A stretch of DNA of 63,837 nt, filler included. It is 6 parts of 6 records of this genome, joined end to end, with 100 filler letters (N's around TTAATTAATTAA, not from the genome) between each part and the next. Parts side by side here need not be neighbours in the genome. Positions count along the whole stretch, not along the records: positions 57,065 to 63,837 come from SRR2962707_1987; 5 more parts are not named here. One strand, written 5' to 3'. Positions within the stretch are counted from its first letter, which is position 1, and every line of letters begins with the position of its first letter. Shown here piece after piece: positions 1 to 63,837 of this stretch. Made by a program: the position numbers and the translations under genes. The notes under the pieces are model-generated. The model was not told the origin of the DNA, did not search any database, and saw nothing but the letters and a program-made list of their open reading frames with translations.

Positions 1-29
1 GTGTGTGTGTGCGCGCGCGCGTGTGTGTG
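1..29. repeat. (GT)n/(GC)n dinucleotide microsatellite at the window/contig edge
   Basis: Reads gtgtgtgtgtgcgcgcgcgcgtgtgtgtg; the same repeat type starts contig 6. Confidence 0.9.
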
Positions 30-452
30 CATCGGTCAAGGAGGAAGGCTAGGATAGCTGTCATGTCTGCGTGTTATATCGCAAAGTCAGAGTGGTTTCA
101 ACTTCGACACGACACTATGAGAGGAGGAAGCAAAAAAGAAGGGGAATCGCCAAAGGTAAAACAAGACTGTGGCGTGTCTTGTGTGCTCAAGAGGTGTTGG
201 GGTGGTAAGGTCAGGAAGAACGAGCTGCCAGTTTGAGCAAGTCGGCTCGTTGCAGAAGATTGAGATAGAGAGACGGTGTGAAGAAGGAAATAGTTTTCAG
301 AACGTTGTGCATTGTGTGTGAAGAACGGTGTTTCTTTGTGCATGTTTGTTCAATGAACGTACGCGCAACATGGCTATTTTCGTTTTATTTTTATTTTTAA
401 TTAAAATTTGGATTGCACTGGTTTCATGGAAACAACACGGATCACTCCATTG

Positions 453-3400
453 TTATGTTGCATTTTGCAGTGCTACAAGTTGCGCAAGCACTTCCCTCAA
501 GCTGATTTCAAGTTCTTCAACGCGCTTCTTGAGTATGTCAACTTCATGGCCATCAACATTGGACTGATCTGCTAGGTGACGGCGACTTATGAGATCTAGC
601 AAATTGTAGTTGTCCACTCCATCACTGACAAGCACTTCTGTTGTACCCTCCAGGGTGATACTGTCGGCTGCCACCACGAAGTTGGTTGTTGCGGTTATGT
701 CCGCATTTTCGAAAGCCATCGTGACATCTCCGACAGCATCGAGCTCAAACGCATGGCAAGTCATTTCGATATTGCCGTCGTCGCCAGCTGCACTGACACC
801 GCCAGAGATTAAAACGTTTCCACCCTTTGCTGAAAATGCCGTGGCCCCACCGGAGACTACAATATCGCCCCCGACACCTTGCGTTCCCGTTGTATTTCCC
901 CCTTGCAGAAGCACTCCCCCGCCACCTGCGGTATGATCAGTTGAGCCCACCACCAATGAAATTCCTCCTCCAGTTCCACCTACAGCATTCCCCGTTTGCA
1001 CAGAAAAGGCACCTGAGGGTCCGTCGGTTGACGCGCCTGTCGAAAACGATACACTTCCGCTTGTGCCTGCCAGCCCAGCATCGGGAGTGTTCACAGCAAA
1101 ACTTCCACTTGAGGTTGCGGAGCTGGCCCCTGTCGACAGTGAAATGGCACCACCACCACCTGTTGTTGCTGCTCCGGCGGCGACTATAATTGCGCCACCT
1201 TGGGTGCCTTCACCAACGGTTAGCGAAATGTCGCCACTCGTGCTGACGCCGGAGTCTCCAGTGGACAAGGCAAGACTCCCGCTAACAGACCCCGCGCCAC
1301 TGGTCGCCACTGAGTCACCAGATCGGATGGAAACGTCGCCACTCTGCCCTATAGTTCCCGAATCCGCAGTGGCAATTGTTATTGCGCCGCTGCTAGTTTG
1401 TTCACTTGCTCCACTTGTGAGCGTAATTGCTCCGCCGGTAGTTCCATCTGCCGATTCTGTGGCTCCTGCAGACATTGATATCGATCCTCCTTCGCCGTCA
1501 CTACCTGTGCCTACAACAACTGCGATGGATCCAGCGACTCCACCCGTGGCATCTGATGTCAGTAGAGAGATCGCCCCCGAATCGCCAGCGGAGGCTATGC
1601 CTGAGACAAGGTCAATGTCCCCGGTCGCGTCGCTTGCGGCCGTGGCAATACTAATTCCTCCACTGACATCGCCACTGCCCGTCGAAAGTGTAACACCTCC
1701 GCCAATCGGAGCATTTGAGTCACCGACGGCAAACAAGATATCGCCACCACTTCCGCCTGATGCATCGCCGGTTGTAAAAGTGACCGATCCACTTGCACCG
1801 GCCGTGGCAACGCCTGACTTGAAGAGTAGGTCACCGCTGATACCACCAGTGGCACCACCGCCAGCAGCATTAGCTGTCCGAACCGTGAAATCTCCGCTTG
1901 ATGTGTCAGCGCCCAACCCAGTGGTAAGCGCAATGGATCCACCAGTGTCAGTGTCAGACCGGCCAGCTGTGAAAACAAGGTTTCCGCCTGGTGCACCATC
2001 TGCTACGCCAGCCAATAAGGAGATATCACCACTGGCATCGCCGTTGCTGGCCCCTGTTCTGAGCGTGATGGCGCCTGATTCGGCACTGGAAGTGTCCCCG
2101 GTGTTGATCACGATATCACCGCTTTGCCCTGTGCCGACGGGGACGTCAGCAGTGGCAATAGTGAAGTCGCCACTGGATGTTGAGCTGCTGCTTCCGGTTG
2201 TCAACGCAATAGTCCCTCCAGTCAAGTCGCTAGATGCGCCGCCATTGACAGTGATCGAGGCGCCCTGTCCCGAAGATGTGTCACCGGCCTGGAAGGTGAT
2301 GTCACCGCCTCGGCCAGCGGAACCACCATCGCCTGTCGTGATTGAGACAGATCCTGCGTCGTCCGTTGCCGCATCCCCTGTGGTCATGACAATGGCGCCA
2401 CTGTCGCCAACGGCGCCAAGCGCTGCGCCAGTGGATACTACAACAGCACCTCCTGAAGCATCGGCGCTTGCACCAGTCTCAATTGTGAGCTGCCCTCCAT
2501 CGCCTCCTGTGGCTTCGCCTATCGCAAAGAAGATGCCGCCGGACGCACCATCATCTGAGCCTCCAGTAGAAAATTCAAGGTGGCCACTTGTGCCACTTGT
2601 GCTGTTGCCTGATGAGAAGGCCAAACTGCCACTAACGCCGCTCAAGCCAGCGTCTGCAGTGGACACGCTGAAGTCACCACTTGATGTAGCTGTGCTCGCG
2701 CCCGTTACAAGAGAAATGGACCCTCCAGTATTGGCGGTGTCTGTTTGCCCTGCCTCTAATAGTATCAGCCCCCCTGTGGATAGTTCCCCGTCGCCGACAA
2801 GCAACAAAATATCGCCTCCGCTCCCGCCAGTCGCAGCACCAGTTGTGAGGCTGAGCATTCCGCTATCACCGTCTGCGTTGTCACCAGTAGAGAAGGACAG
2901 CTCTCCGGACGTGCTGTCTGTTGCAGAACCTGTAGACAGCCAGATGTGACCTGACGCCCCCACATTTCCAGCATCACTTGTCGCTAGCTCGATATGGCCG
3001 CTCGACGTAGAAACGCTACCGCCACTGGTGATTGACACAGATCCACCGATGTTGGAATCCGCAGTGCCAGCAAGCAAGCTCACGTCTCCCCCATCTCCGC
3101 TGTCCCCGAACCCGACCGAAAGCACGATCGATCCTGCCCGTCCGCTGGTTGCGTTGCTTGAACTGATTCGCATCTGTCCCGAGTTTCCTGCGTTTCCAGC
3201 TCCAGAAATCATAGACACATCTCCGCCATCACCCGAGCCAGCTCCGCTGCCCGCAAGGATGTTGATGGCACCCCCTGTGCCAGCCGCCGTCACCCCGCTG
3301 ACGATATCAATTTTTCCACCGTTGCCCGAGCTGCCTGAACCTACTCGCAGCAGGATGCTGCCACCAGCCCCGGAAGAACTGACCCCAGTGTAAATCTGCA

Positions 3401-6400
3401 TGGCCCCGCTGGTTCCATTGGTTGCTGCGCCACTGAAGAGTGATACAGGTCCACTCGCACCTGAAGCACCAGCATTGGCCGAACGAATGACAATCGCGCC
3501 GCTGGTCGTAGCAGTTCCTTCCCCAGACGAAATCATTACGGCGCCACCAGTTTCAGTTGCTGATTGGCCAGCACCCATTGTAAGAGAACCGCCAACGCCA
3601 AGGTCACCGTTGCCGACCGCGATGCTAATATCGCCTCCAGCCCCGTCTTGTGCAGGTCCACTGTAAATGGACACACTGCCAGAATTTGCGAAATCGGCAT
3701 CGCCGCTGCCAACGGTAACATCACCAGACAAACCATCTGCAGTCGCACCTGTCTTCAACAAGAGAGCTCCGCTTTCACCCAATGTGCCTCCCGGTGCAGT
3801 TCGCACGACAATGTCGCCGCTGGATGTGGCGGCGCCAGCACCTGACAGAACTGATAATGAACCACCCATCCCATCGCTTGAGTCACCTCCAGCTATCGAC
3901 ACACTTCCGCCCTGTGAGGATGTAACACCTTCACCAGCTAACAGCCAAATATCACCACCGCGGCCAGCCGCAGATGAACCAGTTTCAACCCGAATATCTC
4001 CAGCTGCACCAACTGTGGAATTACCTGTTCGGAGCGTTGCTGAGCCACTGGTTCCGGATGCCCCTGCATCGCTGGTGGCCAGCAAAAGAGCTCCACTTGA
4101 GGTAGCGACGCTACTGCCTGTCCGGAGCGTGATTTCTCCTCCAATTTCATTGCTGCTGGAACCCGCAAGAACACTCACGCCGCCGACTCCTTCATCGGAA
4201 AATGCAGTGGATAACGACAGTGAACCACTTGTCCCACCCGCTGCACCTCCGGATGAAATGCTGATTGCTCCTCCAACAGTGCTGGCAGTTGTCGATGTTG
4301 TCGCCCCGGCGCGAAGGGAGAGATCACCTCCGTTGTCGGACGTAGAGTTTCCAGCGAACAGATGTACAGCACCACCGTCTGCCGCGTCGGAAGATCCAAC
4401 GTGCACCACAAAACTCCCAACGTCGCCGCCAGGCGCATCCCCAGTCTCCAATCGAATGGACCCAGAATTTCCATTCGATGCCAACCCCGAAACCAATGAT
4501 ATGCTACCGCTCGCTCCGCTGGTTCCGGGACCATCGGGTGTGAAAATGGAAATATCACCAGATGAAACATCATCGCTTGCCCCCGAGCGAAGCGTGATGT
4601 CACCACCAGAACTGGCACCCGAATTTCCGGCAAATAGTGTGATGTCGCCACCTGCATCAATGTCTCCATCGCCGACAGCCATCAATATGGCGCCGCCACT
4701 TCCCGTGTCACTTACCCCAGTTGTGAAGCTGATGGAACCACTTGCGCCACTTGACGCTGTTCCTGATGCAAATGAGAGACTGCCACTGACGCCAACAAGC
4801 CCGGCGTTTGCAGAACTTATAGTCACTGCACCGCTTGACGTTGTTGTGCTTGCACCAGAGGAGATGGTCACGGAGCCCCCTTCCAAAGAAGCCCCATTCG
4901 TATGGCCAGACCCGAGAGCAACATCCCCGGCGTTCGAGTTTGCGCTATTCCCTGTGAAAAGGCTAATTCCCCCAGACGCGCCTTGACTTGCTCCGGTCAC
5001 GATGGTGATTGAACCGCTGCTTCCCGACGAGGCCACATTGCCAGTGACAAGTTGCAGATCGCCACTTGAATCTGAGCTGACGCCAGTGATCAGGTCAATA
5101 GACCCTCCGCTGCCAGAATCTCCAGCGCCAACGAGAATTGAAATACTGCCCCCAGTTCCATCAGTAGCTCCACCACTCGCAATGGCGATTGCACCGGAGG
5201 TCGAGGCTGACGCTTCACCGGACATCAACGCAATCGCGCCACTGACGCCGAAACTGCCTGCATTGCCACTTCTGATGGTGATGGCACCCGTCGACGAGTC
5301 TGACGCACCACTAACGAGCGTGACTGCACCTCCAGACTCAGACGCAGCTTCGCCTGCTGACAACACCAACTCACCCCCTATTCCCGAGTCGCCACCGCCG
5401 ACTGACATAGATAGAGCTCCTCCACGCCCATTCTCCGCAGCCAGAGACGCAATCGCGATTGAGCCTGACGATCCACCACTTGCAGAGCCTGCCGACAGTG
5501 CAAGCGACCCGCTCACCCCAAAGCTGCCAGCGTTGGGAGTTGTGATAGAAATGGTTCCACTGCTCGTTGAAGTTGACAAACCACTGGATAGTTCCAATGA
5601 ACCACCCACCGCAGCGTCCGTCGTCCCTGCGGCGATGAAAATACTCCCAGACGATGCACCTGAAGCGGTGCCCGTTCGAATATCGATATTCCCTGACTCA
5701 TCATCCACGTCGGACGAACCCGTTCCAATCCAAATAGCACCGCTGTCTCCGCCGGAGGCAGATGCAGTGCTCAGCAAAACGGCGCCACTGTGTGATGCGC
5801 TGCTTGCGCCTGATGCGACCAGCACATCGCCGCCGGCACTATTCGCAGCTGATCCAGCCTGTATGGTGATGGAACCACTTGTGGCAGTGCTACCTCGGGT
5901 CGATCCCGTTGATAACGCTAAACCTCCTGACGCGCCATTGCTACTAGTGCCCGATTTCAGGGATACTGCACCACTAGAGCCCGCGTTGCCACTGTTGGCA
6001 GAGGCAAGCGTAAGACTTCCACTTGAAGCATCTGCGCTGGCACCCGACTGAAGAGACACACGACCACCTTTCGACCCGGACAGAGTCGATCCCGCACTTG
6101 CTGAAAGCGATGCACCAGACGAGCTTGAGCTCGACCCAACAACAAGCTCAAGTGCCCCAGCCGTTGAATGGGAATTGCCCGAAGCGACAGATATTAGGCC
6201 AGAGCCTTTGGCTGTAGACGTACCTGTTGATAAAAGCAGCTCCCCACTGCCGCCAGTGGACCCGCCGTTGCTGGTCTTGATGTGAACGAATCCACTGGAT
6301 GCTCCCGCGCCTGACGCTAAATCAATAAAACCACCTTGGCCTGTGCTAGAGGCACCAGCAAAAATCTCAACATCGCCGCCATCGGCAAACGCAGCACTGC

Positions 6401-9400
6401 CAACATGCAACAGCAATCCACCGCTCGATCCTTGCGCGGCGGTTCCAGTGCTCAAGCGTAGGTATCCTGAATCGCCGACAACGCTATTTCCTGTTGCAAT
6501 CGCAATAGCTCCCGATGTTCCAACCTGTGAGGTGCCGGATGCAATTGCTATGGCACCACTGGACCCGGTGGAGCCAGCGTTATGAGATCCGACAACAACA
6601 CCTCCAGAAGAGGAAGTTGCAGTGTCTTGGCCTGAAATCAAAGTGATGGCACCTTCCGCGCCAGGGGAGTTCAGGTTGACAATTGAGAAGCTTCCTGCGG
6701 AAATTGTGACATCGCCAGCAGCGGACGAGCTGTCACCGACAGAAATCTCGACATCGCCGCTACGATCAACGGCACTGCCTGATGAAACCCGCACGTTACC
6801 AGAATCGCCGTACGAGGCAGTACCTGAAGTTAATTGCACATCTCCACTGCTGCCAGCGACTGATGCATCGGCGCTCGCAACAGAAACCATGCCACTGGAA
6901 CTCAAGGCACTTGAGCCTGACGTGAGCAAAATATCACCTCCAGCACTTGACGCACTCATGCCTCCCAGGAGCTGCAGATCTCCGCCACTTGAGCTTTCAC
7001 CGTTTGCCGCGCCTGCAGCAAGCACAGCATCACCTGCTTTGACGTTGGTAGACGTCGTTGCACCAGCTGTCAATGTCAGTTGACCACCGCTGCCGCTTCC
7101 GGCAATTCCTACACCAACCCACACGCTGCCAGCGCCAGCGCTTGTGCTGTCAGCGGACGCAACAATGACCGCGCCTGTGGCCCCACTTGCGGCGGTACCG
7201 CTTCCAACAGAAAGTGCGCCGGACTGGCCTGCACTGCTCGCGCTGCCTGATCGCATTTGAAGGTCCCCACTGTTACCAGTCATGCCAGCACCTGTCCAAA
7301 TAACAACGTCTCCGCCATTGAAACCTGCGCCCCCCAAAACAGAAATGGCGCCCCCAGATGATGTTGAGCTTTTGCCACCCACCAGCGCAATGCTACCAGC
7401 CTCAACCTCGGAAGCGCCAGACGTCACCGAAATATCTCCACCAGCTGCCCCAGAATCGCCAATGGCCAACTCCACGCTGCCTGCAGAGTCACTGTCTGAA
7501 GCCCCCGTTGCGATCATGATACCCCCCGTCGCTTCATCTTCGCGACTGTGAGACACCATTTGGATGCCTTGCTCACCAGCACTGACTTCGATTGCTGCAC
7601 TTGAATAGACAATGACGTCACCCCCCTCTTCTTGACCATTTCCAGAACTGATGGCAATTGTTCCGCCAATTCCACCACTACTTCCGGCAGAGAGATTGAT
7701 ATTGGAACCAGCGCTACTGCTGGAATAGCCTACGTGCAACGAAACATCACCTGCACGTCCTGTCGCTGCCCCAGAGGCAATGCGTACTTTTCCACTTGCT
7801 CCGTCAGCAGCAGTACCAGAGGCGACCGTGACGTGCCCGGTCGACGCGCTGTCGTGCGTGGCAAGATACAGTGCTCCTGCCATTTCTTCGACCGCAGCCA
7901 CTCCAGCCACCATCGTCATTACACCTGCTGACATTGTGACATGCCCAGCGTTACTCGACTGCGAGGCACCAACGCTCAAAGTGATGTCGCCAGACTTCAA
8001 CTTGGCATGGCCCGTTTTCATAGAAAGACTACCACTGCCACCATTAATTGCTGAACCTGACCACAAGTCCAGATTCCCACTCGACGCATCAGATGCCGCA
8101 GAAGTGACAGCAACGCCGCCACTTGAAAGAGACCCGGCACCGCTTCTGAGGATTAAATCACCACCAACGCCAGCAAAGCTCGAGCCGGCTGTGATGCCGA
8201 CGTTTGCTGCAGCACCGCTAGCGGAGCTTCCACCCCGAAGGTCTAGCGAACCTGCCTGTTCAAGGCTATCGCCAGTAGTCATTTGAATTGCACCAGATGG
8301 GCTCGTCTCGGCCGATGCTGTCTGCACACTGACACTTCCAGAGCCAGCAACGCCAGTTTCCGCAACAATTCGGACGTCACCGCCACGACTGACAGTGGAT
8401 GCACCGGATGTCAAAGTGGCGGTGCCGCCTTCGTGGGCAGCTGACGCGCCTGCTCGCAAGGACAAGATGCCCCCCACTCCCAACTGTGAAGGCCCGACTT
8501 GCAACGAAATGTGTCCTGCATTATCATTGGCAGCGGACGTGGCGACAGTGACAGACCCAGATGCACCTTGTGCTGAGGATCCAGTCTGCAAAAGAATATT
8601 GCCACTTGCTTGTCCTGCCGGAGTTTCAATCGCAACGTTCCCTGAAGTAGCTTCAGCCGACGCGCCGGATAGAATAGAAGCAGACCCTCCCACTTGCACT
8701 GACAACCCTGCTTGGAGCACAATGGCACCAGATTTTTCACCAACCCCTGTCCCAATGTGCACAGGTCCGCTGCGAGCGTCAGATGATGACCCAGTTGAAA
8801 TCAAGACAGACCCAGTGTTCGAGTTGACAGAACTGCCAGTGGTCATTTGGATGTGCCCTGACGCCGAGGCGATGGCTACACGACTAGATCCAGCGGCAAA
8901 CGTTACGCTGGCGTCATGAGCTTTAGCCGAGTTGTCAGCAGTTGCGATGGCAATGGATCCACTGCTGGACGACGATTCCCCAACACGCAAAATGACACTA
9001 CCGGATGCACCAGCATCGCTTCGGCCTGACAGAAGTGCAATATCTCCAGAAGTCCCTTCCGTGCTTGACCCTGTGGACAGACGAGCGCGCCCAGACGAGA
9101 CACTGTCAGCAGATCCAATGTCAACATCACCAGAGGTGTCCGAAGCCGACCATCCACTACCAAGGGCCAGGTGACCTCCAGGTTCTGTGAGAGCAGCACC
9201 TGACAACACGGCCACAGCGCTACCCTGCGCAGAATTACTTGCACCAACTGACACAGATATTGATCCAGCGTTCGAAGCGTCACCAGATTGCACCGACAGA
9301 CTGCCAGATTGTGCATTGCTTGCGGCAGATGCAATATCGATGCCACCACTCGTCATTCCGCTTACATCGCTCATTAGCGAGATCTGACGGTCGCTAAGCA

Positions 9401-11102
9401 ACGCCATTGTCCCTGCACGCGCAGTCAGAGAACCCGATTCACCAGACGCGGATTGTCCAACCGATAAATCCAGACCACCAGAATTTCGGGTTGCAGCGTT
9501 GCCAGTTGAAACTTGCACATCACCAGACGTGCCAAGCATTGAAGATCCAGATAGTACGGTGACACTACCACTGCTGGAGGATTCTCCAGATGCAGAAGCG
9601 ACCATTGCATAGCCTGACGCCGTGTTGTCGTTGGCTGCGGATCCAGATACCATACGGATAGCACCTCCATCGAACGTGTTACTCGAGCCCGCAGTCATTG
9701 TGAATTCGGCTCCCGATGACGCTTTACTGGTGCCAACTTCCAGACGAATGTCACCCGCAGTGGTACGTGCGTCTCCTGTGAACAAGTGGATACGTCCGGA
9801 CATTTTGCCTTGCGACGTGCCTGTTGACAAGGTAATGTCACCTGTGTTTCCACTTACTGAGGAGCCGGAGTGCATTCCCATGTGTCCACTGGCCGATTTC
9901 GATGCAGCCGACGAAATCATGACGGACCCTGCTTGGCCGTGGGCTGATGGTCCAGATGTAAAACCAATGTCGCCACCAGCCCCACTTAGAGAACTTCCTG
10001 CAATCAAGTTGAATTCACCGCCTCCACCAGAGCCACTCGCCCCGACTGCAACTCGGACTTGACCAGCGCGATCGATAGATGACGAACCTGTGGAGATATC
10101 AACAGCACCAGACGCCAAGGAAGCTGAGCTTCCAGTCGACACGCTGACATAGCCCGATGCTCCCGCGTTGTCTGCCGTTGCGAGCACGACGTCACCGGAA
10201 TCGTCCTCAACGCTCCCTCCTGAAGTTACCATCACACCACCTCCAGCTCCTTGAGCAACCCCGACTTGGGCATGAATGCCCGAGCCACGACCAGACGCAG
10301 ACGTCCCGACCCGCAAGTGCAAAGCACCTGCATCCAAAGCGCTCGAGCCGGTTTCCACAGCTATCAATCCAGAGCTGCCCCGTGCCGCTGAGCCCGTTGA
10401 CAAAGACATTTGTCCACTTGAGCCAACCGAATCAACAGTGTTGATACCCACGTTGCCAGATTCATCGGCTGCAGCTGCACCGCTGCTCAAAGAAATGTCG
10501 CCGCCCCTCTTGCTGCCGGATCCTGCGTTTATATGGATTGCAGCACCGATATCGTGCGACGCACCCCCAACAAGTGCAATGCTTCCTGCAGTCCTTGCCT
10601 GACTTGCTCCGGTAGAAATGACAATGCTGCCGCTTTGCTCAACACTCGAACCCGTTGCAAGATGGACGTCGCCGCTTCTTTCTGCAGCCGATGAAACAAT
10701 GTTAACTGCTCCGCTGGTAGTGCCGGCCCCTGATGCAACTAACACATCTCCTGCAGCTGACTGACTTGATCGACCTGCGGTAATGGTAGTGCGTCCACCC
10801 AGACCGGAACTTGACATTCCTGCTTGAACCATGACGTTGCCAGCGGCTCCGCCGTCACTCTCGCCAGAGGAGATAGAGATGGTTCCCGTATTGCCAAACG
10901 CGGATGAGCCAGAAGAAAGGCCCACGGCTCCACTGTGCGTGAGTGAGTTTCCAGTCGCCAACACAACATGACCAGACGCTGCACCAGAGGTCGTCACTCC
11001 GAAGCCGGACCCTGCCGCCAAACGGACATGGCCATCAGCGGCTGATGCAGACGTGCCAACTTGAAGAGTGACGCCACCGCTTGCGCCGTGATCTGAGTCT
11101 CC
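453..11102 (-). CDS. Giant Gly/Ser/Ala/Thr-rich repeat protein (at least 3549 aa, 5' truncated); predicted beta-solenoid/beta-helix fibre with a C-terminal coiled coil
   Basis: The frame is open from the contig edge (11102: GDSDHGASGGVTLQVGTSASAADGHVRL, joining the ORF-track TTG start at 11021) to TAA at 453. The unit [SAG]G-x-hyd-x-hyd-x-[STAV]-G-x5-7 repeats throughout. No introns. Function is inferred only. Confidence 0.9.
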   Translation of the reverse strand, partial: GDSDHGASGGVTLQVGTSASAADGHVRLAAGSGFGVTTSGAASGHVVLATGNSLTHSGAVGLSSGSSAFGNTGTISISSGESDGGAAGNVMVQAGMSSSGLGGRTTITAGRSSQSAAGDVLVASGAGTTSGAVNIVSSAAERSGDVHLATGSSVEQSGSIVISTGASQARTAGSIALVGGASHDIGAAIHINAGSGSKRGGDISLSSGAAAADESGNVGINTVDSVGSSGQMSLSTGSAARGSSGLIAVETGSSALDAGALHLRVGTSASGRGSGIHAQVGVAQGAGGGVMVTSGGSVEDDSGDVVLATADNAGASGYVSVSTGSSASLASGAVDISTGSSSIDRAGQVRVAVGASGSGGGGEFNLIAGSSLSGAGGDIGFTSGPSAHGQAGSVMISSAASKSASGHMGMHSGSSVSGNTGDITLSTGTSQGKMSGRIHLFTGDARTTAGDIRLEVGTSKASSGAEFTMTAGSSNTFDGGAIRMVSGSAANDNTASGYAMVASASGESSSSGSVTVLSGSSMLGTSGDVQVSTGNAATRNSGGLDLSVGQSASGESGSLTARAGTMALLSDRQISLMSDVSGMTSGGIDIASAASNAQSGSLSVQSGDASNAGSISVSVGASNSAQGSAVAVLSGAALTEPGGHLALGSGWSASDTSGDVDIGSADSVSSGRARLSTGSSTEGTSGDIALLSGRSDAGASGSVILRVGESSSSSGSIAIATADNSAKAHDASVTFAAGSSRVAIASASGHIQMTTGSSVNSNTGSVLISTGSSSDARSGPVHIGTGVGEKSGAIVLQAGLSVQVGGSASILSGASAEATSGNVAIETPAGQASGNILLQTGSSAQGASGSVTVATSAANDNAGHISLQVGPSQLGVGGILSLRAGASAAHEGGTATLTSGASTVSRGGDVRIVAETGVAGSGSVSVQTASAETSPSGAIQMTTGDSLEQAGSLDLRGGSSASGAAANVGITAGSSFAGVGGDLILRSGAGSLSSGGVAVTSAASDASSGNLDLWSGSAINGGSGSLSMKTGHAKLKSGDITLSVGASQSSNAGHVTMSAGVMTMVAGVAAVEEMAGALYLATHDSASTGHVTVASGTAADGASGKVRIASGAATGRAGDVSLHVGYSSSSAGSNINLSAGSSGGIGGTIAISSGNGQEEGGDVIVYSSAAIEVSAGEQGIQMVSHSREDEATGGIMIATGASDSDSAGSVELAIGDSGAAGGDISVTSGASEVEAGSIALVGGKSSTSSGGAISVLGGAGFNGGDVVIWTGAGMTGNSGDLQMRSGSASSAGQSGALSVGSGTAASGATGAVIVASADSTSAGAGSVWVGVGIAGSGSGGQLTLTAGATTSTNVKAGDAVLAAGAANGESSSGGDLQLLGGMSASSAGGDILLTSGSSALSSSGMVSVASADASVAGSSGDVQLTSGTASYGDSGNVRVSSGSAVDRSGDVEISVGDSSSAAGDVTISAGSFSIVNLNSPGAEGAITLISGQDTATSSSGGVVVGSHNAGSTGSSGAIAIASGTSQVGTSGAIAIATGNSVVGDSGYLRLSTGTAAQGSSGGLLLHVGSAAFADGGDVEIFAGASSTGQGGFIDLASGAGASSGFVHIKTSNGGSTGGSGELLLSTGTSTAKGSGLISVASGNSHSTAGALELVVGSSSSSSGASLSASAGSTLSGSKGGRVSLQSGASADASSGSLTLASANSGNAGSSGAVSLKSGTSSNGASGGLALSTGSTRGSTATSGSITIQAGSAANSAGGDVLVASGASSASHSGAVLLSTASASGGDSGAIWIGTGSSDVDDESGNIDIRTGTASGASSGSIFIAAGTTDAAVGGSLELSSGLSTSTSSGTISITTPNAGSFGVSGSLALSAGSASGGSSGSIAIASLAAENGRGGALSMSVGGGDSGIGGELVLSAGEAASESGGAVTLVSGASDSSTGAITIRSGNAGSFGVSGAIALMSGEASASTSGAIAIASGGATDGTGGSISILVGAGDSGSGGSIDLITGVSSDSSGDLQLVTGNVASSGSSGSITIVTGASQGASGGISLFTGNSANSNAGDVALGSGHTNGASLEGGSVTISSGASTTTSSGAVTISSANAGLVGVSGSLSFASGTASSGASGSISFTTGVSDTGSGGAILMAVGDGDIDAGGDITLFAGNSGASSGGDITLRSGASDDVSSGDISIFTPDGPGTSGASGSISLVSGLASNGNSGSIRLETGDAPGGDVGSFVVHVGSSDAADGGAVHLFAGNSTSDNGGDLSLRAGATTSTTASTVGGAISISSGGAAGGTSGSLSLSTAFSDEGVGGVSVLAGSSSNEIGGEITLRTGSSVATSSGALLLATSDAGASGTSGSATLRTGNSTVGAAGDIRVETGSSAAGRGGDIWLLAGEGVTSSQGGSVSIAGGDSSDGMGGSLSVLSGAGAATSSGDIVVRTAPGGTLGESGALLLKTGATADGLSGDVTVGSGDADFANSGSVSIYSGPAQDGAGGDISIAVGNGDLGVGGSLTMGAGQSATETGGAVMISSGEGTATTSGAIVIRSANAGASGASGPVSLFSGAATNGTSGAMQIYTGVSSSGAGGSILLRVGSGSSGNGGKIDIVSGVTAAGTGGAINILAGSGAGSGDGGDVSMISGAGNAGNSGQMRISSSNATSGRAGSIVLSVGFGDSGDGGDVSLLAGTADSNIGGSVSITSGGSVSTSSGHIELATSDAGNVGASGHIWLSTGSATDSTSGELSFSTGDNADGDSGMLSLTTGAATGGSGGDILLLVGDGELSTGGLILLEAGQTDTANTGGSISLVTGASTATSSGDFSVSTADAGLSGVSGSLAFSSGNSTSGTSGHLEFSTGGSDDGASGGIFFAIGEATGGDGGQLTIETGASADASGGAVVVSTGAALGAVGDSGAIVMTTGDAATDDAGSVSITTGDGGSAGRGGDITFQAGDTSSGQGASITVNGGASSDLTGGTIALTTGSSSSTSSGDFTIATADVPVGTGQSGDIVINTGDTSSAESGAITLRTGASNGDASGDISLLAGVADGAPGGNLVFTAGRSDTDTGGSIALTTGLGADTSSGDFTVRTANAAGGGATGGISGDLLFKSGVATAGASGSVTFTTGDASGGSGGDILFAVGDSNAPIGGGVTLSTGSGDVSGGISIATAASDATGDIDLVSGIASAGDSGAISLLTSDATGGVAGSIAVVVGTGSDGEGGSISMSAGATESADGTTGGAITLTSGASEQTSSGAITIATADSGTIGQSGDVSIRSGDSVATSGAGSVSGSLALSTGDSGVSTSGDISLTVGEGTQGGAIIVAAGAATTGGGGAISLSTGASSATSSGSFAVNTPDAGLAGTSGSVSFSTGASTDGPSGAFSVQTGNAVGGTGGGISLVVGSTDHTAGGGGVLLQGGNTTGTQGVGGDIVVSGGATAFSAKGGNVLISGGVSAAGDDGNIEMTCHAFELDAVGDVTMAFENADITATTNFVVAADSITLEGTTEVLVSDGVDNYNLLDLISRRHLADQSNVDGHEVDILKKRVEELEISLREVLAQLVALQNAT

Positions 11103-11104
11103 TG

Positions 11105-11204
11105 NNNNNNNNNNNNNNNNNNNNNNNNNNNNNNNNNNNNNNNNNNNNTTAATTAATTAANNNNNNNNNNNNNNNNNNNNNNNNNNNNNNNNNNNNNNNN
11201 NNNN
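11105..11204. other. Artificial contig spacer (N44-TTAATTAATTAA-N44, stops in all six frames)
   Basis: Seen directly; an identical spacer occurs five times in the window. Confidence 0.99.
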
Positions 11205-11206
11205 AG

Positions 11207-11590
11207 ATCAACCAGGGCCAGATGGACCGCTGGAACATCGTGACCACGCTGAACTATCTGCCGCATGCCGAAGAAGTGAACATCATGCTCTCGAAGATGA
11301 AGAGCTTCGACACGGAAGAAGGCCGCAAGCAGATCGCCGCCATGGTCCGTGTCGCCGATCTCACCCGCTCGGCCTTCATCAATGGCGACATTTCGACCGT
11401 GATGAGCCCGCGTACCGTGCTCACCTGGGCCGAAAACGCGCGCATCTTCGGCGGCGATGTCGGCTTCGCCTTCCGCGTTACCTTCCTCAACAAGTGCGAT
11501 GAGCTGGAACGCGCGACGGTTGCCGAGTTCTATCAGCGCTGCTTCGGAGAAGACCTGCCGGACTCGGCGGCGAACATCAAGGTCGCCTGA
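11207..11590 (+). CDS. cobS: Cobaltochelatase subunit CobS, C-terminal part (5' truncated)
   Basis: Motifs [31 protein letters not shown] and [10 protein letters not shown]...[12 protein letters not shown]; lies directly upstream of cobT. Confidence 0.95.
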
Positions 11591-11665
11591 CACGAAAACC
11601 TTGTCCGCCTCTGAACGGACTTGGGAACCGGCGCGACCTGCGAGCAACGGACGATTGAACAAGGC

Positions 11666-13588
11666 ATGAAGTCCAAGGAAAACCCCGTCGAACCGTTCAA
11701 GCGTGCGCTGAGCATGACCATGCGCACGATTGCCGAACAGCCGGAGTTGAACGTCACCTTCGGAACGGAAGCGCCGGGCCTTCGCGGCCTGCGCGCCCGC
11801 CTGCCTATGCCGAGCCGCAACCTGCCGCCCGAAGAGGCGGCGCAGGTTCGCGGCGTATCCGACGCCTATGCGCTGCGCCTCGCCCACCACGATGAAAAGC
11901 TGAACACCAGCCTGCAGCCGGAAGGCGGCAACGCGCTTGCCGTGTTCGACGCGGTGGAACAGGCGCGTTGCGAGGCCATCGGCGCCAACCAGATGGAAGG
12001 CATGTCGCAGAACCTCACCGCCGCGCTCGAACAGCGCTGCGCGGCGCGCGGTTACGACCGCATCACCACGCGCGAAGAGGCACCGCTGGCGGAAGCCGTC
12101 GCGATGGTGGTTCGCGAGAAGCTGACCGGCAAGGCACCGCCGCCTTCGGCGCAGAAGCTCGTCGAACAGTGGCGTCCCTGGATCGAGGAAAAGGCAGGCA
12201 CCGACCTCGAACGTCTTCACAACCTGATCGAGGATCAGGCCGCCTTTGCCCGCGCGACCCGCGACATCCTCGTCGATCTCGACATGGGCGATGAGCTTGG
12301 CGAAGCGCCGGACCAGTCGTCGGAAGATGCCGACGAGCAGGAAGGCGACAGCGAGGAAAATTCCGACGAAAGCCAGTCCGGCGAGGCCGAGCAGCCCGAT
12401 GGCGCGTCCGCCGAACAGGTCGAATATTCGGAAGGCGAAGGCGAGGAAGGCGACGAGCAGACGGTCGAGGTCGAATCCGACGACGTGCCGATGGACGGCG
12501 ATACGGATGAGACGAGCGAGGGCAACCAGCCCTGGCGCCCGAACCAGCAGGGCGACGACCGCAACAGGCAGCCGTCCTACAAGATATTCAGCCAGCAGTT
12601 CGACGAAACGATTTCGGCCGAGGACCTCTGCGACATCGAAGAGCTGACGCGGCTCAGGCAGTATCTCGATCAGCAATTGCAGCAGATGCAGGGCGTCGTT
12701 TCGCGCCTCGCAAACAAGCTGCAGCGCCGCCTGCTCGCGCAGCAGAACAGGACATGGGAATTCGACCTCGAGGAAGGCATTCTCGATGCCGCGCGGCTCA
12801 CCCGCGCCGTCGTCGATCCGACATTGCCGCTCGCCTACAAGGTCGAGCATGAGATGGATTTCCGCGACACGGTCGTGACGCTGCTGCTTGACAATTCGGG
12901 CTCGATGCGCGGGCGTCCGATCACGGTTGCCGCCATGTGCGCCGACATTCTGGCGCGCACGCTGGAGCGCTGCGCGGTGAAAGTCGAAATCCTCGGCTTC
13001 ACGACGCGCGCCTGGAAGGGCGGGCAATCGCGCGAGCGCTGGCTCGCGGACGGCAAACCCGCCCAACCCGGCCGCCTCAACGATCTTCGCCACATCATCT
13101 ACAAGGCGGCGGACAGCCCCTGGCGGCGCGCGCGGCGCAATCTCGGCCTGATGATGCGCGAAGGCCTGCTGAAAGAGAACATCGACGGTGAGGCGCTGAT
13201 CTGGGCGCATAACCGGCTGCTCGGACGGCCGGAACAGCGCCGCATCCTGATGGTGATTTCGGACGGTGCGCCGGTCGACGATTCAACGCTGTCGGTCAAC
13301 GCCGGCAACTATCTCGAAAAACACCTGCGGAGCGTTATCGAGCAGATCGAAACCCGCTCCCCCGTCGAACTGATTGCCATCGGCATCGGCCATGACGTGA
13401 CGCGCTACTATCGCCGCGCGGTGACGATCGTGGACGCCGAACAGCTTGGCGGCGCGATGACCGAAAAGCTCGCCGAACTCTTCGACGACGAGACAACGAT
13501 GCGGCGCGGGCAGGCCAAGGCACGCGGACAGGACGGGCAAAAGCGGCAGCCCCCGACGCTGCGCAGCGCCGCGAAAGCCGTTCGCTAA
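11666..13588 (+). CDS. cobT: Cobaltochelatase subunit CobT (acidic linker plus vWA domain)
   Basis: N-terminus [15 protein letters not shown], long D/E-rich linker, [28 protein letters not shown] and [15 protein letters not shown] at 11666 is preferred over TTG at 11621. Confidence 0.95.
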
Positions 13589-13594
13589 CGCGAC

Positions 13595-14215
13595 CTATTT
13601 TGCCTTGATCCTGTAGGAACAGCGGCGCCCGCCATCGAGCAGATACTCTGCCCGTTCAATCTCCGCATCCGGCCCCAATACCATTCGAAAGATGAAGAGC
13701 TCCGAGCGGCAGAAGCCCTGGCACGCGGCAGCCGCGGTACAGACCGGACAGTGATCTTCAATAAGGAGAAGGCTCTCTCCTTCGCTTTCCACCCGCGCCA
13801 TATAGCCCTCCGCTGTGCGGATCGCCGCCAGCGCCTCGACGCGCTCCGAAAGCCTCGTCTTGCCTTCCGTCGCCTTTTCGTATGTGAGCCGCATGTCGCG
13901 CTCGCGCTCGGCAATGAGCTTGTCGAGCCCCTCTTCGCCGAAGATGCGGCGTATGTCGCCGATCATCTTGGCGGTGAGTTCGGCATGCGCATCCGGAAAG
14001 CGGGCATGCCCCTTGTCTGTCAGCTTCCAGAACTTGCGTGGGCGGCCCACGCCCTCCGCACGGTCATAGGTTTCGACCAGCCCCTCGCGCACCAGCATCT
14101 CCAGATGTCGCCGCGCGCCCATGCCGGTCATCGACAGCGCCGCGCCGAGCATGTCCGCTGTCTGAGCGCCGTTCCGTTTCAGCAGATGGAGAATGCGGTC
14201 CGCCGTGTCATGCAT
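13595..14215 (-). CDS. Winged-HTH transcriptional regulator, SufR/COG2345-like, Cys-rich C-terminus
   Basis: N-terminal HTH followed by GVGRPRKFWKLT; C-terminal EDHCPVC-x5-C-x3-CRSEL and GGRRCSY. Confidence 0.85.
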   Translation of the reverse strand: MHDTADRILHLLKRNGAQTADMLGAALSMTGMGARRHLEMLVREGLVETYDRAEGVGRPRKFWKLTDKGHARFPDAHAELTAKMIGDIRRIFGEEGLDKLIAERERDMRLTYEKATEGKTRLSERVEALAAIRTAEGYMARVESEGESLLLIEDHCPVCTAAAACQGFCRSELFIFRMVLGPDAEIERAEYLLDGGRRCSYRIKAK

Positions 14216-14365
14216 GCGCCTATTTTGTCACAGCCGGATAATTTAGCAACTCTTTGGATTATTAAATAAGACAATAAAATCAACCAGGTATCGGAAGATG
14301 GCGCACTGTCTTCTTTTTATAATCGATATAGATTATTTAATCAGGGCACAACAGGATTGAGCGTC
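14216..14365. promoter_or_regulatory. AT-rich divergent promoter region with two inverted repeats (candidate operators)
   Basis: AT-rich stretch in a high-GC contig. ATTTAgcAA-N9-TTatTAAAT at 14241-14267 and ATAATCgATATaGATTAT at 14319-14336. Confidence 0.6.
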
Positions 14366-15553
14366 ATGTCCGACCCCGCCTCCCAGATTCCGGCCCTGCG
14401 TCCCCGCCACAAGCGAAGCCTTGCCGCCGCCATCGTGTCGATGGGCATGGTGAACCTCTCCATGGGGATCGCCTTTCCGCTGACCGCGCTCATCCTCGCG
14501 CGGCAGGGCGTCGAGCCGGCCATGATCGGGCTTTCGACCGCCGCGCAAGCGGCTCCCGTCTTCGTGATTTCGCCGTTTGCGGCCCGCATCATGCGCCGCT
14601 TCGGCCCGGCGGACGTGATGATCTTCGGCTTGCTGCTCTCGAGCATTTCCTTCGTTCTGATGGCTCTCTATCCAAATCTCCTCGCCTGGTTTCCCCTGCG
14701 TTTCGTTCTCGGTTCGGCCGCGACATTGCTCTGGGCGACGAGCGAGGCGTGGATCAACTCGCTTGCGGAGGATGAAAAGCGCGGGCGCGTTATCGGCGTT
14801 TACAGCGCCGCCGCCGCTGCGGGCTTTGCTTCCGGTCCGATGCTCCTTGTGCTTATCGGCACGGACGTCACCCCGTTTTATGTCGGCGCCGCGCTTCTCT
14901 TTGCCGCCGCCGCCATCGTCGCAACGGCTGATCGCGGCCGCGGCTATTTCGGAGAGGCAGGCACCTCCTCCGCCATGTGGAAGCTGGTCTTCGTCGCGCC
15001 CGCCGCTCTGCTCGCGAATTTCTTTTTCGCGGCGGCGGAGGACTCGCTTGTCACCTTCTTTCCGCTCTACGCGATACGCACCGGCATGTCGGAAGGGTCG
15101 AGCCTCGCCCTTCTGACGGTTGCCGCCCTCGGCGCTATCGCCACCCAACCGCTGATCGGCATCGCCGCCGACAAGATGAACCGGCTCGACCTGCTGACCG
15201 GCCTCGTCGTCGCGACACTCTGCGGCTACGTCGTTTTACCTTTCGCGATGCCTGCTGCCATCGCCACGGGCGTGACCTTGTTCCTCGTCGTCGGGCTCGC
15301 AAATGGCATCTTCACCCTCGCGATGGTGCTTGTCGGCGAGCGCTTCCGCGGCGCGGAGCTCGCGGGCGCAAGCGCGTTCACCACTGCGATGTGGGGCACG
15401 GGAGCGCTGGTCGGCGCGCCGCTTTCGGGCGCCGCCATGCAGGTTTGGGATCCGCATGGTCTCATCGTCGCCGTCGTCGTGATATTCCTCGCCTATCTCC
15501 CCTTCCCCATCCTTGCTCGCATCCGCGCGAGGAAACCGGATGCGGAACTATAA
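14366..15553 (+). CDS. MFS transporter (YcaD-like)
   Basis: About 12 hydrophobic segments; motifs SEAWINSLAEDEKRGRVIGVY and GIAADKMNR. Confidence 0.88.
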   Translation: MSDPASQIPALRPRHKRSLAAAIVSMGMVNLSMGIAFPLTALILARQGVEPAMIGLSTAAQAAPVFVISPFAARIMRRFGPADVMIFGLLLSSISFVLMALYPNLLAWFPLRFVLGSAATLLWATSEAWINSLAEDEKRGRVIGVYSAAAAAGFASGPMLLVLIGTDVTPFYVGAALLFAAAAIVATADRGRGYFGEAGTSSAMWKLVFVAPAALLANFFFAAAEDSLVTFFPLYAIRTGMSEGSSLALLTVAALGAIATQPLIGIAADKMNRLDLLTGLVVATLCGYVVLPFAMPAAIATGVTLFLVVGLANGIFTLAMVLVGERFRGAELAGASAFTTAMWGTGALVGAPLSGAAMQVWDPHGLIVAVVVIFLAYLPFPILARIRARKPDAEL

Positions 15554-15626
15554 AAAGAAACCTTGAGCTTCACGGCAGCGGGAATACTCTGCGCGGCTTT
15601 TCTCTTGCCAATGGCACCTGCCGCAA

Positions 15627-17039
15627 ATGTTCACGACGCGCGCATCGAACGGAACGGATCGTCGGCTCTGGGCTGCTGAAGCCAGAGCAACACTCGCGCT
15701 TGCCTGGCCGTTGATCGCAACCAACCTCGCCCAGGTCGCGATCAACGCAACCGACGTCATCATGATGGGATGGCTTGGCCCGGAGTCGCTTGCCTCTGGC
15801 GCGCTCGGATCGAACCTCTATTTCGCGATGATGATCTTCGGCATCGGTGTCGTGACGGCGGCGGCGCCGATGGCGTCCGCAGAACTCGGCCGGCGCAGCC
15901 ATTCCGTTCGCGATGTGCGCCGCACGGTCCGTCAGGCCTTCTGGGCCGCGGCCACGCTCTGCATCCCGTTCTGGCTCCTGCTGTGGCAAACGGAGCCTCT
16001 GCTGATCCTGCTGGGTCAGGAACCGGTGCTCGCCGCGCAAGCGGCGTCTTATACACGCGCGATGCAATGGGCATTGCTGCCGCTCTATCTCTATGTCGTG
16101 CTGCGCATCTTCATCTCGGCGCTGGAGCGACCACGCTGGGCTCTGGTCATCAGCTTCCTCGCAGTGCCTTTCAACGCCTTCGCGAACTGGTGTCTGATAT
16201 TCGGCAATCTCGGCATGCCCGCGCTTGGCCTGCAGGGCGCGGGCATTGGCAGCGTTCTCACCACCGCCTTCATGTTCGGCGCACTTGCGCTTGTCCTCGT
16301 GACGGATCGCCGCTTCCGGCGCTACCGCATCTTCGGCCGCTTCTGGCGGCCGGACTGGGCGCGCTACCGCGAACTCTGGCGGCTCGGCCTGCCCATCGGC
16401 ATGACGCTCGCCTTCGAGGTTCTGGTGTTCAACGCGGCCGTTCTGCTGATGGGACTTTTCGGTGCGGCGGCGCTAGCAGCACATTCGATCGCGCTTCAGA
16501 TCGCCGCCATCTCCTTCATGGTGCCGCTCGGCTTCTCGCAAGCGGTGACGGTGCGCGTCGGCCGCGCGCTCGGTGCGGGCGACCGCGACGCCATTACCAG
16601 GGCAGGTTGGACGCCGCTCGCAATGGGCGTGACGTTCATGGCGGCGATGGCGCTTTTGATGATCCTCTTTCCCTACACCTTGATCGGAATTTTTCTCGAC
16701 CGCACGGTTCCGGAGAATACGGATGTCATACGTATGGCAGCATCGCTCCTCGCCATCGCCGCACTCTTCCAGGTGTTCGACGGCGCGCAGGCGATCGCGG
16801 CCGGCATGCTGCGCGGACTGCAGGATACGCGCGTGCCGATGATTTATGCCGGCGTCGGTTACTGGGTCATCGGCTTGAGCTCCGGCGTTCTCCTCGCCTT
16901 TGTTTTTGAAATGGAGGGCGTCGGCATATGGCTCGGTCTCGCGACAGGCCTGGCCGCCGTTTCCATATTGATGATTGCCCGCTGGCAGCGGCGCGGGAAA
17001 CTCGGGCTGGATCTGCCGCTCTGGCAGGAAAGACCCTGA
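15627..17039 (+). CDS. MATE family efflux transporter (NorM-like)
   Basis: Motifs LAWPLIATNLAQ, DVIMMGWLG, RLGLPIG, FQVFDGAQAIAAGMLRGLQDTRVPM and GIWLGL. Confidence 0.93.
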   Translation: MFTTRASNGTDRRLWAAEARATLALAWPLIATNLAQVAINATDVIMMGWLGPESLASGALGSNLYFAMMIFGIGVVTAAAPMASAELGRRSHSVRDVRRTVRQAFWAAATLCIPFWLLLWQTEPLLILLGQEPVLAAQAASYTRAMQWALLPLYLYVVLRIFISALERPRWALVISFLAVPFNAFANWCLIFGNLGMPALGLQGAGIGSVLTTAFMFGALALVLVTDRRFRRYRIFGRFWRPDWARYRELWRLGLPIGMTLAFEVLVFNAAVLLMGLFGAAALAAHSIALQIAAISFMVPLGFSQAVTVRVGRALGAGDRDAITRAGWTPLAMGVTFMAAMALLMILFPYTLIGIFLDRTVPENTDVIRMAASLLAIAALFQVFDGAQAIAAGMLRGLQDTRVPMIYAGVGYWVIGLSSGVLLAFVFEMEGVGIWLGLATGLAAVSILMIARWQRRGKLGLDLPLWQERP

Positions 17040-17151
17040 CGCGCGCACGTCTGTGGCGCGCATTTCCTTGTGCCGCATGCACACGCCGATATGATACCCG
17101 CACCGGCTTGCATCGCCGCCGAAGAGCGAACGGAAAGTCCGGCATAGAGGG

Positions 17152-18315
17152 GTGTCCGAATTGGGTATAGCGTACCGCGCACGACGCGCGTCCATGATCT
17201 GCGCCGTCGCAATCGCGGCCATTGTCGCCGGAGCGCCGCCCGCCTCGGCTACGACGGTAAGCGTCGAACTTGCGACATCGCCCCTCATGTGGAACCCGGC
17301 GGACCGCACGGAAATAGAGACAGGCGCGCTAACCTGGGAAGGCGGTATCGAGATTTCGTCGCCAAACACGGAATTCGGTGGCTGGTCCGGGCTGGCCGTG
17401 AGTTCCGACGGATCGGCACTGCTGTCGGTCTCCGACGAAGGCCGCTGGCTGACGGCCATTATTCTCTACGACGAACGAGGACGTCTCTCCGGACTGGCCG
17501 AGGCAAAAATGGCGCCGATGCTAGGTCTGGACGGAACGCCGATTTCCGGCAAGTCGCTCGGCGACGCGGAAAGCCTTGTCATCGATTCCGGGAATTCGGA
17601 AACCTTGATGGGAAAGGCCTATGTCGGCTTCGAACGCGCGCACAGAATATGGCGCTACGATCTCACGCAGGCCGGTGCGGAAGCGAAGCCCGAACAGCTC
17701 CTTACTCAAAGACATTTCGGCCGGCTGAACCTGAACGCAGGCATCGAGTCCCTCGAACTTCTGCCGCCATTGGACGAGGGCCGGGAGCCACGCATTCTCG
17801 CCATCACCGAGGAAACGCTCGATCCGCGCGGAAACATCAAGGCATTCATCGCCGACGGCCATAAAATTTCATGGTTCGCCGTGAAGCCACGCGCGCCCTA
17901 CATGCCGACCGACACGGCGCTCCTGCCGAATGGCGACATTCTTCTGCTCGAACGCCGCTTTTCCATGTTGGCAGGTGTCGGCATGCAGCTACGGCTCATC
18001 CCGGCAGACAGCATAAAGGCCGACGCCGTGGTGGATGGCGAAGTGCTGGTCGATGTCGGCCAGCGCTATTCGATCGACAACATGGAAGGGCTGGCGGTTC
18101 GCGAAGACGAAAACGGAGATCTGCTCGTCTATATGATTTCGGACGACAACTTCAGCGCCTTGCAGCGGACATTGCTGCTGATGTTCCGCTTGCCGAAGGA
18201 GGAGACGAAACCGGCGCCGCCCGGCCGGTCCTCTACGCTCCCCCGAACCCCGGAAGCGGACGCACCGTTCGGCGAAGCAGATAAGTCGGAAGAAGCTGCG
18301 CGAGAGCCCAGCTGA
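17152..18315 (+). CDS. Secreted esterase-like activity of phytase family protein (beta-propeller)
   Basis: Signal-like N-terminus; motifs FGGWSGL, DAESL, IDNMEGL and ISDDNFSALQRTLLLMF. Start uncertain. Confidence 0.85.
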   Translation: MSELGIAYRARRASMICAVAIAAIVAGAPPASATTVSVELATSPLMWNPADRTEIETGALTWEGGIEISSPNTEFGGWSGLAVSSDGSALLSVSDEGRWLTAIILYDERGRLSGLAEAKMAPMLGLDGTPISGKSLGDAESLVIDSGNSETLMGKAYVGFERAHRIWRYDLTQAGAEAKPEQLLTQRHFGRLNLNAGIESLELLPPLDEGREPRILAITEETLDPRGNIKAFIADGHKISWFAVKPRAPYMPTDTALLPNGDILLLERRFSMLAGVGMQLRLIPADSIKADAVVDGEVLVDVGQRYSIDNMEGLAVREDENGDLLVYMISDDNFSALQRTLLLMFRLPKEETKPAPPGRSSTLPRTPEADAPFGEADKSEEAAREPS

Positions 18316-18913
18316 ACTGAATAGCCCCCTCGACCAGTAGCCGTCCGCCAAGCTGCGCGTCCCACACCAGCGCCGGGCGCGTGTTGAAAGCAACAGCGAA
18401 CGCCATGCCGCCGAGAAACGCAGCCAGGAACGGCGCTTTCCACCAAGGAATACCGCGCAGCCAGTCGAAGAACAGGATGTTCACGAGTTGCCCGACCGCC
18501 ATTGCGCCGACGAAGGAAGCAGCGAGCGCATAGGGTGCGATTTCCTGTTCGAAATCGGCAATGAGCCCTTCCCGAACCGCCCAGAAAACGGCACCGGCGA
18601 TCAGGAGCCATGCGAGCAGCGCCGCAGTCAGGGCAAGGGCGGCGCCGTAGCGGCGGCTGGTCAGATTCAGGATAAAGAAAATCACCGGAAGAACGAGGAA
18701 ACCCCAGTTCACCCAGCCCGACGGATCGAGCAGCGGATCGACGGAGGCGAAAACCGCAAACTCCGGCACGGGCGCGTCGCGAAGATAAAAGGCAGCGAGA
18801 AACGCAGCGCACAGCGCCGCAACCGGCAGGATCAGCCGGACAATTGCGGTGACAAATCGGGAAACTATTCCCGGCCGGCTGACCGGAACCCGATCAACCC
18901 CCCTGTCAAGCAT
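18233..18913 (-). CDS. Divergent VUT family (queuosine precursor transporter-like) membrane protein
   Basis: Hydrophobic; WGFLVLPVIFFILNLTSRRYG and GQLVNILFFDWLR..WWKAP match the VUT pattern as I recall it; usual position beside rpmB. Confidence 0.7.
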   Translation of the reverse strand: MLDRGVDRVPVSRPGIVSRFVTAIVRLILPVAALCAAFLAAFYLRDAPVPEFAVFASVDPLLDPSGWVNWGFLVLPVIFFILNLTSRRYGAALALTAALLAWLLIAGAVFWAVREGLIADFEQEIAPYALAASFVGAMAVGQLVNILFFDWLRGIPWWKAPFLAAFLGGMAFAVAFNTRPALVWDAQLGGRLLVEGAIQFSWALAQLLPTYLLRRTVRPLPGFGGA

Positions 18914-19011
18914 GGTGCGCCCCCGAATACACGTAGAACCGAAGTCTAACGAGGCGTCGCCACACTCGAAAGCCTGCCACTCGATTTTCGGTAATATGGG
19001 TAAATACTAAT

Positions 19012-19039
19012 AAAAAAGGCGGCCGACAGGCCGCCTTTT
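19012..19039 (-). terminator. Rho-independent terminator downstream of rpmB
   Basis: Hairpin aaaaggcggcc-gaca-ggccgcctttt with a U-tract on the minus strand. Confidence 0.85.
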
Positions 19040-19057
19040 CCGGAAATTTTCGCGTCT

Positions 19058-19351
19058 TCAGGCCGCAGCAGCAGTCTGCACCTTCGCGATTTCGCGCTTC
19101 AGCTTCAGGGCGCGCGAGGAAAGCTGCGCATCGGAGGCCTTCAGCAGGAAGAAGTCGAGACCGCCATTATGCTCGACGGAGCGGAGCGCATGCGCCGAGA
19201 CGCGCAGGCTGATCTGACGGCCAAGCGCATCGCTGATCAGCGTCACCTGGCAGAGATTCGGCAGGAACCGGCGGCGCGTCTTGCGGTTCGCATGGCTCAC
19301 ATTATTGCCAGACATCACGGCTTTGCCGGAGAGTTCGCAGCGGCGGGACAT
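19058..19351 (-). CDS. rpmB: 50S ribosomal protein L28
   Basis: [33 protein letters not shown]; real start at 19351 with an upstream AAGGA. Confidence 0.97.
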
Positions 19352-19460
19352 AAGGTTTTCCTTCGAAATACGGGGGGCCGCTGCAGAAAACCGCGCAGCC
19401 CGGACAGGCGGGCACGTATAAAAGGCCCTGCACGGCCCGTCAAGGCCCGAAAACACTGCT

Positions 19461-20501
19461 TTAGCCGCCTTTTGCGCCGCCAAGGACAAGGCTGAGCAAC
19501 CTGCGCGCCGCCGCCGTCGGCGTGGCGCGTCCTTCCGCAACGTCCTTCTCAAGTTCAGGGATGAGTGCAGCCGCCTTGCTGTCGGCCTTGAGAGCCGAGA
19601 AGAGCCCCTCTCGGATCTCGGTCCACATCCATGCCCGGGCTTGCGCGGCGCGCAGGCGGTCTAGCTCCCCCGCCCCCGACAGGGCATCGCGGTGTTCGCG
19701 GGCCGCCTTCCAGATCTCCTCCAGCCCCTCCCCCTTCAGTGCGGAAGCGAGCAACACGTGCGGCGTCCAGACCGCACTCTTCGGCCGCATCAGATGAAGC
19801 GCCGTCTTGTATTCCATCTGGGCGCGGCGGGCGGCCGGAATGAGATCGCCATCCGCCTTGTTGACCACGATGAGGTCCGCAAGCTCCATGATGCCACGCT
19901 TGATGCCCTGCAATTCGTCGCCACCGCCCGGCGACAGCAGCAGGACGAACATGTCGACCATATCGGCCACCGCCGTTTCGGACTGGCCGACGCCGACGGT
20001 CTCGATCATGACGACATCGTAGCCTGCGGCTTCGGTGAGCAGCATCGCCTCGCGCGTTCGCCGCGCAACGCCGCCCAGCGTGCCCCCGGCAGGCGAGGGA
20101 CGGATAAAGGCATCCGGATTGCGCGCAAGAAGCTCCATGCGGGTTTTGTCGCCCAGGATCGAACCGCCGGTGCGCGCCGAAGATGGATCGATCGCCAGAA
20201 CGGCGACCCTGTTTCCTTCGCCGATCAGGTGCTGACCGAAAGCCTCGATGAAGGTCGACTTCCCAACCCCCGGCGCACCGGAAAGCCCGAGCCGGACGGC
20301 CTTGCCGGTCTCCGGCAGCACATCTGCAAGCAGTGCCTGCGCGACCTCCTGATGGTCGGCGCGGGAAGATTCGACAAGGGTTATGGCCCGCGCAAGCGCT
20401 GTCCGGCTTCCGTCGCGAATGCCGTCCGCCAGTTGCCGCGCATCCGGGAGCCCCCTGTTGAGGGCCCGGCGCTGTGCTTGCTTTTTCTCTGTTCCGCTCA
20501 T
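19461..20501 (-). CDS. meaB: Methylmalonyl-CoA mutase-associated GTPase MeaB
   Basis: Motifs [36 protein letters not shown] and NKADG; start placed at MSGTEKK. Confidence 0.95.
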
Positions 20502-20652
20502 GGCCCCAGTTGCATACTTGGCCGGACCTGCCCCGTCCAGCCCTCGCAGGGAAGACCGGAAGCGCGCTATCGCCGCGTTCAGTCCCGGTTCAGCCTGCGG
20601 ACGCAAAAGTCGCTGGATTTCTGTAAAATCGACGGAAGCGGTGGCTTTGGCT

Positions 20653-21522
20653 ATGACCTCAGAAAAACGCACCGGATACCGAATCTCCGCCGTGCTGGCC
20701 GTCTGCCTCGCGGCGGCCGCCGGCGCGTCCGCGCCAAGCGCGGCAACGCCCGTCCACCTGGAACGGGCTGAGCCCTCGCCGGACCTCCGCGCGGACTATA
20801 CCGTCTATATCGGAGGGCTGATCGTCGCCGAGGGGTCGATCAGCGCGCGGCTGGAGGGCGAAGATTATTTTCTGGAGAACGAACTCGGATCGGCAGGTCT
20901 TCCTGGCAAGTTCTGGGATGCCCGTTGGAAGATGACGAGCGAGGGCCGCATTGTCGACGACGCGCTGCGTCCGAACCGGTTTGCCTTCAGCGCCCGGGAG
21001 AAGAACGAAACAAAGACACGCGAAATTCTTTATGACGTCCATGGCGTGCCGACGCTGTCCTTCGATCCACCATTACCGGAGGAGGAAATCGGGAAGACGC
21101 CTGCCTCGGAGCGCAAGAATACGCTAGATCCGGTAAGCGCATTCATCCTGCCGGTCGTCGCCGATGGAAATCCCTGTGACAGGAAGATTCCCGTCTTCGA
21201 CGGCAAACGGCGCTACGACCTGCAACTCATCTTCGACCGCGAAGACAAGGTGACGACCCGGAACAACGGCTATAGCGGCGATGCAATCCGCTGCAAGGTT
21301 CGCGTCCAGCCGAGAACTGGCATGGAGCGCGCGAAGCTCACAACCATGATGGAGCGGCGCGACGACACGTTCATATGGCTCGCACCCGTCAACGGCGGGA
21401 AGCTCTACATTCCCGTCCGTGTTCAGATGCGGACGCCAATTGGTGGGGCCATTCTCGATGTGGTGAAACTTCGCCGATACGCAGCGAAGGAAAATTCCGC
21501 AATGGGAGAGGCTAAACCGTAG
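20653..21522 (+). CDS. DUF3108 domain secreted protein
   Basis: Signal peptide; motifs [24 protein letters not shown] and IWLAP...[12 protein letters not shown]. Confidence 0.8.
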
Positions 21523-21529
21523 GGAATCG

Positions 21530-21766
21530 CTATTTGGCTTTACGGACCTGGCGGTTCGCTTCGCCATGAAGCGCACGCAAACGCTCAACCAGATCGTCCT
21601 CCGGTGATGTGCCGGCGATTTCGATCTCGTTCAAAAGACTCTCCAGACGAGAGGCCAGCATCCCGTAATAGGCCTTCTGTCTGCCGTCCGCATTCTTCTC
21701 GTTCGCCTCGACGGCATCCGCCAGCCGACGCCGCTTCGGGCGCGACAAATCATCCCCGGTGCTCAT
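21530..21766 (-). CDS. Small hypothetical helical protein (78 aa)
   Basis: GGAGG Shine-Dalgarno just upstream of ATG 21766; charged amphipathic sequence. Confidence 0.65.
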   Translation of the reverse strand: MSTGDDLSRPKRRRLADAVEANEKNADGRQKAYYGMLASRLESLLNEIEIAGTSPEDDLVERLRALHGEANRQVRKAK

Positions 21767-22048
21767 GGCACCTCCGTAGATCTCTCTCATGTTGAATCCA
21801 AAAAGGCAGCCATGTTTTCCCGGTTTCCTGCTCGGGAGGGCACGGCTTGCTGGACAATGCCCTTTGGCGGCGCTCGGAGATCGCTGAGCGGCACGCGTGC
21901 AAGGTCCATCGGCTCTATGGCCGAGTGGTTAACGAGGGAGATAGTCCGGCGTGTGAGCGGTTGCAATAGCGACAGCTCTTCAGCGCGCTTTTGACGCACG
22001 CGAAGTCTGAAATATAAGCAGACTTGGCGCCTGCCGATTTATCGGCAA

Positions 22049-23611
22049 TCAGGCTGCTTGCCGCCTTTTTTCGCGGATCAGAGCCAGAATTTCATTTGCC
22101 GCAACCGGAATATTCGTACCCGGACCAAAAATGGCGGACGCTCCGGCCTTCTTCAGGAAGTCGTAATCCTGCTGGGGAATCACGCCGCCGCAGATGATGA
22201 GAATATCGTCCGCGCCTTCGTCCTTGAGCGCCTTGGCAAGCGCAGGCACCAATGTTTTGTGCCCGGCAGCAAGGCTCGAAATACCGATCACATGCACATC
22301 GTTCTCGATTGCGTCGCGGGCCGCCTCTTCGGGTGTCTGGAAAAGCGGTCCGACATCGACGTCGAAACCGAGATCGGCAAAGGCGGTCGCAATGACTTTC
22401 GCACCGCGGTCGTGACCGTCCTGCCCCATCTTCACAACCAGCATGCGGGGACGGCGTCCTTCTGCTTCCGCGAACGCCTCGATTTCCTCCGAAATCTTCA
22501 TGAAGCCCTCATCACCTTCATAAGCCTGCGCGTAAACACCCGAGATGGATTTGATTTCGGCGCGATGGCGCCCGAAGACTTCTTCCATCGCATCGGAAAT
22601 CTCGCCGACCGTAGCGCGCGCGCGAGCCGCGTCGATCGCAAGTGCCAGAAGATTACCCTTGCCGCGCGCCCCTTCCGTAAGCGCGGTGAGCGCTGCTTTG
22701 CACTTCGCTTCGTCGCGCGACGCGCGGACGGCCTTCAGGCGCTCAACCTGCGACGCCAGCACCTTGGCGTTGTCGATATCGAGAATCTCGATGGGGTCGG
22801 CGTTCGAAGGGCGGTACTTGTTGACGCCGACGATCACTTCCTGGCCGCGATCGATCTTCGCCTGCCGGCGCGCCGCCGCTTCCTCGATCTTGAGCTTCGG
22901 CATGCCGGTGCCGACGGCCTTGGTCATGCCGCCAAGTTCTTCCACTTCTTCGATCAGCTTCCAGGCTTCGCTTGCGAGCGAATGAGTGAGGCTTTCGATG
23001 TAGTAGGAGCCGCCCATCGGATCGATCACGTTGGTGATGCCCGTCTCATGCTGAATGACGAGCTGCGTGTTGCGCGCGATGCGGGCGGAGAAATCCGTCG
23101 GCAGCGCAATCGCCTCATCGAGCGCATTCGTATGCAGCGACTGCGTGCCGCCGAGAACGGCGGCCATCGCTTCGATGGTCGTGCGGATCACGTTGTTGTA
23201 AGGATCCTGCTCCGTGAGCGAAACACCCGAGGTCTGGCAATGCGTCCGCAGCATGGACGATTTCGCATCCTTCGGATTGAATTCCGACATGATCCGCGCC
23301 CAGAGGAACCGCGCCGCGCGAAGTTTTGCGATCTCCATGAAGAAATTCATGCCGATGGCGAAGAAGAAGGAAAGGCGCGGCGCGAAATCGTCGACATCTA
23401 GTCCAGCCGAAAGAGCGGCGCGGACATACTCGCGGCCGTCGGCCAGCGTGAACGCAAGCTCCTGAACCTGCGTCGCGCCCGCTTCCTGCATGTGATAGCC
23501 GGAAATCGAGATCGTGTTGAACTTCGGCATGTTCTTCGAGCAGAAGCCGATAATGTCCGCGATGATCCGCATCGATGGTTCCGGCGGATAGATATAGGTG
23601 TTGCGGACCAT
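22049..23611 (-). CDS. scpA: Methylmalonyl-CoA mutase (5' truncated)
   Basis: Motifs [25 protein letters not shown] and [10 protein letters not shown]12-binding [10 protein letters not shown]...SSLAAGH...GGVIP. Confidence 0.97.
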
Positions 23612-23612
23612 G

Positions 23613-23712
23613 NNNNNNNNNNNNNNNNNNNNNNNNNNNNNNNNNNNNNNNNNNNNTTAATTAATTAANNNNNNNNNNNNNNNNNNNNNNNNNNNNNNNN
23701 NNNNNNNNNNNN
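23613..23712. other. Artificial contig spacer
   Basis: N44-TTAATTAATTAA-N44. Confidence 0.99.
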
Positions 23713-23714
23713 AG

Positions 23715-27691
<3,977 letters not shown>

Positions 27692-27805
27692 ACCAACTCG
27701 TACGAATTTTCCTTTTGACACGCTCGGTGCGCGAGTGTGGTGCAACTGGTGATTTTACAAAAGACAATAGAAAAAAAATAAGAATAAAGTTGTAAGATCG
27801 GGGCT

Positions 27806-30800
27806 TCAGAACCCGCTTGCCAAACTCAGGCGTGCTGGAGCCGCTGCACGCGTATGTGCTTGCTTTTGTTGCTGCGCCTGCATTGCTTTTTGCATGATAC
27901 TCTGTAAAGCCGCTCGGGAGTCGGGATCAAGGGCGGCAACTTGGGCTTTGAAGACATCGCGCGCAATTTGCAACAGGCCAAGGACGGCCGTGTGGATCGT
28001 TGACTCCAATTGTTTGAAACTAGCGCGTGCTTGGGGCGTGTTTTCTTGGGAGGGTCCTGCGATGACAGCGCGCACGAAAACAGAAAGCAGGAGGTCCATC
28101 ATACCCTGCAGTTGCGCATCAGCTGTATTGCCTCCTCCAACGCCCCCTGCAACCCGGTACGCAAGCAGCAGAAGTTGGATGCACGCCAGACGCTCTGAAA
28201 TCGGAGCTTCAGGTGAGGCAACGACCGCGGCAGCGGTGGGCCCGACGACGGCACATGCTCCTCGCAGCGTGGCCGCAGCGAGTGAAGCCGTGCCAGAGCA
28301 ATCACCTGCACTGGAGGACGTCTGCAGCAGAAACTGCAGCACTTGCCGCAAAGTTGACGACGCTTTCGATTCGACTGTGCTGAACCGCGACGCCATCACG
28401 GCGTATGCTTGACCTAAAGACCTGAGCGCTTTTGGCCCAAGCCTGAAACCTTCGACTTTCTGCCGGAAGCAGCTGACAATCACAGAGAGCGCTGCTGACC
28501 ACAAGATGCTTGCAGCGCGAGCGAATGCGCTGTTCGACGGGTCTGGGCCAAAACCTTCGACACGAGAAAGAAGGGCTTCTGCAACACCAGCAGCGGTCGC
28601 AGAGACACCCTCGTTGTGATGCGTCACAAGAGTTGTCACGCAACGTGACACACCACCTGATAAGGCATTTGCGAGGAGGGGATCTGCGTAGAGTCGCGAG
28701 TCATCCAAGAGCCTAAATAACTTCTGCAAGACAGACTGATGACCGCTGGCGCTGCTTTCCGACTCTAACATGGCGGCAAGCACCGCGCAGTAGGACCTCA
28801 CGACCAGGGCAGCGGCTTTGGACAACAACAATGACTGGTCTGTTCCACGACCACTTGCCAGTGTGATTGCATGCTGAGCAAGGGAACAAGCCGCTGCAAT
28901 TGTGTCTGTTGACATTGACGGCTTTATTGAGCTGAACTGCAGCAGTACAGCCACTACCCCCAGCAGCACATCCTGAAGAACGACGATGGATGCGGTTGAG
29001 TTACCCGCAACAGCCAAAACTGCGCTCCGTGCAAGCGATAGGACATCGCAGATAATTGCGTCTGGCACGCGTGGTTGCATCCCTGCGGCACTGGTTTCGC
29101 TTGCGTCGCTGGAAAGAGCTGCTTCTGACTTGTCGCATACCGCGCGATGGTGGTTGCACTTTATCATGTATGCAATCCCAAGCAGGGCACGCTTGGAGGT
29201 GCGTGCCGCGGAGTCGATTGGGGCATCAAAACTTTGCTCGTCATCGGTTTGGCCTTCGGGGACCGTCGGCGCTGTGGCTGGGGCTAACAAGGCCAAATTA
29301 TCAAGCAGAGTGCCGCAGAAACTACTGAGCAACAGTCGCTCAACGGAGGGTTTCTGACTGCTGGGGTCAGTCTTTGCGCAGCACGCGGCAAGTGCAACGG
29401 CGAGGCGGGGCCATGCAACGAGATCGTTGTACATTTCGCAGAACTTTGAAACTCCATCGGCCGACGGGTCAGGCCAAGTGCGCAGTTGTGGCAACATTCG
29501 CTGTCGCTGGTCGACTGGCAAGGCTTGACCAGACGCAATGGCCCGATCCAAAGCAACTCTCGTCCACAGCGACTGTAAAAGTGGGGCGTGATGTGCCAAA
29601 GCTTGCAGGACGTCACTACTCTCACCGTCAGCTCCAGTGGTATGCTCTTCAAGTATGGAGGAAAGCCTGTCGTCCTCCGCCCCGACCCAGAGCTTGGCGA
29701 GCAAGCTTAAGATGGCGTGGCTTCGAACTGGCAGAGCAGCAAGGCCTTCTCTTCCAACGTGGCTGCACTCCGAGCTGGGATCTTTACTGTCGGCATCGCT
29801 GTTCGCGTTGAGGTTCTCCACGTCGTTGTTGGGCCCATCGGAAGTGCTACCGCCAGTTTCAAGCTGCAACGCGCGCACTAAAACGTCAATAAGCCGCCGA
29901 TGCGAGGTTGGTACAATGCCCCTGGCAAACGCGTGACCAACGCACTGACATGCAACGGTCACAAGCGCAGCAGGGGCATTTTCCCGCGAAAATGACTCCC
30001 GCAGTGCAACCACCAGCTGGGTCTCGTATCTAAAAAGCAACAGCCACCAAGCACAGAGGCAACACGCATGAGCGCTCGACTTGGCCATGGAGCAACCCAG
30101 GCGAGGTTTGCGGGTACAGTCAACGTACTGAGCGAGAATGCTGACGTTTTCTTTAACGTCAGGATCGGCACAAGAGCTGAATGCTCGCAGCAAAGTGTAC
30201 AGGACCTGTCAGCCATTCACATAGGGTTAACATGCAGCAAGAGCACAGCCTGTAGCAAAATAGCTGCACGCTGTTCGAACCTTCACAGCCGCAATTTGCA
30301 CGGGCAAAAGTGCTTCCTCCTCGGCGCCCGTAACTTGCACCGCTGAAAAGTTACAGCACAGTCTAACCATTGTGCCTATCCGCCCGACAAGGAAGTCGGT
30401 TGGAACCAACGGTGCATCAATGCCAACATGATTGTTTCCGTCGGTGGAAAGTCGATCACGAAGGGCACCGAGATCAACCCGATCGCCACCCTGTGCCGCT
30501 TCAAGGGAAATTAGATGGTTGACGATCTTTCATGTCCAAATAAGCGACATGCACGCAACCGAAGGCGACACAACACCTTGTTAGCATCGCGCGGAATTGG
30601 GAAAGGCAAACCTCCAACAACACAACACAAGACCCGGCAAACAACGCACCCGAAATGCATGGCACTTCGTTTGCCATCGTGGCTTTGCTGATCGAAAAAT
30701 CGGCACTTGCGCCACGTGCCATTTTAAGGCCTTTTTCGGGATCGCTGATTTCGCTCCAGATTCAGCATCGCCATCATCGTCGCTGTCGCTGCTAGCATCC

Positions 30801-33800
30801 TCGCTATCACTGCCAAGGCGACTGTCCTTGCCACTGTAGCTATCGCTCCCACGAGGCCCATCGCCATCGTCGCCCTGAGCTTTGACGACCCCAACACAAG
30901 CTTCGAGCCAGCGCACTGAACGTCGTGGCAGTCGTGCTTCCTGTGAAGCGACAAGCCGCAGGGCGCTATCTACAGCTTTGCGGAGTGACGGAGACTGTCG
31001 CAAGTCAAAACGCAATTTGTGCCAAATGTAAATGCACAACGTTTTTCTTGACCTCAAGATGCGAGCGAAGACACGAAATCTGGCTCACACACAGACTGTG
31101 AGCTATGCGAGCACACAAGGCCTCACCTTCAACGCAGCAGGCGTGTCCAGAACGTGCATAAGCAAGTGACCGATTCGATGCCGCTGCACAACCGAGTCTC
31201 CGGCCAACCCCGACACCCGGTACAGGCACTGCACCGCATAGCGCACGCCTGTCGGCGACGTGAGAATTACACGTTTCGCTGCGGTTGTTGCATGGCCGGA
31301 ATAAATGGTGTCGACATTCTCACGATACTTCGCTTGGACGGCAGCCAGTGCATACTGCAACATTGGATGCACGGGTTCGTCTAGTTGCAGATCATCACGC
31401 GGAGATGACGACGTAAAAAAATACCCTGGGTGGTGAGTCGCAATGCGATCGGCTACCTTTAAGCACGTTTGAGAAATGAGGCGGCGGTACTTGTCGCCTG
31501 TGTCGATTCCAATACCCCCGCCGTGTGCACCACCGAAAGCATGTGCTGACAGAGACAACCATGCATCGCGGCAAGCGTCGAGCGCGGCGTCGAAAACTGG
31601 ACCGCCGCCTCGTGCTAGAGATGGACCCATCCCGTCGATTAGTGCCAATACTAACCCAAGAAGAACCAGCACAACTCCAGTGCGGACTGCACCAGTGCAT
31701 ATTGATGCCACGTCGCACAAAAGATGGGCGTCGATGAGAGCCAACGTTGGCTCCACAAACTTGCCGAAGTCTCGCGAGTGCCGCAGTTGCCGAAGCAACG
31801 TCCCCCAAGCATGCAACACCCATGTTCGAACAGGTTGGCGAGTTTCACGAGCAGCGTCGTAGATGATCGAATGGTGAATCAAAGCCTTCTTTTTAGGCGG
31901 CAGTGCTTCAAAAATATACCTGTATCAAGTCCATCAGCAGTGGTAACCTACGTGACATCCAACACCACAGACCCTGACCCTTGTCCCAACGACCAGTTCA
32001 ACGACAAGACACGCACGTGAGCGCAAGGAGGCCTCCTGCCCGCGAGGCCAGAGCAGCAAGGCTGGCACTGTTGCTCCCGCCACCTATAGCCAGCGATGCA
32101 CCTTGACCCTCAGTCCCATCATTGTGACCAGCTTTGATCAACGTGGACTCCAGTGCTTGAATGGTAGACTTCGCCCAAGACGACTTCGCCATCATGATAC
32201 TGGTACAGACGAGAATAGACAGCGCCTTCGCACCCACGTGCCGCGCGGTTGGCTCGGTGTTTCCAAGTTGATCCAACAGGAAAGCACGGCAAGCCACAAA
32301 CCATTTCGGCGCGGGCTGTGTCTTTTTGGACTGGTGAAGAAGCAACACGCAATTTAGCAAAGCAGAGGTTCAGTCTGGGAACAAAGCAAGCTGATCCCCG
32401 AAGGTCGCAGGATTAAATCGTTCAGTTGACTTGGTTGCAAACCATCGATTCGCACCTTACTCGAGTTCACCGGATCTTGGCGGTGCTGCCGCAGAATATT
32501 GCGACGAATGTCCATCACTACGCGTAAACAAACGACTGCACAGTTATGTTGTGCGAATATCAGAGCCATCTGAGGCGAGCGCAGCAGCTGCACTCCTTTT
32601 GTTTGCCTCGCAAGTGTCCCAAAATGAGCCATGAATCTCTCTTGGTCATCCGCTTCTTGGAGATGAAACAGGTCTCCAAACAGGCCAACTGCAGCATTGA
32701 TAAGACGAACAGCACGAAACACGTGTGCCGGTGCAGGCTGTACTTCTTGTTTACTTGAAGGTGAAGCATTGTTTTCAGAATCGTCGTTGGCTCCGTGCGC
32801 AAAGCTTTCGTTGGAGTCGAGGACAGCTGCCACAAACAGGTCCGTCGCAGCAGGCATATGCATTGAAACCGCGTCTTGTGCATCGGAAATGTTTCGCAAT
32901 GCGTCCAGGGGTGATCCAACAACTTCCAGCTCCGGTGAAGTGTGTGCAAACCATGGCCTGCATATACACACGCCAAAAATCAGGAAAACGGCGCACACAG
33001 TCGCACAGGTGGCGAGAACAACGATCAAAAGAACGAAACAAAGCCCAGGAACCAGCAAAAACGGACATTGATCCGGGCTGCACCATCTCCAGCGGGCACG
33101 CAGCGGCATCTCTCGAGCGCACCAATGTTGTCGCCAGCGACGTGGTTGCCAAAGCTTTGTCAGCAAAAAGCTGAACAGCATCAACAAGAACTTGTTTATG
33201 TGCCGGTACATAGCGTTTGGCGGGGAGCAATTGCAAAGAGCCGAGCACCAGCGCGTACAAAAGCGTTGAGTCCGACTGAGCACCGCCGACGTTTGGGGCG
33301 CTACCACCGAGCAACCCCCCACCACTACCGGATCCACCCTGATTGACAGCAACGCTGCAAATTCGAGCACGAAGCGTCAGCAGCAGTTTGAGCAACGTGT
33401 TGCAAAGCGATTGAGCGCTTGTAGATCTCGAAGCGAGGTAGTCACGGTGCCGACGGCAGAAACACAGGATGGCAGTGGCAGCTGGAACCAAATCTTTCGC
33501 GGCAGCTTCTGCTTGAGCGGGCGTCAATTTTAGGACAGAGGCAGGCGAAGAGTCGCTGCCGCCATGGCTACCATTGCTTCCGGCATTGGAGTCTGTTGTT
33601 TGCTGCTGGACTCTTTTTCCCCATGCTTTCACCCACAACGGAATGAGTTGCTTCGTAAATTGCCGTGCGAACGCAGCGAGACCGGCGACTAAAATCCATC
33701 CACCCCACGAAAAGGCAGACGCAGAATTAGGTGGCCCGTGTGCAGCACTGTGCGCCGCACCACCTCGGACGCTCCGTTGAGACTGGTTGACCAAGGACTG

Positions 33801-36117
33801 AGCCAAAGATCCCACATCGGTGACAAGCAATTTCGTGTTTTCTGATGGTGCTGAATGGGCAGCAAGTCGGAGCAAAATACAGTGGAGCATAAGCGCTTGC
33901 CCTGTCAGTTTCCATATTGCGGATCGATCGATTTTCGCCCGACCTTGTGTTGCGGAAATAGCAGAAACCTGTCCACAAGTTTTCGGGATGCATGGTCGTG
34001 AGCACCCCGAAAAATATTCATAGCACAACAAATGCACAACACATGGTTTCAGCCTTGCAATAAACAAATCCATGCCTGTGCTTGCGCCATCACGATGTCT
34101 TGAACCAAGACTGTTGCAGCAGTTGTTAGCTCATCCTGCGACATGTACTGTACAAGTGTGCCGTACGCTTCAGCCGCGGAATGCCGTACCAAAGGTTCAG
34201 GGTCGACCATTGCACCTAGACAGGCCTTGGTAATATTGCCCTGAACACACAAGACGGAAAAAAATCGGCGCACACCACAGCGGGACACATTACTGCAAGG
34301 GCGACGCGATGGCAAAGTCGGCAAAGTGCCAAACTGGGGCAGGCGCAAAACACTTTGCAAACACCGCTTGCCTTAAGTGTCGTGATGCCTACAGCCAGGC
34401 AACCAATTACGCAGTTTATTTCACGCAGCAGAAAGAGCCTTTGTGCCCCTTGCAACATTGGCTCTGCGCTTTGCCCCCCTCGTTTCGATGGAGACGTCAC
34501 GTTGGAGGCTGAGCCTTTCAAGCGTTGAAGCGCAAGTTGCAAGAATTCCAGTTGACGTGTTTCGTCAGCGTGCGCTGTGAACGCACGGCGAAACGCCCTC
34601 GCGCACAGGGCAGCAGCGTGCGCAGCATCGGCAGGGCTACTGTTTCCAGGGGCCAATGCGGCGTTGCCTAGACAAGCCAGCAGACGATCTACGATCTGAA
34701 CGAAATATGGATTCCCTGTACCGTCACCCGAAGGGCCTGTGGCTGTGAGGCGGGGGCAGACGAGGCGCAACAAGTGCGTTAACGCAGCAGTTGCTCCACC
34801 CTGCGTGCGCAACTGGCTGACACCAGATGCCAGGAAGTTTGGCTTGCAAACCGCTGTTGCAGCAAAGTCTATAGCATTTTCAAGTGGAGTCACAGTTCCG
34901 CGCGTGCTGTTTTTTGCTGTTAAATGAAATCGCACGTTCGCGTTGGAATTCGCAAAGGCTGAATTGCCCGCCAAGTGCCGAGTTGTCGGCAAAACCACTT
35001 CATCTGGGCAAGTAAGGGCGAGAATACCCGCCTGTGGCAATGTATTGTTTCGATTCAGGCACCATGCATTCAAACGAGTCAAATGAAATCGCGCTGTCGG
35101 GTTCGCGGCCGCTTTAGTCGGAGCTGGAACAACCAACGGAGGTGCCGTCAACAAACAACGTACCATTGCCCTTGCAAATCCCTCGGAAACTTCAGGCAGC
35201 TTATCTACAAGACCTTTTTTCACGGCTTCAATGAAATCGTGGACTCGAATGGTATTGAAAGCTTTATCACCCCCAGCACTCGCCTGTGATGTTGCCAGGG
35301 CGGCGAGAGTTCCGCTCACTGCAAAACGGACATCCGAGTTTTTGTCGCTGAGCAGACCGCGGATCGCCTGCACACAGGGTCAGGTTCAGCACCACGACGA
35401 AAGAGCCACAAGTACAAAATGCAAAAATGCTGACGAGAACCGCACTGGGGCACAATGAAATACCTGAAATATCGAGCGGTGGTGGGACGCCAGAAAACGG
35501 CCGCAGCCGCCGACAGCCCGCTCGAGAGCCACAAGACTGGCCTCCCGAATGCAGGCTTCGGAGGCACGCAGCCCCTTCAAGAGAAACTGCACACCTGCAT
35601 CGTGCACAGCCCGCATCTGCTGTCCTCCGCACACCAACATCAATTGACCCAGGCAACTGGCCGTGCACAGCCTGACATTGCGCGGTGCAGCGCGTGCTTG
35701 CGCCAGTTTCACAGCCTCTGCGATAGCCGTGACGACCGCTTTCGAGTACAGCCGTTTGCACAGCACTGTCAGCACATTTGCAACGGCAGTCGACGTTGCT
35801 GCCGTGAGCAAATAGTGCAGGTCCGCATCGGCAACAAGGCGCTTGAACGTGTCCACAGTCCCCTTCTCACACCGCTGCACGAGCTCGCGACCTTCTTCGT
35901 GGCAACACGCTGCAACGAATGCCTGGTGGAGAGCCTGAAGCGTGTGGAAAACTTGTCGCTGACGATTGATCTGTTGCTTGGACTGAGCCGCCGAAGCCTC
36001 AGGTTTGGCCTTTCTCGGCCGAGTGGCTGAGGAAGAAGAGTGCTCGGTGGTCAGTTGCTTCAACGCTGCAAGCAGTTCCAGTGGACCCACTGCTACTGCT
36101 GAGCTAGAGGGGTCCAT
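27806..36117 (-). CDS. HEATR5: HEAT repeat-containing protein 5 homolog (HEATR5/Laa1/SWEETIE), multi-exon
   Basis: LLKGLRASEACIREASLVALERAVGGCG..SHHRSIFQ|AIRGLLSDKNSDVRFAV, PVRTWVLHAW and ILAQ|YETQLVVALRESFS match HEATR5 blocks as I recall them. First intron 35368-35463; not all exon junctions resolved. Confidence 0.82.
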
Positions 36118-36373
36118 GGGGAGCGGCGCAAGTGCCGGTGAGCCGCCTTTTCTTGGTGCTCTTGTGTCTCCTGTCTTTCTCGGTGGGCTTTGGCTCCGAC
36201 AACAGTCGGCAAAATATCAAACAGCCTCAACACAAAAAACTGTGCACGCTTTGGTGGTTGTTGGACAACGAAGCTCGACTGGGCTTGTAAATAAATGTTT
36301 GTTGTTGTTGTTGTTGTCGTTGTTTTGGCTTGTTTGTTCGTTTTTTCAACTGCTGTGAGCAACTCGGTTCTGC

Positions 36374-36396
36374 GAGTGAGTGAGTGAGTGAGTGAG
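36374..36396. repeat. (GAGT)n microsatellite at the contig end, reading (CTCA)n on the HEATR5 sense strand
   Basis: gagtgagtgagtgagtgagtgag seen directly. Confidence 0.9.
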
Positions 36397-36496
36397 NNNN
36401 NNNNNNNNNNNNNNNNNNNNNNNNNNNNNNNNNNNNNNNNTTAATTAATTAANNNNNNNNNNNNNNNNNNNNNNNNNNNNNNNNNNNNNNNNNNNN
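36397..36496. other. Artificial contig spacer
   Basis: N44-TTAATTAATTAA-N44. Confidence 0.99.
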
Positions 36497-36637
36497 CTCA
36501 CTCTCTCACTCTCTCACTCACTCACTTCCTCGTCTCTAAGCGAAGCCTCCCCACTCGCTCGCCAGAGACTCTGCCTCCCCACCGCGCTCACAAGTCTCAC
36601 GCACGATATCTTCACACTCACTCACTCACTCACTCAC
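36497..36637 (+). repeat. (CTCA)n/(CT)n microsatellite tracts (36497-36525 and 36615-36637) upstream of the proteasome gene
   Basis: Seen directly. Confidence 0.85.
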
Positions 36638-36954
36638 ACGCGTAGTCACCCTGAACCCCACGAAGGAAAACACACGGGGGAACGAAAAGAAGGAGGGGAG
36701 CGCGCCGTGTCAGTGATTGAGTTCGTTGGGGAGTCAACTGAAAGTCCACTGCCAAGTGGTGTTCCTTCTTTTGTTCGGCGTGGCGTGCTGCTTTTTTTTT
36801 TTCGCTCTGTTTTTTTTGTTTTCTCGCTGTTTCTGTCGGGTGGGAAGGTAGTACCGTAGATTCTGCTCTGTGCTTTGAGACAGGTCACGCTCGTTGTTTC
36901 CTCCTTCTTTCTCCTTTCCTTTTTTTTTGAATACTCTTTTGTGTCGCAGTCATA

Positions 36955-38192
36955 ATGGAACTTCCAGGCGCGCTCCCGAACGCTCCGCGAACCCACACAA
37001 CGTGCGTAGAAGTGTCCCTCCTCTTTTTTGTCCCAGGGCTTGCTGTGAGGCCGAGGCATTTCGTGTTCGAAGCGTTTCGGTATCTGGTTGTCAGAAAGTG
37101 CGCCCGGATGCCTGGCGAAGAAGTGCCTCCTAAACTCCTCGCTGTTCTTGTTTTTTGTTGTTTTTGCAGGCAACCAATTTTGACAGGCACGTCCGTGCTC
37201 GCGATCAAGTATGCCGATGGCGTGATGATGTCGAGCGACACGCTCGCGTCCTACGGCGGTCTTGCTCGCTTCACGAACATCGTCCGACTCCACCCCGTTG
37301 GGGAGAACACGTTGATTGGATGCACTGGTGACCTGTCTGACTTTGATCGCATCAAAGAAGATCTGAAGGAACTTATTATCCAAGATTTTTGCGAGGATGA
37401 CGGTGCGCACTGTCGTTTTTTGTTGCCGATCTCCTCAGCGCGATTTTTTCGTATCCGTACTCGTCGCGTTGCCTCATCACTCTTGGTTTTCCATGCTCAG
37501 GTGATCATGTTACCGCGCCCGATATCTATGCGTATCTGTCACGACTTTTGTACCACAAGCGCTCCAAGATGGATCCTTACTGGACCAGCATTATTGTGGG
37601 CGGTGTCACACAAGGAAAAACCTTCTTGGGCATCGTTGACAAGCTGGGCATGAATTTTGAGGGTGACTTCCTCACAACTGGCTACGGATCGCACCTTGCT
37701 CTGCCCATCTTGCGAAACAAGTAAGGCTTTCGCGTCGCCCTGATTTTGTTGTGGTGCTCCGCCCGCGGTGGGATCTGCACCGCATGAATTTGCTTGCTGT
37801 ACCTATCTCACAAGAGCACTGTCTGTGTGCGAACTGCGTTTGCATGTGAAGGTGGAAGCCTGACATGACAGCGGAAGAGGCAAAGGCACTGCTCGATGAG
37901 TGCATGCGCGTGCTTTTTTACCGCGACTGTCGTACACTCAACAAAATTACGACAGGAACCATCACGGACGCAGGGTGAGTCGTGTTTGTGGTGTCTGTTG
38001 TGGCACGCTTGCTGCCGCTATTGTCCGCTGCACTACTGTTTTGCGGCACCTAACCGCATTCTTGATGTATGTTGCTTCCATTGCGTTGCAAGAGCTGCAA
38101 CGGTATCAGAACCTTACGCTTTGTCGACAGTGTGGGATTTGAAATCGTTTATCAAACCCAAGTCGGGCGGCGACTCGGCTGGGTCGTGGTAA
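36955..38192 (+). CDS. PSMB4: 20S proteasome subunit beta type-7 (PSMB4/Pre4); introns at 37002-37169, 37403-37500, 37721-37851, 37975-38092
   Basis: Spliced product contains RTHTT|QPILTGTSVLAIKYADGV..DTLASYG, LYHKRSKMDPYW, TGYGSHLALPILR and MRVLFYRD, and ends in GSW. Confidence 0.93.
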
Positions 38193-38358
38193 TAGCTGTT
38201 CGCAAGAGCAATGAAACACGCCGCTGCGATGGTGGTTGGAGCGGTCTTTTTTTGCACAAGAGTGTGGCGTTTGAACCCCCTGACATTTAGGCCTTATTTT
38301 AAGAACTTGCAATATTTGCGAAAGCCAAAGATTTGCTGGACCCACTGCCCACTGCAGC

Positions 38359-41300
38359 TCACCATTCCGTAACAAAGTAGTCTTTCAGAAATACTCCATA
38401 CGCAGGGACTTTATGTGCCTTGCCTTGGACCGGTTTTTTGGGTTGGTTGACATGGGAAAATATGGGATCAACTATCCTTGCTGCCGCGTCAATCTTTGTT
38501 TCACATTCCACACATTCCCCAAACAATCAGCGCTGCATGCTGCAGTCGCGTGTGAGCCACATCTTGAAGCACAAAACAGGTGGGGCTTTCGTTTCAGTAC
38601 GAACCTCATCCAACGGAGTTTGAAAATTCTTGTCGGCCGCAGTTTGCGCAGCTTTTTCGATGGGGTTTTCATCATTGATCCAACCTTTGTTCCCGTTCAT
38701 CCATGCATTCATAGAACTGTGTCACTCACTGCCTCGTGCGACAACTTGGCATGTACCAATGGAAGTGCATTTCGCATGGAACATCTCAATTTGAATTATT
38801 CACGTGCCTGTGTCAACCGAAGTCATAAACACGCCCCGTTTTGCCAAGTCCGCGGCACACGTCCTCGTCATCATGTTAAGGGCAGCTTTGGCCATATTCG
38901 TGTGCGGATGATTGGCCGTTTTGTGTCGGTAGAACTTTCCCTCCATGGCGCTCACATTGACAATAAATTTCGCCCGCAGTGCTGCATTGGATTCCTCGGG
39001 TACACCACTGGCACTGCTTGCCAAGTGGGTATCATTTGCCATTAGGTCAACAAACTCTGAGTTGATGGCAAACGGCGCCAGTGCGTTGATGGCCATGCAC
39101 TCGGCCGCCTCTCCGATGTGAACTTGACCCAGTTTTTGAACCTTTCATGTTCCAAACAAAAATAAATGTTCTTTGAATAAGGCGTGCAAGCAAAATGCAC
39201 CCCGGCAGAAGTGCTTTCGCTCAGTGAACATACAAAACGCGACATACCCAGCTGTTGGTTCGTCGAAGGTCAAGCTGTTGACCATGTACATCGAAGTGTC
39301 CTTGAGGAAAGGACGGATTTGCAGGGGTGGGGAGTGATATTGCGGTCGCGGCATCTCCTGCGGTCCTCGTCGACGGCTTCGGTGTCCCCACTTCATGCGC
39401 ACCAGCGTTTTCTACTTGCAACTGCGATGTTGGGGCGGAAAACACCAATACATGACCCCTGAGATCAACGGTGTCGAGTTTGGGATCTTCATCTCCTGGA
39501 ACTGAGCTGACTGGCTCATTGCTGTGGCTAGGGCTATGGCTATGGCTGGCGTTGCTTTTTGGACCCGGATCCATGGTTTCAGATGCCGCAACCTGAACTC
39601 GTGCGAGATGATCACCGGGATTGGTTTCGACGTCTCGGAGGTGCTCGTAGAAGCTTTGAGGCCGACGGATAGTCTGGCAGGCATTGTGGATGATCCCATC
39701 TAAACCCAGGCCAACAAGAGTTCTGACAACAGCAAAAATAAGTTGCAAGCAAAGTCAATCCTTGAGCGTGCAGCTTTTTCAATATACGGCTATGGTAAGG
39801 ATTGGACAGAAAGCGCACGCGGCAATTGCACAACGTACGCAAGCCGAGCAGACTGCTGAGCGAGTCTTGGCACGGTTTGGGAGCCATCCTGGGAGAAACA
39901 GACATCGGCAACCAACATGTCACCGTGATCCACGTTGATTTCAATGGCCCAAGCGCAAGGTGATATAAACACATCACAACAAAATGTACCAGCGGCAACG
40001 GCTGCAGCAGCTCCCGCAGAGCCGAGCAAAACTTGAGAATAGCTCCACCGTCTCGAAGATCCAAACCTAGGACACCGTGTTGGAAAAGTAAGCCAAACTC
40101 AGCGCAGCAACAGCCATCAACACATGGACGTGGAAGTCGAAACAGTGGCTTGAACAACTTGAGTTTGAAGCGTACCAAAAATGTGGAGTCGAGATTCCCA
40201 CCTAAACATCACAAGGATCATGCAGAAAACAGACCCGCTGACACTCAGCACAGCCACCTCACAAGCAACAGCGTGACTGCTTTCAATGGAACCACATACT
40301 TGGCAAAGTCCTTACACGCAGCAAAGCGCAAGATTGCGTCGTTTGGGAAGCGCGTGGTTGCAAGCAGTACTGCACCAGCACGCAATAACTTGAGCGCAAC
40401 CTGCAACGTGCCAAACAGGTTGTGACGAAAACGGTCAAAAAGAAAAGTACATCACATTCGGCGAAAACCACATCAGGGAATCGCGATGTTCCCCGCTTCG
40501 CGTGGGCGAAAACGTCCAATCCACGCACCTGGAATCCGATTTTGATTCGAGAGCCTGGCAATAGCGACAAACAGGCAACGCGAGTCAGCAGACAAAAAAA
40601 CACTCGTCGCGTGCAAAGGGTGGGCGAGATGGAAGGTCCAGCGCATGTGCTTGGCCTGCAACACCAAGATGACTCAGTCCAACTGATCGAGCAACATACC
40701 AGTGAGCAAAAATACACGTCCGTCCAAATCCGAGCTTGCGTTTCGCTTGCGCCAATTCAGCGCCGCACATGCGGGGCACAGGTCGGAGTAAAAATGATGC
40801 AGATCCCAAAATCGTGCTTTACAAGTGTAACACGATCTTGGTTTTTCCAACCGCGTCGCTGGCTTGTCCAGGTTTGGCGATGCTGCGTCAATGGAACTGG
40901 AAGTTGAATCTGATGTGGCTTCAGCATGACTGGCAGAAGTGCTGCCAGCGCTTTCGCCGGAATTGTTGCTTTGCTCCTTCTCGCCAGGCTCCAAACGCGC
41001 ATGCTTCCTCAAGGGTGTGGGCTGTGTGGACGTTGAGTCGGACACCACCTTGGCTTTTCGTTTCGAAGGCAGTGACGCGGTGGCCTGATCTTTCGACTGG
41101 ACTTCGTGTTGCTGGCCCACATCGCTACTTTCTTGCCTTGCTGAAGCATCTCGCGTTGGACCGGACACGTCTGCTAGTAGCGCCGCTTGACTGGCATCTA
41201 CCGGCCCGTCTGGAACCGGGAATGGAACAGAGCCGTCTGCGCCCCCTTGTTCGATGAGAGCTGTGAGGGCCTGCAACCGGCCACTTCGAAGATTGGTCGA

Positions 41301-41993
41301 GTTGACCTTGTGCTGATCGTGGAAGAGCCTTTGAGCCTTTTTGGATGCCAATTCACGCCGAGTCTTCCAAAAAAACAAAACACAAGCAACAAAAGCAAAG
41401 AAACCAGCAAGAAGCCAGTGATCATGTTCATGTGCCACTGGACGAGTCACTCAGGATGTTGGATGTGCTTCCTACTCGTGAAGACACCGGGGAATGTGTT
41501 TGTCCAGCGGAACACGAACCTGTGCTTGTGCGATGGCGAGCTGTGGTGCTTTCCCACCAAACCATTTCTTTGCCACAAAGTGCTCCACAACGGGCGCCAT
41601 AGCTTTCCGCAAGGGCCGGCATTCGGGTCGATCAAGTGCAGCAATGTGTTTCGAGAAGTAAGCCATCACCTGCTCTGCGACAGCCAGATTTTGAGCAGAT
41701 GGAAGCTTCAGTTGCCGAGCCGAGTCGCTGCGTCTTGCTTTTGCCTGTGTGTTTAACGCAGCCGCTGCTCCAGTCTCCGCCGCTGCTTTCTGTCGACGTG
41801 TTTTCGTTTGGAAGCGGTGCCGCTTTCCTTTCAAGTGTCTCTCGAGCCCCAGCTGATCAGGGCAGCGGACCAAGCAGACAGAGCAAAACAGCTCGTCAGC
41901 AACTGCAGCAGCAGAACCAACGATTGCGCCAATCTTGCCCGAGCTCGTCGCACTACCACCACCACCTGAGGGTGCAGCGTCAATTGACGACAT
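38359..41993 (-). CDS. Atypical short-chain dehydrogenase/reductase with an N-terminal C2H2 (U1/matrin-like) zinc finger and an internal CxxC...CxxC motif, multi-exon
   Basis: Motifs CSVC-x12-HLKGKRH, RSCYTCK..HHFYSDLCPACAALN, LTG|SRIKIGFQ|VALKLLRAGA, NACQTIRRP, NVSAMEGKF, HPHTNMAKAALNMMTRT, VDTG|WINDENP and YGVFLKDY. Confidence 0.85.
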
Positions 41994-42504
41994 TCTTTTC
42001 ACACAGCTGCGGCTGATTCTCCAACGTGGATACTGTGCTTACTTACGCAAAGTCCATACTCTGCCACGGGACACCCGCCGCCAACTTTGCGCAGCAGCAG
42101 CCCACGGCAACAAGCAAAAGCGAACAAGGAAAATAGCAAGAAAGGAAAAGAAATGAAAAAAAGCACAAACAACAACAGCAATAGATTTGGCTTCACGTGT
42201 ATGTATGTGTAAAAGCGCGCGACTGTGTGTGCAAGGGACCTTGCTCACAAAGCCAGAGTCAAAAAGAGGGCGTCAAAGACATACATCTCTCTCCTCTCTC
42301 TCGCTCTCACTGTGGAAAAACAGTTCGCGCCTGCGCCTCGCGCTTCGCAATAGCCCAGTCACACACTACTTCCCGCCACGCAGCGGTCAGTTGTGACGTC
42401 GTTATGTCCACAGCGGTTCGATTTTCGACGTGAGGCGCGCTTCGAAACAAGTAGAGGCCAAAGAAGATCGCGCGCGGGGGCGGGGCGGGGGGGGGGGGGG
42501 GGGG

Positions 42505-42604
42505 NNNNNNNNNNNNNNNNNNNNNNNNNNNNNNNNNNNNNNNNNNNNTTAATTAATTAANNNNNNNNNNNNNNNNNNNNNNNNNNNNNNNNNNNNNNNN
42601 NNNN
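42505..42604. other. Artificial contig spacer
   Basis: N44-TTAATTAATTAA-N44. Confidence 0.99.
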
Positions 42605-42605
42605 T

Positions 42606-43022
42606 AAGGTGAGTGACAAGGCGCCCGGCGCATTGGTGCTTGGATGTGATCAGGTTTTGGATTTCGCCGGAACGATATTATCCAAGCCGACATCGCCCAA
42701 GGATGCGCTTGCGCAATTGACCGCGCTGCAGGGGCAACGTCATATGCTTTTGTCTGCGGCGGTTCTGTACCAGGATGGTAAGCCGTTGTGGCGCCATATT
42801 GGTCAGGTTCGGCTTCAGATGCGCAATGCGTCGGATGATTACCTCAAAGATTATGTTGAACGGAATTGGGACAGCATTCGCCATTCAGTAGGGTGTTATC
42901 AGCTCGAAGAGGAAGGGGTTCGCCTGTTTTCTCGAATCGAAGGGGATTATTTTAACGTGCTTGGATTGCCACTAATTGAACTATTGGGCTTTTTGACCGT
43001 CAGAGGAGACATCGCAAGATGA
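42606..43022 (+). CDS. maf: Maf family nucleoside triphosphate pyrophosphatase (5' truncated)
   Basis: Motifs LVLGCDQVL..SKP, SVGCYQLEEEG and GDYFNVLGLPL; upstream of aroE. Confidence 0.93.
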   Translation, partial: KVSDKAPGALVLGCDQVLDFAGTILSKPTSPKDALAQLTALQGQRHMLLSAAVLYQDGKPLWRHIGQVRLQMRNASDDYLKDYVERNWDSIRHSVGCYQLEEEGVRLFSRIEGDYFNVLGLPLIELLGFLTVRGDIAR

Positions 43023-43852
43023 GCGGTAACCGAATTCCATTGGCCGGGGTGATCGGCTCTCCCATTGCGCATTCCAAATCGCCACGTTTGCACGGGCATT
43101 GGCTAAAAACCATGGGCATCCGCGGGCATTATGTGCCGATGGACATTGCCTCTGACAAGCTTGAGTCCGCGCTTCGAATGCTGCCAGATCTTGGATTTGT
43201 GGGTTTGAATGTCACCATCCCTTACAAAGAAAGGGTTATGGAGATTGCTGATCTGGTTACTGATCGGGCAACATTGATCGGTGCTGCGAACACCTTGATC
43301 TTTCGTCCGGATGGTCGAATCCATGCAGACAATACAGACGGCTATGGGTTCATTGAGAACATTCGTCAGACCATTCCAGACTGGCAGCCTTCTGAGGGAC
43401 CGGCTGTGGTGCTTGGGGCCGGCGGTGCCTCACGTGCCGTGATCGTTTCCTTGATTGATGCAGGTGTGCCGCAAATCTTGATCTCCAACAGAACCAAACT
43501 GCGGGCTGAGCGTCTTCGTGAAGAATTTGGTGGTCGCATCCATGTGGTCGATTGGGTTCAAATCGGCAACTACTTAGAAGAGGCGACGACTGTCGTGAAC
43601 ACGACCTCGCTCGGCATGGTTGGCAAACCAGAGTTGCGTGTGCCGCTTGATGGGCTGCGTCCCGGAACTGTTGTCAGTGATTTGGTCTATACACCCGTTA
43701 TGACTCCGTTCTTGCAGACAGCCCAGGAAAATGGCTGCCGCATTGTGGATGGGGTTGGCATGTTACTACACCAAGCTGTTCCCGGGTTTGAACGCTGGTT
43801 TGGGACGCGCCCGGAAGTGACGACAAAGCTGCGGGATGTAGTTTTGAGATGA
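43019..43852 (+). CDS. aroE: Shikimate dehydrogenase
   Basis: Motifs HSKSPRLH, NVTIPYKE, NTDGYGF, LGAGGASRA and MLLHQA. Confidence 0.96.
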   Translation: MSGNRIPLAGVIGSPIAHSKSPRLHGHWLKTMGIRGHYVPMDIASDKLESALRMLPDLGFVGLNVTIPYKERVMEIADLVTDRATLIGAANTLIFRPDGRIHADNTDGYGFIENIRQTIPDWQPSEGPAVVLGAGGASRAVIVSLIDAGVPQILISNRTKLRAERLREEFGGRIHVVDWVQIGNYLEEATTVVNTTSLGMVGKPELRVPLDGLRPGTVVSDLVYTPVMTPFLQTAQENGCRIVDGVGMLLHQAVPGFERWFGTRPEVTTKLRDVVLR

Positions 43853-44442
43853 GCTTCAAACTGGGCCTCACTGGATCCATAGGAATGGGTAAATCCACGA
43901 CGGCCAAAATGTTCGCAGACTTGGGTTGCGCCGTGTGGGATGCTGATGCCGCTGTTCATCGTTTGTATGGCGTTGGTGGCGCGGCGGTTCCGTTGTTCGA
44001 AGCGCAATTTCCAGAAGTGGTTGTTGATGGCCAGATCTCCCGGGCGGCCTTGCGTAGCTTGATCCAAAACGATCCTGCTGTTCTTGGAAAAATCGAACAG
44101 ATTGTCCATCCCTTGGTTAAATCCGACCGCGAAGCGTTTGTTGCTTTGGCGGACTCGGACATTCTGGTTTTTGACATTCCATTGCTGTTCGAAACCAGCG
44201 GAAATTCCGAGATGGACGCCGTCGTATGTGTCACTGTTTCACCTGAACTTCAGGAAAAACGTGTTCTTGACCGGGGCACGATGAGCCGTCAGCAATTTGT
44301 ACAAATCCGGGCAAAACAAATGCCGAACTCGGAAAAAGTGGCCCGCTCTGACTATACTATCGAGACCACCACGCTAGAGTCTGCGCGTGCGCAGGCGGAA
44401 GAAATCGTAGCTCAAATAAAAAGGCGTTTGGCCCATGCGTGA
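43849..44442 (+). CDS. coaE: Dephospho-CoA kinase
   Basis: Motifs GLTGSIGMGKST, IVHPLV and DIPLLFE. Confidence 0.96.
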   Translation: MSFKLGLTGSIGMGKSTTAKMFADLGCAVWDADAAVHRLYGVGGAAVPLFEAQFPEVVVDGQISRAALRSLIQNDPAVLGKIEQIVHPLVKSDREAFVALADSDILVFDIPLLFETSGNSEMDAVVCVTVSPELQEKRVLDRGTMSRQQFVQIRAKQMPNSEKVARSDYTIETTTLESARAQAEEIVAQIKRRLAHA

Positions 44443-45166
44443 AATCGTTCTTGATACTGAAACCACCGGGTTCGACCCGGAGCAAGGGGACCGGATTGTC
44501 GAGATCGGGGCGCTGGAACTGTATAACCACATGCCAACGGGCAAGACGTTTCACGAATATATAAATCCTGAACGGTCAATGCCGGCTGAGGCTTTTCAGG
44601 TGCATGGCATTGGGCCCGACTTGTTAGAGCCCCCACAACCGCCTGCTGCTGGTGCTGTGCTTCTGCGTGACAAACCTGTGTTTGCCAAGATCGGTGCCAA
44701 GTTCCTTGATTTCGTTGGGGATGCCAAATTGGTCATCCACAACGCGGCCTTCGACATGAAGTTCCTGAATGCAGAGCTTCGCTGGCTCGGGTTGAGAGAG
44801 CTTCCTTGGGAACAGGCCTTAGACACATTGGCGATTGCCCGGCGGAAATTTCCGGGATCTCCGGCGTCACTCGACGCGCTGTGCCGTAGGTTTGGAATCG
44901 ACAATACGTCCCGTACGCTTCACGGGGCCTTGCTCGACTCTGAGATTTTGGCAGAGGTTTATCTTGAGCTGATAGGTGGTAAGCAACCTGATTTTGGTCT
45001 TTCGTCCAACCCAGATACAGGGAAATCCGAAAGTTCGACCATGGAACATTGGCGGCCTGAAAAACGCCCTACCCCGCTTGGTTCGCGGATTACAGACGTA
45101 GAAAAGGCGGCACATGCCGCCTTTGTCGAGAAGCTTGGTGATAACGCCTTATGGCGCAAATCCTGA
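44435..45166 (+). CDS. dnaQ: DNA polymerase III epsilon subunit
   Basis: Motifs LDTETTG, HNAAFD and HGALLDSEILAEVY. Confidence 0.96.
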   Translation: MREIVLDTETTGFDPEQGDRIVEIGALELYNHMPTGKTFHEYINPERSMPAEAFQVHGIGPDLLEPPQPPAAGAVLLRDKPVFAKIGAKFLDFVGDAKLVIHNAAFDMKFLNAELRWLGLRELPWEQALDTLAIARRKFPGSPASLDALCRRFGIDNTSRTLHGALLDSEILAEVYLELIGGKQPDFGLSSNPDTGKSESSTMEHWRPEKRPTPLGSRITDVEKAAHAAFVEKLGDNALWRKS

Positions 45167-45170
45167 CGGA

Positions 45171-45683
45171 TTAAGCGTCTGCTTTTGGAGCAGCTGTAGC
45201 TTCGGCTGCCTGACGGCGGGCCAACTCGTTGCGATACAGCGCGAGGAAATCGATCATTTCCAAGTTGAGTGGAGGGAAACCACCATCGCGTGTGACGTCG
45301 GAAACGATGCGGCGCACGAAAGGGAAGATCATGCGAGGGCATTCGATCAACAGGTACGGATGCATTTGCTCTTCTGGAACGCCTTCGATGTTGAAAACAC
45401 CGGCGTAGTCCAGTTCCATCAGGAACAGATGGTCGCCAGTTGCCTTAGCTTTAGATTCAACCTTCAGCTTGATGACCACTTCGTACTGGTTTTCAACAGT
45501 GCGCTTCTTCGCATCCAGATTCACCTGAACTTGAACGTCTGGCTGAACATCACCTGACGCACCCTTTTGCGACAGAATATTTTCAAACGACATGTCCCGA
45601 ATGAATTGCGCCAAAACATTCATTTTGACTTGTGGTGGTTGTGTAGCACCGTTTGGTGCTGCGGCAGTTTCGTTCTCGGCCAT
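45171..45683 (-). CDS. secB: Protein export chaperone SecB
   Basis: Motifs QFIRDMSFEN, IECPRMIFPFVR and GGFPPL. Confidence 0.96.
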   Translation of the reverse strand: MAENETAAAPNGATQPPQVKMNVLAQFIRDMSFENILSQKGASGDVQPDVQVQVNLDAKKRTVENQYEVVIKLKVESKAKATGDHLFLMELDYAGVFNIEGVPEEQMHPYLLIECPRMIFPFVRRIVSDVTRDGGFPPLNLEMIDFLALYRNELARRQAAEATAAPKADA

Positions 45684-45747
45684 GAAGCTCTCTCCCATGG
45701 GTTAATTGTAACTTGAGGCAAGGCATTAGCAGGTTGCGCTTACAGCC

Positions 45748-46242
45748 TCAATGCTTGGTCCATTCAGAAGGGGGATGAGTTGGCGTCTTTGTCGGGTCTA
45801 CCTCATGAAATTCACCGTCAATCACGTTTTCCGGCTGGCTTTGACGCCCGGGACGAGACTGTCGCGGGCCACCTGCCCCCATTTCGAAATTCTGAACTGT
45901 GATACGCTTACGCATGTACGCGAAAACAGCGCTTCGAATTGGTGGCATCAGCAGGGCAAAACCTATTGCGTCCGTGAAAAATCCGGGCGTGAGGAGCAAG
46001 GCCCCTGCGATGAGGATCATTGCCCCGTGCGCCAAAGGTTCTGTCGGATCATCTAATCTGGAGAATGACCCCCGCAGGTTGTTCAGCGCCAGATTTCCTT
46101 GGCTCTTAACAAGCCACGTTCCAACAACGGCGGTAATGATAACAATCGCCAAGGTTGGCCATAGGCCGATTATGCCGCCAACTTGGACGAACAAAGCAAT
46201 CTCGATCAGCGGGATTCCAAGAAATAGAATAAACAACCACAT
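45748..46242 (-). CDS. fxsA: FxsA family membrane protein
   Basis: MWLFILFLGIPLIEIALF...GALLLTPGFFTDAIG. Confidence 0.93.
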   Translation of the reverse strand: MWLFILFLGIPLIEIALFVQVGGIIGLWPTLAIVIITAVVGTWLVKSQGNLALNNLRGSFSRLDDPTEPLAHGAMILIAGALLLTPGFFTDAIGFALLMPPIRSAVFAYMRKRITVQNFEMGAGGPRQSRPGRQSQPENVIDGEFHEVDPTKTPTHPPSEWTKH

Positions 46243-46343
46243 TGTAGGTCTCCTTTTGGGGCCATTTAGTGGACTTGCCCCTAGTGAACACCTACATAGG
46301 GAAGGAACACGCATGTTTCCAAGTGCGCCGACAAGAGGTTTTG

Positions 46344-47003
46344 ATGAATTCGCCCATTATTCAACTATTGGTGCTCGCAGGCATCGCTGTTTTCCTGATC
46401 CTACGCCTGAAAAACGTTTTGGGTACACGAGAAGGATACGAAAAGCCGAAATCTGCTGAAGCGCCTGAACGCAATAGTACCCGCCCTGATCTCGAAGTCA
46501 TTGAAGGCGGGCCAGACCATGACATTATTGACCACGTTGATGAAGGCAGTGATGCAGCTGCTGCGCTCGCCAAGATGAAACGGGTTGAACCTTCGTTCTC
46601 AGTTGGGGAATTTCTGGGCGGTGCTCGCGGCGCTTACGAGATGATCCTGATGGGTTTCGAAAAGGGCGATTTGGCCTCGATCAAGCCATTCTTGGATGAA
46701 GATGTCTATGAGTCATTTGCTGAGGTGATCAACGATCGTGAAGCCAAAGGTTTGACGATTGAAGCGGAATTCATCGGTGTTCGAGAGTTAGCATTGGCTG
46801 ACGCGACATTCGATGAATCAGAAGCCCTGGCAGAAGTTTCGGTCAAATACGTTGGTGAGTTGACATCGGCAGTTCGTGATCGCTCAGGCGACATCATCGA
46901 AGGCAGCCTCACTCAAATCAAACGTCAGAAGGACGTCTGGACGTTCGCCCGCAAAATGGGCACCGATGACCCCAACTGGCACCTCGTAGCCACGGGCGAA
47001 TGA
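46344..47003 (+). CDS. Tim44/TimA family putative adaptor protein
   Basis: N-terminal TM then LKNVLGTREG; FLGGARGAYEMI; DVWTFAR..DPNW; conserved secB-fxsA-tim44-mltA context. Confidence 0.9.
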   Translation: MNSPIIQLLVLAGIAVFLILRLKNVLGTREGYEKPKSAEAPERNSTRPDLEVIEGGPDHDIIDHVDEGSDAAAALAKMKRVEPSFSVGEFLGGARGAYEMILMGFEKGDLASIKPFLDEDVYESFAEVINDREAKGLTIEAEFIGVRELALADATFDESEALAEVSVKYVGELTSAVRDRSGDIIEGSLTQIKRQKDVWTFARKMGTDDPNWHLVATGE

Positions 47004-48040
47004 AACCAACGCTTTGGGCGCTGACACTACTAGGATTGCTTATGACGGGGTCGGAGTCTCAGGCCAATACAGGGCCGACAATATCCGTTCTCGACTTTAA
47101 GGATCTGGACGGTTGGGAAAGCGATAACCAAGACGAAGCGCTTCACGTGTTCCGTAATACGTGTTCGGACCTTAAGGATAGCGACTGGGCATCTTTGTGT
47201 GCAGTTGCTCAAAACCAATCCAATGGTCGCCAGTTTTTTGAGTTATTCTTTCGACCTGTTTTGGTATCTGATGGGCAAGACGCGTTGTTTACGGGGTATT
47301 TTGAGCCCGAACTGGATGGGTCGAGGGTACGAACCTCTCGTTACCGATATCCTGTTTATAAACTCCCCCGGGAAGCAAGAGATGGCGTCTGGATCAGTCG
47401 CAGAGAGATCCTTAGCACTGACGTCATGCAAGGTCGTGGGTTAGAGATTGCTTGGGTCGATGACCCGGTTGAGCTCTTTTTTCTACAAATTCAGGGATCT
47501 GGCCGAATTCGCCTCGAAGACGGCTCGTTCCTTCGGGTCGGCTATGGTGGCAAAAATGGCCACAAATACCGGTCTGTCGGACAGGAATTGGTGCGCCGGG
47601 GCATTTACAAGCCGCATCAGGTCTCGGCTCAAGTGATTAAGAACTGGGTAAGACGCAATCCGATTGCTGGCCAGGAACTACTGTTTCACAACCCCTCCTA
47701 CGTTTTTTTCCGGGAAGTGAGCCAAGTGCCTGCGCACAAAGGGCCATTGGGTGCGATGAACAGATCCATCACAACCTTGCGCTCTCTCGCGGTTGATCCG
47801 GTTTACACGCCGTTGGGAGCACCCGTTTGGCTCGAAAAGGACGGGGCCAATCCCTTGCGCCGTTTGATGGTGGCTCAGGATACTGGCTCCGCCATCAAAG
47901 GTGCTCAGCGGGCCGATGTCTTCATGGGAACCGGAGATGAGGCGGGAAGGATCGCCGGCCGGATGAAAGATCCGGGCCGAATGATCGTTCTAATGCCCAT
48001 CCAAAGGGCCTATGCCATGCTGTCGGAAGATGACCAATGA
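47000..48040 (+). CDS. mltA: Membrane-bound lytic murein transglycosylase A
   Basis: Motifs FTGYFEP, FFLQIQGSG, NPSYVFF and AQDTGSAIKG..RADVF (3D domain). Confidence 0.95.
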   Translation: MKPTLWALTLLGLLMTGSESQANTGPTISVLDFKDLDGWESDNQDEALHVFRNTCSDLKDSDWASLCAVAQNQSNGRQFFELFFRPVLVSDGQDALFTGYFEPELDGSRVRTSRYRYPVYKLPREARDGVWISRREILSTDVMQGRGLEIAWVDDPVELFFLQIQGSGRIRLEDGSFLRVGYGGKNGHKYRSVGQELVRRGIYKPHQVSAQVIKNWVRRNPIAGQELLFHNPSYVFFREVSQVPAHKGPLGAMNRSITTLRSLAVDPVYTPLGAPVWLEKDGANPLRRLMVAQDTGSAIKGAQRADVFMGTGDEAGRIAGRMKDPGRMIVLMPIQRAYAMLSEDDQ

Positions 48041-48636
48041 ACCGACGGAAAATTCGCCCGGAAGAGCTTGAGCTTTGGCAGCAAGTCGCACGCACCACTG
48101 AAAAAATAAGTAATCGGGATCGGTTTGCACCGGTCGCGGATGTTGCGCCTACTGAACCAAAGCCCGCGGCACCCCTGCCCGCTCCTTCGCCTTTGCCCAA
48201 ATTCGCTTTTGGACAAAAGAAGCGGCCAGAACGACCACTGACAGCGTCTTTGCCCTTAGGTGTTTCCGAAAAACTGGCGCGCGAACCTGTTCAGATGGAC
48301 AACAAAGCGTTCGGCCGCCTGAAGCGTGGCAAGCTCGCCCCCGAGGCGCGCATGGATTTGCACGGTATGACGTTGGATCAAGCGCATCCGGCGTTAACGC
48401 GTTTTATTGCAACCTCTTTGGCGCGAAATTTGCGGTTGGTTTTGGTCATTACGGGCAAGGGACAGCGCGATGATCCCCATGATCCGATGCCCATGCGGCG
48501 CGGGGTTTTGAAACGGCAGGTTCCGCTCTGGCTCAAGATGCCGCCAATAGGACATGGCGTTCTTCAAGTCTCAGAAGCTCATATCAAACATGGCGGTGGC
48601 GGTGCCTATTACGTGTATTTGCGTCGGCAACGTTAA
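48037..48636 (+). CDS. Smr/MutS2 family protein
   Basis: Motifs MDLHGMT, LVITGKG and HGGGGAYYVYLRR. Confidence 0.93.
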   Translation: MNRRKIRPEELELWQQVARTTEKISNRDRFAPVADVAPTEPKPAAPLPAPSPLPKFAFGQKKRPERPLTASLPLGVSEKLAREPVQMDNKAFGRLKRGKLAPEARMDLHGMTLDQAHPALTRFIATSLARNLRLVLVITGKGQRDDPHDPMPMRRGVLKRQVPLWLKMPPIGHGVLQVSEAHIKHGGGGAYYVYLRRQR

Positions 48637-49850
48637 CCGTTGATGCGTCCGCGCGCCTTTGCGATGCCAAAGGCCATCATGAGCGATGCACAGATGAAAT
48701 ACACCGCCACCCAAAAATACTGTGTTTCAATGCCCACACCGGCGTCGATCAAGTAGCCAGTCACTCCCGGGCCAATCGCGCTGCCCAATACCATGACAGC
48801 AGTTGCCATTGCTTTGATGGAACCCAGATTACGCGTCCCGTAAAACTCTGCCCAGAAAGCATTTGGCACCGTCGCATTCATGCCGTTCGTGAGCGCCATG
48901 AACATCAGACCAATGAAAGCAACGCTCAGGCTTTGAGCCTGTGCAAACAGGACAAACCCAATCGCTGTGGGGACGAGGAACCACGGCAACACGCGGGGTG
49001 TTCCGAACTTATCCAACGCCCAGCCAGAAAACACCAGCGAGACAACGACCGACAGAGTGTAAAACGGGAACAAGGCGACAAGATCAAAGTGGTCCCAACC
49101 TTTGACACCCGCATAATGCACTTGTTGGAAAAAGAACGCTGTATTGAAAGCTGATGGTCCCAGCAAGGCGGGCACCATTAGCCAAAAAAGCCAATGTCTT
49201 AGAGTTTCGTTTCTTGTCCAGTTTCGCTTGTCCATTCCCAAAGAGTGATCTTCTTTTGCCAGACTCTGTGGTGTTCGCTCGGTCCGCAGCAACAAGCGCA
49301 GCACCGGTATTCCTGACAGAACGGCCACTGCGGAAAGGATCCAGATGACGTGCCAATCGATAACCAGCATCAAGGCTACGAACAGGACAGGTAGCAGGGC
49401 TTCGCCCAAGGAAAATCCCAGAGATGCAACGGACAGGGCCTTACCTCTTGTTGCAACAAACCACCGGGAAATCGAAACAACCGCGATGTGACTGGTCATA
49501 CCCTGACCGGCAAAGCGAAGGGCAAATATCACAACTGGCAACAACCATGCCACGGGATTAAGCGCCATGAACAAACAAGCGCCGGCCAGCCCGACTAAAA
49601 CTGCTGAGCCGAGAACACGGGTTCTGTGAGAATCCGTTAATCCGCCAGCCCAAACCATAACAATGGCCGACACTGTGGTGCCCAATGTATAAATTCCGCC
49701 CCACGCCGAATGGCTCAGGCCGAACTCAGCCCGAATTTCCCCAGAAAATACCGAGATAACGAAGGTTTGCCCAAAGCTGGACAGAAATGTAAGCAACACG
49801 CCGGCGGTGAGCCAAGGCGTGTTCTCGCGCAGGAACGAAAAATTTGGCAT
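48633..49850 (-). CDS. MFS transporter
   Basis: About 12 TM segments; motifs SSFGQTF, RWFVATRGKA and WAEFYGTRNLGSIK. Confidence 0.9.
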   Translation of the reverse strand: MPNFSFLRENTPWLTAGVLLTFLSSFGQTFVISVFSGEIRAEFGLSHSAWGGIYTLGTTVSAIVMVWAGGLTDSHRTRVLGSAVLVGLAGACLFMALNPVAWLLPVVIFALRFAGQGMTSHIAVVSISRWFVATRGKALSVASLGFSLGEALLPVLFVALMLVIDWHVIWILSAVAVLSGIPVLRLLLRTERTPQSLAKEDHSLGMDKRNWTRNETLRHWLFWLMVPALLGPSAFNTAFFFQQVHYAGVKGWDHFDLVALFPFYTLSVVVSLVFSGWALDKFGTPRVLPWFLVPTAIGFVLFAQAQSLSVAFIGLMFMALTNGMNATVPNAFWAEFYGTRNLGSIKAMATAVMVLGSAIGPGVTGYLIDAGVGIETQYFWVAVYFICASLMMAFGIAKARGRING

Positions 49851-49924
49851 ACCAAACCATTGTCCTCTCTGTCTAAGAGAGACAAGCGCAATTTATCTTA
49901 TTGATCGTATTTTTCGCAGAGACG

Positions 49925-50443
49925 CTATGGATTGAAAATCGCTGCGGCATAGTGCTCTAAATATATCAAAAGCCAGGGCGTAAACTTTTCTGGTTCTTCG
50001 CCGACCTGAGCGACCAAATCGGGGAAAGACACCCAAGCAATATCCATAACTTCTGAGGCATTTGGGGTGACCTCCAAGCTGTTCGACGCATGCGCTACAA
50101 AAATGTCGACAACTTCATGCTCTATCATTCCGCCACCAACATCGGCTCGGTACTCGACCTGATTTCGGTATTCTGGAACCAACCCCGTGATACCCAACTC
50201 TTGCTCCAACCGACGGTTGGCGCATGTCACGCTGTCTTCGTCCCAATGAGGATGTGTACAACAGGTATTCGCCCACAGACCCGGCGTATGATATTTCTCT
50301 AACGCTCTCCGCTGGATGAGGATTTTTCCGTCACAGAGAACGAAAACCGACACAGCTTTGTGGCGGAGTCCATCCAAATGGGTTTGGAGCTTATCAAATG
50401 GCTGAAGCACGCCATCCATCCAGGCAGGGATCATATCAGACAT
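49925..50443 (-). CDS. idi: Isopentenyl-diphosphate delta-isomerase type 1
   Basis: MIPAW..DKL..H..GLRHKAVSVF, WANTCCTHP, RRLEQELG and IEHEVV; start set at MSDMIPAW. Confidence 0.95.
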   Translation of the reverse strand: MSDMIPAWMDGVLQPFDKLQTHLDGLRHKAVSVFVLCDGKILIQRRALEKYHTPGLWANTCCTHPHWDEDSVTCANRRLEQELGITGLVPEYRNQVEYRADVGGGMIEHEVVDIFVAHASNSLEVTPNASEVMDIAWVSFPDLVAQVGEEPEKFTPWLLIYLEHYAAAIFNP

Positions 50444-50661
50444 CAAACGCCACCGAACACTTGTTTTTCTGATTGCTATTTGTGGCCAACGGCGGCTCAC
50501 GTCAATGCAGCGGGACATGTTTTAAGGTTTTGGGTTGTTTTCAACATAAAGTCAGCTTGGTGCATACGATTGGTCGCAGGTATCGGCTCCGAAAATCTGT
50601 TGTTGGGTGTTGTGTTGATAAGATAGGTTTGGCTTCGGAAACGTGCATTAGGAGTTCTCAC

Positions 50662-51075
50662 ATGAAACTGACTATCGCGATAGCTTTTGTCGCTGCAGGC
50701 CTATCAAGCGCAGCCTATGCGCAAGGTGATGTTGCCAAGGGCGAGAAGACTTTCAAGAAATGCAAAGCCTGTCACGCCATTGTGGCGACAGATGGAACGA
50801 AGATCGTCAAAGGCGGCCGGACTGGTCCTAACCTTTACGGTATCATTGGCCAGGCTGCTGGGACCGTAGAAGGTTTCAAATACGGCGCTGACCTTGTTGC
50901 AGCCGGTGCCGCAGGACTTGTCTGGGACGAAGAAAGCTTCGTCTCTTATGTTCAGGATCCAAAGGCCTTTCTGGCAGCAAATCTGGACAAAGCCAGTGCG
51001 CGTTCAAAAATGTCATTCCGTCTCAAGAACGGCATGGAAGACGTTTACGCCTATCTGGTGAGCGTTGCTGAGTAA
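50662..51075 (+). CDS. cycA: Cytochrome c2/c550 with signal peptide
   Basis: AGGAG Shine-Dalgarno, signal peptide, CKACH heme motif, TGPNLYG and SKM axial Met. The cycA symbol is by family resemblance. Confidence 0.88.
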   Translation: MKLTIAIAFVAAGLSSAAYAQGDVAKGEKTFKKCKACHAIVATDGTKIVKGGRTGPNLYGIIGQAAGTVEGFKYGADLVAAGAAGLVWDEESFVSYVQDPKAFLAANLDKASARSKMSFRLKNGMEDVYAYLVSVAE

Positions 51076-51097
51076 CTCGGCTTCTCAAAAACCTAAC

Positions 51098-51128
51098 AAA
51101 AAGGGCGTGCTTATTGGCACGCCCTTTT
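51098..51128. terminator. Bidirectional rho-independent terminator between cytochrome c2 and wza
   Basis: Hairpin aaaagggcgtgc-ttattg-gcacgccctttt. Confidence 0.9.
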
Positions 51129-51144
51129 CATTTAAACTTCGCAG

Positions 51145-52278
51145 TTAGTTTGCGAGATTGGCTACTTGGTTAGATACGCCAACTGTAGATCCAACCAATC
51201 CAAGAATGGTCCGAGCTTTTGTAATTGGGGATTCTGTAGCCAGAACTGTGTCGCCGGGGTTGATCTCAAACTTTCTGGCGGCAAAAAGCCCGTCAGCTGT
51301 TGTCAGATTCAACGTAAAGACGACTTGTGTCATGGAGGGACCGTGCTCGGCTATAGTCGATACCTGCTTGGGAGAATACTCGCGAAGTACAAGCACACCT
51401 TTCGGGTCAGCGCGCGCATCAGACAAACCGCCCATCAAAGACATTGCTTCCAGCGCAGTTACTTTTTCCTTCGGGAAATAGATCAAGTTTTCGATGCCCG
51501 AAGCACCAAGCGCTGTAAAGTTCCGCTTGTCTTCCTCAACGATGACTTTGTCTCCGCCACGCAGGGTGGTGTCTTTCCTACCAGAGGCCAACAGTGTGTC
51601 GGATCGAACCTCGAACGTTTTGTTATCCCGAATCAAGCGAACCAACGGATTTCGAAGCGTGTTTGAGATGCCTCCACCCGCAGAAATTAGGCTTAGAATT
51701 GAATAATTCCGATTGGGAAGCGGGTAGGTGCCTGGCCGGTTCACGCCGCTTACCAAGTCAGCGGAATTCCTAATGCCTTGGGTCACAGTTAGTTGGACCT
51801 GAGCAGACGGGACAATTGGTTCTAGTTTTTCTTGAATGCGCGACCGAGCAACGGCGGCCGAGACTCCGCGAATATACACCTCGTCGACGTAAGGAACGAA
51901 AATTGATCCGGTTTCGTTCACTTCTAACGCATTTAGCGAGACAACTTTTGCGTTCACACTTGTCAGCAAGGAGTTTGGCTGACTGTCCCAAATCGTCAAA
52001 TTGATCAAATCCCCTGAGCGGATCAGAGAAGATCTTGAACCAGCGCTCGCGTCGATCCATTGGAAATTTGGGCTGTTGCCTGTCTTGGGCCATTTTGAGA
52101 CATCGGAAAGGGAAGCTCGTGTGACTTCGACAACGTCAAAAGTTTTCACGTCACTTTCGGCTTCTTTCAAAATTTCCGATTGTATTGCGGCGCCCCTTGG
52201 CAGGCTGCAAGCAGCCAATACCAAACACATCACCAGCATCTTCATTATCGGCCGTGTTGGGCCCAAAGCTCTTCTCAC
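51145..52278 (-). CDS. wza: Polysaccharide export outer-membrane lipoprotein (Wza-like)
   Basis: Lipobox LAAC; polysaccharide export motif GDLINLTIWD...GSIFVPYV; SLBB-like repeats. Confidence 0.88.
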   Translation of the reverse strand: MRRALGPTRPIMKMLVMCLVLAACSLPRGAAIQSEILKEAESDVKTFDVVEVTRASLSDVSKWPKTGNSPNFQWIDASAGSRSSLIRSGDLINLTIWDSQPNSLLTSVNAKVVSLNALEVNETGSIFVPYVDEVYIRGVSAAVARSRIQEKLEPIVPSAQVQLTVTQGIRNSADLVSGVNRPGTYPLPNRNYSILSLISAGGGISNTLRNPLVRLIRDNKTFEVRSDTLLASGRKDTTLRGGDKVIVEEDKRNFTALGASGIENLIYFPKEKVTALEAMSLMGGLSDARADPKGVLVLREYSPKQVSTIAEHGPSMTQVVFTLNLTTADGLFAARKFEINPGDTVLATESPITKARTILGLVGSTVGVSNQVANLAN

Positions 52279-52393
52279 AACGCACTCCCTGGCAATCGCG
52301 ATACTTGTATTTCGCCTATGTCATGTCACAACCTTAGTCTAAGCAGCAAGAGTATTGTTAACACTACCAAAAAGCGTGGCGAGAATACCCCAG

Positions 52394-53236
52394 ATGAAAA
52401 AAATCGTAATCTTAGGTGCGAGCGGAAAAGTTGGGCGAATGGTTGTCGAATCTATTCCAGACTCGTTTTCAAAAGTTATTGAAATAAAAAAGGTTTTTCG
52501 CAAAGAAAGCTCTGATGAAGATTCACTGATCTGGGCTCCGGGACAGCCGATGCCAAGTCATTTAAGGGCGGATGCGATTGTTGCTCTTTGGGGTGTAACA
52601 CCGGGTCAAGATAAAAATTTGGATGAAAATTCCAGCCTTGCGGTCGAGGCGATCGCCCTTGCAAAGCACGTAGGCGCAGATCGCGTTTTACATTGCTCTT
52701 CTGCGGCAGTGTATGAACCTGAACTGTCCTATTTATCTGAGAGTACTATTCCAAAACCCAGCGCCGCTTATGGGGCGGCCAAAGTTGCCATGGAAGAAGC
52801 CATACAAACAGTCTCCCATGAGGAAACACCAGTCTCGGTGTGTCTGCGGATCGGCAATGTCGCGGGGGCAGACAGTCTTTTCGCGTCGATCATGAGAGGC
52901 CAGAACATCAATCTTGATCAATTTCCAGATGGCACGGGACCAGAGCGAAGCTATATCTCGCCGTCAGACCTTGGTCGGGTGATTAGTGCTTTGGTCCTTG
53001 CCGGACTTGATGAGCTACCGAAAGTGGTGAATGTGTCAGCACCCATAGCCACTGAGATGGAGGCAATTGCGCGCGAAGCGGGATGTGTTGTGAACTGGCA
53101 ATCTGCGCCGAAAACCGCCCACAAACGCGTCGCTCTTGACACAACACGTTTGAATAGTGTCATTGCGCTGGGTCCTGAAGCTGCTGACGCAAGTTGGTTA
53201 GTGAGGGATTGGAGAGCTAGGGATAAAAACGCATGA
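52394..53236 (+). CDS. NAD-dependent epimerase/dehydratase family protein
   Basis: Motifs GASGKVG, SSAAVY, YGAAK and LRIGNVAG. Confidence 0.88.
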   Translation: MKKIVILGASGKVGRMVVESIPDSFSKVIEIKKVFRKESSDEDSLIWAPGQPMPSHLRADAIVALWGVTPGQDKNLDENSSLAVEAIALAKHVGADRVLHCSSAAVYEPELSYLSESTIPKPSAAYGAAKVAMEEAIQTVSHEETPVSVCLRIGNVAGADSLFASIMRGQNINLDQFPDGTGPERSYISPSDLGRVISALVLAGLDELPKVVNVSAPIATEMEAIAREAGCVVNWQSAPKTAHKRVALDTTRLNSVIALGPEAADASWLVRDWRARDKNA

Positions 53237-53844
53237 CTTTCAGCAAACGTCTTCTTGATTTGGCAAGCGCAGTTTTCCTGACCGTTTTGTTGTCACCGCT
53301 GATCCTGGGCGTTGCTGTGGCCATATTGTTCTTGGACGGGCGCCCGATATTGTATTTGTCGGAACGGATGAAGACGTCCACTGAAGGGTTCACTCTTTGG
53401 AAGTTCAGAACAATGACGCCGACTTCGAACGATCAAGGTGTGTCGGGCGGGAACAAAGTTAGTCGTATCACAAGAACAGGGGCGTTTTTGCGTCGGTATC
53501 GGTTAGATGAGATGCCCCAGCTTTGGAATATCTTGCGAGGCGACATCAGTTTTGTTGGGCCACGGCCCCCGTTGCGGCACTATGTCGAAAAATTCCCTGA
53601 GACTTATGCCGAAGTTCTAAAAAGCCGGCCGGGAATTACCGGCATGGCTACATTGGCTTTTCACAAAACCGAAGAGAAGCTGCTGGAACCATGTAAGACA
53701 GCAGAAGCGACAGAAGACGTGTACTGTCGCAGATGTGTGCCGCGCAAAGCTCGGTTAGATTTGATTTACGCCCGTAACCGAACTGTCTGCACCGATTTTC
53801 GGTTGATGTTGGCCACCGTTTTCAAGCGGATAAAGCTTCACTAA
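53233..53844 (+). CDS. Bacterial sugar transferase (priming phosphoglycosyltransferase)
   Basis: Motifs KRLLD, KFRTM, LDEMPQLWNIL.GDISFVGPRP and RPGITG. Confidence 0.93.
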   Translation: MTFSKRLLDLASAVFLTVLLSPLILGVAVAILFLDGRPILYLSERMKTSTEGFTLWKFRTMTPTSNDQGVSGGNKVSRITRTGAFLRRYRLDEMPQLWNILRGDISFVGPRPPLRHYVEKFPETYAEVLKSRPGITGMATLAFHKTEEKLLEPCKTAEATEDVYCRRCVPRKARLDLIYARNRTVCTDFRLMLATVFKRIKLH

Positions 53845-54521
53845 ACTCGCAACGGCTGTAGCATCGCGTACTGGCTCAATTCACCCAACCATTGACGCCC
53901 GCCAATGATCGTACCTCTGGGTGACACAATGAACGTGTTGGTCACTTCAGGTCCATTACCTGTACAGGCCGCGGTCATGACCCGACCGGACATGTTAAGT
54001 GTGCCAACGACCACGGGAACGGTGGTTCCGGCCGTAACCATACACGAGTAGTTGTATTCAATCGTCTGGTCTTCGCCGTTCAGGAACCGCATGACATAGG
54101 GCGCGATACCGTTTTGGCGATTTGAAACAAGTCTGAGAAGCGACCGAGTTTCCGATGACATCAAATCGCCGCCGAACCCCCGCGTCGCTGTAATCATACC
54201 GCCACGCACGACATAGGATTGGCGCGAGCTGGTGCCAAATGTTCTATACGGGCCATTTTTAGCTATTTCCAAGAACAACGCCTGTGCGTTCCGGGATTCG
54301 AGAGAAAGAATAGAGACTGGAACCGACGTCGCGTTCAATGCTTGCGCCATCTGTTCCTGGGTTGGCCCCGATGGCTGCGTCTTTGGCTTCGGTTTGAATG
54401 TGGACAGCAGGCTTTGGCGCATGGCTTTGGAATCTGCTACGTCAGCATCGTTGCCACAGCCAGCCAATAGACCCAGTGCCATAAGTCCGATCAACGAGTA
54501 TCGTTTGAAAGATCCGGTCAT
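53841..54521 (-). CDS. YjbF/GfcB family lipoprotein
   Basis: Lipobox LLAGC; motif GMITATRGFGGDLMS; translationally coupled to the YjbH gene. Confidence 0.82.
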   Translation of the reverse strand: MTGSFKRYSLIGLMALGLLAGCGNDADVADSKAMRQSLLSTFKPKPKTQPSGPTQEQMAQALNATSVPVSILSLESRNAQALFLEIAKNGPYRTFGTSSRQSYVVRGGMITATRGFGGDLMSSETRSLLRLVSNRQNGIAPYVMRFLNGEDQTIEYNYSCMVTAGTTVPVVVGTLNMSGRVMTAACTGNGPEVTNTFIVSPRGTIIGGRQWLGELSQYAMLQPLRV

Positions 54522-56623
54522 CTCCAGAACTTACCCCACGTTTTGTCCATTTCTGGCTTGTGATAATCACGGACACCTTCGTAAAGGCGACCCGGTACAT
54601 TGAGGCGCGCGCCACCATCACGTGTCAGTGACTTAATTTCGGTGGTCGAGCGTTTGCGTGAAGGTGTGCCGATCATCGTGGACAAAGGCACAGTTAGGCG
54701 AATGCCCTTGTCAAAAGACCCCTCGCCAAAGTCCTCAAACGAGGCATTTGTGAAGGTGGCATAAGCGCCGACACGCCAGCCGTTGGAAAACTCTCGGTCC
54801 AAGCTGATTGTGCCGCCGTAATCGCCCGCCAAATAGCGCCCGATGTCTAGCTGACCATGAAAGTTGTTGCCCATGTCATAGTATACGGAGGCATGTCCTG
54901 TAGCGATTTCGTAGTCTTGAAGGCCGAACAGTTGATCGAAATCACGTTGTTTGACGTAGTTGAGTTCGACACCTAGTGCGAGACGGCTATCAACAGGCTT
55001 CCAGAGAACTTCGCCCGAAACACCGGCATACATTGTTTCAAGGTATCCGAAAGTTAAACGGCCGTAGAGATCTTTGCCGGGGCGACTATAAGCCGATACC
55101 GTCAGGTTCTCGATCGCCGGATTACCTTGTTTGCTATATTTGGCATAGTCGGTCCGGACCCGTGGCAAGCCTGATGGATCTACCCGGCTGATGCTATCGA
55201 GATTTCCGCCCAGCTTCTTTGTTAAGGATCCAGACAAAACGACATTTGGTGTTATCTGATAACTTGCCTTTGCACGCGCACCAACATCGGCGCGGATCGG
55301 ATTATCCGGATCAAACACGCTGAGCATGATGTAAGGTGATAGCGACCAATTGAATTTTGGATAAATGCCATCAACCGCATCTGGTGCTTTCTTATAGCCA
55401 TCCATAATCTTCGTCTTCGCCAGGATGGCCGACGCTTTCTCGTGCTCCAGCTTTTCAACATCAGACCGTCGCATCTGAATGGCAGACATAGGGAGGCCGT
55501 TTACGACCGGCACAATCTCAAACAACTCGACAGAACCGGGAAGGGCGCGTGTCATAATACGCGCCGTGCGACCGATGGCCTGCGGAGTGTTTCCATAACG
55601 TGGGTTACGAAGCCGAACGGTGGCTGTTCGCGCCTGAAGATCCAGGCCTTCCAAAACCAGACCTTCGTTTGCAAGAGCCGCGCTTAAGACCTTGAAAGTC
55701 GATGCTGGTTTTTGTGTATCGCTTGTCCAACCGAGATCTCTTGCGCTTGCCGCAGATCTCACATTGACAGGAGTTGGCGCGGTTTCAGCTCCACCTGGAA
55801 ACGGCACTTGCCGCAAATTCGCTGGCAATGTGAACTGAACACCGATTTCATTGCCATAGGCATAATAAACTGAAGCTTGGTTCCCGTTTTTGAACGTGTA
55901 GTCGATGCCATAGTTCCAAGGACTTTTGTGCTGGAACTGACCGTCGGTGCTTTCCAGCGCATAGTTGTCTGAAGAGTATTCCAACTTGAACGTAAAGTTC
56001 TTGTTCGGCGAATAGCTCACGCCGCCAAATGCTGCTGCATCTCCACGGAACCAACGATCATAGGTTGGAATTCCGCCTTCACCCAAAAGTTCTGCGGGGC
56101 GCGTTCCTGTTGATCCGAACGAATTGTAGCTGCCCAGACGGCCCCAGCCGACACCTCCGGTAAGCTTTAAACCAGGGGCAACGGTTTTGGTGGCAACAAT
56201 ATACTCACCACCATAAAGGCCGGTCCCGATAAAATCCTGTAACCCGACTGTGACCGCAGGGCGGTTCTTGGTCTCTGTGACAAGCTGGTACCGCAAATCA
56301 AAGCTACGATCATAGTAAACCCCGTCGACACTGGCCGGACTGGTGAAATTGCTGATCGCACTGTAGCGAAATGACCCGGACAAACGCGGCAAGATTTGAA
56401 AGCCCAAAGTCGTGCGCGTTGTATCGCCCATTTTGGAAACGGTCGTCGATAACGTTGCTTCAGGCTGTGCGTCGGCGGTCGGCATATCGACCAACCCGGG
56501 TGAGCCAAATAGATTGTAGCTGGGTTTCTCCTGAGCAACGACAGCAGTGATTGCAACAGTCGTCAACGCGAACGTAGCAACGGTGGTTCGTAGCAGGCCA
56601 AAGCGGGTTTTTTTAATATGCAT
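54518..56623 (-). CDS. YjbH/GfcD domain outer-membrane protein
   Basis: Signal peptide; motifs FGSPGLVDMPTA, DRSFDLRYQL, GRYLAGDYG and FGEGSFDKG. Start placed at MHIKK. Confidence 0.88.
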   Translation of the reverse strand: MHIKKTRFGLLRTTVATFALTTVAITAVVAQEKPSYNLFGSPGLVDMPTADAQPEATLSTTVSKMGDTTRTTLGFQILPRLSGSFRYSAISNFTSPASVDGVYYDRSFDLRYQLVTETKNRPAVTVGLQDFIGTGLYGGEYIVATKTVAPGLKLTGGVGWGRLGSYNSFGSTGTRPAELLGEGGIPTYDRWFRGDAAAFGGVSYSPNKNFTFKLEYSSDNYALESTDGQFQHKSPWNYGIDYTFKNGNQASVYYAYGNEIGVQFTLPANLRQVPFPGGAETAPTPVNVRSAASARDLGWTSDTQKPASTFKVLSAALANEGLVLEGLDLQARTATVRLRNPRYGNTPQAIGRTARIMTRALPGSVELFEIVPVVNGLPMSAIQMRRSDVEKLEHEKASAILAKTKIMDGYKKAPDAVDGIYPKFNWSLSPYIMLSVFDPDNPIRADVGARAKASYQITPNVVLSGSLTKKLGGNLDSISRVDPSGLPRVRTDYAKYSKQGNPAIENLTVSAYSRPGKDLYGRLTFGYLETMYAGVSGEVLWKPVDSRLALGVELNYVKQRDFDQLFGLQDYEIATGHASVYYDMGNNFHGQLDIGRYLAGDYGGTISLDREFSNGWRVGAYATFTNASFEDFGEGSFDKGIRLTVPLSTMIGTPSRKRSTTEIKSLTRDGGARLNVPGRLYEGVRDYHKPEMDKTWGKFWR

Positions 56624-56841
56624 CAGGTCCAACATGCCCATGTCCCTAAAACTCAGGAACTTTTCATCAATTGCTATGCCAAGCGTCGTCACAAGTCTAC
56701 TAAATCGCCGTGGTTTGTTGCTGGACTGTGCGAAATCCGGCACGTTGTCGGCGAAAATTAACCTGACATTTTGAATCGTTAAGCAGCGCGAAAGGTTTTG
56801 GCGTCAGGAATTTTCCTGGGTGGCAGAAAAGGTGGTGTTTG

Positions 56842-56964
56842 ATGAGTGGAGGTAACAACCTCGCGCCTATCATCATCAAGAGAAAGAAAATCGTAGGTGG
56901 CGATGGCCACCATGGCGGGGCATGGAAGGTCGCATATGCGGACTTCGTGACCGCGATGATGGCC
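56842..56964 (+). CDS. motB: Flagellar motor protein MotB, N-terminus (3' truncated; absent from the ORF track)
   Basis: Translates as MSGGNNLAPIIIKRKKIVGGDGHHGGAWKVAYADFVTAMMA. Confidence 0.93.
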
Positions 56965-57064
56965 NNNNNNNNNNNNNNNNNNNNNNNNNNNNNNNNNNNN
57001 NNNNNNNNTTAATTAATTAANNNNNNNNNNNNNNNNNNNNNNNNNNNNNNNNNNNNNNNNNNNN
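56965..57064. other. Artificial contig spacer
   Basis: N44-TTAATTAATTAA-N44. Confidence 0.99.
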
Positions 57065-57085
57065 TGTGTGTGTGTGTGTGTGTGT
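57065..57085. repeat. (TG)n microsatellite at the contig start
   Basis: Seen directly. Confidence 0.9.
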
Positions 57086-57222
57086 TTGTGTGTTCTGTTC
57101 CGCTCGTGCGTGTGCGTTCTTGGATACGTCACGCGTTCTTTCTGCTTCTTCTCAGTAGCGACATGGTCCGCTCCTTCGACCGCCCCACCTTCGCGTGGAG
57201 GAGGTAGAGCTGATTCCTCGCA

Positions 57223-60200
57223 ATGGTTGCCGAAATGCGACTTGCTCTCCTGCGAGCTGTGATGGGGAGTCGTCGCTTGTTGTTGGTGTTGTTGTTGCGG
57301 CCGCTGCTGCTGCTCTCAACTCTCGGTGTCACAGTTCCCGTGGTTTTCAGCACGGAGCTCTACGTGGCAAACCAAACGTGCACGTACGAGGTCTCGGACC
57401 CGCCCACCAACTACTCCACTTGGACCCGCAACCAGTGCACTGACCTCGTGTACGGCCTTGTGGAGGATGAAGCCGGGCAGCCACTGCATGGGCTCACTGC
57501 CAACCGCGACTTGCGGATGCGCAACTGCTGCCCACTGGCGCAAGAATTTTTCCGTTGCTTTTCAACTTCTGATTGGTCCGACTACGACCCTCCAAGTGCT
57601 CTTGCCACGATGACAGCAATTGCCCCTACGGGGTGCACCGGTTTCTTTGACGAGCAAGTAGCCATGAAAACTTTAGGGTACAACCTGGACTGCCCGATTC
57701 CGCCCCCACCGTACTGTTTCCCACTGCACAACTGCATTGCCGAAGAGAGTGAGCGCAACTTCACGGATGCAAGTGGAGTCGTGATCGCGGGACCATGGCC
57801 CAACACACAGATGGAGGATTACGCTACGATTCCTTGTGCATCGACAGAAATTGGACCACTCGAGGGCAAATACTCTGGCCTCCTCATTGGGTACTGCAAC
57901 AACGGGACCATTGAGCCGACCAATAGCTCCTGTATCCCAAACCCATGTGGCGTCAACGGTGGTGAGATCGATGCAGGCTTCGATGCCTCAGGGATAAAGA
58001 TTTGGGGGCCATGGCCTGCAGTAACTGCCGACCACTGGAGCTACATTGAGTGCCACCCGTACGTGGGTTGCAGGTTGATGAAGATTTCCCCGAGTTGGGT
58101 GGGCATGTATGCTCGTGGGACATTGGTGTTGCTGTGCTAACAACGCAGTTTTATGCAGGTACTACGCAACAGGACCGATTCCCGCCGAAGGCACGTTCAC
58201 CGGCAGAATAGGTTGGTACAATCTGCAGTCTCAGTGCAGCCACATCTGCACACCTGCTCCCCGGCACCATCAAATGGCCGAATTACTCTTGGTTTAGGTC
58301 GCTACTGCAAAGCGGGTGTGCTCCTGCCCACAACGGACAGCTGTGTGCCAGACGACTGCGTACAACTGAGCGATGGTGGTTTTGATGCCGATGGAAATCC
58401 GTTGCGTGGGCCGTGGGCGGCTGCTGCGCATGGCTCGTACGTGAGAGTGCATTTTTTTTTTTGTTTTGTTTGTTATGTTTTTGCATATTTGTATCTTCGC
58501 CTGCCAAAGCACCACCTGTCGCAAATCACGGTCTCAAGCCACTTTATCGTTTGTAGGTATGCCACGCTGTCTTGCAGCTCTGCAGCAGGGCTCGACGGCG
58601 GGTGGAACGGCTCCGATATCCCGCACTTTGTTGGAACTGTGTCTCGCAAGTGCCATGCAGGTTCTTTTGCCCTTCCGAACGCATCTTGTACGTTTCCCTC
58701 GCAAGCTTTATGCACCGTGATATGCAAACGTTCACGTGGGTGCTCACCTCCTGGGAATGCATGCCAGCGAGTGTCATCCTAGTGCGAGTTTGAATTTTCA
58801 TTTTTGTGCACTTTTCCTCAACTTCCACCCTACTTCCAAATCATGCATGCCGTGTTTGACTGTTGCTTGTCTTCCACTCACTTGTGTTTGGAATGCCAAT
58901 GGCACTCCTTTGCCTTGCACCGCCATTCGCGTTCATAGCCGTGTGTGAGTGACCCTGCGAGTGTGCGGCTTTTGCCGTTTTGCAACATCACGGATTTGCC
59001 TCTTGCTTCCCATTGTTTCACTCTCGCTTGTCAGTCTGATCATTCCTTGTGCATACGTGACACAGGTACCGGTGCCCCTTGTGCACACTCAACGTTTTAC
59101 AATCTTGGGGCCGAGTGAGTGTGATTGTGGTCCTAGCATATTTTTTTCTGGTAGACACAACCGTATCAAAGTCAATTGTCCGTGCTCGAAATGAAACCAC
59201 TCGTTGCCCGTAGGTATGAAGAGCTGGTCGACGCAAACGGAACGCAGCTGCAAGGCCCGTGGCCAGCTGTTGAACACAACGGGACTACACAGCTCGACTG
59301 TTCAGATCCCGTCACTGGGGTGGCTGTCGAAGACGGATTTTGGGAGGGGATCGTCACACGGCACTGCAATGGTGGTGTCTTGGGCCCGATCGAAGGTTTC
59401 TGTACGCCATTGAACTGCACTGCGAGCACAGATGCAATGTTCGTGTAATTGACACAGTTTCTCCGATGAAGTCACTGATGCTAGTGATGCTTTTTCACTG
59501 GTTGCTCTTGAGCTTCCCCTTTGCGTCTCATTGTGTGTGTTGTCTGTTGGTCTCTATTTTTCAGCTACGATGAAGTGGGACATGCGCTCAATGGACCATT
59601 CTTCTTTACAGTGCATGGTGAAGTTGCAAATATCTCGTGCGCAGATAGTGGTACCAACGAGGAGCTAGGTCGCGGCCCCAAAGACCGACTCAATGACTAC
59701 TACGGCATGGTGACACGCGAGTGCTATGCTGGGCAATGGCAGGATGTTCAAGGAGAATGTAGGATTGAGGAGTTACTCAGCCCTGAACAAACTACCACAG
59801 CATCCTTGTCGGTGTCTGGGAGTGTGGGTGGACTTGTGTTGCTGGTGCTCGGCTTTGTGGGTGTATCCGGTGTTCTTGACGGCGTGTGGTGGGGAGGGCG
59901 ATCCCTCACCACCTACGCTGGAATAAAAGCCCAGTCTTTTGTGTCTACGTCGGGCATGGTGGCTGTGGCGCTGCTGGTGGTGCTGCAAGACTACGCAGCT
60001 TTTTCGCGCTTCGAATTTGTCAGGGCCAAGGCCAGCACTGTTGCCACTATGGCGGCAGGTTTCCAATGGGCTTCGCTGTACACTGACTGGTTCATTCCTT
60101 GTGGACAAGAATGTGGGGTCTTTGAGGATTTCAATGGAACCGATGATCTTTCCTCAACGACGACCACCACGACTACTACTACCACTACCACCACCATCAC

Positions 60201-63200
60201 CATCACCACCACGCCCATGACTACTTCAGATTTGACAACTTCCACAACAGTATCCACCACCATGGCTCCAGCCCCAGCCAACGCCACGGAAATCGAAAAT
60301 GCAAACGTGACAACGATTGCTCGCCGATTTCTATTGGACACGGCTACTTCTGTATTTGGAACAGTCCCCCTTACAACCGCCCCATTGTCGTTACCTACCA
60401 CAGCGGCTGTTTTTGAAACAACATTCTTGTTAAATGCATCGGCAAATGGATCAAATTTCCTTTTTTGCTTCGGGGACGGCGTTTTCAATGAAACCAACGA
60501 TGCAGTCGCTATTGCAACCGCTGCCAACCAACTGCTCAACATGTCAGCAGTTGCACTCGGGCTGCTTGTGCTCAGTGTTTTGGCCATTGTTGTTGCGTAC
60601 ATATATGGCCACGTGGTAGTCTCGCGTCTCCTGGACATGCATTTGCGCCGTTTGACGCGACTGGCGAGTGATCCAGCCCAAAAGTTGTGTTTCCTTCACC
60701 TGTTGCGCCGCGAAGAAGAAGAGCATGAAGAGCGCCGCCGCATGCTGCTGAACGGTCATGGCGGGGATCGAAACGATTACCCAGGTTTCCCGCCGATTCG
60801 CCCGGCAGGAAGAGCCGCACACAACGCACGTGCTGCCAGTGCCATTCTGTTGCTCCAAACACACATCAAGAAATGGCAGCGACGCAGACATCAAGGTGCA
60901 GAGCTCTTGCAAGCGGCGTTTCGAGGTTGGCGTGAGCGGCGCTACAAGTTAGCCCGCTTTTGGGCCCGCATGTGGGACCCCAACTTGCATCAGTTTTACT
61001 TTTTTAATCGGAGAACCAACCAGTACGTTTGTTGCTGGAGACAACTGCTTGACGTGCCATAAGTTTGACTCAAGACATTTCGTCCGGAATCTCATATTTG
61101 CCACGCATGTATGCAGGTTCACATGGAATGAACCGGAGGGCTTTCGGCAGTCTTATTCAGACCAACTTGTGGCCAGGGATCCTGTCATCAGCGTTGCAAT
61201 GCGAGTGCAACGTGTGTGGCGCGCCAGTCAAACGCGCAAAAAATGGAGTCACTTGCTGAGAGAAATGGCTCGGGAACGGAAACGGCGCCAGGTACAGGCT
61301 GAAGCCTCAGCTTCAGCCGAAGCTGCCGCTCAGAAGCGGAAGAAGCGGCGCCCACGGCCTTCCGAAATTGGTCTTCAGAGCAGTTCAACGACGAGAGCAG
61401 ATGAACAGCGAGCACCCGTTGGATCGCCCAAAGTTCTAAATGGTGTGCCAGACACCAAATTTGACATTAAGACTCTAGGAGCGCAGCTTGCAAGCGGCAC
61501 AGCAAACGCAGCGGTGCGTGCGTCAACGTTACAGGTTGAGAGTCACGTCATTATCGCGACAAACTGCTTCACTCCATTTGTTTTATGCAACTTTCTTTGC
61601 TCCTGTGTTCCCTGAAGGCTGCGATTCGAAAAGGCACCAAGGAACTAGCTGCCTCGGCCGTGCGTGAACACGACAGCATGGTGACCAAAATGCAGCTGGC
61701 CAAGGCACTGCGTGACCAGGGATTTGAGGCCCCGCACATTGAGAAGGCGTTCCAGATCGTGGGGAGCGCTGACCCCCAGGCCGCGTACGACTGGCTAAAG
61801 TCGCATTACCCTCGCGCACAGGACCGTGCACCAACGGCCCCTGAGCCGCCCAAAACCCGAAAACAATCTCGTGCTAAAGTCAGAGTTGACCTATTCGCGA
61901 GGCACGCCAGCAGTGGCGAACAGGTCATTGAGCTGACCGACACAGCTTTGAGTGCAAGCAAGCGTAATCCTAGTGAAGGCAGCGGAAAAGTAGCGTGGGC
62001 CACCCCGTCGAAAACCGGTGACGGGGATATGGGAATGGATCTTGAAGCCGGCGTTGCTGCAGATACGGATGACTCAACCAAAACACAAAACGACGGCAGA
62101 GTTGTGGTCAAGAAGAGCAAGAGGAAGAAGAAGCTCAAGCCAGCGGCGAATTTGGACGAGTTGGCAGAGCGACTGACACTCTGTGGTCGGATTCAGAGCG
62201 GCCTTTTGTATCTGTGGTTAAGCTTGACGCTCGCGCAGGCGCAAAAGGCAAATAAACGAGAACGCTTTCAAGGCGGGGAAGAGGCCTTTACAACAGCGCG
62301 TCAGTTCAAGTTCGATTTCAAGTCTGGTCATAACCAGGGCCCTGACGCCGAGCGTGTGTGGGGGGTGCGGCCCATTCCGTATCTGGCGATAATTTTGTGT
62401 CTCGTCCTTTTCAAATCGTTTGCGGACATTGGGCCGTTCGTCATCGTCGCATGGCTGCGGTTGGCAGACAGTGAAGACGCTGAAGCCACGGCAGCCATCA
62501 CAGCGCCAGTCCTTGCCTTTGCTATATTTTGGCTCGTTGTTGCGCTAGTTGTGATTGTTGTGGCTGCCTACGCGGTTGGAGTCGTCCACCTGAGGCAGAA
62601 CGCCTTCGAGTAAGTGCTACAGCAGTCTGCCTTTAGCATCGCTGCCCCATTCGCTGTTTCTTGAAGTGCCACTCTCATTCATTGACGTCGTCAAACTTTC
62701 AGATTTGCTAAGCCCTTTGGTAGCCAAGTGGTGGCTGGTGACGTCGGTACAGAGACTGGATGGTGGAAGAACAGATTCGTGGACGACAAAGAGCGTCAAT
62801 TTCAACTGACACAGGATGGTGCAGTTATGAAGGCTCGCGTCCAGGTACGACGCGCAAAATTATGTTTTGATTGGTGACAGACGCGTCGTTGCACAACAAT
62901 TTGCGATCCAAGTGATATTGGTCCGCGTTGTTTTCCCTCTGCGCCAACGCCCTGGATCTCACTTTCATTTTTTAAAACCTGTTTTGTCAGACGTGGGGCA
63001 TTTGGGTTGCTTTGGCGGGACCGCACAAAGGTCGCGAGTGGTTCCTGACGGTGTGGCTCACGTTTGTCCTGGCGGAGGGCGTTGCGTTTGCTGTGTTGTC
63101 GGGAGCAGAGGAACTTCTGGCAGCGTTTCTGTTTAAGTTGGTGTTGGCCACCATTGTTTGTGGGTGGCAGCCAGTGAACGGCCGAGTTCAGTTGTGGACA

Positions 63201-63545
63201 CTGCGCTTGAATCCAAATCTCTTCCTTGGCGCCTCGCAGCTACTTGTGGGACTGCAGTCCTTGATGATGTACGCTTATCCGTACGAGGACTGCCTGGCGT
63301 TGCCGACCGACCTGGTGGCGGTGCACCTCTTGTACATGGCTGCGGTCGTCACGCTTCTTGTCCTGTTTCTACTCGCGGATCTGCTTATTGCCGCAGTGAG
63401 GTGCAAGGACAAGTACCGGCGAAAAGGAAAAACGGGTCACAATAGTAAAAAGGGTGGACATGGAAGAAAAAAAGGGAGAAAGAAGAAGAAAAAGAAGAAA
63501 AAGTCCGCGAAAGTTAGTGCCGTGGCCCCCGAGAGCTATCAGTGA
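57223..63545 (+). CDS. Large multi-pass membrane protein: signal peptide, 5 HRM-like Cys modules, about 9 TM, Thr-rich loop, cytoplasmic IQ-IQ-WW-IQ-UBA region, polybasic tail; about 10 introns
   Basis: GT-AG introns (e.g. 58059-58158, 58212-58297, 58437-58556, 58688-59065, 61023-61116, 61514-61617) join the ORF-track fragments in frame; domain motifs recognised by eye. Confidence 0.78.
60157..60213 (+). repeat. ACN trinucleotide tract encoding poly-Thr (mucin-like)
   Basis: Long Thr run interrupted by two Ile codons within ORF 59521-61062. Confidence 0.9.
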
Positions 63546-63662
63546 TGCGTGCGCGGGTGTCCAGAAGGCGAGACAGCTTACTATGAAAATTATTTACTGA
63601 AAACATCAAACATTCCGTAACATACGCCCCAAAATACCGCAACACCGTCGGCTAATCAGCCG

Positions 63663-63836
63663 CTACTCTCGCAGCGGCTTAATTCCGAGCTTTGCGCGCT
63701 CGATGTTCCAATACTCCACCGAACCCTTCACCACAGCACCAGTGCTTGCTGCTGGAGCGGCGTTGGCAGCAGCGCTCGTCGCTCCGTGTTCGCGCGACGT
63801 TTGATTATTCTTCTTGTCTTTCTTTTTCTTGTCCTT
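63663..63836 (-). CDS. 3' end of a gene with a Lys-rich tail and C-terminal HIND (Hub1-interaction) motif, probably splicing factor Prp38 (absent from the ORF track)
   Basis: Translates as KDKKKKDKKNNQTSREHGATSAAANAAPAASTGAVVKGSVEYWNIERAKLGIKPLRE*; compare the HIND consensus SIEETNKLRAKLGLKPL. Confidence 0.75.
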   Translation of the reverse strand, partial: KDKKKKDKKNNQTSREHGATSAAANAAPAASTGAVVKGSVEYWNIERAKLGIKPLRE

Positions 63837-63837
63837 C

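Follow-up and report, generated by a model that had tools for sequence, protein, structure and literature searches.

A giant Gly/Ser-rich protein of 15-residue repeats, predicted to form a trimeric beta-helical fibre and possibly made by a eukaryotic microbe

The window, i.e. the whole stretch of 63,837 nucleotides that was analysed, consists of six unlinked contigs joined by N44-type spacers, and the first contig holds the gene for a giant Gly/Ser-rich repeat protein. On the minus strand, 453..11102 reads through 3,549 residues uninterrupted before it is ended by a TAA, which agrees with the ORF of at least 3549 aa described in the earlier note. The 5' end of the gene is cut because a contig boundary lies at 11104. 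The gene thus runs off its contig, as had been stated: a spacer (N44-TTAATTAATTAA-N44, bases 11105-11204) starts at 11105, and therefore the DNA to the right of 11104 is not the neighbourhood of the gene. The features are as follows.

1..452, no strand: 3' flank without a credible ORF; A/T-rich run at 373-414, CA/CG simple repeat at 1-33
453..455, minus strand: stop codon TAA, from translation of the frame
456..11104, minus strand: coding frame of the giant repeat protein; 3,549 codons visible, 324.6 kDa, pI 4.09; 5' end cut at 11104
456..602, minus strand: C-terminal helices, residues 3501-3549; predicted parallel three-chain coiled coil
603..779, minus strand: non-repeat C-terminal cap, residues 3442-3500; holds the single Cys
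780..5606, minus strand: C-terminal repeat part, residues 1833-3441; 11 of 14 punctuation motifs, lag 15 = 0.249, lag 91 = 0.187
5607..11081, minus strand: N-terminal repeat part, residues 8-1832; plain 15-aa units, lag 15 = 0.208
11105..11204, no strand: artificial spacer between contigs 1 and 2, not biology

The gene is real. One 11,023-nt contig of a second public run from another study (X2) matches 418..11104 colinearly, showing 0 differences and 0 joints, and extends 336 nt past 11104; the long frame is therefore no assembly artefact. X2 is labelled only tentatively as RNA. Its single contig stops at 418, adjoining the A-rich run at 373-414, and positions 1-417 are absent from X2 and present in the DNA run; an end seen in one run is too little to call a transcript end. 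An Rfam scan of the whole window gave no match.

The repeat occupies 3,434 of the 3,549 visible residues, so that the protein is giant and almost all repeat, as is TLP-12, a fibre protein discussed below. Its composition is dominated by Gly (20.5%), Ser (19.6%), Ala (13.8%) and Thr (8.5%), which together make up 62% of the residues (Gly+Ser 40%). The period is 15 aa: the identity at lag 15 is 0.224 versus 0.123 expected, and 1000 shuffles over lags 1 to 60 gave a top value of 0.148 at any lag. Weaker peaks at lags 7 (0.158) and 8 (0.149) reveal a half-unit. A regex anchor divides the protein into 218 units, 95 of them of 15 aa, 31 of 14 and 24 of 16; about 11 of the 218 are double-length with a degenerate second anchor, and residues 8-3441 correspond to about 229 units by length. 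The 220-230 tandem short Gly-rich units noticed earlier were thus confirmed with a defined period.

The consensus of the 95 exact 15-mers is [S/G]1 G2 x3 [IVL]4 x5 [LIVF]6 x7 [ST]8 G9 x10 [SA]11 x12 x13 G14 x15, in which positions 2, 4 and 6 are partly imposed by the regex and G9 (90 of 95 units), [SA]11 (80 of 95) and [ST]8 (68 of 95) are conserved independently of it. Ser and Thr account for 28% of all residues and for 41-72% at unit positions 5, 7 and 8. With a period above all 1000 shuffles, a well-kept G9 and hydrophobic positions 4 and 6, the repeat is a strand-and-turn pattern rather than low complexity. The protein has a single Cys (residue 3449) and no TM-like segment over its whole length, the highest 19-residue Kyte-Doolittle mean being 1.53; both points had been anticipated. 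Over positions 1-11104 Tandem Repeats Finder reports nothing beyond 5 trivial rows, none above 3.3 copies, and hence there is no DNA-level array, in line with the previous view of a pattern kept at the protein level. An RTX-like calcium roll was considered and dropped, since the GGD at the unit start differs from the GGxGxD nonapeptide and Pfam gives no match.

The two repeat parts differ in their higher-order arrangement. A punctuation motif, TSSG-x-h-x-h-x-T-x-[DN]AG-xx-G-x-SG, occurs in 14 copies in the C-terminal half (from about residue 1497), spaced by 90-107, 152-169 or 246-261 aa. In the C-terminal repeat part it groups the 15-aa units into blocks of about 6, 7, 10 or 11, and this super-repeat is common to relatives (consensus of alignments A1 and A2). 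The N-terminal repeat part has three of the 14 motifs at its C-terminal end (residues 1497, 1601 and 1692); its lags 76-107 lie at background, with no clear higher-order periodicity.

The C-terminus beyond the repeats is non-repetitive. The cap shows short hydrophobic strands at 7-8-residue intervals, and the lowest-error inter-chain contacts of the three-copy co-fold described below fall in it. The helices lie at 372-386 and 389-419 of a 420-aa AF2 model and match coiled coils in VIA with Z about 5; the co-fold contacts at model positions 392, 395/396, 399, 402/403, 406, 409/410, 413, 416/417 and 420 have heptad a/d spacing. The cap and coiled coil are kept in the relatives P0028 (53% identity), P0044 and P0051 and in the metagenome contig L001, which encodes an ORF of more than 1,562 aa of like build, ending in cap and coiled coil and 30-36% identical to our protein over more than 1,300 aa. 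L001 was found in the JGI metagenomes using alignment A3; a single-protein query had given none. A degenerate S74 domain at the C-terminus was also considered and dropped, as BLASTP against P0004 aligned the repeats only.

An exhaustive HMMER search of 1.84 billion representatives gave 830 relatives at E<=1e-3 and 141 at E<=1e-10; these E-values are possibly inflated by the 40% Gly+Ser of the query, except for matches to the non-repeat C-terminus. Distant relatives keep the repeat register (alignments A1 and A2). Four of 30 relatives looked up are filed under a named organism. Three of these names are stramenopiles (Ectocarpus sp., Lagenidium giganteum and Aphanomyces astaci), with the relatives in nuclear assemblies; the fourth is an archaeal bin, where the relative lies on a 3.5-kb contig and is labelled 'tail fiber domain-containing protein'. 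Two clusters of relatives come from the marine eukaryotic transcript catalogue 'merc', whose fragments share the C-terminal domain with the giant repeat protein. Among 30 relatives scanned with Pfam, Peptidase_S74 is above the cut-off in six (P0004, three times, P0027, P0043, P0084, P0039 and P0019), EGF in two (P0018 and P0026) and Kringle in one (P0006). P0004 matches the PHROG tail-fibre family phrog_1980 (2.2e-40), and in P0066 the VgrG-type DUF2345 scores 19.6 bits, short of the cut-off of 30.7. A heuristic finds signal-peptide-like hydrophobic N-termini in P0026, which also has EGF, and in the Aphanomyces protein P0029. In the ESM Atlas the best feature scores, 0.80 (eukaryotic clusters) and 0.75 (a viral cluster bearing S74), fall below the lead level. 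In BFVD there are two matches at E<=1e-3, both to uncharacterised proteins of uncultured tailed phages.

The other searches were negative within their scope. Pfam on all 3,549 aa gave no family and no S74, its sole row being DUF2917 at E 0.83, and NCBIfam gave no match to the whole protein. The PDB sequence search, with protein and profile queries, was empty. The word-index homology search found nothing for the whole protein, for its C-terminal 110 aa against longer proteins, or for an ORF of contig 3. The last 600 aa hit 0 PHROGs families and thus none of the phage tail-fibre families there. The scans of phage records, IMG/VR, JGI metagenomes and prokaryotic genomes use a few exact peptide patterns and therefore reach close relatives only; within this reach neither tblastn against 50,697 phage records, nor IMG/VR with a 420-aa query, nor 185,579 prokaryotic species genomes gave a close relative. 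Of the marks of a YadA-type trimeric autotransporter adhesin, Hep_Hag/YadA head repeats were found in neither Pfam nor NCBIfam, and the protein ends in a coiled coil, not in a membrane beta-barrel anchor. The statement in the earlier note that no named family was recognised thus holds for Pfam and NCBIfam, but the protein does not stand alone, having 830 HMMER relatives, some with Peptidase_S74, EGF or Kringle.

The earlier note had called for structure predictions as monomer and as homotrimer. Two AF2 monomer models have mean pLDDT values of 71.7 and 74.3, with ten-residue blocks mostly at 60-86 over the repeats, and these models support a folded rather than a disordered protein. DSSP finds no strand in the repeats and no intrachain sheets in either model. 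Such fairly confident yet strandless repeats are what a single chain removed from an interwoven trimer would be expected to show. We compared the repeat-only model with 48,161 PDB chains, and only four reach Z>=2, with VIA Z-scores that are all low (3.1-4.9 when the gp5 match below is included), below the range common for unrelated models: Hyal_Sk 4ufq_B (Z 3.9, rmsd 3.9 A, 154 residues aligned), HylP1 2c3f_A (Z 3.6), 6wv2_A (Z 3.4) and, from a phage tailspike, 24qj_A (Z 3.1). According to a review, 4ufq_B, 2c3f_A and 6wv2_A are triple-stranded beta-helices (PMC11669647). The first AF2 model superposes on the T4 gp5 beta-helix chain 6p20_C (Z 4.9), 108 of 109 residues being aligned at an rmsd of 1.9 A, a match that leans on the non-repeat cap. 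Foldseek, also proposed in the earlier note, gave no match in the PDB at E<=0.001.

A three-copy co-fold of the last 300 residues by ESMFold2 without alignment scored 0.63, and the best of three controls scored 0.00; the mark was calibrated on two copies, whereas three were used here, and was reached by 21 of 30 proteins solved as one-chain pairs and 0 of 23 solved as single chains. Among eukaryotic proteins 17 of 29 pairs reached it, though only one of the seven that lack an older solved relative, and none of 30 single chains did. Contacts are shared between runs to at least 91%, with partner pLDDT of at least 54; the co-fold's own pLDDT is only 55-59, and the interface is confident over no more than about the last 170 residues. 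In 22 of the 25 lowest-error pairs the chains are offset by 7-8 residues with a constant cyclic sense, which in the model corresponds to a triple beta-helical register. It may be that the co-fold passes because solved phage fibres were already familiar to the model. In silico, then, a homotrimeric interwoven triple beta-helix is predicted, and the parallel intrachain sheets of a monomeric solenoid are absent from the AF2 predictions. The earlier suggestion of a beta-solenoid or triple beta-helix is accordingly narrowed: the co-fold and PDB matches favour the trimer, and the strandless DSSP result speaks against the solenoid. As for the number of faces covered by each 15-aa unit, the half-period of 7/8, the near-invariant G2 and G9 and the 7-8 offsets (mostly from the cap region) point toward two, whereas the gp5 alignment, which takes its 108 residues from a 169-residue span of the model, fits one face at least as well.

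Our analysis suggests, with moderate confidence, that a eukaryotic microbe secretes this protein and that it forms a homotrimeric triple-beta-helix fibre. The producer would most likely be a stramenopile, or another marine protist. In the proposed assembly three identical chains would be set in register at the C-terminus, by the short beta cap together with the coiled coil, and would then interwind into a triple-stranded beta-helix of triangular cross-section. In each unit I/L/V at positions 4 and 6 would face the core and the near-invariant G2 and G9 would form turns, with one unit preferably covering two triangle faces (7 + 8 residues), as the 12-aa unit of TLP-12 does. The product would be a rigid acidic Ser/Thr-rich rod with a width of a few nanometres and a length of 0.1-0.2 µm, from about 220 nm at two faces per unit to about 110 nm at one; the earlier estimate of 50-110 nm is therefore probably too short, and 110-220 nm is more likely. 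The outward Ser/Thr would probably be heavily O-glycosylated. The fibre would act outside the cell, be it as a hair on the surface or as a fibril for adhesion or of the glycocalyx.

Some rival readings concern the ownership of the gene. It could belong to a protist virus, whether giant, polinton-like or an integrated element, and encode a virion fibre of the same fold, as the S74 domains of six relatives, the phrog_1980 match of P0004 and the tailed-phage origin of both BFVD matches might suggest. Endosialidase-type chaperone domains are also mentioned in the literature on protist viruses, and contig 1 carries this gene alone, which leaves it without a linked host gene. We regard a viral owner as fairly unlikely, since the named relatives sit in nuclear assemblies of three stramenopiles, others have the repeat joined to EGF or Kringle, extracellular modules of cellular proteins, the 452-bp flank is simple repeats without an ORF, and IMG/VR and the phage records have no relative within their limited reach. 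A bacterium or phage accompanying the culture seems very improbable as the source. The window does mix bacterial and eukaryotic contigs, at least two of the other five (contigs 2 and 5) being bacterial, the frame is intronless over 10.6 kb, and one relative is the 'tail fiber' protein under the archaeal bin; but the prokaryotic genomes hold no close relative (again with limited reach), NCBIfam and the phage records are empty, the flank has no ORFs, and the named relatives are eukaryotic, with the C-terminal domain recurring in transcript-catalogue fragments. Codon usage is too flat across all contigs to tell them apart. The protist origin assumed earlier is therefore plausible from the relatives but not from the window.

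The fold itself could be read differently. Antifreeze and adhesin solenoids have coils of 12-19 residues, and a single-chain beta-solenoid with the 15-aa unit as one coil, serving as a lone surface adhesin or ice-binding rod, would agree with the alternation of a hydrophobic strand and a Gly turn and with flat Ser/Thr-rich faces suited to ice or glycan binding. This is quite unlikely in our judgement: neither AF2 monomer has an intrachain sheet at block pLDDT mostly of 60-86, none of the four chains with Z>=2 is a monomeric solenoid, the three-copy co-fold passes with interwoven contacts, and the C-terminus is a coiled coil here and a trimerising chaperone in relatives. The 62% of Gly, Ser, Thr and Ala, the empty Pfam and PDB sequence searches and the lack of regular structure by DSSP could instead indicate a mostly unstructured, mucin-like secreted protein whose repeat is only a glycosylation scaffold. 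Such a protein would hardly be expected to keep strict hydrophobics at 4 and 6 and near-invariant G2 and G9 over about 229 units without a DNA repeat, to reach these block pLDDT values or to hold its register in distant relatives, and we give this reading very little credence.

If the trimeric fibre is accepted, its place in the cell can be speculated upon. Ectocarpus, Lagenidium and Aphanomyces all make cells bearing tripartite flagellar hairs, and the established hair proteins are Cys-rich EGF-type shaft proteins. It is conceivable, though unlikely, that the 15-aa-repeat family forms the protein core of a stramenopile extracellular fibril, either the thin terminal or lateral filaments of the tripartite hairs or a shed marine-gel glycofibril. 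The mastigoneme preprint, in the part available, names only the shaft proteins Pnmas1-3. The predicted rod is of the right size order for hair filaments. Because the source organism appears under one label in two sequencing studies, the fibre could be searched for on real cells.

Several known systems resemble the predicted fibre. T4 gp5 and VgrG may share the beta-helix: the gp5 helix has a conserved Gly every 8 residues and our protein one every 7-8, and the model chain superposes closely on gp5, but with a Z of only 4.9. The visible part, whose N-terminus lies beyond the contig, has no gp27/OB-fold, lysozyme or VgrG/gp5 Pfam family, and it is far longer than the gp5 needle tip. The PL16 hyaluronate lyases HylP1/HylP2 and Hyal_Sk provide three of the four repeat-model matches (Z 3.4-3.9, 154-175 residues aligned), yet at 8-12% identity and low Z; there is no sign of a catalytic groove and we claim no enzymatic activity. 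Phage tail fibres and tailspikes of the Peptidase_S74/ICA, endosialidase type, found also in animal MYRF, are homotrimeric interwoven beta-helices folded from a C-terminal trimerising element, as predicted here, and the link is strengthened by the S74-bearing relatives and the one in a PHROG tail-fibre family. The giant repeat protein itself, in contrast, lacks a C-terminal S74 and a PHROG match, is about ten times as long as a typical phage fibre and has no receptor-binding or enzymatic head in its visible part. The mixing of S74, EGF and Kringle with the repeat among relatives hints at a route by which phage-type fibre parts could have entered eukaryotic extracellular proteins.

Interwoven triple-beta-helix fibres were long regarded as a phage device. 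Enormous protist versions were recently seen by cryo-EM of pond water, and the TLP-12 glycofibril is the nearest known thing to our protein. According to the CryoSeek preprint, TLP-12 is a natural trimer of 12-aa repeats from giant protist proteins, each repeat covering two triangle sides with a rise of 9.6 A; it has an O-glycan coat on Ser, its candidate proteins are of about 20,000 aa from Amoebophrya and other alveolates, and S74 is an intramolecular chaperone folding triple beta-helices (10.1101/2025.09.30.679562). By this description both proteins are giant, almost wholly made of a short Gly/Ser-rich repeat and from protists (here via relatives), with a C-terminal device that sets the trimer and Ser-rich outward positions; the triangular triple beta-helix of three parallel interwoven chains is solved for TLP-12 and predicted here. 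They differ in the unit, 15 aa of [S/G]G-x-h-x-h-x-[ST]-G-x-[SA]-x-x-G-x here versus the dodecapeptide GSxxSx7, in the C-terminus (beta cap and coiled coil versus an ICA/S74 domain), in the named organisms (stramenopiles versus alveolates), in size (about 3,600 versus about 20,000 aa) and in glycosylation, which is seen in TLP-12 and putative here. The word 'undescribed' in the earlier note thus goes too far for the kind of fibre, since the TLP-12 work (10.1101/2025.09.30.679562) already describes a like kind, and stands for the 15-aa family itself within the literature searched, i.e. that on stramenopile beta-helix giants, stramenopile S74 and mastigoneme proteomes; the CryoSeek supplementary candidates may include stramenopile proteins. 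This family is large (830 representatives at E<=1e-3), present in marine transcript fragments and without a Pfam entry, and it would lend a structural reading to many Gly/Ser-rich proteins now labelled 'hypothetical' in stramenopiles and uncultured plankton. For the design of rigid protein rods, its 15-aa unit could offer a simple block free of cysteine. Set beside TLP-12, it would be a second, distinct repeat solution, of 15 aa and with a coiled-coil end instead of an autocleaving chaperone.

The giant Gly/Ser-rich repeat protein is encoded by a real gene, and its repeat is real as well. Stop-free translation up to the contig end bears out the earlier claim of a frame of at least 3549 aa at 453-11102 that runs off the contig: it is a single minus-strand frame of 3,549 residues (453..11102), which ends in TAA and is open at the contig end. 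The visible part of the protein has a mass of 324.6 kDa and a pI of 4.09. In X2, an independent public sequencing run from another study, one contig is colinear with 418..11104 with 0 differences and 0 joints, and extends 336 nt further 5' than contig 1 of the window. In the contigs of another public run, X1, a single base is missing at 2769, 7621 and 8470 alike, at full depth, and these gaps would break the frame; at the three sites the window is identical to X2, and the missing bases are probably indel errors of the X1 contigs. Three open reading frames antisense to the gene are probably the by-product expected of a frame rich in Gly, Ser and Ala codons, and not separate genes. The layout of the six contigs and their spacers is as follows.

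1-11104, contig 1
453-11102, minus strand, gene of the repeat protein
1063-2949, plus strand, antisense open reading frame of 628 aa
3667-4986, plus strand, antisense open reading frame of 439 aa
5002-6051, plus strand, antisense open reading frame of 349 aa
11105-11204, spacer N44-TTAATTAATTAA-N44; contig 2 starts at 11205
23613-23712, spacer of the same form; contig 3 starts at 23713
36397-36496, spacer of the same form; contig 4 starts at 36497
42505-42604, spacer of the same form; contig 5 starts at 42605
56965-57064, spacer of the same form; contig 6 starts at 57065

Since the window consists of joined contigs, the sequence past 11104 cannot be used as the neighbourhood of the gene. Contigs 2 and 5 look bacterial, the former (GC 0.62) encoding a methylmalonyl-CoA mutase and the latter a YjbH and an MFS transporter, while contig 3 encodes a eukaryotic LAA1/HEATR5-like protein, and hence the assembly is a mixture.

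The protein is dominated by G (20.5%), S (19.6%), A (13.8%) and T (8.5%), and Lys and Arg together number only 84. Its residue identity at lag 15 is 0.224 versus 0.123 expected; 1000 shuffles, scored over lags 1 to 60, never exceeded 0.148. The identity is likewise elevated at lags 7 and 8. A regular-expression anchor gives 218 units, among them 95 with a length of 15 aa, 31 with 14 aa and 24 with 16 aa, as well as ~11 double units, and division by length gives ~229 units (residues 8-3441), in keeping with the 220-230 short Gly/Ser-rich units proposed in the earlier note. The units follow the consensus [S/G]G-x-[IVL]-x-[LIVF]-x-[ST]-G-x-[SA]-x-x-G-x. The same note was also right that there is only one Cys, no TM-like segment in the visible part and no exact tandem array at the DNA level across the gene. 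From about residue 1497 onward, 14 copies of a longer motif, TSSG..AG..G.SG, are interspersed among the units, and the N-terminal half is without such higher-order punctuation.

Searches of Pfam, NCBIfam and PDB sequences with the protein gave no match, and neither did word-index homology searches. An exhaustive HMMER search with its last 1,200 aa found 830 proteins at E<=1e-3, of which 141 reach E<=1e-10 and 6 reach E<=1e-30; some of these matches may be inflated by composition. The matches share the punctuated super-repeat with our protein, based on the consensus of two alignments (A1 and A2), and three fragments match its non-repeat C-terminal domain at 37-52% identity. Among 30 matches checked, organism names exist for four: three are the eukaryotes Ectocarpus sp., Lagenidium giganteum and Aphanomyces astaci, and the fourth is a 3.5-kb contig in an archaeal bin, labelled 'tail fiber domain-containing protein'. 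Two clusters of matches come from a marine transcript catalogue and the others from assemblies and metagenomes. The metagenome contig L001 encodes a relative of more than 1,562 aa with repeats, cap and coiled coil like those of our protein, at 30-36% identity over more than 1,300 aa. Its open reading frame (49..4737) has a non-repeat insert of ~85 aa within the repeats at ~2640-2900 and a stop immediately upstream of the first repeat; these may mark an exon boundary.

Among 30 relatives scanned with Pfam, Peptidase_S74, a tail-fibre folding chaperone, occurs in six, often between two repeat blocks, EGF in two and three Kringles in one. The last is P0006, where the three Kringle domains accompany a repeat of our type; P0018 and P0026 combine such a repeat with EGF or teneurin-type EGF modules. 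Signal-peptide-like N-termini are seen in two relatives with intact starts, including P0026. For the relative P0004 (1,767 aa), the PHROG search gave a tail-fibre family at 2.2e-40; no PHROG family matched the last 600 aa of our protein. In P0004, a repeat stalk with a Peptidase_S74 domain behind it forms a module that occurs three times in tandem, and the protein looks like a polyprotein of self-cleaving fibres. By eye, the Lagenidium giganteum relative (P0009, DAZ94475.1) has ~520 aa of repeat and a Cys-containing end piece, and then ~1,000 aa that are helical and importin-like, and is probably two genes merged in the gene model.

We predicted two AF2 models, for the last 420 aa and for residues 3230-3489, each from an alignment that combined homologues with internal paralogues. 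The models have mean pLDDT values of 71.7 and 74.3, with block means along the repeats mostly 60-86; DSSP assigns no strand to the repeats in either model, and two helices lie in the last 50 residues. As modelled, such a confident chain with no intrachain sheets has the appearance of one strand taken from an interwoven trimer. Foldseek found no match in PDB; in BFVD, two phage proteins, both uncharacterised, matched at E<=1e-3. With the repeat-only model, an exhaustive aligner reached Z>=2 in only 4 of 48,161 chains, namely the hyaluronidases Hyal_Sk and HylP1, a second phage hyaluronidase and a phage tailspike; the three hyaluronidases are triple-stranded beta-helices according to a review (PMC11669647). 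The match list of the longer model is dominated by coiled coils, on residues 360-420, and this model aligns 108 of 109 residues with the T4 gp5 beta-helix chain at an rmsd of 1.9 A, the structural-match Z-scores being uniformly low (3.1 to 4.9). Co-folding three copies of the last 300 aa scored 0.63 versus 0.00 for the best of three controls, at a pLDDT of 55-59 and with the confident interface limited to about the final 170 residues. Among the 25 contacts of lowest error, 22 have an inter-chain residue offset of 7-8 in one cyclic sense, and the helices contact each other between chains at heptad a/d spacing. Short of proof, we favour on these models a homotrimeric triple beta-helix registered by the C-terminal coiled coil.

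Our best reading, held with moderate confidence, is that the protein is a secreted trimeric fibre of this fold. The C-terminal coiled coil and cap would set the three chains in register, the task of S74 in relatives and phage fibres according to the CryoSeek preprint (10.1101/2025.09.30.679562), and the helix would then grow toward the N-terminus, with unit positions 4 and 6 filling the core and G2 and G9 forming the corners. In TLP-12, a protist glycofibril of 12-aa repeats solved by cryo-EM, the same preprint gives each repeat two faces and a rise of 9.6 A (10.1101/2025.09.30.679562). Two faces per unit would make our fibre ~220 nm long for ~229 units, and one face ~110 nm. The arithmetic of the gp5 alignment is compatible with one face per unit, and the half-period together with the two invariant glycines favours two. 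We infer that the trimeric fibre is extracellular and probably glycosylated, based on the outward Ser/Thr, the acidity, the EGF and Kringle partners of the relatives and their signal-like N-termini.

The protein falls outside the S74-type tail fibres, outside TLP-12 proper and, as far as its visible part goes, probably outside gp5/VgrG, and as modelled it would work like a phage fibre stalk. We found no description of the 15-aa family in the literature, the supplements of the CryoSeek preprint lying outside this scope. The nearest known system is the TLP-12 glycofibril, which differs in unit length, consensus, C-terminal device and lineage but is alike in being a trimer (predicted for our protein), in its short Gly/Ser repeat, giant size and protist source (probable for our protein). 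We regard our protein as a new form of a recently recognised kind of fibre.

Follow-up and report, generated by a model that had tools for sequence, protein, structure and literature searches.

The gene and its exon structure

The window analyzed here is a stretch of 63,837 nucleotides composed of six contigs that are joined by N44-TTAATTAATTAA-N44 spacers, and the gene described in this report resides on the last of these contigs (57065-63837), where it occupies positions 57223-63545 of the + strand. A model of 12 exons, separated by GT..AG introns, yields a single open frame of 1660 codons that begins with the ATG at 57223 and ends with the stop codon at 63543-63545. The product of this gene is a large multi-pass membrane glycoprotein of a protist, the outer part of which carries five tandem four-cysteine modules in the absence of any GPCR part. 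The gene and its exons are as follows.

57223..63545, +, whole gene, 12 exons, 1660 aa (GT..AG introns, open frame, joints in the contig of run X2)
57223-58058, 58159-58211, 58298-58436 and 58557-58687, +, exons 1-4
58939-58944, 59066-59114, 59214-59438 and 59565-61022, +, exons 5-8
61117-61513, 61618-62609, 62703-62844 and 62991-63545, +, exons 9-12
58939..58944, +, micro-exon of 6 nt, CCGTGT, flanked by AG and GTGAGT (the letters found between the two sides of the joint 58687/59066 in the X2 contig)

The model draws on a single contig of run X2 (record 8, 5357 letters) that has no introns and covers positions 57141-63800; the assignment of X2 as an RNA run is a guess. Nine joints are tabulated for this contig (58058/58159, 58211/58298, 58687/59066, 59114/59214, 59438/59565, 61022/61117, 61513/61618, 62609/62703 and 62844/62991), and a tenth, 58436/58557, was derived from the coordinates of the X2 record, in which 186 letters account for 131+6+49 nucleotides; this joint is not tabulated, a repeat having been passed over at that point. 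The introns are retained in a contig of the DNA run X1, which is collinear with the gene over 57100-63031. Some depth inside the introns is also seen among the contigs of X2, so that unspliced or DNA-derived contigs must be present in that run as well.

A preliminary description of the locus had proposed an exon chain for positions 57223-59765, a range that opens at the start codon and closes two codons beyond the last Cys of module 5 (59758-59760). Both the range and the chain hold, in that the X2 contig (RNA by guess) skips each of the introns at GT..AG. A single correction is needed, namely the addition of the 6-nt micro-exon, which had been missed and which inserts S-V ahead of the last Cys of module 3. 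The possibility that the exons for the ectodomain and for the membrane part belong to separate transcripts is countered by their presence on one spliced X2 contig and by a relative, P0043, in which modules 4 and 5, TM1 and TM2 lie in one frame that is 66 % identical over 166 aa. P0043 was the sole relative among the matches listed in the exon 7 protein search, and none of the 6725 candidates of the exon 1 protein search reached E<=0.01, so that this search supplied no full-length gene model.

Five tandem four-cysteine modules

When a regular expression of the pattern given in the preliminary description was applied to the spliced protein, it matched exactly five modules (pattern spans aa 182-237, 254-312, 326-389, 411-468 and 482-545), and all five of the sequence strings quoted there were found. 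The modules, from first to last Cys, are located as follows.

57733..57933, +, module 1, C171-C237 (pattern; AlphaFold pLDDT 87.3; class B GPCR ectodomains nearest)
57946..58344, +, module 2, C242-C312, across two introns (pattern)
58357..59067, +, module 3, C317-C389, across three introns and the micro-exon (pattern, X2 joints)
59080..59403, +, module 4, C394-C468 (pattern, BLASTP)
59416..59760, +, module 5, C473-C545 (pattern, BLASTP; 66 % identical in P0043)

Each unit measures 67-75 residues, contains four Cys and is connected to the next by a 4-residue linker. The five are alike beyond chance, as measured by BLASTP (module 1 versus module 4, E 5e-11; module 4 versus module 5, E 3e-6). Over the 32 modules that were assembled for the family, the conserved positions are, in order, D (28), G-P-W (27, 28 and 31), C (32), G (32), R (28), C (32), G (29), L (25) and C (32); the Gly of the D-x-x-G turn is found in 25 of the 32. 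The Trp, Arg and Gly that form part of the core of the HRM (HormR) domain are thus kept in 31/32, 28/32 and 29/32 modules, respectively, and the second Trp of that domain is Leu in 25/32. Among the five modules of the present gene, the tryptophan of the G-x-W motif is retained in module 5 only. At the position of the HRM "CW" cysteine, 28/32 modules carry Pro, and the helix Cys is absent, which leaves four Cys per unit and not the six of the HRM.

Relationship to the HRM domain

The preliminary description had read the modules as HRM-like, and the bulk of the sequence evidence for this reading comes from the comparison of profiles. Profile A1, built from the modules, retrieved 35 of 1,835,955,588 representatives at E<=1e-3, including 12 at <=1e-10. 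A Pfam scan of 33 profile matches identified seven as multi-HRM proteins that exceed the gathering score of 26.2 bits for HRM (PF02793), i.e., P0018 (169.8 bits, 8 stretches), P0023 (186.5), P0028 (155), P0024 (144.5), P0030 (65.2), P0019 (59.9) and P0029 (29.8 bits). Two further matches fall below this cutoff, and one of them, the family member P0008, scores 22.1 bits (E 2e-4) over profile positions 12-63 of 66, with no match to PF00084. Within the seven Pfam-positive proteins, 42/44 of the module-profile matches coincide with HRM repeats. When the 32 family modules were aligned by hhalign to the 56 HRM repeats of these seven proteins, which do not constitute an independent sample since the module profile itself had retrieved the proteins that contain them, the result was a probability of 98.1 % (E 8e-14, 47 columns), as compared to <=1.2 % (E>=0.043) in 21 controls (the reversed alignment plus 20 column shuffles).

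Pfam detected neither HRM nor Sushi in single modules (0/15 at E<=10, and hence none at the gathering score of PF02793), and it detected neither domain in exons 1, 6 and 7 at E<=1. When PDB sequences were searched with a module profile built from six sequences, the rows were at chance level only (a fimbrial subunit, a cadherin), with no class B receptor among them at E<=10. For exon 1, ESM Atlas features gave leads below 0.8 only (Sushi_2 and Sushi clusters, 0.79), and an HRM/Sushi cluster appeared at rank 23.

The HRM/HormR domain has a Sushi-like fold. A predicted structure was obtained for module 1, the sole module folded, by AlphaFold2 with 15 sequences (pLDDT 87.3, pTM 0.73); the head and module 1 together, with 6 sequences, gave an unusable model (pLDDT 38). 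A wide, unbiased VIA search covered 48,161 chains; of its first 17 rows, 14 bear titles of class B or adhesion GPCR ectodomains (Z 3.3-4.6; PTH2R 4.6, VIPR2 4.4, CELSR1 4.1), two were IL-15Ralpha Sushi (Z 3.7-3.8) and CCP modules followed at Z 2.4-3.0, with no row at Z>=5. A second look by VIA placed CRFR2alpha at Z 5.5, with 58 residues aligned at an rmsd of 2.0 A and 26 % identity. The Foldseek comparison, which had also been proposed earlier, bore out the likeness in rank, with class B ectodomains making up nearly all of the top rows, though the best of these had an E of 0.21 and none reached E<=0.001. The predicted fold of module 1 would be a two-sheet, Sushi-like one, with class B and adhesion GPCR ectodomains nearest (CRFR2alpha, PTH1R/2R, VIPR2, CELSR1, GPR110 and the latrophilin HormR), at absolute scores that are low.

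Taken with the profile matches to Pfam-positive HRM proteins and with the hhalign result, this model largely supports the view that the modules are distant relatives of the class B/adhesion GPCR domain in a divergent, reduced four-Cys form, one that PF02793 does not recognize. The features common to both are a W-P strand, a Cys about 12 residues later, an h-x-R-x-C strand, a Gly, a [W/L] position and a last Cys. The modules differ from PF02793 in having four Cys instead of six, in lacking the N-terminal helix together with its Cys, in having about 5 extra residues between Asp and Trp and in the replacement of the second Trp by Leu. They differ from class B and adhesion GPCRs in their arrangement as five tandem copies with neither GAIN nor 7TM_2 behind them.

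Among the alternatives, the one that fares best, though we regard it as unlikely, is that these are ordinary Sushi/CCP repeats of a CCP-type adhesion molecule, whose likeness to the HRM reflects nothing more than a shared superfold. Sushi/CCP domains have four Cys that are paired C1-C3 and C2-C4, and they are connected by linkers of 3-8 residues; the four Cys, the 4-residue linkers, the bead-like tandem layout and the superfold (Z 2.4-3.8) of the modules would all suit such an array (Sushi/CCP/SCR, PF00084). The weak ESM Atlas leads of exon 1 point in the same direction, as do the Z values of IL-15Ralpha Sushi, which in the wide search come within 1 of the top HRM rows, and the relative P0007, which has a Pfam Sushi domain elsewhere in its chain. 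Against this stands the behavior of the module profile, which retrieved Pfam HRM proteins (7/33 above cutoff) and not Sushi-only ones; where Sushi is matched as well, in P0019, P0028 and P0030, the HRM score is far higher, and P0008 matches PF02793 and not PF00084. The sequence pattern W-P ... C ... h-x-R-x-C ... G-x-[WL] belongs to the HRM and not to CCP modules, the 0/15 result with Pfam applies to Sushi as it does to HRM, the CCP chains rank under the 14 HRM rows of the wide VIA search and the best match is a class B receptor, CRFR2alpha.

The HRM homology also offers a frame for the cysteines and for the conserved Asp of the modules. In PAC1R, the disulfides are C34-C63, C54-C97 and C77-C113, corresponding to the HRM pairing C1-C3, C2-C5 and C4-C6, and the core residues are D59, W64, R95 and G101-W102 (PMC3098264). 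By analogy, each unit might contain two disulfides, C1-C3 and C2-C4, equivalent to C54-C97 and C77-C113 of PAC1R, and the first HRM disulfide (C1-C3) is absent because Pro occupies the "CW" Cys position. The same source describes for class B ectodomains a conserved Asp that caps a beta-turn and can be linked through a salt bridge to a conserved Arg (PMC3098264). The conserved Asp of the modules most likely plays a similar role, capping the turn that precedes the W-P strand and pairing with the conserved Arg, rather than binding Ca2+ as the preliminary description had suggested; such a role would account for the conservation of D and of the R in R-x-C as simply as Ca2+ binding would. Its equivalence to the Asp of PAC1R is a guess, because it lies 10 residues ahead of the Trp versus 5 in PAC1R, in a region that hhalign left unaligned.

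Head and predicted membrane-spanning and cytosolic parts

Outside of the five modules, the following features were assigned.

57223..57351, +, hydrophobic N-terminus resembling a signal peptide, aa 1-43 (hydropathy maximum at aa 16-43)
57352..57732, +, Cys-rich head, aa 44-170, 8 Cys (60-67 % conserved in P0002-P0004)
59812..60006, +, TM1 (aa 563-586), short basic loop and TM2 (aa 604-627) (hydropathy; conserved in P0043)
60007..60531, +, outer loop (predicted) that contains a Cys pair, 7 N-x-S/T sequons and a mucin-like stretch rich in Thr (aa 675-760) (hydropathy, patterns)
60532..60615, +, TM3 (aa 803-830) (hydropathy 2.83)
60853..61252, +, IQ-like motifs (aa 910, 928 and 996) together with one WW-like motif (aa 946-972), predicted cytosolic (pattern matches)
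61681..61815, +, UBA-like stretch, aa about 1120-1164 (two sub-threshold matches at one place)
62365..63404, +, C-terminal helix block (5-6 hydrophobic segments), aa 1348-1614 (hydropathy)
63405..63542, +, Lys-rich C-terminal tail (composition)

Relatives P0002-P0004 likewise have a hydrophobic leader, ahead of a conserved YVANQTC, and the Cys-rich head that follows has no Pfam match. The topology was derived from Kyte-Doolittle hydropathy in 19-residue windows, which revealed eight clear hydrophobic segments besides the signal peptide and one weaker segment by eye, a count that is compatible with the "about 9 helices" reported earlier. The helices are grouped as 3 plus 5-6, with about 520 predicted cytosolic residues between the two groups. 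The mucin-like stretch and the sequons fall into the predicted outer loop, where Ser and Thr make up 47 % of aa 675-765 and the Pfam Mucin match is weak (E 0.0046, below cutoff); the IQ-, WW- and UBA-like motifs fall into the predicted cytosolic part. Of these, the IQ-like motifs reach an E of only 0.52 with Pfam IQ, the WW-like motif is split by the intron 61023-61116, and the UBA-like stretch is matched below thresholds by Pfam UBA_DHX29 (E 0.0091) and by the UBA of PDB 1whc (E 0.12).

The membrane-spanning region was scanned exon by exon over 59566-61020, 61540-62613 and 62976-63545 (exons 7, 9 and 11 of the scan). Pfam found no 7TM_2 or GAIN in these exons at E<=1, in agreement with the earlier designation of the protein as a non-GPCR. 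It also found no PF06011, PKD_channel, Ion_trans or other channel family in them at E<=1; PDB sequence searches with the three exons gave nothing below E 0.08 and the ESM Atlas gave no usable match for exon 9. The C-terminal block, examined exon by exon, had no match in Pfam, PDB or the ESM Atlas. The resemblance of the membrane part to fungal Pkd2/Flc TRP-like proteins, which had been noted by eye, is consequently not upheld, and in the absence of 7TM_2, GAIN and TRP/Flc matches the idea of a channel is left without support.

That idea deserves to be stated in full, since the many helices and the IQ-like motifs would lend themselves to a sensor-channel whose nine helices make up a TRP/Flc/Pkd2-like pore, which the ectodomain gates and in which the D-x-x-G turns of the modules (D in 28/32 and G in 25/32) bind Ca2+. 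IQ motifs are common on Ca2+-regulated channels. We nonetheless consider such a channel improbable, in view of the exon-by-exon searches just described, of the division of the helices into 3 and 5-6 by some 520 cytosolic residues, and of the fact that a single Asp plus a Gly does not make up the pattern of a Ca2+ site. Fungal Flc/TRP-like (PF06011) and Pkd2-type channels share with the present protein only their multi-pass character and a large luminal or outer N-terminal part, and the helix arrangement with its long cytosolic insert is, to our knowledge, unlike known TRP/Flc layouts.

A probable surface glycoprotein with a proposed stalk of reduced HRM units

The explanation that we favor, and consider probable though by no means certain, is that the product of 1660 aa is a protist surface glycoprotein with several membrane passes and five divergent, reduced HRM/HormR units, which serves in adhesion or as a receptor and is neither a GPCR nor a recognizable channel. 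The product would begin in the manner of a type-I membrane protein, with a signal peptide and the Cys-rich head, followed by the five units, which might form a stiff, glycosylated stalk resembling beads on a string, as seen in arrays of CCP modules or in the HormR of adhesion GPCRs. Such a stalk might present the head, as well as its own faces, to a protein, peptide or glycan partner. Hydropathy and composition suggest that the chain then makes three passes through the membrane, leaving the mucin loop on the outer side, and exposes the roughly 520 cytosolic residues with the IQ-, WW- and UBA-like motifs before it ends in the 5-6-helix block. If these motifs, which are patterns and sub-threshold matches, are functional, they would link the protein to calmodulin-type proteins, to PPxY partners and to ubiquitin-dependent trafficking. 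The proposed role in adhesion or reception is one that the architecture suggests.

Two other readings of the locus carry less weight than those considered above. The modules could be a lineage-specific Cys-rich invention that arrived at the HRM pattern by convergence, as might be argued from their being missed by Pfam and from the small size of the family (of 1.84 billion representatives, 12 match at E<=1e-10); we consider this very improbable given the distance between the hhalign result and its 21 controls, the graded series that leads from the family through the sub-threshold P0008 to Pfam-grade HRM proteins, and the agreement of the predicted fold of module 1 with the HRM. Least credible of all is that the long frame is an artefact in which the exon model has united two adjacent genes or a chimeric contig, for although Logan contigs can be chimeric, X2 is an RNA run by guess only and the contig comparison left several loose ends, a single contig spans all of the introns at GT..AG while 1660 codons stay open, the independent relative P0043 has the ectodomain-TM junction in one frame and the X1 DNA contig is collinear with the gene.

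Evolutionary context

The modules define a small, Pfam-invisible family of HRM type on protist surface proteins, and Pfam-grade HRM arrays exist in a stramenopile protein; both are relevant to the age and the origin of the hormone-binding domain of class B receptors. According to a recent survey, the HRM is largely restricted to holozoans, with the nucleariid Fonticula alba as the sole exception, and the groups covered there are holozoans, holomycotans, amoebozoans, plants and ciliates, stramenopiles not being named (PMC12716839). The same survey reports that F. alba has non-GPCR transmembrane proteins with HRM domains (eLife 2025, PMC12716839). Compared by this description only, these proteins resemble the present one in carrying HRM on non-GPCR membrane proteins outside of the Holozoa, and they differ in having been detected with the Pfam model at 1e-5, where the modules described here would fail (PMC12716839). 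Our literature search found no account of tandem HRM arrays in protists or of HRM in stramenopiles apart from this source (PMC12716839).

We offer, as a tentative idea that is somewhat more apt to be wrong than right, that the units represent a "proto-HRM", a four-Cys form placed between Sushi and the HRM with six Cys that class B GPCRs carry, which resides on non-GPCR membrane and adhesion proteins of protists outside of the Holozoa. If so, the HRM would be an older eukaryotic adhesion module, and not the invention of the holozoan stem toward which the current literature leans; it would later have gained its helix cap and extra disulfide and been recruited ahead of GAIN/7TM. The gene described here would in that case be the first example of an HRM array wired to a multi-pass membrane core with (putative) IQ, WW and UBA motifs. 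The evolutionary point would be weaker if the source organism turned out to be a holozoan. The family would also provide a natural minimal HRM, devoid of the helix and the first disulfide, with which binding by the core fold could be tested.

Tandem HRM arrays as such already exist in a hypothetical protein of Blastocystis sp. (KAK8813335.1, P0018), a stramenopile protein with 8 Pfam HRM stretches (10 by the local profile). The statement in the preliminary description that the HRM usually occurs as a single copy thus holds for animal GPCRs and not for Pfam-grade arrays such as this one. The Blastocystis protein resembles the present gene product in its four-Cys units of HRM type that are arranged head to tail. 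Its units differ from the five modules in their strong Pfam HRM match (E 1.6e-50 for the whole protein) and in their short C-P-x-D-G-x-W-P start, which takes the place of the D-x-x-G-x-x-h-x-G-P-W-P extension.

Structure and Splicing of the Gene

Reading of the three plus-strand frames, with pairing of GT/AG sites, yields a gene of 12 exons that runs from an ATG at 57223 to a stop at 63543-63545 and comprises 1660 codons, on the last contig of the window (57065-63837; G+C ~53 %). The possibility, raised in the preliminary description, that the ectodomain and the transmembrane exons belong to separate transcripts is contradicted by two observations. A single contig of 5357 letters from X2, a public run taken to be RNA by guess only, spans both parts (57141-63800) and lacks all of the introns at GT..AG, and the independent relative P0043 carries modules 4 and 5 together with TM1 and TM2 in one frame (66 % identity over 166 residues). 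Nine of the intron joints in the X2 contig were tabulated directly and a tenth, 58436/58557, was derived from record coordinates beside a skipped repeat. In the contig from X1, a DNA run, the introns are retained.

The X2 contig contains six additional letters at joint 58687/59066, within what appears to be a single 378-nt intron. These letters are identical to the following segment, which was absent from the earlier exon chain and gives module 3 two residues:

58939-58944, plus strand: 6-nt micro-exon, flanked by AG and GTGAGT

The X1 contig is one letter short relative to the window at 62360 (plus strand, exon 9; depth 33.4 of 33.4), where the X2 spliced contig agrees with the window. The difference probably reflects an assembly slip on the side of X1; were it real, the frame would shift.

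The Five Modules and Their Relationship to HRM

A regular expression of the module pattern finds exactly five matches in the spliced protein, and all five of the strings originally quoted for the modules are recovered, which confirms the initial observation:

Module 1: pattern match aa 182-237; unit C171-C237
Module 2: pattern match aa 254-312; unit C242-C312
Module 3: pattern match aa 326-389; unit C317-C389
Module 4: pattern match aa 411-468; unit C394-C468
Module 5: pattern match aa 482-545; unit C473-C545

Each unit has four Cys, with a 4-residue linker from its last Cys to the first Cys of the next. Module 4 matches module 1 at a BLASTP E of 5e-11 and module 5 at 3e-6.

The initial reading of these modules as HRM-like is supported with respect to homology and fold. 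When 32 family modules drawn from 13 proteins were compared by hhalign with 56 HRM repeats, the latter taken from proteins retrieved by the module profile itself, the probability was 98.1 % (E 8e-14, 47 columns); 20 column shuffles and a reversal of the HRM alignment, run as controls, gave ≤1.2 % (E≥0.043). G-P-W-P is paired with x-x-W-P-x-T, and y-x-G-x-v-x-R-x-C-x-x-G-x-L with g-y-x-G-x-x-t-R-x-C-x-x-x-G-x-W; the Cys that follows the first of these pairs is aligned as well, as is the last Cys. Two results speak against plain membership: a Pfam scan detected neither PF02793 nor PF00084 (Sushi/CCP) in any module or exon of the window, and a six-sequence profile found no class B receptors among PDB sequences at E≤10. 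Since the modules fall below the Pfam threshold and lack a third of the defining Cys, we class them not as plain members but as a variant of HRM type, divergent and with four Cys.

The available parts of a study of the receptor PAC1R (PMC3098264) give its disulfides as C34-C63, C54-C97 and C77-C113 and its invariant HRM residues as D59, W64, P78, G101 and W102, with D59 capping a beta-turn and able to salt-bridge R95. The modules keep the Trp (31/32), the Cys ~12 residues downstream of it (32/32), the Arg (28/32) and Cys (32/32) of R-x-C, the Gly (29/32) and the last Cys (32/32), but they have Pro at the C63 position and lack the helix Cys, and at the W102 position Leu occurs in 25/32, Trp being retained in module 5. 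The two disulfides would, by inference, be C1-C3 and C2-C4, the Sushi pairing. A conserved Asp (28/32 modules), left unaligned by hhalign, lies 10 residues ahead of the Trp, versus 5 in PAC1R; its equivalence to D59 would be a guess, as would the putative binding of Ca2+ earlier proposed for the DxxG hairpin, an idea so far unsupported.

An AlphaFold2 model of module 1 (window 57727-57954, 15 module sequences) reached a mean pLDDT of 87.3 and a pTM of 0.73; that of the Cys-rich N-terminal head plus module 1 was unusable (pLDDT 38). Foldseek returned no match at E≤0.001 for the module 1 model, and nearly all of its top rows were ectodomains of class B GPCRs, headed by CRFR2alpha (E 0.21, probability 0.84-0.89, TMq ~0.5). 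In the VIA search, which is independent of Foldseek and covered 48,161 chains, 14 of the 17 top rows were class B or adhesion GPCR ectodomains (PTH2R, Z 4.6; VIPR2, 4.4; CELSR1, 4.1; GPR110, 3.9; Gpr126, 3.8; and others), the rest being two rows for IL-15Ralpha Sushi (Z 3.7-3.8) and one whose title does not name the receptor; CCP modules ranked lower (Z 2.4-3.0). A second structural look returned CRFR2alpha at Z 5.5, with an rmsd of 2.0 A over 58 aligned residues (26 % identity), within chain residues 38-102, which exclude the N-terminal helix. The absolute scores of this predicted model are low, which is expected at 76 residues; the ranking is specific.

Relatives and Lineage

Exon 1 has three relatives (P0002-P0004; 60-67 % identity), and a homology search for longer ones found none. 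When profile A1, built from six modules, was run against 1,835,955,588 representatives, it matched 35 proteins at E≤1e-3, of which 12 reached ≤1e-10. Among the strong matches are frames of the window itself (P0001, P0009), P0004, P0005, P0006 and shorter fragments. P0005 and P0006, both five-module fragments, look like orthologues. In P0007 (1266 aa; an uninterrupted frame on contigs of ~11-12 kb), a Pfam Sushi domain, three TSP1 domains and Thr runs accompany five modules, a single TM helix and a tail, a different layout which argues that the module has been shuffled between surface-protein architectures.

Pfam HRM scored above gathering in 7 of the 33 A1 matches scanned, mostly in many copies (8 stretches in P0018, E 1.6e-50; 8 in P0023; 6 plus Sushi in P0028), and below cutoff in two more. 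In the seven, HRM repeats contain 42 of the 44 matches to the module profile. One of the two sub-cutoff proteins, the family member P0008, reaches 22.1 bits for HRM, versus a cutoff of 26.2, over profile positions 12-63 of 66.

According to the available parts of PMC12716839, HRM is known in choanoflagellate and filasterean adhesion GPCRs and is mainly confined to holozoans, the exception being five or six membrane proteins of Fonticula alba that carry it and are not GPCRs; stramenopiles are unnamed there in the methods among the proteomes searched for HRM. P0018 (KAK8813335.1) is a hypothetical protein of the stramenopile Blastocystis sp. in which HRM is repeated in tandem, with 8 copies by Pfam and 10 by the local profile. 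Our literature search turned up no publication that describes such arrays from protists. The weight of any evolutionary claim is limited, because the lineage of the organism is placed only as far as eukaryote.

The Membrane Part

Hydropathy and motif patterns give the following layout:

N-terminus: signal peptide
aa 563-586: TM1
aa 604-627: TM2
175-residue loop after TM2: Cys pair, Thr-rich mucin stretch, 7 N-glycan sequons
aa 803-830: TM3
~520 residues after TM3: three IQ-like patterns, a WW-like pattern with an intron inside, a UBA-like stretch
C-terminal end: five or six more helices, then a Lys-rich tail

This is consistent with the earlier count of about 9 helices. By this predicted topology, the parts of glycan type lie outside and those of IQ/WW/UBA type inside. 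Two weak matches coincide in the UBA-like stretch (Pfam, E 0.0091; PDB 1whc, E 0.12). The channel reading and a kinship with Pkd2/Flc TRP-like proteins, also suggested earlier, have so far found no support; exons scanned singly matched no TRP/Flc or other channel family, nor 7TM_2 or GAIN. Judging from architecture only, the protein most likely acts at the surface in adhesion or as a receptor, with the five beads forming a stiff stalk.

The Surrounding Contigs

The window consists of six separate contigs, with the spacer N44-TTAATTAATTAA-N44 between each and the next:

11105-11204, 23613-23712, 36397-36496, 42505-42604, 56965-57064: spacers
453-11021, minus strand: single uninterrupted frame of 3522 codons, almost all of the first contig
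27806-30193, minus strand: HEATR5/Laa1-like frame, 795 aa, with weak Laa1/Sip1/HEATR5 matches
54518-56743, minus strand: full-length YjbH exopolysaccharide protein, 741-aa frame (PF06082, E 1.2e-215)

The contig that carries YjbH, just before that of the gene, is bacterial. The 795-aa frame (PF25808, 29.6 bits, above cutoff; PF20210, 25.7 bits, below its cutoff) is a eukaryotic trafficking protein and could help in placing the organism. Together these two contigs indicate an assembly of a eukaryote with bacterial companions. The 3522-codon frame matched no Pfam family at E≤0.001. G+C is ~63 % in 11205-23612 and 50-57 % in the remaining pieces, and a (TG)n run (57066-57095) occupies the very start of the last contig, just upstream of the gene.
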